DNA of 64,000 nt from Paraspadella gotoi (taxonomy: Eukaryota > Animalia > Chaetognatha). This document shows, one piece after another, positions 1 to 64,000 of this stretch. The notes under the pieces are model-generated. The model was not told where the DNA came from. It saw only the letters and a list, made by a program, of their open reading frames with translations, and ran no database searches. Made by a program: the position numbers and the translations under genes. The DNA lies in NCBI GenBank assembly GCA_051294375.1, contig CM119268.1, positions 3,437,856 to 3,501,855 on the forward strand, read 5' to 3'. The number at the start of each line of letters is the position of its first letter. The stretch's first letter is position 1.

Positions 1-191
1 CCACGGTGAGAGGGACTGTGGGGATTTTTTTTAAAAAAAAGTGCGATAGAAAAGAACTGTGTCAAGCCTCTAGTGGCTTGGTGAACCTGGACAATGCGCG
101 CAATAGGTTTAATTGAATTAAAAAATTTGAGCAAACAATGTCGGATCTGCCCACGATCATTAGCAGTAATTAATTGATTAATTAAGAAGAG

Positions 192-251
192 AAACAGAAA
201 GAGATAGAGAGAAAGAGTGTGAGAGAAGAGAGAGAAAGAGAGAGAGAGAGA

Positions 252-300
<49 letters not shown>
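192..300. repeat. (GA)n microsatellite
   Basis: Visible imperfect GA run; many similar runs occur throughout the window and often border N gaps. Confidence 0.9.
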
Positions 301-304
<4 letters not shown>

Positions 305-581
305 CGACTGACTATGACTCACTCTTTTTTTTTTGGCATAATTTATCATAATTCTATGTTCTGACATGATTTAAGTGAATGACCGACAATATTGAGGGGG
401 CGGACCGATGGACCGACGAAATGGATTATAGAGTCGGGATCTGCTGATAAAATTCATTTGAATATACTAGATATAGAAATGAATGAGATTTTAAGTTGAC
501 GGTTCTAGGGATTCTTCAAAATTTAAAATCAAAACTAACCTAATTGAGGTATGAGGGAAGGAGAGGAGTGGTAAGAATTGG

Positions 582-654
582 AGTGAGTGAGTGAGTGAGT
601 GAGTGAGTGAGTGAGTGAGTGAGTGAGTGAGTGAGTGAGCGAGTGAGCGAGTGA
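582..654. repeat. (GAGT)n tetranucleotide microsatellite
   Basis: Visible gagtgagtgagt run. Confidence 0.9.
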
Positions 655-989
655 GAACTTACTAGTGAATTCATGGAGTAAATAGTTGAGGTGTGACGCA
701 TTCCGAGTGACGGGAAAAGCGTGATAGTTTTTTGCAGTGAACAAAGTCAAGAACAAAAAAAAAAGAGAAATACGACATCGACTGAAGCCGCGTTAAAATC
801 GCGTGAACGAAAAGTTTAGTAGCAATAAGAAGAACAAGATAATTGATGGAGCGAATAATAATAATAATAATTAGAGCAAGATAATTGATGGAGCGAATTG
901 TTCAGGAGAGACGAGAAATGGAGCGAGAGAAAAAGATTTCAGTCGCCGCTAATGATAAAAGAAAATTCGGTTTTAATCCGTCGGGAGTT

Positions 990-1028
<39 letters not shown>

Positions 1029-1103
1029 CTTGGAGGCCGAACTCGGAGTAATTAGGAACAGACCCGTGGACGACGTCGTCGTCGTCGTCGTCGTCGTCGT
1101 CGT
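990..1103. repeat. two (GTC)n trinucleotide tracts
   Basis: gtcgtcgtc runs at about 990-1028 and 1075-1103. Confidence 0.85.
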
Positions 1104-2846
1104 TCGTGTTCTACTTGTCTCTGTTTTGTCTCGCGTCTCCTTTGACAGGTTTTCTGGATGTGGGCCTTTTGCCAAATTAGGAGAAATTCGGTTCCATTTC
1201 GGAGGCTGAATATTTTATTCAATTCTCGAGATTTTTCTAAAGGTGCTTGGTCCGTCTCTCACTCTCACCCCTTCTTTGACTTAATCGCGAGTTCTCTCTG
1301 AGATACTCCTCTATCTATCTATCTGTCTATCATCCGGTTTGTCTGTCTGTCATTCAGTCTGTCTGCCATTTTCTCTCTCTTTTTTTTTTCTTTCTTTCTT
1401 TCTTTCTTTCTAAGAAAGGAAAGAAAGAAAGCGGAGGAAAGATTTTAAATTGGGCAGGGAAGTTAGAGAAGGAAAAGAGAAAAAAGACGAAAAATTAATT
1501 CAAAGGATTAAAGGGGGAAAAGGGGAGAGGGGCAAAAAAGGAAAAATGAAGAAAAAGGGAACAGAAAAACGGAACAGGAAAGATTTGATAAAAATGAGGA
1601 AAAAACGAAAAAAACGATGAAGAGAAAAAGAAGCAGAGAGAGAGAGAGAAGAATTTCCCAATGAGAAGCAGAGGATAGTGACGAAGCGAGGGACGAGAAA
1701 GAATCCCGAAAGTTGAGAAAATCTGAGGAGAGAGGGCGAGAGAAAACGGGCGAGGGAGAGTTAAGAGCGAAACACTTAGTTTTAAAACTGACTGCGTCGC
1801 GCGGAATTTGTTCCTTTTTTGGGAAGTCCGGTGACGACCGGACACGAGTGAGAAAAGCAGAGAGAGAGAGAGAGAGAGAGAGATGAGGAGAGAGGAGAGA
1901 GAGAGAGCGGGAGAAGAGAGACGAAGAAAGAGCGAGACGAGAGAGGAGAGAGCTTTTTAAGTTCTTTTATTTGCCAGCAGAAGTAGAAATTCAGCAGGGA
2001 GATCTTTCTTTCCATTCTCGAAAGGAGAGTTTCTTTAAATCTTTGTTTGCCTGAAGGGGACAGAGAGAGAGGATGAGAGAGAGAGAGGACGAGACGAGAT
2101 GGAAGGAGAGACCGATGGAGAGAGAGGAGAGAGAGGAGGACGAGAGAGATGACGAGAGGGGAGAATCGAGAGAGTGAGAGAGAGAAGATGTTGCGTCGTT
2201 TTTGGCCTCAAGTCGTCACTACTTCTTAATTTCTTTCCTCTTTCGCTCATCCACTCCTCCCCTCCTTCCTCTCTCCTCCCACCTTATCCTTTCCTTCCAC
2301 AAAACTTTCTCCCCCTCCCTCCACCCTCCTCTTTTCTTCGGCTCCTCTCCCACTCCCTCTCCTCCTCCTCTCTCTCTCCCCCCTCTCTCCCCCTCTCGGT
2401 TTCCCTTCGGCCGACGACCTTTAAACAACCTCCCTCGTAAACAACTGGCTCGTGTTAAAGTCTTTTGTTTCTTGCGGATATTTTTTTTCGCCTCGCCGCT
2501 AGCAGGCGCGCGCGGTTCTTTGGCGGAACTTATATCCCCGTGCGTGAGAGAAAATAAGGAAGCAGAAGAAACAGAAGAAGACAAACAAAAAAGACGTTTA
2601 TTAAAACAATAAGTAAACAAAAGAAATTAAAAAAAAAAAAAGAAACGAAATTACGGAGGTGAGAGAAAATAATTAAAAAGGCGAAACAAAAGGGAAAGCG
2701 GGAACACGAGTTTTTGCCTGGAATCGTTGTTTGTTTGAAATTGAGGAGAGATTTGAGAGGGAGGAGAGGAGAGAGAGAGCCGAGATGATGAGAGAGCCTG
2801 GAGTAGAGAGAGAGGAGAGAGAGAGAGAGAGAGGAGACCGAGCTGG

Positions 2847-2880
<34 letters not shown>

Positions 2881-5800
2881 GGGAGAAAGCGAGAAAATAA
2901 GGAAGAGAAAGTAAAACATATGAGAAGATGAGAAAAGTTATAAAGAGTTAACGGTGATAGATTATTATAATTTATAATTATAATTATAACAATATTTATT
3001 ATACATTATTTATAATAATTTATAAATAATAAAAGTACGAGGAGAAAGTTTTAAAAACAATATAGAGAAAAGAAGGAAGGAAAGAAAGTAGCGACCATTG
3101 TCACCATTTTTTTTAAAAGAGGGGGGACAGAAGCGATTGTCGAGTGCGGTTGAGTTCGTCAGGGGCGGGGGAGAATTGAAAAAAAAGGCGGGGGCGGGGG
3201 GAATCATTGGCGCGCAAATACCGCGACGGAGATCTGGGTTCGTGGTCCACAACAGGGTAGAATTTTTGGGGGTCAGGAAAAGAAAAAGGGTCGAGAAATT
3301 AAAAAAAAAGTGTTAAAAATCATAAACATATAAAACTCAACGTAAACTTAAATCGAAAAATGAAAGAAAAAAAGTTTTACAATTCATATTCGGCGAAGAT
3401 TAAAAAAGCAATTAAAAATGTTAAGTGGCGACCGTCCTTCGTCCATAAAAACATTTAAACGGCTTCGCCGACCTCAGGTTTTCTGTCTCGAGATGTTAAA
3501 TTTATTTCGCACCACGGCCCTCAATGGGCCCACGCAGGGGCGAGGGTCGGCCGTGGGCTTGCGGGGTGAATGCAGGGTGGGAAATGGGTCGGGGTCGTGG
3601 AGGGCGGACGAAGCAAGGTAAGTCTCACCGTGTGGCGTTTCAGGAAAAGGTCGAGCTCGGGAGAAAATAAGAAAAAAAAAAAAGTTAGTTTTCTTCTCAC
3701 CGATTATATTTAACGGCGCTCGCGACCCTTGGGTAAGGGGTGGAACGCCTTCAAACTACCGGAGGATGCAGACTCACCTTTTTCTGTTTGCAGACGGATA
3801 CGGATTTTTTTGTTGCAAAATTTTGTTGCGGATAAAAATCGACTTTGGTCGCGGATGATGAAAACGGAATTTTTATTTTCAAACTTTACCAACATATGGA
3901 AAGGAGTATTCTCTTTTGGCTAGCCAAGCGGAAACTCAGCTTGGTCGCTTTCATGGAAGTGTTTTTTAAATTTTTTTATTTTTTTTTTATAGAGAAATCA
4001 CGAATTTAGGCTCACTTACCAGAGTTGAGCCGTAGCTTTTGTTTGCTAAAATATTATTTATAGGGCAGCCAGCTGTTCTTCTCACCCAAATATATTTTGA
4101 ACGAAGGTTTTAATAAATAAAATCCAGAGACAAAAATGATTCAACTTACGCAAGCTTTAGATCAACTTGAACAAGGTGAAGCCAGCAGATGAGTCCTAAC
4201 TAACCATTGCTCACCCAACCACATCGACCCATCAGCAATCAACAATCAGCACTGATTTTGGCAAGAGTGAACTGTTAGGGCATAGGCGTTACGAGCCCGC
4301 CCATAAAGAGGAACGGAGGAGCGTCCGCCGCACGACGGCCCCGATGCCTGGCTGGCTATTGTACGGGGATTAAGGGATGAGGGTAAAGGGGGCCGAAATG
4401 TAAGGTTGAGGTCGGGAGGATTGCGGGTAAGGGTAAGGTAAAGGAAGGAAAGGAGGCGCATTGAGGGCGGGAGGAAAAGGGCGGCGGAGTAGTAATAGGT
4501 TAGAGGAAGAGAGAGAAGAAGAGCGAGAGAGAGAGAAGAGAGACGAGAGAGAGAGAGGAAGAGAGGAGAGAAGAGAAGAGATGAGAAGATGAGAGAGAGA
4601 AGAGCCGCGAGAGAGAGAGAGAGAGAAAGAAAGAGAGTCTTAGAATCTATAGCCGCACGCCACTTCGCGCGTATTTTAAAACATTCATGTTATTTCGCGC
4701 TTTTTATATTAATATAGAGTAAAACAAATCCTTGAACTCTAACACTAATGAATTTTATAAAAAAAATACAAACCATAAACGGAAAATTAAAAATTTCGAC
4801 GACAGCACGAAAAATATAGTCGACCACGATTAAGTTAGAATAATAAATATGACGCCATTTGTTTACAATTCCAATTGATTATGATAGACAAAACTCAAAC
4901 ACCACAAATATGAAAATATCTAGAAAATATATTTAAACATAAAAAAAAAAGGGACGTTTATTAGTTTAAAAATCGATTATGTCTACACAATGAAACCGAA
5001 CACCAAAGTAAAAACGCAAAATGAAAGTCAAAATTAACATTCTATCTGATGATTATTATTGTACAGTTGTAAAGATGAATAATTCAAGTGGATAACCGTA
5101 GAAAAAAACAAACATTTAAGGGAATTATGTTTAAAACGATAAAAAAACATATTTAAATTTTTCACGGCCGAGCGCTTTAAGATATATAAAACCGTTTCAT
5201 ACCTTATATTTATTTCCGTATTATTAATTATTTATACGCGTTTGGCAAAAGCGTTTTGGCGAACGGTTCATACCAAAACTCTTTAAGGTAAAAGTGAAAA
5301 AACAAGGAATGAGAGAGAAAAAACGAAACTGACCTGCACGGTATGAAGGAATTCCTTCAACCCTCGTGAGAGCGCCGCAGTGAAAAATGTGTGCGCCTGG
5401 TCGCCGGCGTAGGCAGATGTGAGGAGAGGTGGAGAGGAGGAAGAATGGAGAAAAAATTGGCGTGTTGTTTGTGGATTGACGTGAGGATTACAAAGCCGGG
5501 ATTCATCCAGTTCCACGATTTCTATAACGAGGGTGAGCGTGGGTGGGGTTGGGAGGGTTAGAGGGGGGTGAGTTTCGGAGGATCGGAGGAAAGAAAGGGA
5601 GGAAGAGGAAAGGAGGGAAAACAAAAGAGAAAGGAACAAAACGTCACCAATAAAAAGAAGATGAAGTAAAGAGAAAGAAAACCAACGAAATGGAAAGATC
5701 AGAAAAGGGAAATGAAAAAATAATCAAAAAAAGTTCATTAAAGAAAAGTCAAAAAAAAAAATTCAAAGATTAATAAAAAGTTAGCAGAAATTCCGTCCCA

Positions 5801-7956
5801 TGGACCGCGATCTTGCAATACAGAAAATCAAAAGTAATAAACGACTAAAGTAACATGATGTGAGAAAAAGTACGAAACATTATTATATTCACCATCACCT
5901 GGGGTAAAGCCAAAAAATTGTAATACTTACGGTTGGGGCGATATATTAGCAATTACTCGTGTCAATGACAGCGAGTAAGTTTATTTTTAAGAAAAGAAAG
6001 AAACTACTCCATTTTTCTCTTTTTTTTTGCGCCAAATCTATCTTCACTAAATTGGCGCACTTATACGGTAAAATCTAACTCGCGTTTTCGACACGATATG
6101 TCCACGGTAGTAATGTTAACCCTCGATCACAAATTGTATGCGCGGCGACTAATTCCGCCACCTTTTCATACCCGCGCCCTGTAGTTCAGATCATATTTTA
6201 AAAAAAAATGCCCTTCGTACTATATTTTATAGAAATAAGTTAGTTTAAATAAGTTAAAGAATCACGCTTTGGGTCATAGAGGAACGAGGATTTTATTGAG
6301 GTTCCATTAAGGAATAAAGTTAAGGATTAGGGAGATATAGGGGAATAGGTGGATTATAATGTGAGCGATTCAGTAATAAAAAGGTTAAGGAATACGTTAC
6401 GTTTAAGAAGTCTGGGTTTGGGATTTAGTTTCTAGGCATTCGTGTGTATTAGCTGTCTTTAATAAAAAGCAGTTTAGGATGTTTCAAATAATTATGATAT
6501 TTTATTTCCGGATGGTTAGAATCACAGACACTTACGCACAGTCCAAGTTTGTTTACAGCGAGATTTATAATCTGCAGCGCCGTTTTTCTCATAACCACCG
6601 ATTCGTCAATGAAAAAAAAAATAATAAAAAAACCTAGGAGTAAAGATTTGACGCCATTTTGCATTTCCCTCGCGTTGACGCCAGATTGAGGTCGTGTGGC
6701 CGTTGACGCCACGCGCCGCCACGAAACTGCGGCGCCGTGGACGCGTGGGCGCCGGACCCGTGGGCAAGGACCGGCGTCGTGACGGACCGCGCGAGGTGCC
6801 CGCCGCCTGGCCAGATGCGTGCCCCCCGAAAGGATTTGGGTAGGGCGTGGCTTGCAGGGATTACTCTAATGCTGTGAACATCTTGGTCTCGCAAAAGGGG
6901 CGGATCTAGTGTTTTAGAGGGGAGGAGGAGAAGGGGGACTGAAATGAGAGGGAGAGAGGGGAGGAGGTTAGAGAGCGATACATGAAAAGAGAGATGAGAG
7001 ATCTGAGAGAGAGAGAGTAGAGCGAGAGGTTGACTTATTAATATTATGGATCTGGGTAATAACCAAGTTATCCAGCTATCCCTACCTCGCGAATGTCCAG
7101 CGCAATTTTTTTTAGAAAATATTATTATACCAATGCAAGGTGTGTTAAATTTAAAGGAATATTAAAAGGAAAAGTTTATTATAATATAGCAGTCTGGTTT
7201 AGAAGAAGCTAATAATATTGAAATTTAAATGCTTCAAAATAAACTAAAAGAAAAGCGAACGTAACAAATATTAGAACATCTTTTCCGTCATCATTCTTCC
7301 TTTTTCTCCCATCTTTTTCTCTCCTTGTTTTCTATTACCTTTGCTATCTATCGCTTGCCTCTCACCTATAAAAACTTTTCTCCGCACAACCTCAACATGC
7401 AAATTAGATAAAACAACTCGCGCCCTATCCGTCCACTACCAAGCCGAATTCCCTTTTGTTTTACCTGATATAGCAGGGCTCTTTCGTCGATTAGACAGCA
7501 GCTTCTCTTCGCGCCACAATAGAAGATGGCGGTGAGGAGCAAAAATAGGCGGGATGCCGGTGCTTCAGACACCACCAACGATGTTGAGAGCGCGTTCTTC
7601 GCCCTTCAGGCCTGAAGCGAATCGAAGAAAAAAGGGCGGTGGGCAATGGAATGTTAATTTAAATTATTTAAACAGGAAAAATACGTTTAATAAACTTTAT
7701 TAAGTAATGAACAAATTAATGGCAGAAGAGAGAAAGAACCTAAATGGTCGGAAGGAATGGGTGAAAGTAACGCAATGGAAAAAGTTTAAGGGTTTAGCAA
7801 TGAATGGGAAACTGGGTTCGTACGCCAGAATCTTCGGGTGTCGCACGCATGATGGCGAGTCGGACGGTTAATTTGAAATTGAGTTAAACGAAAAGTGAGG
7901 AAACTGGTTTTCTACGTCGATCGGCGATTCGCACGGTTTTTTCAATATTCACCAGT

Positions 7957-8229
7957 TATGGAACAGCCGGGTTGCCTTGACTGCGCCTATGCGGGATGGG
8001 GCATCTCACTGTTGGCTTTGGGGGCTTCGACCCTTCAAGTGACGCCTCGCAGTCAACTTGCGCGGGTTACCCTACGGACGTCCTCGCTTTGCCACGCATG
8101 AGGGAAGTTGCGGTTGGGACGTGTGGATGGAATCACTACGCCCTGGGATGGTGTCGTTTCCCCTCTGAGCGCAATAATTTGGCCTGAACGGATGGTGGAC
8201 GTTGAGGCGGTTGTGAATAAACCGCCACA
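7957..8229 (-). mobile_element. solo LTR of the twister-bearing element (mirror of 10090-10367)
   Basis: Matches the 37968-38219 LTR on the minus strand; termini TGTGGCGG...CCATA; flanked by CCAG at 7952-7955 and 8230-8233 (4-bp TSD CTGG, one extra base on one side). Confidence 0.75.
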
Positions 8230-8296
8230 CCAGAATTATTTAGGTAAGAGAGTTTAGTATTGTAATGTATTCATAGGCTACTATATCCGTAACTTC

Positions 8297-8500
8297 TATG
8301 TTCCCTCAGCAGCCATGGAACGGAGTCCTGGGTCTTGAAACCAGAGCTTGAGGGTTTTCCACGCCCCCAAGGCGGTTTACGGCCGTCCTCACGACGCTTC
8401 CCGCTGGCAGGTACCAGGGTTCATCCCAACCGGTGGGTCACACAACTGAAGTGTTATGGCTTTTAGGCGGGGGCGTGAACTTAGGCCAATGCCGACTACA
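8297..8500 (+). mobile_element. possible tRNA-derived SINE-like element (mirror at ~9826-10024)
   Basis: GC-rich island with a B-box-like GGTTCAATCCC (clearest in the mirror copy), a Ser(TGA)-like anticodon arm CTGG-CTTGAAAT-CCAG and a tRNA-Ser-like 3' end GCCGACTAC. Too long and degenerate for a tRNA gene. Confidence 0.3.
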
Positions 8501-9549
8501 TGTCTGTAGCAAAGTTTATTATATTTTTTACAAAATTATTATTTGTTGTTGTACCCTGCTTTATTTATAGTTAAGCTTTGATGCCGTCCCTCTCAATAAT
8601 TTAGGGTAGTATTGGCCATGATGGACGTATGGCGTATGCTCAGGGGTGTGAGCCCAAACCTTTTTCAAGGCTTAAGGATCTTCAGCAGTGGGCGGTGTGA
8701 GTTAAGCTAGCACCACGTTAGCTAACCAGCGTGACGCGCGATATGTATGTAACCCGTAATACTGTGGTCGTAAGCCAGTACTTAGCTTGTCCCAAGCCAA
8801 TGGGACCGTTCGCTATTTTGGGTCGCGAATTTAACCTTTCCCCACTGAGGTTATTTGTAAAGAAAAGGGAAAAAGGAGGATTTTGGAATTTAATAAGAAA
8901 GGGAAGAAAAAGAAAGAAAAAAAGGAGGAAAAATAAAGAAGGAAAGATAAGAAAAGACATATAAAAAAAGGAAAGAGAAAAAAAAGAAGGAGAAAATAGG
9001 AATCGTAGAAATAGTCGCTGGCAGCAACGAACAGTCCCGAATTCAGGGAAGGAAGCTGAGCGGAGAAAAGACATAAATCCCAATATGCGGAGCGATAAAC
9101 AACGCGTGAGAGAGAGAGGGGAAGAAGGGAAGGGAGAGAGAGAAGAGAGAGAAGATAGGGGAGAAAGAGGGGCAGGGAGAGGGGGAGAAAGAAGAGAGAG
9201 GGAGGAAGAGAGAGAAGAGAGAAAAGAGAAAGAAAGAANNNNNNNNNNNNNNNNNNNNNNNNNTGTTTATCGTTCCGCCATATTGGGATTTATGTCTTTC
9301 TCCGCTCAGCTCCTTCCCTGAATTCGGGACTGTTCGTTGCTGCCACCGACTATTTTCTACGATTCCTATTTTCTCTCTTTTTTTTTCTCTTTCCTTTTTT
9401 TTTATGTCTTTTCTTATCTTCCTTTTTTATTTTCCTCTTTTTTTTGCTTTCTTTTTCCCTTTTCTTTATTAAATCCAAATTCTCCTTTTCCCTTTTCCTT
9501 TACAAATAACCTCCAGTGGGGAAAGTTAAATTCGCCCCCAAAATAGCGC

Positions 9550-9625
9550 GGTCCCATTGGCTTGGACAGCTAAGTACTGGCTTACGACCCCATGAGTTCC
9601 GGGTTCAATCTATTCGCGGTCACGC
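9550..9625 (+). mobile_element. tRNA-related SINE head or tRNA pseudogene (mirror at ~8728-8807, minus)
   Basis: GGTCCCATTGGCTTGGACAGCTAAG (A-box-like)...GGCTTACGACC...CCGGGTTCAATC (B-box-like) at tRNA-like spacing; the acceptor stem does not close well. Confidence 0.35.
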
Positions 9626-10089
9626 TGGTTAAGCTAACTGGGTGCTAGCTTAAACACGCCACTGTAGATCTTAAGCCTTGAGGTTCTTCACACCCCGAGC
9701 ATCGCATACGTCCCATCATTGCCATACTACCCTAAATTATTGAGAGGGACGGCATCAAAGCTTAAACTATAAATAAACAGGTACAACAAATAATAATTTA
9801 AAAAATATATAAACTTTGTACAGACTGTAGTCGAGCATTGCCTAAGTTCACCCCCGCCTAAAAGCATAACACCTTCAGTTGTGACCACCGGGTTGGGATT
9901 GAACCCGGGTACCTGCCACGCGGGAAGCGGCGGAGGCGGCCGTAAACCGCCTTGGCGGGCGTGGAAAACCCTCAAGCTCTGGATTTCAAGCCAGGACTCC
10001 GTTCATGGCTGCTGAGGGACATAGAAGTTACGGATTAGTAGCCTATGATACATTACAATACTAAACTCTCTTACTTAAATAATTCTTGG

Positions 10090-10367
10090 TGTGGCGGTTT
10101 ATTTCACAAACCGCCTCAACGGTCCACCATCCGTCAGGCCAAATTATTGCGCTCAGAGGGGAGAACACACCATCCCAGGGCGTAGTGAATTTCCATCCAC
10201 ACAGTCCCTAACGCACTTCCCTCATGCGTTGGCAAAGCGAGGGACGTCCTAGGGTAACCGCGCCAGTTGACTGCGAGGCGTCACTTGAAGGGTCGAAGCC
10301 CCCAAAGCCAACAGTGAGATTGCCCCATCACCGCATAGGCGTCATCAGGCAACCCGGCTGTTCCATA
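10090..10367 (+). mobile_element. solo LTR of the twister-bearing element
   Basis: TGTGGCGGT...GGCAACCCGGCTGTTCCATA; aligns by eye end to end with 38452-38701; this copy is noisy. Confidence 0.75.
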
Positions 10368-11519
10368 CTGTGTGAATTTGAAAAACCGGCGAATCGCCGA
10401 TCGACGTATGAAAAACCGTTTCCTCCCACTTTCGGTTAACAATCAATTATCAAATTAACCGTCCGACCGCCAAATCACGCGTGCGACCCCGGAAGATTTG
10501 GATCGTACGAATCCCAGTTTCCCATTCATCGTAAACCCTTAAACTTATTTTCCATCGTTACTTTCACCCCCTTCCGACCATTTTAGTTTTTCTCTCCTTC
10601 GCCATTAATTGGTTAATTACTTAATAAAGTGTTATTAAAACGTATTATTTCCTGTTAAATAACTTAAATTTAACATTTCCTTGCCCCCGCCTGTTTTTTT
10701 TCGATTCGCTCAGGCCTACGAAGGGCGAAGAACGCCTTCTCTAAACATCGTTGGTGCGTTCTGAGCAACCGGCATCGCCGCCTAATTTTGGCTTCCTCAC
10801 CGCCATCTTCTATATGTGGGCGGAAGAGAAGCTGCTTCATAATCGACGAAAGAGCCCTCGCTTAATATCAGCGTAAACACAAAAGGGAATTCGGCTGGTA
10901 AGTGACGGATGGAGCGCGAGTTGTTTAATCTAATTTTGCATGTTGAGGTTGTGGCGGAGAAAGTTTTTTAAGGGAGAGGAAAGGATAGATAGAAGGATAG
11001 AAACAAGGAGGAGAAAAAGATGGAGAAAAAGGAAGAATGATGACGGAAAAGATGTTCTAATATTTGTTACGTTCGCTTTTTCTTTTAGTTTTTTGAAGCA
11101 TTAAAATTCAAATTATTAGCTTTTCTAAAACCAGCTGCTATATAAATAACTTTTCTTTTATATTCCTTTAAAATTAAANNNNNNNNNNNNNNNNNNNNNN
11201 NNNNNNNNNNNNNNNNNNNNNNNNNNNNNNNNNNNNNNNNNNNNNNNNNNNNNNNNNNNNNNNNNNNNNNNNNNNNNNNNNNNNNNNNNNNNNNNNNNNN
11301 NNNNNNNNNNNNNNNNNNNNNNNNNNNNNNNNNNNNNNNNNNNNNNNNNNNNNNNNNNNNNNNNNNNNNNNNNNNNNNNNNNNNNNNNNNNNNNNNNNNN
11401 NNNNNNNNNNNNNNNNNNNNNNNNNNNNNNNNNNNNNNNNNNNNNNNNNNNNNNNNNNNNNNNNNNNNNNNNNNNNNNNNNNNNNNNNNNNNNNNNNNNN
11501 NNNNNNNNNNNNNNNNNNN

Positions 11520-11721
11520 AGCCACGCCTACCCCAAATCCTTTCGGGGGGCGCCGCATCTGGGCCACGCGGGGCACCTCGGCGGCGCCACGACGCCGGGT
11601 CTTGCCCACGCCGGCGCCCACGGCGTCACGGCGCCGCAGTTCGTGGCGGCGCGTGGCGTCAACGGCCACGACCTCATCTGCGTCAAGGAGGAAATGCAAA
11701 ATGGCGTCAATCTTTACTCAG
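11520..11721 (+). CDS. putative coding exon (5' end in gap; mirror at ~6637-6905, minus), unknown protein
   Basis: GC-rich, ends ...EEMQNGVNLYS with a phase-1 donor CAG|GT that joins the 12717 exon in frame to give NLYSEIVELD; contains indels. Confidence 0.4.
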
Positions 11722-12716
11722 GTTTTTTATATTTTTTTTTTCATTGACGAATCGGTGGGTTATGAGAAAAACGGCGCTATTTTCCAAAAACGCTCTAAGT
11801 ATGTTGTAATTCCTCGAAATAAAATAACTCATAATTATTTAACCCTAAACTTGTTTATTAAATGCCTAATCCGATGCCTAACTTTAATCCCAAACCCTAA
11901 TTCTCAACGTTAACCTAATCCTTTAACCTTATACTGAATCGCTCACTTTATCCCCTAATCCCCTAATCCCCTAATCCTTAACTTTAATCCTTAATGGAAA
12001 CCTCAATAAAATCTCCGTTCCTCACACCCAAAGCGGAATCTTTAAACTTATTTAAACTAACTTAATTCTAAATATATAAGCGAGGGCATTTTTTTTTAAA
12101 TATGACTGAACGGGCGCGGGATGAAAAGGCGGCGGGGAATTAGTCGCCGCATACAATGTGATCGAGGGTTAACATTACCCGGACAGTATCGTGTCGAAAA
12201 CGCGGTTAGTTTTACGAATGAGTAAGTGCGCCAATTTAGTGAAGAGATTTGCGCAAAAAAAAAAGAAAAATGGGAGTTTCTCTAAAATAAACTCTACTCG
12301 GTCAATGACACGAGTAATGGTAATAATCGCCCCAACCGTAAGTATACAACTTTTTGGCTTACCCAGGTGATGGTGAATAAATAATGTTTCGTACTTTCTT
12401 CACATCATGTACTTAGTTCGTTTTACTTTTGATTTCTGTGATTGCAGAATCGGTCCATGACGGAATTTCTCACTTTTTTAATCTTGAATTTTTTTTTTTG
12501 ACTTTTCTTTAAAACTTTTTTGATTATTTTTCATTCCTTTTTCTGATCTTTCCTTACTTTGGTTTTCTTTCCTTACTTCATCTTCTTTTTTTTTGGTGAC
12601 GTTTTGTTCCTTCTTCTTTTGTTTCCTCCTTTCCTTTCCTCCTTTTCTTTCCTCCGATCCTCCGAAACTCACCCCCTCAACCCTCCCAACCCCACCCACG
12701 CCTCACCCTCGTATAG

Positions 12717-12886
12717 AAATCGTGGAACTGGATGATCCCGGTTTGAATCCTCACCTCAATCCACAACTCACCCGATTTTTCTCCTCTTCCTCCTCCTCCA
12801 CCTCTCCTCACTGCCACGCCCGCGACGCAGGCGCACATTTTCACTGCGGCGCTCACGAGGGTGAGGAATTCCTTCATCCGCTGCAG
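12717..12886 (+). CDS. putative coding exon (mirror at ~5334-5522, minus), unknown protein
   Basis: Pyrimidine tract plus TAG acceptor, EIVELD...EEFLHxxQ, donor CAG|GTCAGT. It may belong to the gene ending at 21164, but the link is unproven. Confidence 0.45.
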
Positions 12887-15812
12887 GTCAGTTCGTTTTT
12901 CTCTCTCATTCCTTGTTTTTCACTTACCTTAAAGTAGTTGGATGACCGCGGCCAAACGCTTTTGCCAAACGCGTAATAAATAAATAAATAATAAATACGG
13001 AAATAAATATAGGTATAACGGTTTTATATATCTTAAGCGCTCGGCCGTGAAAAAATTTAAATGTTTTTTTATCGTTTTACAAATCTAAATGTTTTTTTTT
13101 TTCACGGTATCCACTTGAATTATTCATCTTTACACGTACAATAAATAATCAGATAGAATGTTAATTTTTGACTTTCATTTGCGTTTTACTTGGTGTTACG
13201 GTTTCACTGTAGACATAATCGTTTTTACTAATAAACGTCTTTTTTTATGTTAAAATATTTTTCTAGATATTTTCATATTTGGTGTTTGAGGTTGTCATCA
13301 TATCAATTGGAATTTGTAAACAAATGGCGTCATATTTATATTCTAACTTAATCGTGCGATATATTTTTCGTCTGTCGTCGATTTTTATTTCGTTTATTGG
13401 TTTGTATTTTTTTTATAAAATTCATTAGTTAGAGTTCAAGGATTGTTTACTCTATTAAATTTAAAAGCGCGAAATAACATGAATGTTTAAAATACGCGCG
13501 AAGTGGCGTCGGCTATAGATTCTAAGACTCTCTTTCTCNNNNNNNNNNNNNNNNNNNNNNNNNNNNNNNNNNNNNNNNNNNNNNNNNNNNNNNNNNNNNN
13601 NNNNNNNNNNNNNNNNNNNNNNNNNNNNNNNNNNNNNNNNNNNNNNNNNNNNNNNNNNNNNNNNNNNNNNNNNNNNNNNNNNNNNNNNNNNNNNNNNNNN
13701 NNNNNNNNNNNNNNNNNNNNNNNNNNNNNNNNNNNNNNNNNNNNNNNNNNNNNNNNNNNNNNNNNCGCAATCCTCCCGACCTTCACTTACCTTCGCCCCC
13801 TTCCCTCACCCTAATCCCGACAAAGCAGCCAGGCAACGGGGCCGTCGGCGGCGGGACGCTCCTCCGTTCCTCTATGGCGGGCGACGCCTGCCCTACAGTC
13901 ACTCTTGCCAAATCAGGTGAGTGTGATGTGAAGTGTGGGTCAGATGTGAAGTGTGGTTGAGATGTTAGATTAGGACTCACTGCTGCTCACCTTGTTCAGT
14001 TGATCTAAAGCGGTAAGTTGAACATTTAGTCTCTGGATTTATTTAAAACCTTCGCTAAAAATGCAGAAGCAAGCAAAGATACGTAAACTAAAATTATTTT
14101 GGGTGAGAAGAACAGTTGGCTGCCCTATAAATAATATTTAGCAACAAAAGCTACGCTCATCTGGTAATGTGAGCCAATTCGTGATTTCTATAAAAAAAAA
14201 CAACTTTTCTAAAAAACACTTTCATGAAACGACGAAGCTGAGTTCCGCTTGGCTGCCAAAAGAATACTCTTTCCATATGTGGTAAAGTTGAAATAAAAAT
14301 CCGGTTTCATCCGCAACTAAAGTCGATTTTTATCCGCAACAAACATTTGCAACGAAAAATCCGTATCCGTCTGCAACAGAAAAAGGTGAGTCTCATCCTC
14401 CGGTAGTTTGAAGGCGTTCACCCTTACCCAAGGGTCGCGGCGCCGTTAATATATCGGTGAGAAGAACTTACTTTTTTTTTCTTTCTTTCTCTCCGAGCTC
14501 GACCTTTTCCTGAACCCGGTGAGACTTACCTTGCTTCGTCCGCCCTCCACGACCCCGACCCCTTTCCCACCTCATCCCCCGCAAGCCCCGGGGCCGACCC
14601 TCGCCCCCTCGTGGGCCCATTGGGCCGTGGTGCGAAATAAATTTACATCTCGAGACAGAACCTGAGGTCGGGAGCGTAAATGTTTTATGGACGAAGACGG
14701 TCGTCACTTAACATTTTTATTCTTTTTAATCTCGCGAATAGAAAGTAAACTTTTTTTTTCTTTCATTTTCGATTTAAGGTTACGTTGAGTTTTATATGTT
14801 TTGATTTTTAACTTTTTTTTTAATTTCTCGACCCTTTTTTCTTTTCCTGACCCCAAAAATTCACCCTGTTGTGACCACGAACCCGATCTCCGTCGCGATT
14901 GGCGCCAATGATTCCCCCCGCCCCCCCTTTTTTTCAATCTCCCCGCCCCCTGACGACTCACCACTCGACAATCGCTTCTGTCCCCCTCTTTTAAAAATTG
15001 TGACAATTCGCTACTTCTTTTCCTTCCTCTTCTTTTCTCTATTGTTTTTAAACTTTCTCCCGTAACTTTTATATTATAATTATTATAATAATGTATAATA
15101 ATATTGTTATAATTATAATTATTATTATNNNNNNNNNNNNNNNNNNNNNNNNNNNNNNNNNNNNNNNNNNNNNNNNNNNNNNNNNNNNNNNNNNNNNNNN
15201 NNNNNNNNNNNNNNNNNNNNNNNNNNNNNNNNNNNNNNNNNNNNNNNNNNNNNNNNNNNNNNNNNNNNNNNNNNNNNNNNNNNNNNNNNNNNNNNNNNNN
15301 NNNNNNNNNNNNNNNNNNNNNNNNNNNNNNNNNNNNNNNNNNNNNNNNNNNNNNNNNNNNNNNNNNNNNNNNNNNNNNNNNNNNNNNNNNNNNNNNNNNN
15401 NNNNNNNNNNNNNNTCTTTTTTTTTTAAATCTTTTGTTTACTTATTGTTTTAACGTCTTTTGTTTGTCTTCTTCTGTTTCTTCCTTATTTCTCTCACGCA
15501 TATAAGTTCCGCCAAAGAACCGGCGCGCCTCTAGCGGCGAGGCGAAAAATCCGCAAGAAAACAAAAGACTTTACGAGCCAGTTGTTTACGAGGAGGTTGT
15601 TTAACGTCGTCGCCGAGGGAACGAGGGGGGAGAGAGGGGGGAGAGAGGAGGAGGAGAGGGAGTGGGAGAGGAGCCGAGGAAAAGAGGAGGGTGGAGGGAG
15701 GAGGGAGAAAAGTGGAAGGAAAGATAAGGTGGTGGAGAGAGAGAGGGGGAGGAGTGGATGAGCGAAAGAGGAAAGAATTAAGAAGTGTGAACGCTTGAGG
15801 CCAAAACGACGC

Positions 15813-15849
<37 letters not shown>

Positions 15850-16275
15850 NNNNNNNNNNNNNNNNNNNNNNNNNNNNNNNNNNNNNNNNNNNNNNNNNNN
15901 NNNNNNNNNNNNNNNNNNNNNNNNNNNNNNNNNNNNNNNNNNNNNNNNNNNNNNNNNNNNNNNNNNNNNNNNNNNNNNNNNNNNNNNNNNNNNNNNNNNN
16001 NNNNNNNNNNNNNNNNNNNNNNNNNNNNNNNNNNNNNNNNNNNNNNNNNNNNNNNNNNNNNNNNNNNNNNNNNNNNNNNNNNNNNNNNNNNNNNNNNNNN
16101 NNNNNNNNNNNNNNNNNNNNNNNNNNNNNNNNNNNNNNNAAATTCGCGCGACGCAGTCAGTTTTAAAACTAAGTGTTTCGCTCTACTCTCTCTCGCCCGT
16201 TTTCTCTCCCTCTCTCTCAGATTTCTCACTTCGGATCTTTCTCTCCCTCGCTCTCACTCTCTGTCTTCTCAATTG

Positions 16276-16320
<45 letters not shown>

Positions 16321-17312
16321 CTCACATTTCTTTATCTTGTTTTTCCTCATTTTATCAAATCTTTCCTGTTCCCTTTTTCTTCATTTTCCTTTTTTGCCCC
16401 TCTCCCTTTTCCCCTTTATCCTTTTTGAATTAATTTTTCGTCTTTTCTCTTTTCTCTAACTTTCCTCCCAATTTAAATCTTTCCTCCCTTTTCTTTCTTT
16501 CCTTCTTTTCTTTCCTCCTTCTTTCTTCCTCCATCTTCAAGTGTCAACGCTAACGACGCTCGAGTTTCGTCGCGAGATTGAAAACCGTCTCGAGGATTGA
16601 CTCCCAACGATTTCTCGCCTCCTTCTCGATTTCCTTTCTTCCTTCTTCCTCCCTACCTCCTTTTTTCTCTCTTCTTTCTTTCCTCCATTTCAACTCTCTC
16701 TCTCTCTCTCACCCTCGCCATCTCCTTCCCTTCGTTCTCTTCTTCCCGTTGTAAATATTCGTTTAACGGCTTTTGGCTTCAAAACGACGTAACTGGCTCG
16801 AAGGCGCTCTGTGCCACCCCTTTTAAATTTGCCACCCCTTCGTGAAAGACCCAATTCTAAGGCCCAACGCTCCTTCGATCAACACTCCATCCCTTTGAAG
16901 AGACACTTCCGTCTGCTTCAACTTTTCTCAGCGCCATTTTTAATGGAACGCCCTCCTTGAAAAATCTCTCCGTCCACGAGTATAAATTCACGATATTTTC
17001 ACAAAAAGTTTCGTTTGGAAGGCGAAGGATTTGTGCGAAACATCGTTCGCCTTAAGGAAAATGATTCCATCTCAAGTTGATTTAGTTGACTATATTAGTG
17101 TGATTTGTTTGTTAAACATAAAAACTGATTTAATTCCGTTTTTGTTTACTAAACAAATTCAAATTAAAAGCTCGGAATTTTCTTTACGATCTCAGATCAT
17201 AAATTTATCTGTGTCATTTATCACAACTCATCATCATCTTCTATCACGTAGTTGTTATTCCCAATTTATCCTCATCTTAGATTTGACCCCAATCATCTTC
17301 ATCCGGGTCTCA

Positions 17313-17349
<37 letters not shown>

Positions 17350-18146
17350 NNNNNNNNNNNNNNNNNNNNNNNNNNNNNNNNNNNNNNNNNNNNNNNNNNN
17401 NNNNNNNNNNNNNNNNNNNNNNNNNNNNNNNNNNNNNNNNNNNNNNNNNNNNNNNNNNNNNNNNNNNNNNNNNNNNNNNNNNNNNNNNNNNNNNNNNNNN
17501 NNNNNNNNNNNNNNNNNNNNNNNNNNNNNNNNNNNNNNNNNNNNNNNNNNNNNNNNNNNNNNNNNNNNNNNNNNNNNNNNNNNNNNNNNNNNNNNNNNNN
17601 NNNNNNNNNNNNNNNNNNNNNNNNNNNNNNNNNNNNNNNNNNNNNNNNNNNNNNNNNNNNNNNNNNNNNNNNNNNNNNNNNNNNNNNNNNNNNNNNNNNN
17701 NNNNNNNNNNNNNNNNNNNNNNNNNNNNNNNNNNNNNNNNNNNNNNNNNNNNNNNNNNNNNNNNNNNNNNNNNNNNNNNNNNNNNNNNNNNNNNNNNNNN
17801 NNNNNNNNNNGAGAGAGAGAGAGAGAGAGAGAGGGAGTGAGTGAATGAAGGAAAAAGGAAAGAGATTCGACGAAAACTAAAGTTTTGGTAAGTTTATGAA
17901 AACTCACTACTTCGTAGAATACAGATTTCAATATAAATTTCGTAGTTTGTAGTTGTAGTAAGAGAATGGTGATGGATTTATAATACTCTTGGAAAAGTTA
18001 AGATCGTAAAATTGGTCGGACGTATTAAGGCTTTGATTAAAATCTTCTTCAGCGCTTCTGCTTACTTATCTCAAACGCAACTAAGTCGAAATCATATTTA
18101 TAATTGATATAACTATTTTCTTACTCCCTCCTCCATCTCTCTCCAG

Positions 18147-18249
18147 GATCCTCCGTGGTATTCGGCAAAAGTTGCGGTCGAGACGTCATCTCCTTCTTTA
18201 ATCCGACGTCACAAAACTCGACCCAACATATTTACTACAATACTAACAG
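18147..18249 (+). CDS. internal exon of a low-complexity Tyr-motif protein
   Basis: ctctctccag| ... |gtaggg; open frame SSVVFGKSCGRDVISFFNPTSQNSTQHIYYNTN; its phase-2 end fits the 19707 exon. Confidence 0.55.
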
Positions 18250-19544
18250 GTAGGGGTTTGAGCGGTCGGGGGTGGATTATGGTGGATTGGTGGTCGTGAT
18301 GGCTTGGTGGTCGGGATGGCTTGGTGGTTAGGGTAAATTGTTGAGCGGGGTGGATTGGTAACGGGTCGAAGAGGGACGAAGGCGGACAAGAAAAATTGGA
18401 AAATTGTCCATTGTTCAAATGTCCTCACAGGCTATCACAATTCAGTACGGACAAATTAGTTAAAGAGGGGGGGGTGATGTCCGGACCTCCGTGCCTGGAC
18501 GACGAGGTCTCCGTTTCAAAAGATAATTTAGATTCTTGAGTTTTGATTCTCTCCCCGATGACATAATAAGCGTTTGGCTTTGATCTACCATTTCCCACAC
18601 GTTTATCTCATAGTTTATTATTCTCATTTGCATCTCGCAGTAATAATAATAATATATTTTTAGTAAACATCGTTGTTTCCTCGGTTATAATATATAAATA
18701 AATATATAAATAAATCAATATCTATTAAAGATTGTCATAAACGGTGATTATGGAAATAAACTTTATTGTGATTGATTTGACTTGTAATGAGTCGGCGAAG
18801 GTGAATCCATGAGTCAAGAGGCGACAGTTTTGACATCAAAATAAAAATGCGTTACGAGTTCGAGTGAAGAAAGTTTCATAAAAACTGCTTCTTACATTCA
18901 AAGCGACTGTGATTTGAAAGATATCATCTACCTTGATGACCTTACACTTATCATCATTCTCTGAGTGGTAGCATTGCCACGATTCTAATTTTGTTGTGCA
19001 GCTTTTACTTTCACTGTGTTATGTTCATTATCGCGCTCAATAAGAGAAAAAATATACCGACAAACATAACGAGTCGGCATCGAAGCGTAAAAGTCTCATG
19101 GTCCTTGCGTCGCAACGGACCCACATTGTGCGCGAGACTTCTCGTGCGAGTCATGGTGTGAATTTGCATGTAAGTTAACGAGCGACTGCGTTTGCGAGCT
19201 ATTCAGACATTTCACGTGCAAGTTGTGAGGGGACATGGCATGTGAGCGAGCAAGGCATACAAAATATGATGCAACAACGCATACCCGAGACCGTTCGTGC
19301 CAGCTGCGAGCCGATTGTATCTGCGAGCTTTAGTCTGACTGAGCTTGCACAACTTTCAAGCCAACGTGCGACTTTGCGTGCGAGCAATGATGAAACTGCA
19401 GACACGTTTTCGCGACTTTGCGCGCATCTGCGCGCGTTTGTAACGTCGCACGCTCTTTTTCTTCCCTTCATTAAACTCGCCCTCGCGATTCGCCCGTTCG
19501 CTCTCGTGATTATCGGAACGGGGAAAGAGAGAGAGAGAGAGAGG

Positions 19545-19576
<32 letters not shown>

Positions 19577-19591
19577 GAGAGAGAGAAGAGG

Positions 19592-19626
<35 letters not shown>

Positions 19627-19706
19627 TGATCCAACAACCAATATCCACCACCTCATTCCACCCAACTACCTTCTCTCCCCCCCCCTACCCCTCGCCCCAT
19701 TGCCAG

Positions 19707-19899
19707 ATCCAAGCCCATGTCTCGCCTGGATCGGCTCACGCGGGAGACGTTCTACGGACCCTCGAACCGCGAGTTGCTGCGCGAGCAGATCTATGGCACC
19801 GCGACGCCGACCCGCGCCGGCGCCGCCGCGGTTCCGACGTCGTCGGCGGCGTCGACTTCGGCCTGCGGAGACGCGTGCTACGGCGGAGGACAAGTTGGG
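19707..19899 (+). CDS. internal exon of the same protein
   Basis: ttgccag| ... |gtgagt; SKPMSRLDRLTRETFYGPSNRELLREQIYGTATPTR...GGGQVG; phase-0 end. Confidence 0.7.
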
Positions 19900-19977
19900 G
19901 TGAGTCGATGGATAAAGAAACGAACTCATTAATTTATTCATTTTTTTAAATATTTACCTATACAAATTTGCCCTCAG

Positions 19978-20310
19978 ATTTTGCAGCAATCCTCACCGCA
20001 TCCCGGATCGACTCACTCTCAGAGTTCTACGAGCGGCGTCGGCAGCTCCCAGACCGGCAGCGGGGGCGGCGGCAGCCCTAGAGGCTCGCCCCGACTCGGC
20101 CACCGCAGCATTATGATGCAACAACAGCAGCAGCCGGGCGGCGGCGGAGGCGGCGGCGGTTCCTTCCCGACTTCCTCGTCTTCGGTCGTCGGCGAAAAAC
20201 TGGCGGCGGCCAACGTTGATACGCCCATGTCTTCGCCTCACGGATCGCCGAAACACGGAGGCGGCGGCGGCGGCGGTGGAGGGAAAGCGGAGAACTCACC
20301 TCAACATCAG
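19978..20310 (+). CDS. internal exon, Ser/Gly/Gln-rich
   Basis: ccctcag| ... cag|gtgagg; 333 nt, phase 0-0; ILQQSSPHPGS...KAENSPQHQ. Confidence 0.75.
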
Positions 20311-20609
20311 GTGAGGCATCTATATCTGTGGACAAACTTGAAATATGTTGTAACCCGATGTATTCCATTCCAATCCTGGAAGCATGATTACGTCTGTCAA
20401 CCGCCTTGGCAGAGAAACGAATCCCTAAGGCTCGTTTTAAGCCCTGAACCCCGTTCCTGGGCTGATAGAAGTTACAGATTATCATCTTCAGACCCTTAAG
20501 CCCCTTTTGCCCATAATTTAACAATTAATCCATTTATTTATGCATATATTATTATCTCTAAAATTCTAAGAACATTTTTAATAACCCCTCCCTACTCCCT
20601 CCCTTACAG

Positions 20610-21164
20610 GCCTCCCCCCGCTCCGCCCACGACTCCCCCACCTTCAAGCCTCGCTTCCCCAAAACCCCCTCCACTTCCGTCGAGTCTCCCTCCAACTCTC
20701 CCGTCGCCCTCGTCGATCCTCCTTCCTCCAACTCCTCCCCTCAGAAGCAACAACAGCAGCCGCAGCCTCTCCAGCACCCCCTCCAGCCTCCTCATCCCCA
20801 GCAGCAGCAGCCGCCGCAACAACAGCATCCCCACCTCCAGCAGCGGCTCTCCTCTCCATCCTCTTCCTGCTCCTCCTCCTCCCGGTCACGGGGTCGGGAT
20901 CACCTTCCCCATCACCAGCCCCATCACCACCATCAGCTGCCCAAGAAACTCTCTCAGACGGAGCTGTACAAGAACACCTTCCCCAAGAAGCAGGTGGCGT
21001 CACATCCGGACCTCCAGAGTTGCTCCTCTTCCTCCCCCAAGCTGCCGTCGACGTCTTCCTCCTCCGCGGAGGACGGACTCCGCGAACCCATCTACACCGA
21101 GATTCGAGATCATCTCTACAGCGACATCAAGGAAATCCGGGCCAAGGAGTCCGTGCTCATTTGA
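20610..21164 (+). CDS. last coding exon, Pro/Ser/Gln/His-rich, ending EPIYTEIRDHLYSDIKEIRAKESVLI*
   Basis: cccttacag| acceptor, 555-nt open frame to TGA at 21162-21164. It is absent from the ORF track because it has no early start codon. No family recognised. Confidence 0.75.
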   Translation, partial: ASPRSAHDSPTFKPRFPKTPSTSVESPSNSPVALVDPPSSNSSPQKQQQQPQPLQHPLQPPHPQQQQPPQQQHPHLQQRLSSPSSSCSSSSRSRGRDHLPHHQPHHHHQLPKKLSQTELYKNTFPKKQVASHPDLQSCSSSSPKLPSTSSSSAEDGLREPIYTEIRDHLYSDIKEIRAKESVLI

Positions 21165-21505
21165 GAATCGGGTGCCGAGGAATCCGTGCTCATTTGAGAA
21201 GCGGGTGCTGATGAGTCCGTGCTCATTTGAGAAGCGGGTGCCGAGGAATCCGTGCTCATTTGAGAACCGGGTGCTGATGAGTCCGTGCTCATTTGAGAAC
21301 CGGGTGCCAAGGGATCCGTGCTCATTTGAGAACAGGGTGGGAGGTATCCGTGCTCATTTGACTCAAATATTGAGAAGCAGGTGCTGACGAGTCTGTGCTC
21401 ATTTGACAACTGGGTGCCGAGGAGTCCATGCTCATTTGACTAGCGGGTGCCAAGGAGTCCGTGCTCATTTGAGAAGCGGGTGCCGAGAAGTCCGTGCTCA
21501 TTTAA
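21141..21505 (+). repeat. 33-bp tandem array (11 units) overlapping the stop codon
   Basis: Unit GCCRAGGARTCCGTGCTCATTTGAGAAGCGGGT; unit 7 is 1 nt short and has a 12-nt insert; the last unit ends in TAA. Confidence 0.95.
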
Positions 21506-21847
21506 AAAAAAAGCGAAAGCTCGTGTTGGGATCAAAACAAATAATAAGTAATTAAACAACAAAAAAAATAGATTATTCATACACACTGTTGTAAGTCAGA
21601 ATTATTAATACTTTTTGTCGGTGAAATTTATTTTCAAAGAAACCAACGAGATTTGATATGAACTAAAGGTTTTAAAATTCAATGTTAAAATTTTAAGGTT
21701 TTCTCTTTCGTCTTTAGATTTAAGTCACCACTGGGTTTGCGGGGCGAAGGTTAGACAATGAGGCGGCGAGGCGGGTTGCTGGGGTGGAGCTGGGGTGGAG
21801 CTGGCGGGAGTGCAGTGATTCCTACGTCGAGGCTATCGATGTGTTAG

Positions 21848-21946
<99 letters not shown>

Positions 21947-22647
21947 GTCGAGTCGGATGAATTAAATTGACCAAACGATTTCCTTCGTTGCTGCTTCGTT
22001 TTGTTATTTCCACTCTGTCTCCCTCTCCGTCCCCTTCTCCTCTCCCTCTCCTCTTTTCGCCCCACCCTACCCCCCCGACCCTACCAATCAATCTTTCTTC
22101 CCTCGCCCCCTCTCCCCCCCTCCTTTCTCTCTCTCTCCTGCATGTCTTGGAAACTTGTTTAACGAGACGGACGCCCCCCCGTCCCTCCCAATATCTTGAC
22201 CCGAATTGCCAAATTTGATAAAAGCCGCCTGTCGTTTGCTAATTTCTCTTTTTATTTCCGTTTTGCATTTTCGCACTTCGAAGGGGACTCACAAAATGAT
22301 TATAATCGTACCACCGTGTACCGTATGACGGCGGTAATTATATTATTTTTTTTTTTTAGAGTTTAATTTTTCAGAGTATTGCTAAGGATTCCATCGCTTG
22401 CATTGAGATTTAGTTTTATTATTATTGCGGACCATAATTATTACTACTTGGCAATTCTACGTTATTTTTTGATGGTAACGACAAATCGAATGTTAATTTA
22501 GCACCGATTACTTTCATTTATTTTTTACATTCGAATTTAAGTTAATACGAACACGATTATCTTTTTTTTAATGTGAATGAATTTTGCTATCGTTGATATT
22601 TCGAAGCATTTGTGAATTGACTAAACAAATGTTAGTGATCACAATCT

Positions 22648-22728
<81 letters not shown>

Positions 22729-25700
22729 TCCTTATAAGGTTCTTTGGTATTAACTTTGAGAATTACGAAAGAAACACATCCTGATACTATAAATTGCGAA
22801 TCAATTGTAAAGTGAGAAACCTTAAAAAATAAAATCGCGATTACTACGTCAGGATGCGTTATCTATCACTGCAAGACCTCGGAAAAGAGAATAGAATTTT
22901 ACTTGAAAAAAAGAAAAAAAAAACAAAGGAATTGATGCTAAAAAAATTGTATTTAACTGTTCCGATGATTTTATTGTTGCGTTTTCTCGTGCGTCATGAA
23001 TCGAGTAAACTGTTCATTTGTCTTTTTCTTCGCGACGTAGTTTGACGAATTTAATAACATGTTTTTATTTTGTTTAAAATTTAGCCACTTTTTTTTTCGT
23101 GCGCTCCGTTGCTAAAACGAAATAATTATTATTACCTACTTACAAAACGAGAATTGTTTTGGTTTAAAAAAAAATACGAAAACGAAAATAATGAATTAAA
23201 CCTAGCACATCATGTTATATAGACGTTTTTAGTTCAGTTTTCATTGCGTGAGAAAAAAATTTCACTCGTTTGTACACCATGACAAATAAAAACCCTCATA
23301 TGATAAAAAAAGTATGTTTTCCTTATGTTTTCGTTTCGAAAAATGAAGGTTCATTATCTAGGTGAACATTATATGACCTTGGGATCCCTACTCGAGGTCA
23401 AGGATAGCAAATAGCTATTTAGAACATTGATAATATGTTTATGGAGTGATTAACAACATATTATACGATGGTGACTAATTTTATCAAGTTCATGTTAATA
23501 AAATTCAAACATTTTTTTCCGTGAAAATGTTTTTATTCTTGTGAAAAAAAAACAAAAAAACAGGGGATACAATTGTGATTATAAAACGGAACCGTGATAC
23601 AGCTCCAAAAAAAATGTATGCAAACGACAAAGACATTTTTTTAAAAAGTTTGACATCAAAACAATTTTCTAAACAGTTAAAAGTAAAAATTGGAAAAAAA
23701 AATAAAAGAAACAAAAAGCTGCCATCGTAGAGGAAATAATTTGGATACAAGGAGAAATTCCGCGATTGGAAAATAAGTGATCATAAAATTCACTAATTCA
23801 CTTCTCTTACTGAGGAAAATTATGCGCTTTTATTTTTTTGCTTTCTGCTTTTTTTTTCGCTCAGGAAATATTCTTCGTTTGTCTTTTGTTCTTAAAACTC
23901 GCTGAGTCTTTCGATACTGAATGGAATACAGTAGATATACGGTAGCTTCTGTAGAAATCAACAAGCAGGTCCTTCCAGAGGAGGGCTTAATGAAATCGTT
24001 CAATGAAGATCACGCTGTACATTGAACTGTGAATGAATTACAATCAATTAAATAACGATAAGCATCTTTGATGTGAACTGGTTTTTTTTTAGTCACGGAA
24101 TTGTATATATATATTGTATATATATTTCGTGAATCGTATTGTGATTTTTTTTTTTTTAAACGAAAATTAAAACACCATCATCGTCATCCTTTTCAGAGGG
24201 ACGGGGAAAGAGTGGTTGTTAGTAAGGAATTTATATTTCAATGCACATACACATAAGCTTCGTGACTCGTATATAACTCTTTGATTTATATTTTGTTTGT
24301 TTTTGATGTATATTTGTTGTTGTTTTTGTTTTAAAGTCTGGAAATAAACTTGATCGCGAATTGAGAACCGAAACTAAGAGAGAACCTAAATGTTGACAGT
24401 TGGAATTGGAGAATATATATATGTATTAAGCAGGTGGGCGGGAAAAAAAAAGGTCGAACAAAGATGTATACGTATGCGGGGTTGCAACTTTTTCTTTTTA
24501 TATATATACAACCCGATACTATTTGTATTTTTTTGAGATGGAACCAAAGTGGAATAAAAATTGAGGACGAATTTAAGCCGAAGGAGAAACGAAGGCTAAA
24601 CACAACGAAAAGGATCATGGGAGTTTTTTGTGTCGTTGATTAATTGGATTAATTAATTAATTAATTAGTATTAATTGAACGTTGAACGTTGTTCATTGAT
24701 GGTTGTTAATGATCGTGAATGAATCGACATTTCTAGTTTTTTTTCCGAGATGAGTCCAACACTTTATCAGAGGGAATTTTTTTTTCTTTTCGTCATATTC
24801 GCAAAATCATTCTTATAAAAAAAAGGGGTTAAGAAAATACTATTTCAGACCTCTTTTTTTGTTTATCAATAAAAAAAAAACCGACTTAGTTTCAAACTCC
24901 ACACAGGCCGTCCCACTTTCCTTAGGAAATTACAAAAAAGAAATATATAAATATAACAAACGATCGAAACGTAATGAAGAACGGAGAAGAATTAAATGAA
25001 AATAAACAAAATAAACAAAATATATATAAAATGTATATAAAATGACGGTTGACGAAATAGATCGTGAAGCTGGGATTAAATACGGGATTAGTCGTTCTCG
25101 TCCAAGCGATAAATATACGTAATAAAAAATGTAGAAAATAGTTAAATAGGATTTAATATAAACGCGACCGCTCGCACGAATTAAAAAAAAAAGTAAATAA
25201 GGCAGGAAACGAGCCAAGAGAGCTAACTTCCGCATAGATTCCGATCATGCTGCCCATATCCTAGTGTAGAATGCATTAGCGTTTGAGAGAGAGAACAGAT
25301 AATTGGAGACAATCCTGGGGGGGGGGAGAAATCTCATTTATTTTTTTTTTAGGATGGGGGTTAAATAAAATTTACTGCGAGATTTCAGTTTCCGTTGCAG
25401 GATTGTCGTTTTGTTTTTTCTACATTCCAATGGCAAGAAGATGCTTAAATTTAATAAAAGGAGTTGCAAATGACGAAATCGAAATATTTGGGAGGGGAAG
25501 GACACTGTCAGCAATGGTGTTCCTTTGTTGTTCCTAGATAGCCTAATCAACTATAAGACAAGAACTGAGATTTTTGTTGTTTTTTTTTGTCCCAGAGTTT
25601 TCGATGCCGAACGCCAGATGGACTTCATTCTTTCAAAATATAAAAGTTTGGCGGGATTTTTCTAAAAAAAACAAAAGATCCGTTTCGTCATTTGCGTGCT

Positions 25701-26010
25701 GCCGTAGAATAAGGGGTTATAGTTTCTAAGCTTTAACATGCATGTATTTCTAAATAAAAAATATCTACGTCATGCAACAGGATTATCGGTTCGTTAGACG
25801 CGTTAATCGGGATTAAGTATAAAAAAAATGAATAAGACAGAATTCTGTTGTTAATATTCTAAAATAAATATATCATATATAATCATTCTAGATCCTAATC
25901 GTTGAACCAGGACTCTCCCAGGCGGTGGCGTCCCTTCGCCCTACTAAAGAAGATGCTGTAGACGATCTCGGGTCCGCAGCGGGATTCTCGGGGTCTTCAG
26001 CAGGGGTTCC

Positions 26011-26234
26011 TCAGGTCTGCAGCAGCAGCCCCACCCCGCCCAGAACCCATTTTGCCGCCTTCTCTTTGGTCTTGAGGTTGAAGGTCCAGACGTAGGTGGG
26101 TCCCCGCTGCTTGGTCTTGTACACGGGGCACTCGTAGATGCCTTTCGTTTCCTGCTTGTCGACGGGAATCGCTTTGATGAAGATCACGGGCATCGATGGA
26201 GTCAGCTCTTTCAAACGGGCCTCGCTGATAAGGC
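26011..26234 (-). CDS. DNAH9/11/17: dynein heavy chain terminal exon
   Basis: cttgacag| [73 protein letters not shown]. Confidence 0.95.
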
Positions 26235-29200
26235 CTGTCAAGGGGGGGGGGAATGAACGGAGGATTCTTTTATTTGAGAATTGATTTTAATCGATGAACT
26301 TTGAATCAAATGTACGTTAAAAACTGATACAAGTTTAAACCTTATTTTTTGTAAACGTATTTCAAACCCGTGGTCTTTAATCGGCCCTTTTCAAATTTCA
26401 TACAGAGGTTCTTTCTCGCAAATGGCAACAGCCGGGTTGCCTGTGATGCCCATTGGGATGGGGCATCTTACTGTTGGCTTTGGGGGCTTCCGACCCTCAG
26501 TGACGCATCCAGTCACTGGGGCGGTTACCCTAGGACGGTCTCGCTTTGCCAAGTCGTCAGGACTGTGGATGGAACTCAACGCCTGGGATGGTGTGTTCCC
26601 CCTCTGAGCCAATGGATTTGGCTGAAGGATAGTGGACGTGAGGCGGTGTGAATATACCGCCACATAACGCAATATACCTTTCTGGAGAATTCACTACAAA
26701 TTTTGTATTGAATCTGGTTCCACTGTGCGATCAGTGACGCTATCAATCTACCGGTCCTTTTCCTGCGATGCTTCTATGTATTCTCTACCCTCTATTATCA
26801 TCCAATAATTCAGGGATATCTTATCTCAACCGGTCACCTGTCTGCGTGTCCCATCTGGCGCCTTCCATGAAGAGCCCATGGACGTAGGCGCCTCTCTCGG
26901 GGCGCGCCCATGTCTTCTTTGTTCTTCTTCGTCACATCGCAGGAGAGGCACATCTTGTCGAGTGGCCACTCGTTCTTCCGCGCCATGGACTGAGAGGAGA
27001 AATGTGTGGAAGAGAAGACATTCAATAATTTTTTTTTTAAACCGAAAATAAAAAAATTGGCGTAAAGGCTGCACACTCAAAATAAAAGAGAAATTGAAGA
27101 AACTTTGGACGACTTTTACAGTCTTCGATAACTCGTAAAATGAAAAGGGAAAAAAAAGGAAAAAAAACCCGGTTCTCGAAAACTTTTCCTTAAATTTTTA
27201 AATCGCGAATTAATTCGACGTTTAAAAATTCGGCGCCGCGAAAAACGAGCTTTTTACTTTAAATTTTAGACTATGTATTTCTTAAACAGAACTTAAATTG
27301 TTATCACTAAAACCTGTATAGTAGTATCATGCTGATGTGATAAATTTCTTGGGGGAATAATATAATATATAGTATAATACTGTATGGTACAATATAGTAT
27401 AGTGTAGTTCTTAGGAAGGTGCTCACTTTTATTGTTACTTGAACTTTTGATATTAGAAAAGTTTTCTTTGAACGAATTTTTAATGAAAAAATCAAGGACA
27501 TGTTTCAGTATTAATTTCAGAAGTTCATCAGCGTGTTCCTTAAGGTTAAGCTTAGTCGATCATACTTCGTTTATTGATAACATATTTATAACATAATATA
27601 ACATAACTGTAAGCTAACTAATACGGCCGATGCCAGCTAATCGCGATTAAAATGAATTTACTTCTACCGAAATCACTATTAACGATCATATCATATCATA
27701 TCATATCATCACTCACCTGCATAATGGCTGTGAGGAAGGACTGCGGGTTGAACAGCCCTCCCATCCAAACGCTGGCTGGCAGCGTGAAGTCCTGCGTCCA
27801 GACATCAAGCTCCCTGATACGCAGAAGCAAGTCTGCGTACCACGAGGCCAGTCCGTAGTCTGACGCGTAGGCCAGCTTGGTCCATGAGGCCGGAACGTTG
27901 TCTTGTGAGGGAAAGCAGTCATGGGAATTGGTTTGAAAGGATATGATTCATATGGTTATGATGCTATGGAAAAAATATATTTAAAGAAAGAGAAAAAGCG
28001 ACTAAAATAAAAATAATAAGATAAAAAAAAAAAAATAAGAAAAGACACAGAAAAAAAAGTTTAAAAAAATATAAAAATTAAAAGAACAAACAAAAAAGAG
28101 AGACAGAAAAAAAAAGTGTAAAAAAAAAGAAAGAAAAGAAAGACAGAAGCGCCATTCATGGGCTTAGGACAAAAACGAAGAATGAAACAAGGTGAGGAAC
28201 AAAGAGAGACTCGTGGAATAATAATAACCTGACCAGTGATCAACTGATCACACCTTACCCATGTAGAGGGCGTTGGAGAGTTCTTCCATGTCCGCCGTGA
28301 TGGTGAGTTCTCCCTTGAGTCCCAGGTCCAACTCCTTCAAGGATCTTCGCATCTCCGCCGTCAGTTGATTCATTCTCTCGCACTCTTGGAACGCGACGAC
28401 GATGTATGGTGTTCGATCTTCCACCTGATATTGGGTCGGGGTTGGGGTTGTTGGACTTATTGAGTCAGGGTTGGGATCGTTGGACTTAGTAGGACTAAGT
28501 AGTTGCGTTATCATAGTTATAATCAACATAATTATCCGAATCGCTGCGTCTCAAATCCACAGCGAAGATGTATTGTTAAGAGTTAAATAAAGAAAAAGCA
28601 TCTTAATCCAATTAGCATATTGCAGTAACGGATCTATCACTTATATTTAAGAAAAAATCCTATCACATTTCTTTCAGAAATTTTTTCCAGAATTTTTTTA
28701 TGGCGAAAATTTGGAATGCCGTTAATTTTTTGTCATGTTCAAATTGAACACCAACTTCAATCCAGCTAAAAAAAACATTCCATGCTTAAAAATACATTCC
28801 AATAACCTTGGACATGATTTCCGCCATGTTGAATTCATCCGGAAGCTTCTCGATGATGTCGTCCAGTATTGCCTTGACTTTGTCCTCCTTGGTCATGCCG
28901 ACGCCGCCGCTTCCAGCCGCGGCGTCCCGCGGCTGCATCTCCAAAACCGTGCGGAACATGTTGTCCGACGTGGCCGTCAAAAATCTGGACCGTGGGGGGG
29001 GACATAGGAAGGGAAAGACTCATATATTTATAAATGTGGATATATTCCAGACGCAATCTGTAACATTTTAATATTCTTTCATTTTTAATAATAATTAGTA
29101 GTTTTCCCATCCTTTAATTTCTCCTAGTAGCACTTTTTCATTCAATTTCTATTTCTCGCATACAATGCACCTTTTTTTTTCTCTTTCCTTTTTCTTTCCA

Positions 29201-32200
29201 TTTTCTTTTATTTTCTTTTCTTGTCTTTCACTTTCCTTTCCTCTTCCCTTCACTCACCCGATTTCCGCGTTAGGATGCAGCCCATAAAGGTAAGGCGTCT
29301 CTGGGGGCAGACAGTCGTCGATGTATTGATGATACCCCTTGTAGTCCGTGTTCGGTGGACCCGGGAAGCCGGGGGCCAAGTACAGCTCGCCCTCCAACTG
29401 TGCATATGTTCAGGTTAAGGGTAAGTGAGGCTAAATTTTTTCCAAAACGATCCGACATCGAACTTACCAATTCCGGCGACATGTACTCTCCCAAGTAGGA
29501 GCAGCACAACCTTCTGTCCCAGTCGTCGGTGATGTGACCCCCGTACATGATCTCTCCGAACAGGTAGCGGAGATCTTCCCAGGGTACCTGTTTGTGTAAA
29601 GAGAAAGATGCAGAGTTTATTTTAGTCATCGTGCTGTTACAATTATTTGGAGTCCAACACGAAAGTGAAAAACGAGAAGACGCTTTTTAATCTTCCCTTT
29701 TCTGCTCCCCTTCCCTCGTCCTTTTTTCCGTTCCACGACCCACAACCGCGACTCCCTTCCCCACGGCCCACCGACCACAACCGGCCACTCCCTTCCCCAC
29801 TGCGCCACGGTCTTTTTTTCCCCGTTTTGTTCCCCCACGCTTCCACGATTTGGTTCTGTGATCACGTCTTCCCACGATTGTATCTTCGATTATCACATAA
29901 ACTCACACGATTACGTTTTTAAAATATATTTGGACCAAAATTCAAAAACGGATAAAAATTTTTTCTAAAAATAAACAAAATACAAACAAAAGGACACATT
30001 GGAAATGTGTTCTCGCGAGGTGGAGTTCAAATCGATTCTGTTCGCGCTCTGTTATTTCCACGCCGTCGTCGCCGACGACGCAAATTCGGCGCTCAGGGTT
30101 GGAACCGTCCTTACCCGTTCAACGTGGGAGACCTCACCATAGCGTCCACGTTTTGTACAATTATTTAGAGTCGAACACGAAGTAAGGATTCCTTACTAAG
30201 AAATGACGTCGCTGCGTCAGATTGGAGTAGAAAAAAAGCTGCGTCGCTGCGTCTGGAATAATTTGTTACCATTTTAGTACACTACACTTCACTGTGGCTT
30301 ATTTTAATACACTGCACTGCGCTGATTGCACCGCACTGCACAGCGCGGCATTGCAGGCGCTGCACCGGAGTTGCTCAGCTTTTAAAGAGGACGTAAGAAT
30401 TCGCACACTCGCAATTATACGGATATTAGGTTCGTTGATAATTTTCTTTATGCAGTCACTTCTACTTAGTATTAAGTCAGCTAGAAAATAGAATTCGTTT
30501 GGATATATCGAAATAAATTTAGACTTTAATTTTTGATGAAATATATATGTAAATAAACCGTTCTAGAAAAAAAAAAGAAAAACTTTAGAGAAATTGCACA
30601 ATAGAAAACTCTGACCGCAGAATTAATTTACGTAGTTTTTAAAAAAAATTACACTATATATTATTTAGAAAATAAGAGTTAAGTCATATCAATATTTTTA
30701 GAAAAAAAATTTTTAAAAACTCANNNNNNNNNNNNNNNNNNNNNNNNNACAATATAGTATAGTGTAGTTCTTAGGAAGGTGCTCACTTTTATTGTTACTT
30801 GAACTTTTGATATTAGAAAAGTTTTCTTTGAACGAATTTTTAATGAAAAAATCAAGGACATGTTTCAGTATTAATTTCAGAAGTTCATCAGCGTGTTCCT
30901 TAAGGTTAAGCTTAGTCGATCATACTTCGTTTATTGATAACATATTTATAACATAATATAACATAACTGNNNNNNNNNNNNNNNNNNNNNNNNNTACACT
31001 ACGAGAGTTATAACGCTGATTAGGGGAGGCGAAGTACTCTGAGGGTGTACAGGGAAGAAATAGAAGAGAGATTTTGCGTATTGATACCCGGAGAGCTCGG
31101 AGAGGCAGGAGAGCCTGACGTTTAGTAGCTATGCTTTGAGTGTAGATAGGGCTCGTGCATGACGCTAAGATATTTTAGGCGCTTGTGATGAAGGATGACG
31201 AATGTCAGCTCAGAATGCACTAAGGGTGTACGCTTTCGCCTCAATGCCTAACCTCCACAGGCCTTGTGCCACAATTTCCCTTCACATTTCCTACTCCTCA
31301 ATCTCAATCCTAAGCCCAGCCTCAGTAGCCAATATGCCAGGTAAACCTGTATCCCTAAGCATCCTGCTTGTGCCTGTTTCCAACTTGAACCCTTATTCAT
31401 TGCTCCATGTCCTGTCAGCAAGCTTGCCTACCTAAATAAAATTAACATTAGGATCAACCTATTGAGGCACAGATAAGCTAACAGCAAAACTACTATTTGG
31501 CAGGTTGCATGGATAATGATTGCATTTTGCAATTGGACACAGCTCAGAAAGGGAAGGAAGCTGGGTTAGAGTTAGGGAAGGTACAGGAGGAAGGAAATAA
31601 GGATAAGGTTGCTATGATGGCATGAGTGTGGTAAGGGAGAGGCTTGCATGACAGATATATGTTAGCTTGAGGCTCAGAGTGTTACGTTAGGGTGAGTTAG
31701 GTTCAATATCCAAGCGAGGGAAACTGATGAAGAATAAGGGTGCTAGGGCCGTTTAGGTTAGGGTAATGAGAGCTGCTAGTGCATAAGGCCAAGTCCCTTT
31801 AATCTAATTCGCTACTTTTCTTTTTGGCATCATCGTAAACTTTTAAAAGTCAATACTTGTTTAGAAGATTATAGATTTAAAATCCTAGTACAGTTCTATT
31901 GTTAACAGATAGTAAAGTGTTATTAAAATTAGTGGATGTAGTGAGTCAGGGCAATTTGGGCTTAAAAAATTATGAATTTTAACTTAAAGCCTTGCATAAT
32001 ATTTTTATAACATTTTTATAACAAACAAAAATGTAATATATAGTTATTGGTTAACTTATTTGATAATTAAGTATGCTGGCTGAGAACAGCTTATTTTTTC
32101 AAAACCTGAATATTTAAAACGGAAGTGTCGATCGCAAAACGGGCGAAAATCCAAATGAGCATCCAGGAAAAGTTTTTATGTGATATTCGTTTTCTCCACT

Positions 32201-35200
32201 AATTGCACAAGAAACTGTTGCAGTATCAAACTTTCATAAATGTATGGAATTTCTGACGATGCGTGAACAGTGAGAAAACCACTCATGCTAGGCTTTCGCG
32301 TTGTGCCAAATCAACGTTCTACAAACACTTGATATTGTGGATAAGCATAATTTTGGTAGTAGTGAAGAGTATTGAAGATAAAAAGTAAAAGATATAATTA
32401 CATTTAGTTATTATTACATTGGTATTAATTTTTTTAACATTTTGCGTAAAATAAGTGTCTAATGTCTAATCGATCACCCAATGTATATGGAAGTCCAAAG
32501 TCAGGGCAAGATAGCTTATTATAAATTAATGGATATTTTATATTGGTTGTACATTTTCAATAAATAATAAATTATTTTTTGAAATTTGAATTGATGTGAA
32601 AGAAGAAAGGACAAAGCTTCCAATACTCATGCCATTGCAGAAAACTAAGATAATTAATAATTGTTAGATTATCAGAAAATAAAAATATAACAAAATATAA
32701 GCTAAGAGAATAGATTGTTACTTTTTACTGCATAAAATCAATTTTATAAATATAGAACAAAAACACTTATATCTTGAAAACTTACTATATAACGAATTTT
32801 TCAAATTACAAAACAAAACTAGGAGAATAAGCTACGGTGTTTTACTACACACATGGTGAAAATCTTATGTTATACATATTACACTTCTTTTAAAAATATA
32901 TCATTTTCGCCCAATTTTTTGGCATCAACTAGTTTCACTACTCAGTGTTATTAGCCAAAAATATTGGTCAAACCTGCATTTAAGTAATTGTAAGACAAGA
33001 AATAAGGGAAACGAACCGAGTGAGAACATAGTATGGGTTGTTTAGACTGGGAACTCTAACATATTAGTATAAATGTGGATATAGATCAACGCAATCTTAA
33101 CATTTTAATATTCTTTCATTTAATAATATTAGTAGTTTTCCCATCCTTTAATTTCTCCTACACTTTTTCATTCATTTATTTTTATTATTTTTAATTCACC
33201 TTTCTTTCTCTTTCCATTTTCTTTCCATTTTCTTTTTTCTTTATTTCCTTTCTTCCCTTTCCTTCCTCTCCTTCACTCACCCGATTCCGCGTTAGGAGCA
33301 GCCATAAAAGTAAGGCGTCTCTGGGCAGACAGTCGTCGATGTATGATGATACCCTTGTAGTCCGTGTTCGTGGACCCGGGAAGCCGGGGGCCAAGTACAG
33401 CTCGCCCTCCAACTGTGCATATGTTCATTCAAGGGTAAGTAAGCTAAAATTTTTTTCCAAAACGTCCGACATCGAACTTACCAATTCGGGCGACATGTAC
33501 TCTCCAAGTAGGAGCAGCACAACCTCCTGTCCAGTCGTCAGTGATGTGACTCCCGTACATGATCTCTCCGAACAGGTAGCGGAGATCTCCCAGGGTACCT
33601 GTTGTGTAAAGAGAAAGATGCAGAGTTTATTTTTCTAAAAAATATTGATAGAGCTAACTTTCTGGTTTATTTTTTTTTAAATATTGATATGAACTTAACT
33701 CTTATTTTCTTAAATATATATAGTGTAATTTTTTTTAAAAAACTACGTAAATTAATTCTGCGGTCAGCAGTTTTCTATTGTGCAATTTCTCTAAAGTTTT
33801 TCTTTTTTTTTTTTCTAGAACGGTTTATTTACATATATATTTCATCAAAAATTAAAGTCTAAATTTATTTCGATATATCCAAACGAATTCTATTTTCTAG
33901 CTGACTTAATACTAAGTAGAAGTGACTGCATAAAGAAAAGTTATCAACGAACCTAATATCCGTATAATTGCGAGTGTGCGAATTCTTACGTCCTCTTTAA
34001 AAGCTGAGCAACTCCGGTGCAGCGCCGTGCAATGCCGCGCTGTGCAGTGCGGTGCAATCAGCGCAGTGCAGTGTATTAAAATAAGCACAGTGAAGTGTAG
34101 TGTACTAAAATGGTAACAATTATTCCAGACGCAGCGACGCAGCTTTTTTTCTACTCCAATCTGACGCAGCGACGTCATTTCTTAGTAAGGAATCCTTACC
34201 TTCGTGTTCGACTCTAAATAATTGTACAAAACGTTGACGCTTATGGTGAGGTCTCCCACGTTGAACGGGTAAGGACGGTTCCAACCCTGAGCGCCGAATT
34301 TGCGTCGCTCGGCGACGACGGCGTGGAAATAACAGAGCGCGAACAGAATCGATTTGAACTCCACCTCGCGAGAACACATTTCCAATGTGTCCTTTTGTTT
34401 GTATTTGTTTTATTTTTAGAAAACAATTTTTATCCGTTTTTTGAATTTTTGTCCAAATCATTTTAAAACGTAATCGTGTGAGTTTATGTGATAATCGAAG
34501 ATACAATCGTGGGAAGACGTGATCACAGAACCAAATCGTGGAAGCGTGGGGGAACAAAACGGGGAAAAAAGTCATCGTGCTGTACAATTATTTGGAGTCC
34601 AACCACAAAAGGTTTGAAAATCGAGATGAGACGCTGTCTTTAATCTTCCCTTTTCTGCTACCCTTTCCGCTCGTCCTTTTTCCGTATCCGGTCGTTTCCA
34701 CCGACGCACAACCCGGCACTACTCCCTTCCCTCACGGCCACCGACCACAACCGGCCACTCCTTTCCCCACTGCCGCCACGGTCNNNNNNNNNNNNNNNNN
34801 NNNNNNNNNNNNNNNNNNNNNNNNNNNNNNNNNNNNNNNNNNNNNNNNNNNNNNNNNNNNNNNNNNNNNNNNNNNNNNNNNNNNNNNNNNNNNNNNNNNN
34901 NNNNNNNNNNNNNNNNNNNNNNNNNNNNNNNNNNNNNNNNNNNNNNNNNNNNNNNNNNNNNNNNNNNNNNNNNNNNNNNNNNNNNNNNNNNNNNNNNNNN
35001 NNNNNNNNNNNNNNNNNNNNNNNNNNNNNNNNNNNNNNNNNNNNNNNNNNNNNNNNNNNNNNNNNNNNNNNNNNNNNNNNNNNNNNNNNNNNNNNNNNNN
35101 NNNNNNNNNNNNNNNNNNNNNNNNNNNNNNNNNNNNNNNNNNNNNNNNNNNNNNNNNNNNNNNNNNNNNNNNNNNNNNNNNNNNNNNNNNNNNNNNNNNN

Positions 35201-38200
35201 NNNNNNNNNNNNNNNNNNNNNNNNNNNNNNNNNNNNNNNNNNNNNNNNNNNNNNNNNNNNNNNNNNNNNNNNNNNNNNNNNNNNNNNNNNNNNNNNNNNN
35301 NNNNNNNNNNNNNNNNNNNNNNNNNNNNNNNNNNNGTTCCGCAGACATAAACACTCTGGATAATAGGGTGAAGTAATCAATTCAAATAAGCAAATCAATA
35401 TATATTAATAAATTATTTTATTTATAAATTTAACCAATAAATCAACCCATAATTAACCAATTATTTAACGTATTAAATAAACTGTTAAGCAGATAACCAA
35501 CCTATTATTTAATCAATTGACCTATTAATTAACCTATTTAATAAATAAATCGACGAACCTGTAATCCGCGTGAGCGTTGAGCGAGTTATACTCGATCTTC
35601 TTTTCCAGATTCGGCAGCCAACTTTTGACGAGATGAATGTTCTGGAGGATCACCCAGTGGCCTTGCGTCCCCGCTAAGTCAAGGGCCGCCTCCGCCACCA
35701 CCTCTTGCCCTTGGCCCAAGGAGATGTTGTGGAAATTGTTGTTCTGGAAGCTGTTATAGGGGGGGTTAAAATATTGTAGAAATGTTATTTCGAAAAGTAA
35801 ATTTTTGTTCCAAAACCGGCAAATAAAGATCGAAATAGAGGTGATCACCTGTATCCCATCTTTTTGCCGAGAATCTCCACGTCTTTCAAAGGATCGACGC
35901 CTAAAAAAAAGCAAAGAAGACTTAATAAAAACCGAAAATACAAGCAAATACAAGCGCAACATCAAGCTTTGCAAATAAGCGACGCTACTAAAATCAAAGA
36001 AGATTGCCTGGAGAGAGAATGAAGAAGATGGGCGCCCCAGGTCCGGCCTCCTCAAAGGATTTGGCGAATTCCATTTGCCGGACGTTGACGAATTTCGCAC
36101 CGAGCTTCTCCTCCACGAAGTTGCTGCGAGAAAATAATAAAAAACAAAACGTTAAAACGAAACAGAAAAACGAATCATAGTGAAAACAACACAAAACTGT
36201 AATTAAGTATCAGTATCTCTCTCAGATTCATTATTTGTTTTGTTTTGTTTTGTTTTCCCTTCAAACCTAATTTGCATAATAATCTTAATTTTTGTTAAAA
36301 ACGAATTTAAATTTTATTTTTCTTGATGATCATGTGATTACACAATGGATCAAAGGCATGAAAGGAGACTCAAGGAAAATCGCCTGTCCACCAATTATTT
36401 TTATACTAAAAGGGTAATTTAAGGGCANNNNNNNNNNNNNNNNNNNNNNNNNNNNNNNNNNNNNNNNNNNNNNNNNNNNNNNNNNNNNNNNNNNNNNNNN
36501 NNNNNNNNNNNNNNNNNNNNNNNNNNNNNNNNNNNNNNNNNNNNNNNNNNNNNNNNNNNNNNNNNNNNNNNNNNNNNNNNNNNNNNNNNNNNNNNNNNNN
36601 NNNNNNNNNNNNNNNNNNNNNNNNNNNNNNNNNNNNNNNNNNNNNNNNNNNNNNNNNNNNNNNNNNNNNNNNNNNNNNNNNNNNNNNNNNNNNNNNNNNN
36701 NNNNNNNNNNNNNNNNNNNNNNNNNNNNNNNNNNNNNNNNNNNNNNNNNNNNNNNNNNNNNNNNNNNNNNNNNNNNNNNNNNNNNNNNNNNNNNNNNNNN
36801 NNNNNNNNNNNNNNNNNNNNNNNNNNNNNNNNNNNNNNNNNNNNNNNNNNNNNNNNNNNNNNNNNNNNNNNNNNNNNNNNNNNNNNNNNNNNNNNNNNNN
36901 NNNNNNNNNNNNNNNNNNNNNNNNNNNNNNNNNNNNNNNNNNNNNNNNNNNNNNNNNNNNNNNNNNNNNNNNNNNNNNNNNNNNNNNNNNNNNNNNNNNN
37001 NNNNNNNNNNNNNNNNNNNNNNNNNNNNNNNNNNNNNNNNNNNNNNNNNNNNNNNNNNNNNNNNNNNNNNNNNNNNNNNNNNNNNNNNNNNNNNNNNNNN
37101 NNNNNNNNNNNNNNNNNNNNNNNNNNNNNNNNNNNNNNNNNNNNNNNNNNTTCCGGAATTCCTCCATCTGGGACAAGGCCTTGATTCCTGAGGGCGAAAC
37201 GGGGGTAGACATGACTTGACATGACATGACGCAATACGGTGCGACATGAGTTAATATTTATTACATGCTGTTTAGTAGGAAAAGAAAATAATGTCAGAGG
37301 AAGAGAAAAGATATAAAAAATGAATCAATAAACTATCAAATGAATCAATGAATGAATTGATTATCAATGAATCTACGAACAAAAGAATAAATAAAAAATA
37401 TATAATCAAACAAGCATGGCATTAATCAATATTTCAAAAAGGTAGTAAAGGATACCTAAAACGTCGAAATGCTCATCAAATATTACGAATATCCTTACTT
37501 CCCAGAGAGCGTTCTTTCCCGCAGCGCCACCCCATTCCTCACCTCCCCAGCAGGTGTGGTTCAAAAAGTCCACGGGTGACATGACGTTGGGGACGATTGG
37601 GAACCGGAGCAGAAAGTCCAGCTCCGTCGCGTTGAGTTCTGTGTTGCGCATCAGGATTTGAAAGGTCATCTGAGAGGTGAAGATGAGCTTGTCCTTTTCG
37701 AAGAGACCTTTGGGGGAGAAATGAGGAAATGAGGAAATGAATATCAAAAAACAAACAAACAACTAAGGGAAACCAATAACAAATTAACAACGAAAACGAC
37801 CATAACCAATACTTAGTTTTTAAACTTTACAATTTCATCGAACAACGACGTCCTCCGGAAAATTTCTCTCATTTCTCCCCAAAGTCATTTTCTCATTTCC
37901 TCATTTTTTATTTTCTCCCCCAAAGGTCATTTCTCATTTCCTCATTTCTCCCGCTTAAGGGTCAATTTGTGGCGGTATATTCACACCGCCTCACGTTCGT
38001 CATCCTTCAGCCAAATCCATTGGCTCAGAGGGGGAACACACCAACCCAAGCGTAGTGTTCCATTCCACAGTCCTAACGACTTCCCTCTGCGTTGGCAAAG
38101 CGAGACCGTCCTCGGTAAACCGCGCAGTGACTGAGCGCGTCACTGAGGGTAGGAAGCCCCAAAGCCACAGTGAGATGCCCCATCCCAATGGGCATCACAG

Positions 38201-41200
38201 GCAACCCGCTGTTGCCATATAGTGGTGAGCCCTACTATCGAACACGCAACCTTCTCAGGGTACGCTACGACAAACGCCTATGCCTGCCGACTTCGGGTAC
38301 GCTACGACAAACGCCTATGCCCTGGTGTACGCTACGACAAACGCCTATGCCCAACAACTCGCGCTCTCTCTCTCTTCTCCCACTATGGTAACAGTCTTGT
38401 CAGACAATCTCAGGCTTGAGGAACCTGAGTGATGTCTTGGCCCGGGGATCCTGTGCGGTATATTCACACCGCCTCACGTTCGTTCATCCTTCAGCCAAAT
38501 CCATTGGCTAGAGGGGGAACACACCAACCCAAGCGTAGTGTTCCATCCACAGTCCTAACGACTTCCCTCTGCGTTGGCAAGCGAGACCGTCCTAGGGTAA
38601 CCGCTGCCAGTGACTGGAGGCGTCACTGAGCGTCGGAAGCCCCCAGGCCAACAGTGAGATGCCCATCCAAGGGGCATCACAGCAACCGGGCTGTTGCCAT
38701 AAGTTCATAATTTCCTTATTTCTTCCCAACGGGATTTCCTCTTTTCCTCATTTTTTCATTTCTTCCCCAAAGGTCATTTTCTCATTTCTTCATTTTTCAT
38801 TTCCTTCCCAAAGGTTATTTTTCGCATTTCCTCATTTTTTCATTTTTTCCCCAAAGGTTGTTTTCTCTAATTTCCTCTTTTTTTCATTTCTTCCCCAAAG
38901 GTCATTTTCTCATTTCCTCATTTCTCCCAAAAGGTCATTTCCTCATTCTCCCCCAAAGGTCATTTCCTCTTCTTCTCCCCAAAGGTCATTTCCTCATTTC
39001 CTCATTTCTCCCCCAAAGTTCATTCCTCATTTTCTCATTTCAGTGCACCCAAAGAGGGTNNNNNNNNNNNNNNNNNNNNNNNNNAAAACAACCTTTGGGG
39101 AAAAAATGAAAAAATGAGGAAATGCGAAAATAACCTTTGGGGAAGAAATGAAAAAATGAGGAAATGAGAAAATGACCTTTGGGGAAGAAATGAAAAAAAT
39201 GAGGAAAAGAGGAAATTCCCTTTGGGGAAGAAATGAGGAAATTATGAAATGACCTTAAGGGGAGAAATGAGGAAATGAGAAAATGACCTTTGGGGGAGAA
39301 ATGAAAAAATGAGGAAATGAGAAAATGACCTTTGGGGGAGAAATGAGGAAATTTTCCGGAGGACGTCGTTGTTCATGAAATTGTAAGTAAAAACTAAGTA
39401 TTGTTATGGTCGTTTTCGTTGTTAATTTGTTATTGTTTCCCTTGTTGTTTGTTTTGTTTTTTTTGATATTTCCTCGGACTGACCTCTGGTGGTGTAGATG
39501 AATACAGAATAAGTGATGCAGTCGATGAGATTAATGACTCGACCTTTAACGTCTTCGGCCGGTTCTGCGCGATCAATCGCTTTGTCGAACACCGCGCCAA
39601 AGGCCTGCAAGGAGTAGGAAATAGGACAATCAATGGCAGAAAATGAAATGGGTGATGGATATACAGCGAGTGATGGAACTATTACTGTAAATGAGAAAGA
39701 GAGTTAGAGAAGACGTCGTTTCGTGGCACATTTTTATCTAAAGGCGAGTTTTTCGTTTTTTTTAACGTAAGTGGGACAGACGATAGACAGACCGACCAAA
39801 AAGTGACCGATGAGGAGGAGGGGCTTCGCCTCCTGCATCTTCTTCCTCCCCATACCTCGTCCTCTTCCTCACGGGGCTCGTTGATTTTCACGATTTCACT
39901 TTTTCACCTTTCTCCAGTTGTTCTTACATTTTGCTGATTACTGGACGCCTCTCTCTCAATAAACGCTTTACCTTTTATTTCCCGTCTATATTATTTCACG
40001 AGGATACTTATTCCAAGGGTGACTTATAAAGTTGCTCCACGAGGACTGAAAAATCCAAATTCGTGGCTCGTTTACCGTTACACTGGCGAGATCGACTAAA
40101 ATATCGTCGTCATTTTGGGACATAAACGACAGACCGTTTTGAACTCTTAATAAGTTCAGGTCACTTGTAAAAGATTAATCTTTTTGCTGATCAAATCCCC
40201 TGATCTCTTTTTTTCTATTTTCCCCTTTTTGTTCGCATTTATTGTTAACATAAGAACTTTTGCAACCATTCCCGTAATTATTTGTTTGCTCTGTTTTCTT
40301 TAAGAATTTTTTTTTTTTTTTAATTGAAAATGTGCATAAAATATCTATTTTTCTCTGTTTATTAAAATTTTTTTTAAGCATAGACAAAATTAACAAAATG
40401 ATATCGTTGATTATTTTTCCTAAAACAGTTTTCAAGATTCTTCCAACATAAAACTGTAAAATTTTAAACAATATTCTACATTTTCTAGGTAAGGGTGGCG
40501 TTCGTGACAATTATTTCTTTCTTTTCACATCCTGCATTCTGTGAAAAAAAACAGTCAACTTAAAAAAAAGGAAAATCGCAGCGAAATGGAGCTGGAGCTC
40601 CTTTCAGCGCTTTTTCAAGCAACGACCTTAATCCTCATCGTAGCCTCGTACTTTTACATCAAATTCCTTCGATTCAACCAGAAATTTGACGACAAAGTCC
40701 GAATAATCGGTGAAGGACGCGGAGGCCGCTCGTGGAGGCCCTTGGAAGCGCTCGAGGCCAACTTCGAACTGCGGCAAGGATTTGGCGTTTCCATTTTCTC
40801 AGTCGCTTTTTTCGTCGAGAGTCTCGAGCCTTTGGAGGAAGAAGCTTTGAAGACGGCGTTGAGTCGAATCGCGGCGGCGAATCCGATGCTGCGGATGCGA
40901 ATCGACGGAGATGTTGACGGCGATGTGCTGTATTTTGAGGAGATGGAGGAGTTTCGCCCTGACGTAGAGGTGTTGGAGACGGCGGACTGGCAAAGCCTGA
41001 TGGAGGACGAGATTGGGAAACCTTTTCACTCTTCCGTGGGTCCGCTGTGGAGAGTCAAGTTGCTCAAAGGCGACGTCGAAGGCGAAACGCATCGTCGAGT
41101 CTTAATCATGACTTTTCATCACGCGATCGTGGATGGGAAATCCGCCATGGGGATCGGCGATCGACTCATGGACGAATTAAGTGGGGAGAACGTCGCCAAA

Positions 41201-44200
41201 TGGAAAACAGATTACGAAGGAAAGATGCCGCCGTCTTACGTAGAATTTCTCGGAGAAAAGATCGACCTTTCCCGATGGGAAAAACTTGGGCTCTATTTGC
41301 GATCGAAATTAGGAGGTCAGTTTGACATCATACCGAAAACGAGGCCTTGCTCTTTTGTCGAATTGGTGGCGCTTAATGATGAGAAATCAAAGAAGCCGAT
41401 TCGTTTTCGATCCAAATTCTTTACAATCGAATTAAACGCCGAAGATCTTGACGNNNNNNNNNNNNNNNNNNNNNNNNNACGAGCTGCCCCTCCGCCGCTG
41501 TGCCTTCCACGGCTGCAAATTGCATGGAGCCTTGCAGGCCGGTTCGTAGTCTCGCCCAGGTCGAAATGGTCAACCGAAACAAATTCAAAGGCTCGCAACT
41601 TCCAGACTTTTCTTAGCATCAATAATTATTATACGCGGAAATCGACGCGCGGTTTGCTGATGAGACTTTGCACTATTGGTCAGTCGTGGGATTTCACGCT
41701 TTGGTCGCACAATGACGAAGAATGTCCATTCGAATCCCGAAAAGTTGAAGCAAAATTTTGGACCTCGCTAAAACATAAGCGACGAAGTTCACGCGAGACG
41801 ACGGGAAAATCCAGTTGGAATCTTTCTTTAAAATCGGAGAGTGCCTTTACAGATTCTTACCAAAAGTTTGGCGAAAGGGCATAGATCGGTTGACTCCGAA
41901 AAACTTTCGACCTGAAGAAATTTATATCGATTTCTTCGTGAGCAACTGGGGCAAGTTTTTCGAAGGACGAGTTGATTCCCGAGTTTTCGAAGTAGTCGCC
42001 GCCTCGTTCCTGCCGCCAACATATCTTGCAGCGGATTTTGCTTCTCACATTCCGTGTCTCAGTCCGGGGAAAACTTTTCTGGACAATTAACTTTTGCGAA
42101 GGCATATTTCCGATGAAGAAGGGCGATTTATGTGATTGCGCTCAAAAGAGGCTTTGAGTAAAGTGGTTAGCGGGGAAATTGGCGGTGAAATCTTTGTCCT
42201 TTTTTGGGAGCGGAACCGAAATTTTCATTTTGGAGAAAATAAAAACAATGTTTAAGTAAAATACGTTAATAAATAAGCTGCCATTTATTGAAAAGTTGTA
42301 TTTTTATCATCGTAAATTTAATTGTCAAAAAATATCAACAAGCAATTTCATTTTTCACTGTTACCTCAGTAAATAACGACATAATCTCATGTTAACAAGA
42401 ATTTATTAAGTACTGTATTAATACAATCTCATTTTTATTAAGCATCTCTTAGCGAGAACTGATAGTCGAATTAATGACATAATTCCAGCTTAGCAAGAAC
42501 TGATAGACGAATTTTATGACATAATCTCACCTTTAGCGAGAACTGATAGATGGGGTTGATGATGTTGAGGTCGTTGATGATGAAGTACAATAGCGAAGCC
42601 CTGGAGGCGGCGAGACGGTAGTGCTCTCTCGCTTCGGATCTGAACCTCCGTGGACTTGGTCTCGGCCACTTTCACCAAGAGGGATGAGTGGAAACTGTGA
42701 AAATATACTTACGCATCTCTCTTTTTAGCTGTTAATGATTGTAAATTTATTATTTAATATTTGATTTTAAAAAATTTTCTAGTATTTTCATTCAATCTAT
42801 CCTTCAATTCTATTCGAAGTGAAACATTTTTTTCTCTTCCAAATTGTCTTTTTTTTGGTTCCAATGATTCAATTTAACATTTCACCTCGATTTCCGACTG
42901 TCGTCTCTAGATTTTCCACCAGCGCCGTGTCTTCCTAAAAAGTTGCCAGAGGCCGCTGAAGGCTCGAAAGCAGCGAGTCCTGCGAAAGAAAAAACAAAAG
43001 GCATCAGTGAAGAAATCAAAACTCGTTTGCAAGAGTAAAATTTTCCTAACCTCCAATGATTCAGCGTAATCTTGAATTCGTTCTGTTGCCTCGTCAAGTC
43101 TTTCTTCAACTTTTCCAAATCGGGCCGCTCCTTCGCCACGACCTGAAGGAAATTGGCGAAAAGTTTTCACTGTAAACAATTACAAAGCAGCTCACGTGAA
43201 AAAGGCCTTACCTCAGCTAACAGTTGATCTTCTAACCCGTCCCGAGTTACAGTGAAGTTAATCAAAGTAGTTTGAGCCTGAAAAACAGTGAACGTCAGGA
43301 AAATAAAAGCAAAGAATTGACGCCTGTTTAAGGGCAAAATCTTTGATAATATTCGTCCCTACCTGCATTTCTGGTTGTAGTGAGATTAGCAATCGTGTGA
43401 AGAATAAGTCTAAAGGTGGAGCAGTACTCAACCTAAAAAACAAGGAAGAAGAAGCATTGTTAAGATTATACCCAAACTAACATTAACAAATATTTCATAT
43501 TTCAACATCAATGTCCCCACCTCTTTGTCGCCCATCTTGATGGCCTTGCCCTTATTGATTGGTTGTCCTTCCGAGCAGCGGCTCAGCACTGGGTCCACGG
43601 ACTCCCCGATGTTTTCGAGAGGCAGGACCTACCCCTATGAGTCACCGCACGCTCGATCCGGGTCCATGTAGCCTTTCTGGCCCAGTCGGATGACGACCTT
43701 TTTTTTGAGGGAGAATCAAATAAAAAAAAAAACAAAAAATCAAAAAATCATTAATTAATTTAAGAATCAAAGTAAAAATAAAGCACCTATGATCCTTTGG
43801 CTTCAAACTATCAACTTGCTTTGAGAATGATCATTCAATCAATCAAAGCAGAATTACAAGGACTATAAGCATAGACAATTAAAAAAATCGACAAAAAAAA
43901 GCGCCAGTAATTTCAAAACCCCCTCAACTCGCATAAAAACCCAATAATAAAAAAAAAAAAAACAATAATAAACGCCCAACCAGTGACATCTGGCAACCAA
44001 TCAATCAACCAATCAGAACGAACCAAAGCGTCGCTCGTATTTGTTCTTGATCCATTTGACTCCTTGCAACTGGGATCGATCATGAGTCCCCCATCTCTCG
44101 CAGTTGCTGAGAATCGTTCGCGTTTTCGATGGACATTCGGTGACGGAAGACCTGGACATCGATGCGATGTGGAAGGGGGGGACGTTGTTTTGAGGGTGTG

Positions 44201-45230
44201 GAGGGACCGGGGAGTTTTGACAGTGCGTGTGCGGGTCGTTTAATTGAGTTTAGAAGCGGTACTTACGTCGCACGGTCAATTTCATACAATTTCTTTCAAT
44301 TTATTTCATGTTCCAGTATGTGTTTAAATTTTTTGAAAAAAAATTTTCTGTTGCTAAGATTAATTATTCAGATCATATCAATATTGATATAATTAATCAA
44401 GAAATTAATATTCGTATTGATCAAACGCCGTCGCGCGAATTATAAATCAACTGTTGCTGGTCCATTTCCCTGAGCCACTGTGTACCTCGTTGTTCCACGA
44501 CGCGATGTCAGCGTCGTCCGTTAGCATCGTCAATGGATCCAGATTTTCAGTCATCGGTATGGGAACCTGAAGCCAGATTACATATCAACAACGAAATAAA
44601 TGCAACTATTATATATTAACAGTTTCATTATGCACGGTTTTCCCAATAAATGACAAAACTGTCAAGATTCGGGATTCAGGATGGTATAATATATCCCAAC
44701 TGACGATTTTTCGAATAAATCTTTTGAGTTATTTATATAGTTGCATGTCTAAAGCTGCCAATGCCTTGCAAGGTAATCTCGCTGTAAAAGCTTCCCTGTC
44801 GAGCAAATGTCTTAGCTTCCATATATACACCGTTCTCGTTTTACAATTTTAAGTTTCTCGCAATTTTAATTTATATAAGAGAAAAAAAAAATTTTGATTT
44901 CGAAAGACAAATGCCAAAAATCTCTACAATATGTAAATGGCGTTATGAAAATTTCATTAGTTGGTCGCTCTTTCTCAGGAAGTTTCGTCATCGACATTTT
45001 AAGCCGGACAATCACTTTGCTTACTTAAAAAATAATTTTGTCAGGCCAATTTTGTTCTTTACATTAATTGTATTAATATTATATTAAATTCTGCTTACTT
45101 CCAGCTTCATGTAAACGGGAGCCACATTTTGCTACATGAGGTCTTGACGATACGATTTCGTGAAGCAGCCCATGTAGGATACAAAGCCGTGATTAGAAGA
45201 ATATCTCCTGGGAAGTTTCGTTTCCTTGAT

Positions 45231-45271
<41 letters not shown>

Positions 45272-45356
45272 GAGAGAGAGATATAATATATATATTATGA
45301 TTTTATAACAATAACAATATTAATACAACGCAACCGGGTACCACAAAAAAAATGAC

Positions 45357-45423
<67 letters not shown>

Positions 45424-48400
45424 CTCTCTCTCCTCACCTGCTTCTTCAAATCTTGCACGCTCTCGGCCCATCTGACGTTCTCGGACGCCAGCCCCCCGAC
45501 AAGTCGGTTCGCCAACTGGATGGTTCGTTGCGTGTTGTCGGCCTCCTCCTGGCAACGGATCTTCTCTGCCGTCGCCTTCTCGAAGTCGGCCGTCAGCTTG
45601 GCCAGGACGTCTTCGAGGTCGCAGATCTTGGCCTTTTTAAAAAAGGGGTGGAGGGTATTTAGTATTTTGAGACAACAGAGCGAACAGTTTAGCCATAAAA
45701 AGAAGGGAATACAGCGGAATGTTCATCAGTAGTCGAAACTTACAAGACTGAATGTTAAAAGACACCGGAATTTTCATACTTTGATCCCTCAGATATATAT
45801 AGTCACAAATTTCACATTCAACGGCTGAAGAATCGATTTGAAGTTAATAACATCAAAGGACAAAATCAATTCGCGCTATGACTGCCGCCACATGGACTTC
45901 TGTTTCTCATACTAATCGATCGCTAGGTGATTTCGTAAATTCGTTACAAAAAAAAATATGAAAAAATAAAAAAAAACGGAAATTCGGTAAAAAAACTGAA
46001 ATATGTAAATGATATTTACGCGTCAATCCAGCTACGACACGGTCCTTACTTGGATCATGGCGAGCTTCTCCTGCCGCGGCTGCCAGCTCGCGTTGGCCGC
46101 CTGCCAGAGCCAGCCGCTTCGGCTCGACGTCGCAGTAAACTTCGTAAAACTTTATTATGTTGATAACCTGAATAATTAAATTATTATAATTTATTAAAAA
46201 ACCTCATATTTAATCTACGAAACAAAAACAAACCCAGAATATCGGAAAATCGCCGTATGAATATTAAATTGCACAACTAATCCTACATCGCATTTGATTA
46301 ATCAGAAACTTATTTAAACTGAACATGTACGAAAGAAATCAGCCTCGTAAAACCCGATCTCTCACTCGCGGGGCCAGTTGGCTTCACCAAGAACACATGC
46401 CGGCGGCGGGCGGTGGACTTGGCTTTGATGAACTCTGCGATCAAATTCTGGTCGTCCAAGTACGGCCGAATCGCCTTCAAACAATTCTCGTGGACATTTC
46501 TCTTTGTCGTAGTTGATTAGGGCATCTAGGAAGGCGTCCACTTTACCATCATTCCTAGAACCGAAAAGGGGGGGGGAGATTTTCACGTTTTTAAAAGTAT
46601 ATAAGTGAATGATTAATTTCTGGAAGAAACAATTTAAAATTATAATTATTTGTTCGTTCACTACTTTATTGATATAAAAACAGTAAATCTTTCATTCATT
46701 ACTTCCGTCATTTTTAGTTTCTGCATTCGCTCCTTAATTAATTCTTTCATTATCATTCACCAATTCATTTATCATTCATTGACTCTTCAGTTTATTTTAA
46801 TTCCTAATTGATTCCTCGTTTCATTCATTAATAATAATTCACATTCTCCCCTTCTTTCTCCCTCGTCCACCTTTGGCGGCTTTCCAACTTCTGCTCCTTC
46901 GGAAATTTGCCACCAGGGGCAGCAACACCATCACTCCGCCAGTGACGTTTGACGACGGGCGGTCGGGGGAGAGCCGAATGACTTTAGCTCCGTCAGGTTG
47001 TTCTCGGAATTAATGAACAAAACGACATCATGAGGACTGAAATAAAATAGAAAAAAAAAAAGGACCAAGGGCTTGAGAATTGATGAATGACAAAAGGACA
47101 AAACGGGAAGAAAATGTTTATTGACAAAAGAAGAGATTGAAAAAGAATAAAATATCTAAAAAATAAATGGTATAATAAAATTAGCTAAATATTCGAAAAA
47201 AAATTTAAAATTACCATTAGACTCAAATTGACAAATGTCATATGAAATAGGATAAAATATGGCGAAATGACAAAAACTTATCAACGTCAAGCAGTTTTGC
47301 CCCGTCTGTGTCTAAGCTTTAAATTTCTCTTTCCAATCCCTCCCATTCATCCATTCCGCCCCCAACCCCTTCCAGCCCCAAACCCCCCCCACACCTTGTT
47401 GAGCGTGTCGAGGGCTTGGTTGGCCGCGATGAGCGCCGGTTCCGCTTTGGCCCAATCCTGTTCGCAGTCTTTCTGCTTTTTGGCCACCTCCTCGGCGATC
47501 AGTTGCACTTTTGTTCTTCCTGTTGTCAGGGGTAGGGATGATTATAACTGTTGTGGTGACGAGAGAATTAATAATTTGTTGCGATGTTTGTAAAGAGACA
47601 TTAGTTTTCGAACAATCAAGAAAATCAATAAAAAAAAACACCAGAAAAAAAAAACAAAAACAAAAACAACAAACAAATAAAAAAAAACAAATATCATACG
47701 AGAAAATAAAAAAAAACGAGCAAAGAAAAAAAACAAATGAAAAATCTAAAAACAAACAAACAAACAAAAATATTAAAAAGAAGTGATGGAAAGTTAAAGA
47801 AAGTCCACCTGATCGGCAACTCTTTTCTCTTTGGAGACTTTTTCGTTTCTTGGCCCACAATCTGAATTAGAGCATCGGCTTGTTCGTTTTTCGCTTTCAG
47901 TTCAATTTCCTGTAAAGGAAATTAAAACGCGTTTTCGTTACTGGGGCGTTTAAAGAATCAAAACAGCCTACTAAAATTCATTTAATATAAACAAAGGATT
48001 AGGTAGGTCCTTCTCTCATCTCACCCTAAAGTACAATAGGATTCCCACCCTCGTAAACTCACCTGCACGGCCAATTTCTCCTTGAGGTCGGTCGACCTGC
48101 ACAGCAGTCGTGCGAAGTTTTTCCAACCCATTCTCTAAGCGCATAACTTTTCCGTTCAGTTCCGCCGTGTTTCTTATCCAGCAGATTTTGGTAAAGTTTT
48201 ATCTGAACGAGTATTTGTTAAATACATTATATTAAACTATCCGTTCATTCCATAACTAAGCCAATCTTGCTAAGTAAGGGCCTCCATCCCTTAACTAAAA
48301 AATGACACTGCTCAACATTGCCCAAAAAAAAATGGTTTTTAATAAATTACGAAATTTTTACTTGTTCTAAAAATGATTTCGGCGTAGTGTAGTTGTAACG

Positions 48401-51400
48401 TCTGTCGTTTTGCCAGATAAAGGAGCGAAGTTTGGTTCACTGAAGTGTGAACGTAAGACATGAACTTGGCGATCGATTCGATGATGTCTTTCTGTAAATG
48501 AAAAAAAAATGCACAGCGATGAGAGCAATTAACTATTAGTTAATTTAGTTTTTACCGCGCAAAGTTCGATCTCCGACAAGAATCGTTTGCTGACGGAGAA
48601 GAGCGCCTCTTGCGGCCACTCGGAACCAGTCGATCATGGTGCAGTTGGTGACGGCGGAACTTCCTTCCCCGAACGCGGAGAGTGGAGCCGACGGGGAGAA
48701 GCAGAGATGACCTGGCAGTTGGAGTAGGTGGGGGTTGCTCTTTTGTTGACGAATTAGCCATATATTTCACTTTTTTTAAAAATTTTCATTCATCCGTCGT
48801 TTATTACATATTTTTATTATTGGTTGTACCAATTTCAAAAGTTCTTTTTTATTCTTTAGCCACAATTTATTCGTTATTTATTCATGCAATTATTCATTCA
48901 TTCATTCTTTCGTACATGCATTAAATTATTTATTTTTAAACGTGTTAATTAATCATTTTTAAACAGAATGAATGCTCGCTATAATTTTCATACGTATGAC
49001 AAAATAAATATCATTCATTAAATCTGGTAAGCTTTTAATTATCCAATCCATCCTATCCATTTATTCATCCATCAATTTGTCTATTTATCCATCCATCCAA
49101 TCCAATCCATCAATCCATCCATCCATCCCCATCCCAATCCAATTCCAATCCAAACCAATCCAATCTCACCTTTAACTGCTTCCTGACTCGTTCGATAAAG
49201 AACCTCCAACAGTTCTCTCTCGTATCCGTCATCCCCGCGTTCTTCACTTCGTTCCGAAGGCCGCCCACGATGTTCTCGACTTCGTCGTCGCGGGAAAAGG
49301 TCCGGGATTTCCCTGCGGGGGGGGAGCGCGGGGGCGCGGGGCAATTTTTCAAATATTGCTCAATGCTTAATCATTTATTAATTTTTTTCTCTCTCTCCTC
49401 TCTCTTCTTTTTTCAATGCTTTTTCAAGACTTAGAATCGACAGTCTGTGTTTTTGTACCGAATCAACCATTTTGCATTAGAAAAAAAAAACCCGCTTAAA
49501 TAATAAGGTTATCGAATAGTTAAAGTCGTGGTGGTTGCATCGAAAACTAACATATGTCAGGATTGAAATATTTGATTCGTTAAATTTACATTACATTTTA
49601 AAGCTAGACGACTTTACTCCGCATCGTGGAAGCCAACTCCAAAGTCTAATCTGTTATGTTATTATCTTGCCAAGTGTGATGGAGGCCTTAAACCACCAAA
49701 GCCTGTCCAAAAGTCAGGACAAAATAGCTTATTTATTAAATGCTATGCGATAATTTTATATTGGTTGTACCAATATTCATAATAGAATCCTTAATTTAGA
49801 TCAAGAGTCGAGCGAATGGAGGCTTTGTAATCAATTATCATCGTGATTGTAGAAAACGTACTTCAATTTTCTATGCCTTTTCGGTCATACGTCCAATTTA
49901 GTACAACGTTAGTTTTTGGAAGATTATTATTTTATAATTATTCGCATTATTAAAAAAACCCGTAGAATATTAAATTAAAGGGCAGAAGCTATTATGATTT
50001 CGATCATTGAAAGAAAATGTATCTAAAAGTGAGAATAAGGAAAATATTGACCTCAGCCGCTTCAATCACTCTGAATGATCACTGGTCAGTCATTTAATTG
50101 GACCGAGAGAAAGAGAGAGAGCGAGTCGTTGATATTTTCACAGTCATCCTCGATTTCAAAGCCGAAGCATAAACCGGAACGAGTTCGAGCAAACTCGATC
50201 TGAGTCCATCGTCTATTCTATTCATTATTCTCTTCGATTCAAACCCTCGCAATCCAGTTCCGCGTACATCCCACCCGGAATATCGCGACACTTAATTCTC
50301 CTCCATTTACTTCTTAAATCGATGTACGCGGGCAGCGAGAAGAGAACGAGGTCCAGCATCAAACAAACCATCTCTTTCTAGTGTTTAACCCGTTTTGTTT
50401 TTTAACCTTTTTGTGTTTTCGTTTCTGGATCTTTTTTTTTTCACTTTCTCTTTCTCTCGTAGATATTTTAATCCGTCCCGGTAACAACAATTTTAAACAA
50501 TTTAAATTCGCCGCGGTTATTGATAAACCCTAGGACGATCTTCGTCGATCATGGCGATACATTTCGAGTTGAATCATCTCTTCTACCGGTCGAAATGGTC
50601 AACCGAAACAAATTCAAAGGCTCGCAACTTCCAGACTTTCTTAGCATCAATAATTATTACGCGGAATCCACGCGCGGTTTGGCTGATGAGACTTTGANNN
50701 NNNNNNNTTTTTCGAAGGACGAGTTGATTCCCGAGTTTTCGAAGTAGTCGCCGCTCGTCCTGCCGCCAACATATCTTGCAGCGGATTTTGCTTCTCACAT
50801 TCCGTTGTCTCAGTCCGGNNNNNNNNNNNNNNNNNNNNNNNNNNNNNNNNNNNNNNNNNNNNNNNNNNNNNNNNNNNNNNNNNNNNNNNNNNNNNNNNNN
50901 NNNNNNNNNNNNNNNNNNNNNNNNNNNNNNNNNNNNNNNNNNNNNNNNNNNNNNNNNNNNNNNNNNNNNNNNNNNNNNNNNNNNNNNNNNNNNNNNNNNN
51001 NNNNNNNNNNNNNNNNNNNNNNNNNNNNNNNNNNNNNNNNNNNNNNNNNNNNNNNNNNNNNNNNNNNNNNNNNNNNNGTCAAAGAGGCTTTGAGTAAAGT
51101 GGTAGCGGGGAAATTGGGGTGAAATCTTTGTCCTTTTTTGGGAGCGGAACCGAAATTTTCATTTTGGAGACAATGTTTAAGTAAAAACGTTAATAATAAG
51201 CTGCCATTTATTGAAAAGTTGTATTTTTATCATCGTAAATAAATTGTCAAAAATAATATCAAGTCTAAGCAATTTTCATTTTCACTGTTTTCACTGTTAA
51301 CGACATAATCTCATGTTTAACAAGAATTTATTAAGTACTGTATTAAGTACAATCTCATTTTTATTAAGCACTCTTAGCGAGAACTGATAGTCGAATTAAT

Positions 51401-54258
51401 GACATAATTCCAGCTTTAGCAAGAACTGATAGACGAATTTATGACATAATCTCACCTTTAGCGAGAACTGATAGATGGGGTTGATGATGTTGAGGTCGTT
51501 GATGATGAAGTACAATAGCGAAGCCCTGGAGGCGGCGAGACGGTAGTGCTCTCTCGCTTCGTTGATCTGAACCTCCGTGACTTTGGCTTCGGCCACTTTC
51601 ACCTAAGAGGGATGAGTGGAAACTGTGAGAAATATACTTACGCTTCTCTCAATTTTAAGTGTTAAATGATTTTATTTATATTAATATTTATTAAATTCTC
51701 GTCAGTCAATTCTATTTTACGAAGTGAAACATTTTTTTTCTCTTCCAAATTGTCTTTTTTTTTGGTTCCAATGATTCAATTTAACATTTCACCTCGATTT
51801 CCGACGCTGTTCTTTTGGTTGTCTCTAGATTTTCCACCAGCGCCGTGTCTCCTAAAAAGTTGCCAGAGGCCGCTGAGAGCCTCGAAAGCAGCGAGTCCTG
51901 CGAAAGAAAAAACAAAAGGCATCCAGTGAAGAAATCAAAAACTCGTTTGCAAGAGTAAAATTTTCCTAACCTCCAATGATTTCAGCGTAATCTTGAATTC
52001 GTTCTGTTGCCTCGTCAAGTCTTTCTTCAACTTTTCCAAATCGGGCCGCTCCTTCGCCACGACCTGAAGGAAATTGGCGAAAAGTTTCACTGTGAAACAA
52101 TTTACAAAGCAGCTCAAGTGAAAAAAAGGCCTTACCTCAGCTAACAGTTGATCTTCTAACCCGTCCCGAGTTACAGTGAAGTTAATCAAAGTAGTTTGAG
52201 CCTGAAAAACAGTGAACGTCAGGAAAATAAAAGCAAAGAATTGACGCTGTTTAAGGGCAAAATCTTTGATAATATTCGTCCCTACCTGCATTTCTGGTTT
52301 GTAGTGAGGATTAGCCAATTTCGTGTGAAGAATAAGTCTAAAGGTGGAGCAGTACTCAACCTAAAAAACAAGGAAGAAGAAGCATTGTTAAGAATTATAC
52401 CCAAACTAACATTAACAAATATTTCATATTTCAACATCAATGTCCCCCACCTCTTTGTCGCCCATCTTGATGGCCTTGCCCTTCTTGATGGTGTTCCTTC
52501 CGAGCAGCGGCTCCAGCACTGGGTCCACGGACTCCCCGATGTTTTCGAGGAGCAGGACCTCCCCTTGAGTCACCGCACGCTCGATCCGGTCCATGTAGCC
52601 TTTCTGGCCCAGTCGGATGACGACCTTTTTTTTGAGGGAGAATCAAATAAAAAAAAAAACAAAAAATCAAAAAATCATTAATTAATTTAAGAATCAAAGT
52701 AAAATAAAAGCACCTATGATCCTTTGGCTTCAACTATCAACTTGTTTGAGAATGATCATTCAATCAATCAAAGCAGAATTACAAGGACTATAAGCATAGA
52801 CAATTAAAAAAATCGACAAAAAAAGCGCCAGTAATTTCAAAACCCCCTCAACTCGCATAAAAACCCAATAATAAAAAATAAAAAAAACAATAATAAACGC
52901 CCAACCAGTGACATCTGGCAACCAATCAATCAACCAATCAGAACGAACCAAAGCGTCGCCGTATTTGTTCTTGATCCATTTGACTCCTTGCAACTGGGGA
53001 TCGATCATGAGTCCCCATCTCTCGCAGTTGCTGAGAATCGTCGCGTTTTCGATGGACATTCGGTCGGACGGAAGACCTGGACATCGATGGGATGTGGAAG
53101 GGGGGGACGTTGTTTGAGGGTGTGGAGGGACCGGGGAGTTTTGACAGTGCGTGTGCGGGTCGTTAATTGAGTTTAGAAGCGGTACTTACGTCGCACGGTC
53201 ATTTCATACAATTTCTTTCAATTTATTTCATGTTTCCAGTATGTTAAATTTTTGAAAAAAATTTTCTGTTGCTAAGATTAATTATTCAGATCATATCAAT
53301 ATTGATATAATTAATCAAGAAATTAATTATTCGTATTGATCAAACGCCGGCGCGAATTATAAAATCAACTGTGCTGTCCATTTCCCTGAGCCACTGTGTA
53401 CCTTCGTTGTTCCACGACGCGATGTCAGCGTCGTCCGTTAGCATCGTCAATGGATCCAGATTTTCAGTCATCGGTATGGGAACCTGAAGCAGATTACATA
53501 TCAACAACGAAATAAATGCAACTATTATATATTAACAGTTTCATTATGCACGGTTTTCCCAATAAATGACAAAACTGTCAAGATTCGGGATTCAGGAATG
53601 GTATAATATATCCCAACTGACGATTTTTCGAATAAATCTTTTGAGTTATTTATATAGTTGCATGTCTAAAGCTGCCAATGCCTTGCAAGGTAATCTCGCT
53701 GTAAAAGCTTCCCTGTCAGAGCAAATGTCTTAGCTTCCATATATACACCGTTCTCGTTTTACAATTTTAAGTTCGTCGCAATTTTAATTTATATAAGAGA
53801 AAAAAAAAATTTTGATTTCGAAAGACAAATGCCAAAAATCTCTACAATATGTAAATGGAGTTATGAAAATTCATTAGTTGGTCGCTCTTCTCAGAAGTTT
53901 CGTCATCGACATTTTAAGCCGGACAATCACTTTGCTTACTTAAAAAATAATTTGTCAGGCCAATTTTGTTCTTTACATTAATTGTATTAATATTATATTA
54001 AATTCTGCTTACTTCCAGCTTCATGTAAAACGGGAGCCACATTTTGTACATGAGGTCTTGACGATACGATTTCGTGAAGCAGCCCATGTAGGATACAAAG
54101 GCCGTGATTAGAAGAATATCTCCTGGGAGTTTCGTTTCCTGATGTGAGAGAGAAGAAGAGAGAGAGAGAGAGACAGAGATATATATATATATATATATAA
54201 TGATTTTATAACAAAACAATATTAATACAACGAAACCGGTACCACAAAAAAAAATGAC

Positions 54259-54351
<93 letters not shown>

Positions 54352-57300
54352 TGCTTCTTCAAATCTTGCACGCTCTCGGCCCATCTGACGTTCTCGGACG
54401 CCAGCCCCCCGACAAGTCGGTTCGCCAACTGGATGGTTCGTTGCGTGTTGTCGGCCTCCTCCTGGCAACGGATCTTCTCTGCCGTCGCCTTCTCGAAGTC
54501 GGCCGTCAGCTTGGCCAGGACGTCTTCGAGGTCGCAGATCTTGGCCTTTTTAAAAAAGGGGTGGGAGGGTATTTAGTATTTTGAGACAACAGGCGAACAG
54601 TTTAGCCATAAAAGAAGGGAATACAGGGAATGTTCATCAGTAGTCGAAACTACAAGACTGAATGTTAAAAGACACCGGAATTTTTCATACTTTGATCCCT
54701 CAGATATATATAGTCACAAATTTCACATTCAACGGCTGAAGAATCGATGAAGTTAATAACATCAAAGGACAAAATCAATTCGGCTATGACTGCCGCACAT
54801 GGACTTCCTGTTTCTCATACTAATCGATCGCTAGGTGATTTCGTAAATTGTTACAAAAAAAAATATGAAAAATAAAAAAAAACGGAAATTCGGTAAAAAA
54901 CTGAAATATGTAAATGATATTTACGCGTCAATCCAGCTACGACAGGTCCTTACTTGGATCATGGCGAGCTTCTCCTGCGCGGCTGCCAGCTCCGCGTTGG
55001 CCGCCTGCAGAGCCAGCCGCTTCGGCTCGACGTCGCAGTAAACTTCGTAAAACTTTATTATGTTGATAACCTGAATAATTAAATTATTATAATTTATAAA
55101 AACCTCATATTTAAATCTACGAAACAAAAACAAACCCAGAATATCGGAAAATCGGCCGATGAATATTAAATTGCACAACTAATCCTACATCGCATTTGAT
55201 TAATCAGAAACTTATTTAAACTGAACATGTACGAAAGAAATAGCCTCGTAAAACCCGATCTCTCACTCGGGGGCCAGTTTGGCTCACCCAAGAACACATG
55301 CCGGCGGCGGCGGTGGACTTGGCTTTGATGAACTCTGGATCAAATTCTGGGTCGTCCAAGTACGGCCGAATCGCCTTCAAACAATTCTCGTGGACATTCT
55401 CTTTGTCGTAGTTGATTAGGGCATCTAGGAAGGCGTCCACTTTACCCATCATTCCTAGAACCCGAAAAGGGGGGGGGGAGATTTTCACGTTTTTAAAAGT
55501 ATATAAGTGAATGATTAATTTCTGGAAGAAACAATTTAAAATTATAAATATTTGTTCGTTCACTACTTTATTGATATAAAAACAGTAAATCTTTCATTCA
55601 TTACTTCCGTCAGTTTTTAGTTTCTGCATTCGTCCCTTAATTAATTCTTTCATTCATTCACCAATTCATTTATTCATTCATTGACTCTTCAGTTTATTTT
55701 AATTCCTAATTGATTCCTCGTTTCATTCATTAATAATAATTCACATTCTCCCCTTCTTTCTCCCTCGTCCACCTTTGGCGGCTTTCCAACTTCTGTCCTT
55801 CGGAATTTTGCCACCAGGGGCCAGCAACACCATCACTCCGCCAGTGACGTTGACGACGGCGGTCGGGGGAGAGCCGAATGACTTTAGCTCCGTCAGGTTG
55901 TTCTGGAATTAATGAACAAAAGGACATCATGAGGACTGAATAAAATAGAAAAAAAAAAGGACCAAGGGCTTGAGAATTGATGAATGACAAAAGGACAAAA
56001 CGGGGAAGAAAAATGTTTATTGACAAAAGAAGAGATTGAAAAAGAATAAAATATCTAAAAAAATAAATGGTATAATAAAATTAGCTAAATATTCGAAAAA
56101 AATTTAAAATTACCATTAGACTCAAATTGACAAATGTCATATGAAATAGGATAAAATATGGCGAAATGACAAAAACTTATCAACGTCAAGCAGTTTTGCC
56201 CGGTCTGTGTCTAAGCTTTAAATTTCTCTTTCCAATCCCTCCCATTCATCCATTCCGCCCCCAACCCCCTTCCAGCCCCCAACCCCCCCCCCACAACCTT
56301 GTTGAGCGTGTCGAGGGCTTGGTTGGCCGCGATGAGCGCCGGTTCCGCTTTGGCCAAATCCTGTTCGCAGTCTTTCTGCTTTTTGGCCACCTCCTCGGCG
56401 ATCATGTTGCACTTTTGTTCTTCCTGTTGTCAGGGGTAGGGATGATTATAACTGTTGTGGTGACGAGAGAATTAATAATTTGTTGCGATGTTTTGTAAAG
56501 AGACATTAGTTTTCGAACAATCAAGAAAATCAATAAAAAAAAAAACACCAGAAAAAAAAACAAAAACAAAAACAACAAACAAATAAAAAAAAAACAAATA
56601 TCATACGAAAATAAAAAAAAACGAGCAAAGAAAAAAAAACAAATGAAAAAATCTAAAAACAAACAAACAAACAAAAATATTAAAAAGAAGTGATGGAAAG
56701 TTAAAGAAAGTCCACCTGATCGGCAACTTCTTTCTCTTTGGAGACTTTTTCCGTTTCTTGGCCCACAATCTGAATTAGAGCATCGGCTTGTTCGTTTTTC
56801 GCTTTCAGTTCAATTTCCTGTAAAGGAAATTAAAACGCGTTTTCGTTACTGGGCGTTTAAAGAATCAAAACAGCCTACTAAAATTTCATTTAATATAAAC
56901 AAAGGATTAGGTAGGTCCTTCTCTCATCTCACCCTAAAGTACAATAGGATTCCCACCCTCGTAAACTCACCTGCACGGCCAATTTCTCCTTGAGGTCGTC
57001 GACCTGCACAGCAGTCGTGCGAAGTTTTTCCAACCCATTCTCTAAGCGCATAACTTTCCCGTTCAGTTCCGCGTGTTTCTTATCCAGCAGATTTTGGTAA
57101 AGTTTTATCTGAACGAGTATTTGTTAAATACATTATATAAACTATCCGTTCATTCCATAACTAAGCAATCTTGCTAAGTAAGGGCCTCCATCCCTCTAAC
57201 TAAAAAATGACACTGCTCAACATTGCCCAAAAAAAAATGGTTTTAATAAATTACGAAATTTTACTTGTTCTAAAAATGATTTCGGCGTAGTGTAGTTGTA

Positions 57301-58217
57301 ACGTCTGTCGTTTTGCAGATAAAGGAGCGAAGTTTGGTTCACTGAAGTGTGAACGTAAGACATGAACTTGGCGATCGATTCGATGATGTCTTTCTGTAAA
57401 TGAAAAAAAAATGCACAGCGATGAGAGCAATTAACTACTTAGTTAATTTAGTTTTTACCGGCAAAAGTTCGATCTCCGACAAGAATCGTTTGCTGACGGA
57501 GAAGAGCGCCTCTTGCGGCCACTCGTGGAACCAGTCGATCATGGTGCAGTTGGTGACGGCGGGGAACTTCCTTCCCCGAACGCGGAGAGTGGAGCCGACG
57601 GGGGAGAAGCAGAGGATGACCTGGCAGTTGGAGTAGGTGGGGGTTGCTCTTTTGTTGACGAATTTAGCCATATATTTCACTTTTTTTAAAAATTCATTCA
57701 TCCGTCGTTTATTACATATTTTTATATTGGTTGTACCAATTTCAAAAGTTCTTTTTTATTCTTTAGCCACAATTTATTCGTTTATTTATTCATGCAATTA
57801 TTCATTCATTCATTCTTTCGTACATGCATTAAATTATTTATTTTCTAAACGTGTTAATTAATCATTTTTTAAACAGAATGAATGCTCGCTATAATTTTCA
57901 TACGTATGACAAAATAAATATCATTCATTAAATCTGGTAAGCTTTTAATTATCCAATCCATCCTATCCATTTATTCATCCATCAATTTGTCTATTTATCC
58001 ATCCATCCAATCCAATCCATCAATCCATCCATCCATCCATCCAATCCAATCCAATCCAAACCAATCCAATCTCACCTTTAACTGCTTCCTGACTCGTTCG
58101 ATAAAGAACCTCCAACAGTTCTCTCTCGTATCCGTCATCCCCGCGTTCTTCACTTCGTTCCGAAGGCCGCCCACGATGTTCTCGACTTCGTCGTCGGGGA
58201 AAAGGTCCGGGATTTCC
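26011..58217 (-). CDS. DNAH9/11/17: axonemal outer-arm beta-type dynein heavy chain, 3' half (AAA4, stalk, AAA5, AAA6, C-terminal domain); multi-exon span, 5' part outside the window
   Basis: Many GT-AG exons translate to hallmark dynein segments: [96 protein letters not shown] and a C-terminal [26 protein letters not shown] typical of the beta/DNAH9-11-17 class. Frameshifts and duplicated exons look like assembly errors. Confidence 0.95.
26421..26664 (-). mobile_element. solo LTR of the twister-bearing element in the last dynein intron
   Basis: Reverse complement begins TGTGGCGGTATATTCACACCGCC and ends GGCAACCCGGCTGTTGCCAT; small internal deletion; TSD not clean (CGCAA near both ends). Confidence 0.8.
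26473..26552 (-). ncRNA. type-P5 twister ribozyme-like motif within the solo LTR
   Basis: Minus strand reads TTGGC-AAA-GCGA-GA-CCG-TCCTAGGG-TAA-CCGC-CCC-AGTGAC(TGGATGC)GTCACT-G-AGGG-TCGGAAGC-CCCC-AAA-GCCAA. The T1 pseudoknot CCG/CGG is intact; the T2 triplet is CCC rather than GCC. Confidence 0.65.
26838..26989 (-). CDS. DNAH9/11/17: dynein heavy chain penultimate exon
   Basis: [22 protein letters not shown]...[13 protein letters not shown] (internal indel errors); AG/GT boundaries. Confidence 0.9.
27717..29587 (-). CDS. DNAH9/11/17: dynein exon cluster (~27717-27900, 28259-28424, 28807-28985, 29259-29397, 29468-29587)
   Basis: [18 protein letters not shown]; [21 protein letters not shown]; [15 protein letters not shown]; [28 protein letters not shown]. 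Confidence 0.9.
29806..30722 (+). repeat. inverted copy of ~33636-34570, including a frameshifted copy of a dynein exon (~29993-30182)
   Basis: gacacattggaaatgtgttctcgcgaggtggag... is the reverse complement of 34200-34391; the segment ends at an N gap. Confidence 0.85.
33068..33635 (-). repeat. second, noisier direct copy of ~29030-29625 (two dynein exons)
   Basis: Near-identical text, e.g. cccgggaagccgggggccaagtacagctcgccctccaac, with many 1-nt deletions. Confidence 0.85.
34200..39604 (-). CDS. DNAH9/11/17: dynein AAA6-region exons (34200-34391, 35559-35743, ~35849-35900, ~36008-36123, ~37151-37188, 37543-37707, 39484-39604; others hidden in gaps)
   Basis: [43 protein letters not shown]; [17 protein letters not shown]; [19 protein letters not shown]; [15 protein letters not shown]. 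Confidence 0.9.
37968..38701 (+). mobile_element. non-autonomous mini LTR retroelement (TRIM/retrozyme-like) with a twister-like ribozyme in each LTR
   Basis: Direct repeats 37968-38219 and 38452-38701 (TGTG(G)CGG...GTTGCCATA). PBS-like TGGTGAGCCC at 38223, 3 nt after LTR1. 232-bp internal region with no recognisable coding capacity. Flanks AATT/AGTT versus a single ATTT at the empty site. Confidence 0.8.
38572..38652 (+). ncRNA. type-P5 twister ribozyme-like motif in the 3' LTR (noisier twin at ~38091-38168 in the 5' LTR)
   Basis: GTTGGC-AA-GCGA-GA-CCG-TCCTAGGG-TAA-CCGC-TGCC-AGTGAC..GTCACT-G-AGCG-TCGGAAGC-CCCC-AG-GCCAAC; predicted cleavage between U38598 and A38599. Confidence 0.65.
40586..42188 (+). 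CDS. intronless membrane-anchored CoA-dependent acyltransferase (condensation-domain/alcohol acetyltransferase-like), nested antisense in a dynein intron
   Basis: ATG 40586, N-terminal hydrophobic helix, [27 protein letters not shown], catalytic FHHAIVDG (HHxxxDG) and a C-terminal SNWG. The 3' half is disrupted by a gap and indels, so the end is approximate. Confidence 0.8.
42531..49313 (-). CDS. DNAH9/11/17: duplicate set of dynein AAA4-stalk-AAA5 exons (copy 1, error-rich)
   Basis: Same exons as 51456-58217 with extra indels. Confidence 0.8.
51456..58217 (-). CDS. DNAH9/11/17: dynein AAA4-stalk-AAA5 exons, cleaner copy (e.g. 58076-58217, 57459-57620, 54351-54545, 52451-52624, 51456-51602)
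   Basis: [23 protein letters not shown]; [35 protein letters not shown]; [20 protein letters not shown]; [32 protein letters not shown]; canonical splice sites. Confidence 0.92.
57950..58070. repeat. (ATCC/ATCCA)n microsatellite (copy at ~49040-49165)
   Basis: Visible run beside the dynein donor site. Confidence 0.8.
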
Positions 58218-59675
58218 CTGCGGGGGGGGAGCGGGCGGGGCGGGGCAATTTCAAATATTGCTCAATGTAATCATTTATTATTTTTTCTCTCTCTCTCTCT
58301 CTCTTCTTTTCAATGCTTTTTCAAGACTTAGAATCGACAGTCTGTGTTTTTGTACCGAATCAACCATTTTGCATTAGAAAAAAAAACCCGCTTAAATAAT
58401 AAGGGTTATCGAATAGTTAAAGTCGTGGGTGGTTGCATCGAAAACTAACATATGTCAGGATTGAAATATTTGATTCGTTAAATTTACATTACATTTTAAA
58501 GCTAGACGACTTTACTCCGATCGTGGAAGCCAACTCCAAAGTCTAATCTGTTATGTTATTATCTTGCAAGTGTGATGGAGGCCTTAAACCACCAAAGCCT
58601 GTCCAAAGTCAGGGACAAAATAGCTTATTTATTAAATGTATGGATAATTTTTATATTGGTTGTACCAATTTCATAATAGAATCCTTAATTTAGATCAAGA
58701 GTCGAGCGAATGGAGGCTTTGTAATCAATTATCATCGTGATTGTAGAAAACGTACTTCAATTTTCTATGCCTTTTCGGTCATACGTCCAATTTAGTACAA
58801 CGTTAGTTTTTTGGAAGATTATTATTTTATAATTATTCGCATTATTAAAAAAACCCGTAGAAATTTAAATTTAAAGGGCAGAAGCTATTATGATTTCGAT
58901 CATGAAAGAAAATGTATCTAAAAGTGAGAATAAGGAAAATATTGACCTCAGCCGCTTCAATCACTCTGAATGATCACTGGTCAGTCATTTAATTGGGACC
59001 GAGAGAAAGAGAGAGAGCGAGTCGTGATATTTTCACAGTCATCCTCGATTTCAAAGCCGAAGGATAAACCGGAACGAGTTCGAGCAAACTCGATCTGAGT
59101 CCATCGTCTATTCTATTCATTATCTCTTCGATTCAAACCCTCGCAATCCAGTTCGCGTACATCCCACGGAATATCGGACACTTAATTCTCCTCCATTTTC
59201 CTTCTTAAATCGATGTACGGGGCAGCGAGAAGAGAACGAGGTCCGAGCATCAAAACAAACCATCTCTTTCTAGTGTTTAACCCGTTTTTGTTTTTAACCT
59301 TTTTGTGTTTCGTTTCTGGATCTTTTTTTTTTTCACTTTCTCTTTCTCTCGTAGGATATTTTAATCCGTCGGTAACAACAATTTTAAACAATTAAATTCG
59401 CCGCGGTTATTGATAAACCCTAAGGACGATCTTCGTCGATCATGGCCGATAACATTTCGAGTTGAATCGTTTTTAAACATCGAAACGATTTCACGGTCGT
59501 TCAACATGCACGTGTGATAGCAAGAGATAAATGCTAAATAAGCAGGTAATTAATGATCGAATTTTTATGTCTTATCAAAAACTTTTTAGTTATTATGTAT
59601 GCATTTAAATGGCTATTTTAGGGTTTTAATCAATAATGACACGAAACCTATTTTTAAATAAGATTTTAATTTCCA

Positions 59676-62600
59676 GCCACTTGCTTCAAGTCTTCCTCCA
59701 CTGCGACGACACCGTCTCCTTCACCATCAACATCTACTTCGATACTTAGATGACCCGCCTCCTCCATCTCCGCCTCCGTGGCCGATCCCTCCACCCCCGC
59801 CTCCGCTACCACCGCTTCCGCCGCCGCCGCCCACTCGATCTTCAAGGAGAACGAGATGACTACGGTAGCCGAAGAGGACGTGGTAGACCAAGAGGACGTG
59901 GATGTCGAGGAGGACGTGGAGGTCGAGGACTTGGTAGCCGAGGATGTGGATGCCAAGGAGAACTCGGAAGTCAAAGATGCAATAGCCAACAAGGATGCAG
60001 TTGCGATCGAGGATATAGCCGAGGCTGTGGAGGATGCCGAGGATGCGGAGGCCGCCATGGAGGCCGAGGAGATCTTGGATGCCGAAGAGACATCGGATGC
60101 CAAGGAGATATCAGATGCCATGGATTCAGAAGCCAAAGAGGACGCAATGGCTTCAGACTATTTGGAAGCCAAAGAGGACGTAATGGCTTAGGAAGATCAG
60201 GATTGCCTTGGCTCGCCGGGCACGGCTTAGGACGATTTGGAAGCCAAAGAGGATACCGAGGTCAAAGAGAATGCGATGGCCAAGGATGCGATGGCTACAG
60301 AGGACACGGTAGCCCAGGAGGATGCTATGGCCAAGGATGCGACGGCCACAGAGGACGCGGTAGCCCAGGAGGACGCGGTAGCCCAGGAGGACGCGGTAGC
60401 CCAGGAGGATGCAGTAGCCCAGGAAGACGCGATGGCCAAGGATGTGATGGACGAAGATGGGGTAGCCCAGGAGATCGCGATGGCCAAGAAGAACATGGTA
60501 GCCCAGGATTACGGGGTAGTCCAGGATTACGGGGTAGCCCAAGATTACGGGGTAGCCCAGGAGGACGCGATGGCCAAGGAGGATGCGATGGCCAAGGAGG
60601 ATGTGATGGCCAAGGAGGATGCATCCTTTGCGTCCTCTTTGGCCATCGCAGATACCAAAGAAGACGCAGATACCGAAGAAGACGCAGATACCAAAGAGGA
60701 CACGGTAGTCCAGAACGGGATGGCCAAGGAGGACGCGATGGCCAAGGATGCGATAGCCACAGAAGATACGGTAGCCCAAGAGAATGCAGAGGCCAAAGAG
60801 GATGCAGAGGCCGAAGAGGATTCAGATGCCAAAGAGGACACGGTACCCCAGGAGGAAGTGATAGCCAAGGAGAATACGATAGCCAAGGAGATTTGGATAG
60901 CCAAAGAGATTTGGATAGCCAAGGAGATTTGGATAGCCAAGGAGAATGTGATGGCCAAGGCCGTAGGGGATGCAGAGGCCGTAGGGATGCAGAGGCCGTA
61001 GGGGATGCAGAGGCCGAAGAGGATTCAGATGCCAAAGAGGACACGGTACCCCAGGAGGAAGTGATAGCCAAGGAGAATGGATAGCCAAAGAGAATTGGAT
61101 AGCCAAGGAGAATGGATAGCCAAGGAGAAATTGGATAGCCAAGGAGAATTGGATAGCCAAGGAGAATTGGATGGCCAAGGCCGTAGGGGATGCAAGAGGC
61201 CGTAGGGATGCAAGGGGCCGTAGGGGATGCAGAGGCCGTAGGGGATGCAGAGGCTGTAGATGCAGAGGCCATAGAGGATGCGATGGCCAAGGATTCAGAG
61301 GTTGTAGAGGACGCAGAGGCCAAGAAAAACGCGGTACCCCAGAAGGATGCGATGACCAAGACGGATGCGATGACCAAGACGGATGTGATAGCCAAGACGG
61401 ATGTAATAGAAAAGGCCGTAAAGGATGCAGAGGCCGTAAAGGATGTGATGGCCAAGGATTCGGGGGCTGTAAAGGACGCAGAGGCCAAAAAGGATGCATT
61501 ACCCCAGAAGAATGCGATGGCCAAGACGGATGCGATGGCCAAGACGGATGCGATGGCCAAGACGGATGCGATGGCCAAGACGGATGCGATGGCCAAGACG
61601 GATGCGATAGAGAATGCTGCAGATGCTGTAGATGCAGATGCTGTAGATGCAGATGCCATAGATGCAGATGCTGTAGATGCAGATGCCATAGATGCAGATG
61701 CTGTAGAGGATGCAGAGGCCGTAGAGGATGTGATGGTCAAGGATTCAGGGGCTGTAGAGGGCACAGAGGCCAAAAAGGACGCAGTACCCTGGAAGGATGC
61801 GATGACCAAGACGGATGCAATGGCGAAGGAGAATGCGATAGAGAATGCCGTAGAAGATGCGATAGCCAAAGATTCAGGGGCTGTAAAGGATGCAGAGGCC
61901 AAAAAGGACGCGGTACTCCAGAAGGATGCGATGATCAAGATGAATGTGATTGCCAAGACAAATGCGATTGCCAAGACAAATGCAATTGCCAAGACAAATG
62001 CGATTGCCAAGACAAATGCGATTGCCAAGACAAATGCGATTGCCAAGACAAATGCGATTGCCAAGACAAATGCGATTGCCAAGACAAATGCGATTGCCAA
62101 GACGAATGCAATTGCCCAGACGAATGCGTTTGCCCAGACGGATTTAGGGGCCGTAGAGGATTCAGAGGCCGTAGAAGATTCAGAGGCCCCAGAGGATGCA
62201 ATGGCCAAGAAGAATGCGATGGCCAAGGAGGGTTCAGGGGCCATAAAGGATTCAGAGGCCGTAGAAGATTCAGAGGCCCAAGAAGATGCAGAGGCCAAAG
62301 AGGACGCGGTTCCCCAGGAAGATGTGATGGCCAAGAAGGATGCGATGGCCAAAGATTCAGAGGCCGTAGAAGATTCAGAGGCCAAAGAGGACCCAGAGGC
62401 CAACGAGGATGCGATGGCCAACGAGGATACGGTAGCCCGGGTGGACGCGGTAGCCCGGGTGGACGCGGTAGCCCGGGTGGACGCGGTAGCCCGGGTGGAC
62501 GCGGTGGCCCGGGTGGACGCGGTAGCCCGGGTGGACGCGGTGGCCCGGATGGACGCGGTAGCCCGGGTGGACGCGGTAGCCCGGGTGGACGCGGTAGCCC

Positions 62601-62728
62601 AAGAGGACGCGGTAGCCGAGGTGGACGCAGCGGCCAATGAGAAATCGCAGACCATGAAGAACACTGGAGAACGATTGAAGAACGAACATGTTGGCCGAAT
62701 GCTTGGCCGATGCTTGATAAACATTTAA
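59676..62728 (+). CDS. large exon for an Ala/Asp/Glu/Lys-rich hexapeptide-repeat protein, nested antisense in a dynein intron
   Basis: ttttaatttccag acceptor at 59674-59675. Near-continuous ORFs 59778-60191, 60237-61001 and 61190-62728 share one 18-bp periodic frame (AKEDAM, AQEDAV, AKTNAI, ARVDAV). An in-frame TAG and frameshifts may be errors or decay. Confidence 0.65.
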
Positions 62729-64000
62729 ACAGAAAAGGAACAATCAAGCAAACGGAAAAAATATCTCCGGCGTTGCTATCCAACGATGCTGCTACCCAAC
62801 AATGGCACAAGTCAAGATTAGAAACGGCAAGACATTGTCGCGAGAAAATATTCATTCTCTTTTATGTAGTAGTTTGAAAAATGTTTTTATTATCGTCATG
62901 ATTGTTTATAATTTCATCGTACAATAAAACAATAAAACCGGCCGTGTAAATTTATATCAAGTCGCGATTTAAAATTAAAAAACGTAAATATTTGAATCAG
63001 TTAGGCCTTAGGGGTAATGTCTAATAATGTTACGTCACGTTAACTCACCCCGACGATAATATCTTCGAAATAAGGACCTATCACGTCATGTTAGCTCGCC
63101 CACACGCAAAAGATCTTCGAATAAAGGGCCAGACATTGGAGAAAATTCGCCAAAAGTTATCAAAATCATTTTTCTCCGAATCTCGGTCGGTCGATCATTT
63201 CCATCAAACGCCGTTTTTTCTTTTTTTTTTCCTCAATCAAACTTGACCTTAATAAATGACCGGTTTCACAGGTCATCATAAAATTTTATGTGAGGTTTTA
63301 TGATCAGCGAGAGATAGTCGGCGATCTTCAACCAGTTTTTCGACTAAATCAAAATTACGATTATTTTTCTCCTTCTAAAAACTTTTATTAAAATCGCCAT
63401 TTATTCCGAGAGTTATTTTACGGCTCCGAGATTTAGGAGTCGGAATACGTTTTACGAGGTCGCACGAACCCGCAAGTTGTTGGAAGATGATTCCCCGTTA
63501 GAATGGCTGTACTATCTTATTATTGAGATTGTTACTGGTTAAAATGTTTATGAATTAATATCTAATAAGCTTAACTGAAAGGAGATAAGCAATGGTGGCT
63601 GATTACATTATTTATTTTATTATTAACTTAATGGTAATACACGAGATAAATAAGGGTTAATATGTAATGATGTATTATTAATTAAAAGTAGTAAGCTACG
63701 AAAAGAGCATAGTGGTTAAGACAGACACTGAAATCCGAGCTGAATTATGGCCAGAATTTTGACAATAACATTCTTCTATCGAAACCTCAGCTAGTCTCTC
63801 TAAGAAAAATACTTTCATTTGTAAAGCTACAATATTCGAATCTTACTTGTAAAACTCAATCATTATCAAACCCTATTAAAAGAATAGCTAAAATCGTAAA
63901 ATCAGACTACAATGAAAACCGAATCAAAATATAATAAAAATGATCTAATCTGCGGAAATATGTAAATGAGATTGAAGAACTCAATCTCATTAGAAATTAA

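Follow-up and report, generated by a model that had tools for sequence, protein, structure and literature searches.

In the literature that we searched, LTR-type retrozymes are plant elements with hammerhead ribozymes (PMC4918200). For animal ribozyme repeats, the same 2016 study reports that no primer-binding site (PBS) or polypurine tract (PPT) was found. PMC7229834 and PMC6765202 describe short-palindromic-stem hammerheads that work as dimers, in retrozymes of the axolotl and in Penelope elements. Twister ribozymes in retroelements appear in the searched literature only in non-LTR RTE/Perere elements (PMC8501958, PMC7761336), and twister cleavage combined with RtcB circularisation is so far presented as an engineered tool, Tornado (PMC11263348). 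Here we describe a small element from a 64-kb window (the whole stretch of DNA that was analysed) that appears to be a retrozyme-like variant with LTR ends and a twister-like ribozyme of predicted cleavage, a combination that we did not find in the literature searched.

Results

Sequence analysis revealed a mini LTR element of 734 bp inside a dynein intron, consisting of two direct repeats and a 232-bp core. BLASTN and nhmmer located exactly five copies of the repeat in the window, termed A to E:

37968..38219, + strand: 5' LTR, copy A, with TGT...ATA ends (repeat search and alignment)
38220..38451, + strand: non-coding core of 232 bp between the two LTRs
38223..38234, + strand: PBS of tRNA-Trp type, TGGTGAGCCC TA, matching the CsRn1-clade PBS given in PMC2582038 at 11 of 12 positions
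38258..38351, + strand: three 27-nt internal repeats in the core
38377..38394, + strand: inverted copy of the LTR end and PBS start, predicted to pair with 38209-38229
38444..38448, + strand: weak PPT candidate GGGGA, separated from the 3' LTR by 3 nt, from sequence only
38452..38701, + strand: 3' LTR, copy B (repeat search and alignment)
37964..37967, + strand: putative target-site duplication (TSD), left copy, AATT; the filled site equals the empty site plus 734 bp plus 4 bp
38702..38705, + strand: putative TSD, right copy, AGTT
39247..39250, - strand: empty site, ATTT, within mirror arm 39085-39470; the inverted repeat to which this arm belongs occupies the intron
26421..26664, - strand: solo LTR C, lying in sense orientation within the final dynein intron; the best fit to a twister is at 26474-26552
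10090..10367, + strand: solo LTR D, mirror of E, with many indels
7957..8229, - strand: solo LTR E, with CTGG on either side, the right one with one extra A

The paired-LTR, non-autonomous LTR element is real. A sequence-only reading of this DNA had described two direct repeats of about 250 bp around a 232-bp core that begins with a PBS-like TGG, as well as three further solo LTRs, two of them mirror images. All of this was borne out: the TGG lies at the fourth core base, and the solo LTRs are three copies at two loci, with D and E inside a 2-kb mirrored block (7145-9101 versus 9264-11177). With two direct LTRs, a total length below 1 kb, no coding capacity, fixed TG-type termini common to independent insertions and solo LTRs in addition, the element fits a TRIM in these respects. 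Four overlapping ORFs at 37817-38416 gave no Pfam family match. No homologue of the element was found, and the family consists of five noisy copies in the window.

Between copies A and B, 14 one-base indels and 9 substitutions (one of them a transition) were counted in 258 columns. The left flank of the element and its mirror show 13 indel events in 225 columns, and D and E show 18 in 285. Most differences thus look like sequencing error. None of the five copies is intact in this noisy assembly, a caveat that had rightly been raised before. The assembly is also rich in N gaps and in blocks that are mirrored or duplicated, so that the paired repeats might be an assembly artefact or a Penelope-type partial tandem instead of LTRs. 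We find this barely credible, however, with both ends common to three independent loci (a TGT start in five of five copies, an ATA end in four of five), a clade-specific PBS opening the core and a mirror arm that lacks exactly this unit plus 4 bp.

The PBS sits 3 nt after the 5' LTR, and its 10-mer TGGTGAGCCC is unique in the window. The mirror arms are 91% and 93% identical to the two flanks of the element, and comparison with the empty site gives a putative TSD of exactly 4 bp, the letters of which differ (AATT/AGTT/ATTT). At the solo copies, E has its CTGG on both sides, D shows a partial TSD and C has no adjacent one. The CsRn1 clade is characterised by TGT...ATA or AAA ends, a tRNA-Trp PBS and a 4-bp TSD (PMC2582038); the element displays this signature, its TSD agreeing by length only. 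Since ends, PBS and the 4-bp empty-site overlap match the published signature, the helper clade can be named, and a CsRn1-clade Ty3/gypsy element appears to be the likely helper. Among the 147 of 155 window ORFs that were scanned, none encoded a reverse transcriptase or integrase.

Within the LTR, we found a twister-like motif laid out as follows:

38091..38168, + strand: twister-like motif in P5 order, copy A, found by descriptor with four deviations; cut predicted near 38116/38117, with damage in the P1 linker, in T1 and at the closing base of P3
38573..38652, + strand: twister-like motif, copy B, from alignment; predicted cut 38598/38599
38573-78/38647-52, + strand: copy B P5
38581-84/38601-04, + strand: copy B P2
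38585-86, + strand: copy B GA
38587-89/38634-36, + strand: copy B T1
38590-97, + strand: copy B palindromic P1 linker
38598-600, + strand: copy B UAA
38606-07, + strand: copy B T2 GC, after one extra T
38608-14/38622-28, + strand: copy B P3
38633-40, + strand: copy B loop 4

The order P5-P2-GA-T1-P1-UAA-P2-P3-P4-T1-AAGC-P4-P5, proposed in the sequence-only reading, is visible in the copy alignments. In P5 order, the conserved L1 and L4 letters (UAA, GA, GC, GG-U-NNN-AAGC-CC) are present at 15 of 16 positions in C and likewise in A. T1, T2, P3, P5 and the core letters are retained across three loci, each intact in at least two copies. Pseudoknot T1 has its three pairs, CCG/CGG, in B and C, two of three in A, and is broken in D and E. 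Twister P2 is described as four Watson-Crick pairs; here, it has three pairs plus C-A in all copies, and P4 consists of three G-C pairs plus A-C, both mismatches having been correctly noted before. This is a pattern seen directly in the letters; the predicted twister-like, P5-order fold is supported by phage precedents and by a descriptor test against shuffles, both given below.

The odd pairs have precedents in phage twisters. A C-G swap at the first T1 pair occurs at ten phage loci, with T1 fully paired in 10/10 and Rfam twister-P1 matches (E<=0.021) again in 10/10. C-A at the first P2 pair is found in one phage twister (L060) and the P2 strand GCGA at one twister-like phage locus (L080). 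Among 37 distinct phage twisters, 5 have a mismatch at the outer P4 pair. A C-G pair closes P3 in 12 of 14, a feature that copies B and C share. For the P2 strand CCGC, no true twister was found, the single match being judged chance.

A generic twister descriptor was applied in a strict and a tolerant version, with the tolerance set after viewing the sequence. The strict version found none of the five copies; the tolerant one found two, plus one chance site at 3684-3752. Copy C combines three deviations with a P3 of 7 bp and a P5 of 5 bp. Three or fewer deviations occurred in 37 of 76,402 shuffles, and four or fewer together with both stems of at least 5 bp in none of the 76,402. If independent, the component rates from 103,489 shuffles (53/103,489, 1/7,307 and 198/7,307) give a product of about 2e-9 per 244 nt, which by our own arithmetic corresponds to about 5e-7 per window and about 0.1 across the whole scan of about 250,000 windows. 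The LTR is hairpin-rich (z -2.98), and shuffles under-represent such richness.

Against single copies, the Rfam twister models gave no match at the gathering threshold or at E<=10, an outcome that the sequence-only reading had listed, for a consensus, as speaking against it; as a positive control, twisters were recovered in 20 of 20 phage loci tested. Rfam hammerhead families did not match the element either. Our own covariance model of the twister 3' half, built from phage twisters, placed copy C best of five window matches (12.7 bits, E=0.11) and gave copy B 6.6 bits; held-out twisters reached 31-38 bits, and chance loci selected by motif scored as high as 18.3. In copy C, the nested twister fold lies 15 kcal/mol above the minimum-energy fold (pseudoknots uncounted). 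The missing Rfam match, the weak score with our own model, the post hoc tolerance and the many opportunities in so large a scan would fit a resemblance arising by chance in a GC-rich, hairpin-rich LTR. Such a coincidence nevertheless seems very improbable, given the low estimate for copy C alone and three segments that keep the twister order, the 4-nt P2 register and a C-G closed P3.

For P1, the sequence-only reading had given TCCTAGGG, which forms no stable hairpin and is actually an 8-nt palindrome, a feature that had been overlooked. The calculated energy is +2.7 kcal/mol for the hairpin versus -11.0 kcal/mol for the duplex, and P1 of the element forms as a duplex only. In phage P5 twisters, P1 hairpins of 14-27 nt with -7.6 to -16.9 kcal/mol were present in 18/18. 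A palindrome results from 11% of the permutations of these eight letters. Because the palindromic P1 cannot close a stable hairpin, our model suggests that the two LTR copies would likely act as a swapped dimer. P1 is dispensable for cleavage in the env22 twister, and a dimer is hence perhaps unneeded. Solo copy C persists sense-oriented in the dynein intron, an observation that we counted in favour of the dimer. The earlier interpretation thus holds in part: the non-autonomous LTR element is supported, narrowed to CsRn1 type, as is the twister-like P5-order fold, whereas a stable P1 hairpin has to be given up.

The arithmetic behind the proposed unit of about 482 nt also holds, with TAA starting at 38116 and 38598 and a predicted unit at 38117-38598. 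This unit is 58% paired (z -0.8 circular, -1.0 linear) and not rod-like, although assembly errors may lower the pairing; plant retrozyme RNA is reported to be about 70% self-paired (PMC4918200), a level that the unit does not reach.

Discussion

We propose that the twister-like motif in each LTR would cut a transcript once per LTR. The two LTR copies of one transcript might pair via the palindromic P1 to give two swapped active sites, and cleavage would be slow where only one copy is present, as in a solo LTR or at a circle junction. The cut transcript would then likely yield a 482-nt circular RNA to be copied by the enzymes of a helper element. tRNA-Trp could prime reverse transcription round the circle, so that the two LTRs would be regenerated with no need for an R repeat, and the DNA could be inserted with a 4-bp duplication by an integrase of CsRn1 type. 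A circular template is also the published model for plant retrozymes (PMC4918200). We see an even chance that the element is a non-coding mini LTR retrotransposon with CsRn1-type ends and a twister-like LTR motif, probably copied by a helper from a 482-nt circle. A bolder version, which we hold tentatively and somewhat short of an even chance, would make it the first animal LTR-type retrozyme and the first twister-based LTR element, copied by gypsy enzymes of CsRn1 type, in which the palindromic P1 imposes an obligate swapped dimer; only a two-LTR transcript would cut itself, and solo LTRs within host introns and the finished circle would stay intact.

There is a minor but real chance that an ordinary TRIM moves by the R-repeat route and that the twister is a decayed, inactive passenger, captured for example from a Penelope-like or RTE element. 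In agreement with this, the copies have the A-C mismatches in P2 and P4 in common, P1 is nearly lost, a covariance-model match is missing, a competing fold exists and the unit is not rod-like. The TRIMs Helenus and Ajax are described as acquiring small-RNA sequences in their LTRs (PMC10886601), and a sense copy in a dynein intron would be harmless if inactive. Against decay speak T1, T2, P3, P5 and core letters kept at three loci, odd pairs with natural precedents and a shortened P1 that is exactly self-complementary.

Alternatively, the ribozyme could be active but work as a monomer, or as an end-processor that stands in for a poly(A) signal or shortens read-through transcripts, in which case the RNA would be linear and a circle would not be the transposition intermediate. 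The element contains neither AATAAA nor ATTAAA, twister cleavage can dispense with P1, and 5' ends of the Schistosoma Perere-3 LINE are reported to be processed by twister variants without a circle (PMC8501958). Yet same-site cuts in both LTRs take away the R repeat on which strand transfer depends, and for this reason a circle was proposed for plant retrozymes (PMC4918200). Full activity as a monomer would also lead to cleavage of dynein pre-mRNA at copy C, unless the T2 change of C is real. We regard this alternative as unlikely.

If the element is active, the strategy of cutting, circularising and reverse transcribing RNA would have arisen again with another ribozyme class, in another kingdom and with a nameable helper clade. 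Activity would also provide a concrete biological job for twister ribozymes, called unconfirmed in a 2021 paper (PMC8501958). A dimer-dependent twister, if true, would act as a simple switch distinguishing full-length elements from solo LTRs, and it would explain why Rfam misses such motifs; further cases may therefore hide in invertebrate LTRs. Should the dimer be obligate, the element would be the natural equivalent of Tornado, an engineered system for circularisation.

With the CsRn1-clade elements PwRn1 and AgCR (PMC2582038), the element has in common TGT...ATA ends, a tRNA-Trp PBS and, by length, a 4-bp TSD. It differs by the lack of gag-pol and by its weak PPT, and a ribozyme is not mentioned in the passages of that paper that were consulted. 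Type-P5 twisters (RF02684; PMC5408937) have the same order P2'-GA-T1-P1-UAA-P2-GC-P3-P4-U-T1-AAGC-P4' with termini in P5. The P1 of the element, by contrast, is palindromic and 8 nt long, its P2 combines three pairs with C-A and its first T1 pair is swapped; the element has both a P3 and a closed P5, which are lacking in RF02684, the Rfam P5 model, and it does not match that model.

Helenus, Ajax and Cassandra TRIMs (PMC10886601) likewise carry a structured small-RNA module in the LTR, and animal Helenus TRIMs also have 4-bp TSDs and gypsy PBSs. Their modules are tRNA- or 5S-derived, whereas ARAGORN found no tRNA in the element and three element-specific motifs had no match in the PMC10886601 supplement. 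Schistosoma Perere-3 and RTE LINEs (PMC8501958, PMC7761336) resemble the element as animal retrotransposons having a twister with an atypical P1; they are non-LTR and autonomous, and the target site completes the P1 of their single 5'-end ribozyme.

Metazoan non-LTR retrozymes and Penelope hammerheads (PMC7229834, PMC6765202, bioRxiv 10.64898/2026.07.22.740005) are likewise small ribozyme repeats in animals; their palindromic-stem dimers and RtcB-type circularisation are features for which we propose a likeness. In contrast to the element, they are described as Penelope-linked tandem arrays of type I hammerheads without LTR, PBS or PPT (PMC7229834, PMC6765202). Plant LTR retrozymes (Cervera, Urbina and de la Pena 2016, PMC4918200) have type III hammerheads, a tRNA-Met PBS and 600-1000 nt, and their RNA is highly self-paired and abundant as circles. 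The element is an animal one with a twister-like motif, a tRNA-Trp PBS and 482 nt, and its predicted RNA is less paired. Both have a non-coding core between two LTRs that each contain a self-cleaving motif (predicted here), a PBS, a 4-bp TSD (putative here) and solo LTRs, and both would depend on Ty3/gypsy enzymes, as we infer for the element.

Results

Copies, termini and insertion site

Our analysis of the element and its ribozyme-like motif is based on five copies of a 250-bp repeat, found at three loci in the window of one noisy assembly. Two of them, A (37968-38219) and B (38452-38701), enclose a 232-bp core, which confirms the two direct repeats around a non-coding core that the sequence-only reading had seen at 37968..38701. 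Its three further solo LTR copies, two of them mirrored, were also recovered as C, D and E. The features are as follows:

26014-58216, minus strand: axonemal outer-arm dynein heavy-chain gene, DNAH9/11/17-like, with many short exons, whose database matches are spread over numerous animal groups and do not single out a phylum
A-core-B element: within the intron that separates dynein exons 39625-39473 and 37720-37556, in antisense orientation
Solo LTR C: in the last dynein intron, sense to the dynein gene
Solo LTRs D and E: mirror images of a single solo locus

Fixed termini and a paired-LTR structure, both implied by that reading, hold within the window, as all copies start with TGT and four of the five end with ATA (ATT in C). 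The entire dynein intron 37721-39472 is an inverted repeat with Foldback-like arms made of short modular repeats. The left arm carries the element and the right arm is without it, thus providing an empty site. Comparison of the filled site GGTC-AATT-[734 bp]-AGTT-CATAA with the empty site GGTC-ATTT-CATAA of the mirror arm shows a gain of exactly 4 bp besides the element itself. The expected target-site duplication (TSD) is hence supported in its length and is not clean in its letters: AATT, AGTT and ATTT vary at a single position, as an arm identity of 91-93% would allow. Copy E has CTGG on either side with one additional A, and copy C has no adjoining duplication. TTGCG is present around C at 26417-26421 and 26668-26672, but 3 nt off the 5' end, possibly by aberrant integration or error. 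We rejected canonical TG...CA ends, as ...ATA is the end that agrees with both the empty site and the CsRn1 signature (see below). We also disfavour the mirror arm as a second haplotype, since both arms sit between two consecutive, unduplicated dynein exons.

A and B differ by 14 indels and 9 substitutions (1 transition). These are chiefly one-base indels, as also seen between flank and mirror arm, so the two LTRs may in truth be almost identical and the insertion recent. With 3,274 N, numerous mirrored blocks and one 8.5-kb direct duplicate in the window, the paired repeats might themselves be an artefact; next to fixed termini and a 4-bp insertion footprint, we find this hardly credible. A-core-B is almost certainly a non-autonomous LTR element.

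The direct duplicate (42145-50575 versus 51081-59468, 95.7% identical, with frameshifts) probably is an assembly duplicate. Mirrored blocks at 1400-17850 and 29814-34570 are 81-97% identical and indel-rich, which is typical of fold-back chimeras or noisy long-read assembly. On the plus strand, 40508-41881 holds a condensation-domain ORF (PF00668, E 2e-10) with no visible introns, antisense within a dynein intron; its protein-atlas neighbours are mainly bacterial, which is not a sign of transfer. A long repeat of 18-nt period with open frames of 500-800 codons occupies 60230-62730.

Primer-binding site

Gypsy elements of the CsRn1 clade are described with ends TGT...ATA or AAA, a tRNA-Trp primer-binding site (PBS) and 4-bp TSDs (PMC2582038). 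Three bases past LTR A begins TGGTGAGCCCTA, which agrees with this clade's tRNA-Trp PBS at 11 of 12 positions; the PBS 10-mer occurs only once in the window. The PBS-like TGG previously noticed at the core start is thus upheld and can be specified as CsRn1-type. A tRNA-derived LTR of Helenus type was rejected, as ARAGORN found no tRNA and three element-specific motifs had no match in the PMC10886601 supplement. The polypurine tract is weak. For the stretch 38209-38229 (LTR end and PBS start), pairing is predicted with an inverted copy inside the element at 38377-38394, which would conceal the primer site in the RNA. Right after the PBS, TCGAAC (38238-38243) resembles the complement of a tRNA T-loop, and the primer match may thus once have been longer. 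Overall, the sequence points to a helper that is likely CsRn1-type.

A twister-like motif in the LTRs

The LTR motif has its parts ordered as in phage twisters, with the P5 stem enclosing the whole, and a C-G pair closes its P3, which is also the case in 12 of 14 phage examples. As positive controls we fetched 37 phage twister loci; Rfam detected twisters in 20/20 tested. With a generic descriptor built from 16 fixed letters plus T1, P2 and outer P4, copy C is recovered at 3 deviations and copy A at 4. The indel-bearing copies B, D and E escape it, and its single chance match lacks P3 and P5. When copy C was shuffled 76,402 times, at most 3 deviations were seen in 37 shuffles, and at most 4 combined with both helper stems in none. 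Multiplying the component rates of another 103,489 shuffles yields about 2e-9 per 244 nt, assuming independence. The descriptor tolerance was fixed after the data were seen and the LTR is hairpin-rich, which would leave room for a resemblance by chance; beside the shuffles we consider this highly improbable.

The odd pairs of the motif have precedents in phage loci. At 10 loci, the first T1 pair is swapped to C-G; the other two T1 pairs, unconstrained in the search, are paired there in 10/10, and all ten loci, several of them related, match twister-P1 at E<=0.021, under the gathering score. One natural case each was found of C-A as the first P2 pair (phage twister L060) and of a GCGA P2 strand (twister-like phage locus L080), and the outer P4 is mismatched in 5/37 phage twisters. 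In a scan of the third P2 pair, 67 loci represented 14 distinct sequences, with full pairing in L080 only. Among the fetched sequences, viral contig L026 carries three P5-type twisters at 99-946, each with a P3 stem, spaced by 360-420 nt, and L047 a CRISPR-repeat-like match at 192-228 (RF01322, 35 bits, sub-gathering), 20 nt from a twister-P1 match.

The Rfam twister models did not bear out the proposed ribozyme: the whole window matched no family at the gathering threshold, and no twister was found in 37900-38800 or in copy B alone (weak unrelated matches, E 2.5-8.6 and 5.2, respectively). In our own covariance model of the twister 3' half, trained on 13 phage sequences, copy C ranked top in the window at 12.7 bits (E=0.11, not significant); eight held-out twisters scored 31-38 bits, and 18.3 bits was the highest score among chance loci. 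A strict descriptor recovered 20/37 phage loci (most of the remainder have P1 order) and 0/5 LTR copies. Twister P2 is reported with four Watson-Crick pairs (PMC5408937), and the LTR motif has three; the search for phage twisters sharing its P2 strand gave a single match, judged chance. Folded as a nested twister, copy C is 15 kcal/mol less stable than an alternative pairing the T1 loop with the P2 strand. For these reasons, together with the post-hoc tolerance, we did not assign the motif to Rfam Twister-P5 and call it a twister-like P5-order variant. Of the earlier interpretation, the non-autonomous LTR element and the twister-like P5-order layout are supported. Searches for homologues returned none in viral contigs or prokaryote genomes and 12 matches in metagenomes, which we regard as chance because none is BLAST-similar to the element or has an Rfam match.

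The motif very probably descends from a twister, and we think it reasonably likely that it still cuts. An ordinary element with a decayed passenger twister would account for the P2 defect and the competing fold; with precedents for its odd pairs, we regard this as doubtful.

Discussion

In phage P5 twisters, P1 was a 14-27-nt hairpin in 18/18 distinct sequences. The LTR segment marked as P1 in the sequence-only reading is the 8-nt palindrome TCCTAGGG, for which a hairpin (+2.7 kcal/mol) is disfavoured versus a duplex (-11.0 kcal/mol); copies B, C and D have it intact. A palindrome has a chance level of 11% at this composition. No P5-order twister with a P1 linker of <=12 nt was found in prokaryote genomes, a collection without positive control. 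Axolotl retrozyme and Penelope hammerheads with a short palindromic stem are reported to act as dimers (PMC7229834, PMC6765202). By analogy, we infer a P1-mediated dimer, in which both LTRs of one transcript would pair via P1, so that two swapped active sites arise. Cutting would then be slow at the circle junction and in solo LTRs, which would explain the survival of sense copy C in the dynein intron. Against the need for a dimer, P1 of the env22 twister is described as deletable without loss (PMC5408937); the chance level of the palindrome and a T2 change in copy C likewise weaken this reading.

Cuts at 38116/38117 and 38598/38599 would release 482 nt with no R repeat. In the model published for plant retrozymes, such RNA is ligated to a circle, primed by tRNA and reverse transcribed around the circle (PMC4918200); RtcB is reported to ligate ends of this kind (PMC7229834, PMC11263348). 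The predicted unit is 58% paired (z -0.8 and -1.0) and not rod-like, and no poly(A) signal was found within the element. An active ribozyme might instead process linear RNA with no circle intermediate; as cutting both LTRs would remove the R repeat that strand transfer needs, we hold this to be unlikely. A cutting twister-like motif in the LTRs, with a 482-nt circle copied by a CsRn1-type helper, would be the best explanation, and we see its chances as evenly balanced.

Hammerhead LTR retrozymes are described from plants (PMC4918200) and hammerhead non-LTR retrozymes from animals (PMC7229834). Twisters are reported in RTE/Perere LINEs (PMC8501958, PMC7761336) and in viroid-like circles. The literature searched, mostly without subscription papers and preprint supplements, contained neither a twister-bearing LTR element nor an animal retrozyme that has a PBS. 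An LTR element with a twister-like motif in an animal thus appears undescribed, although a prior description is possible. The retrozyme reading is sharpened here, with partial support, by a CsRn1-type helper and a palindromic P1. Having no hammerhead and 58% pairing in the predicted unit, versus about 70% reported for plant retrozyme RNA (PMC4918200), the element falls outside the plant retrozymes; by analogy, it likely operates like one.
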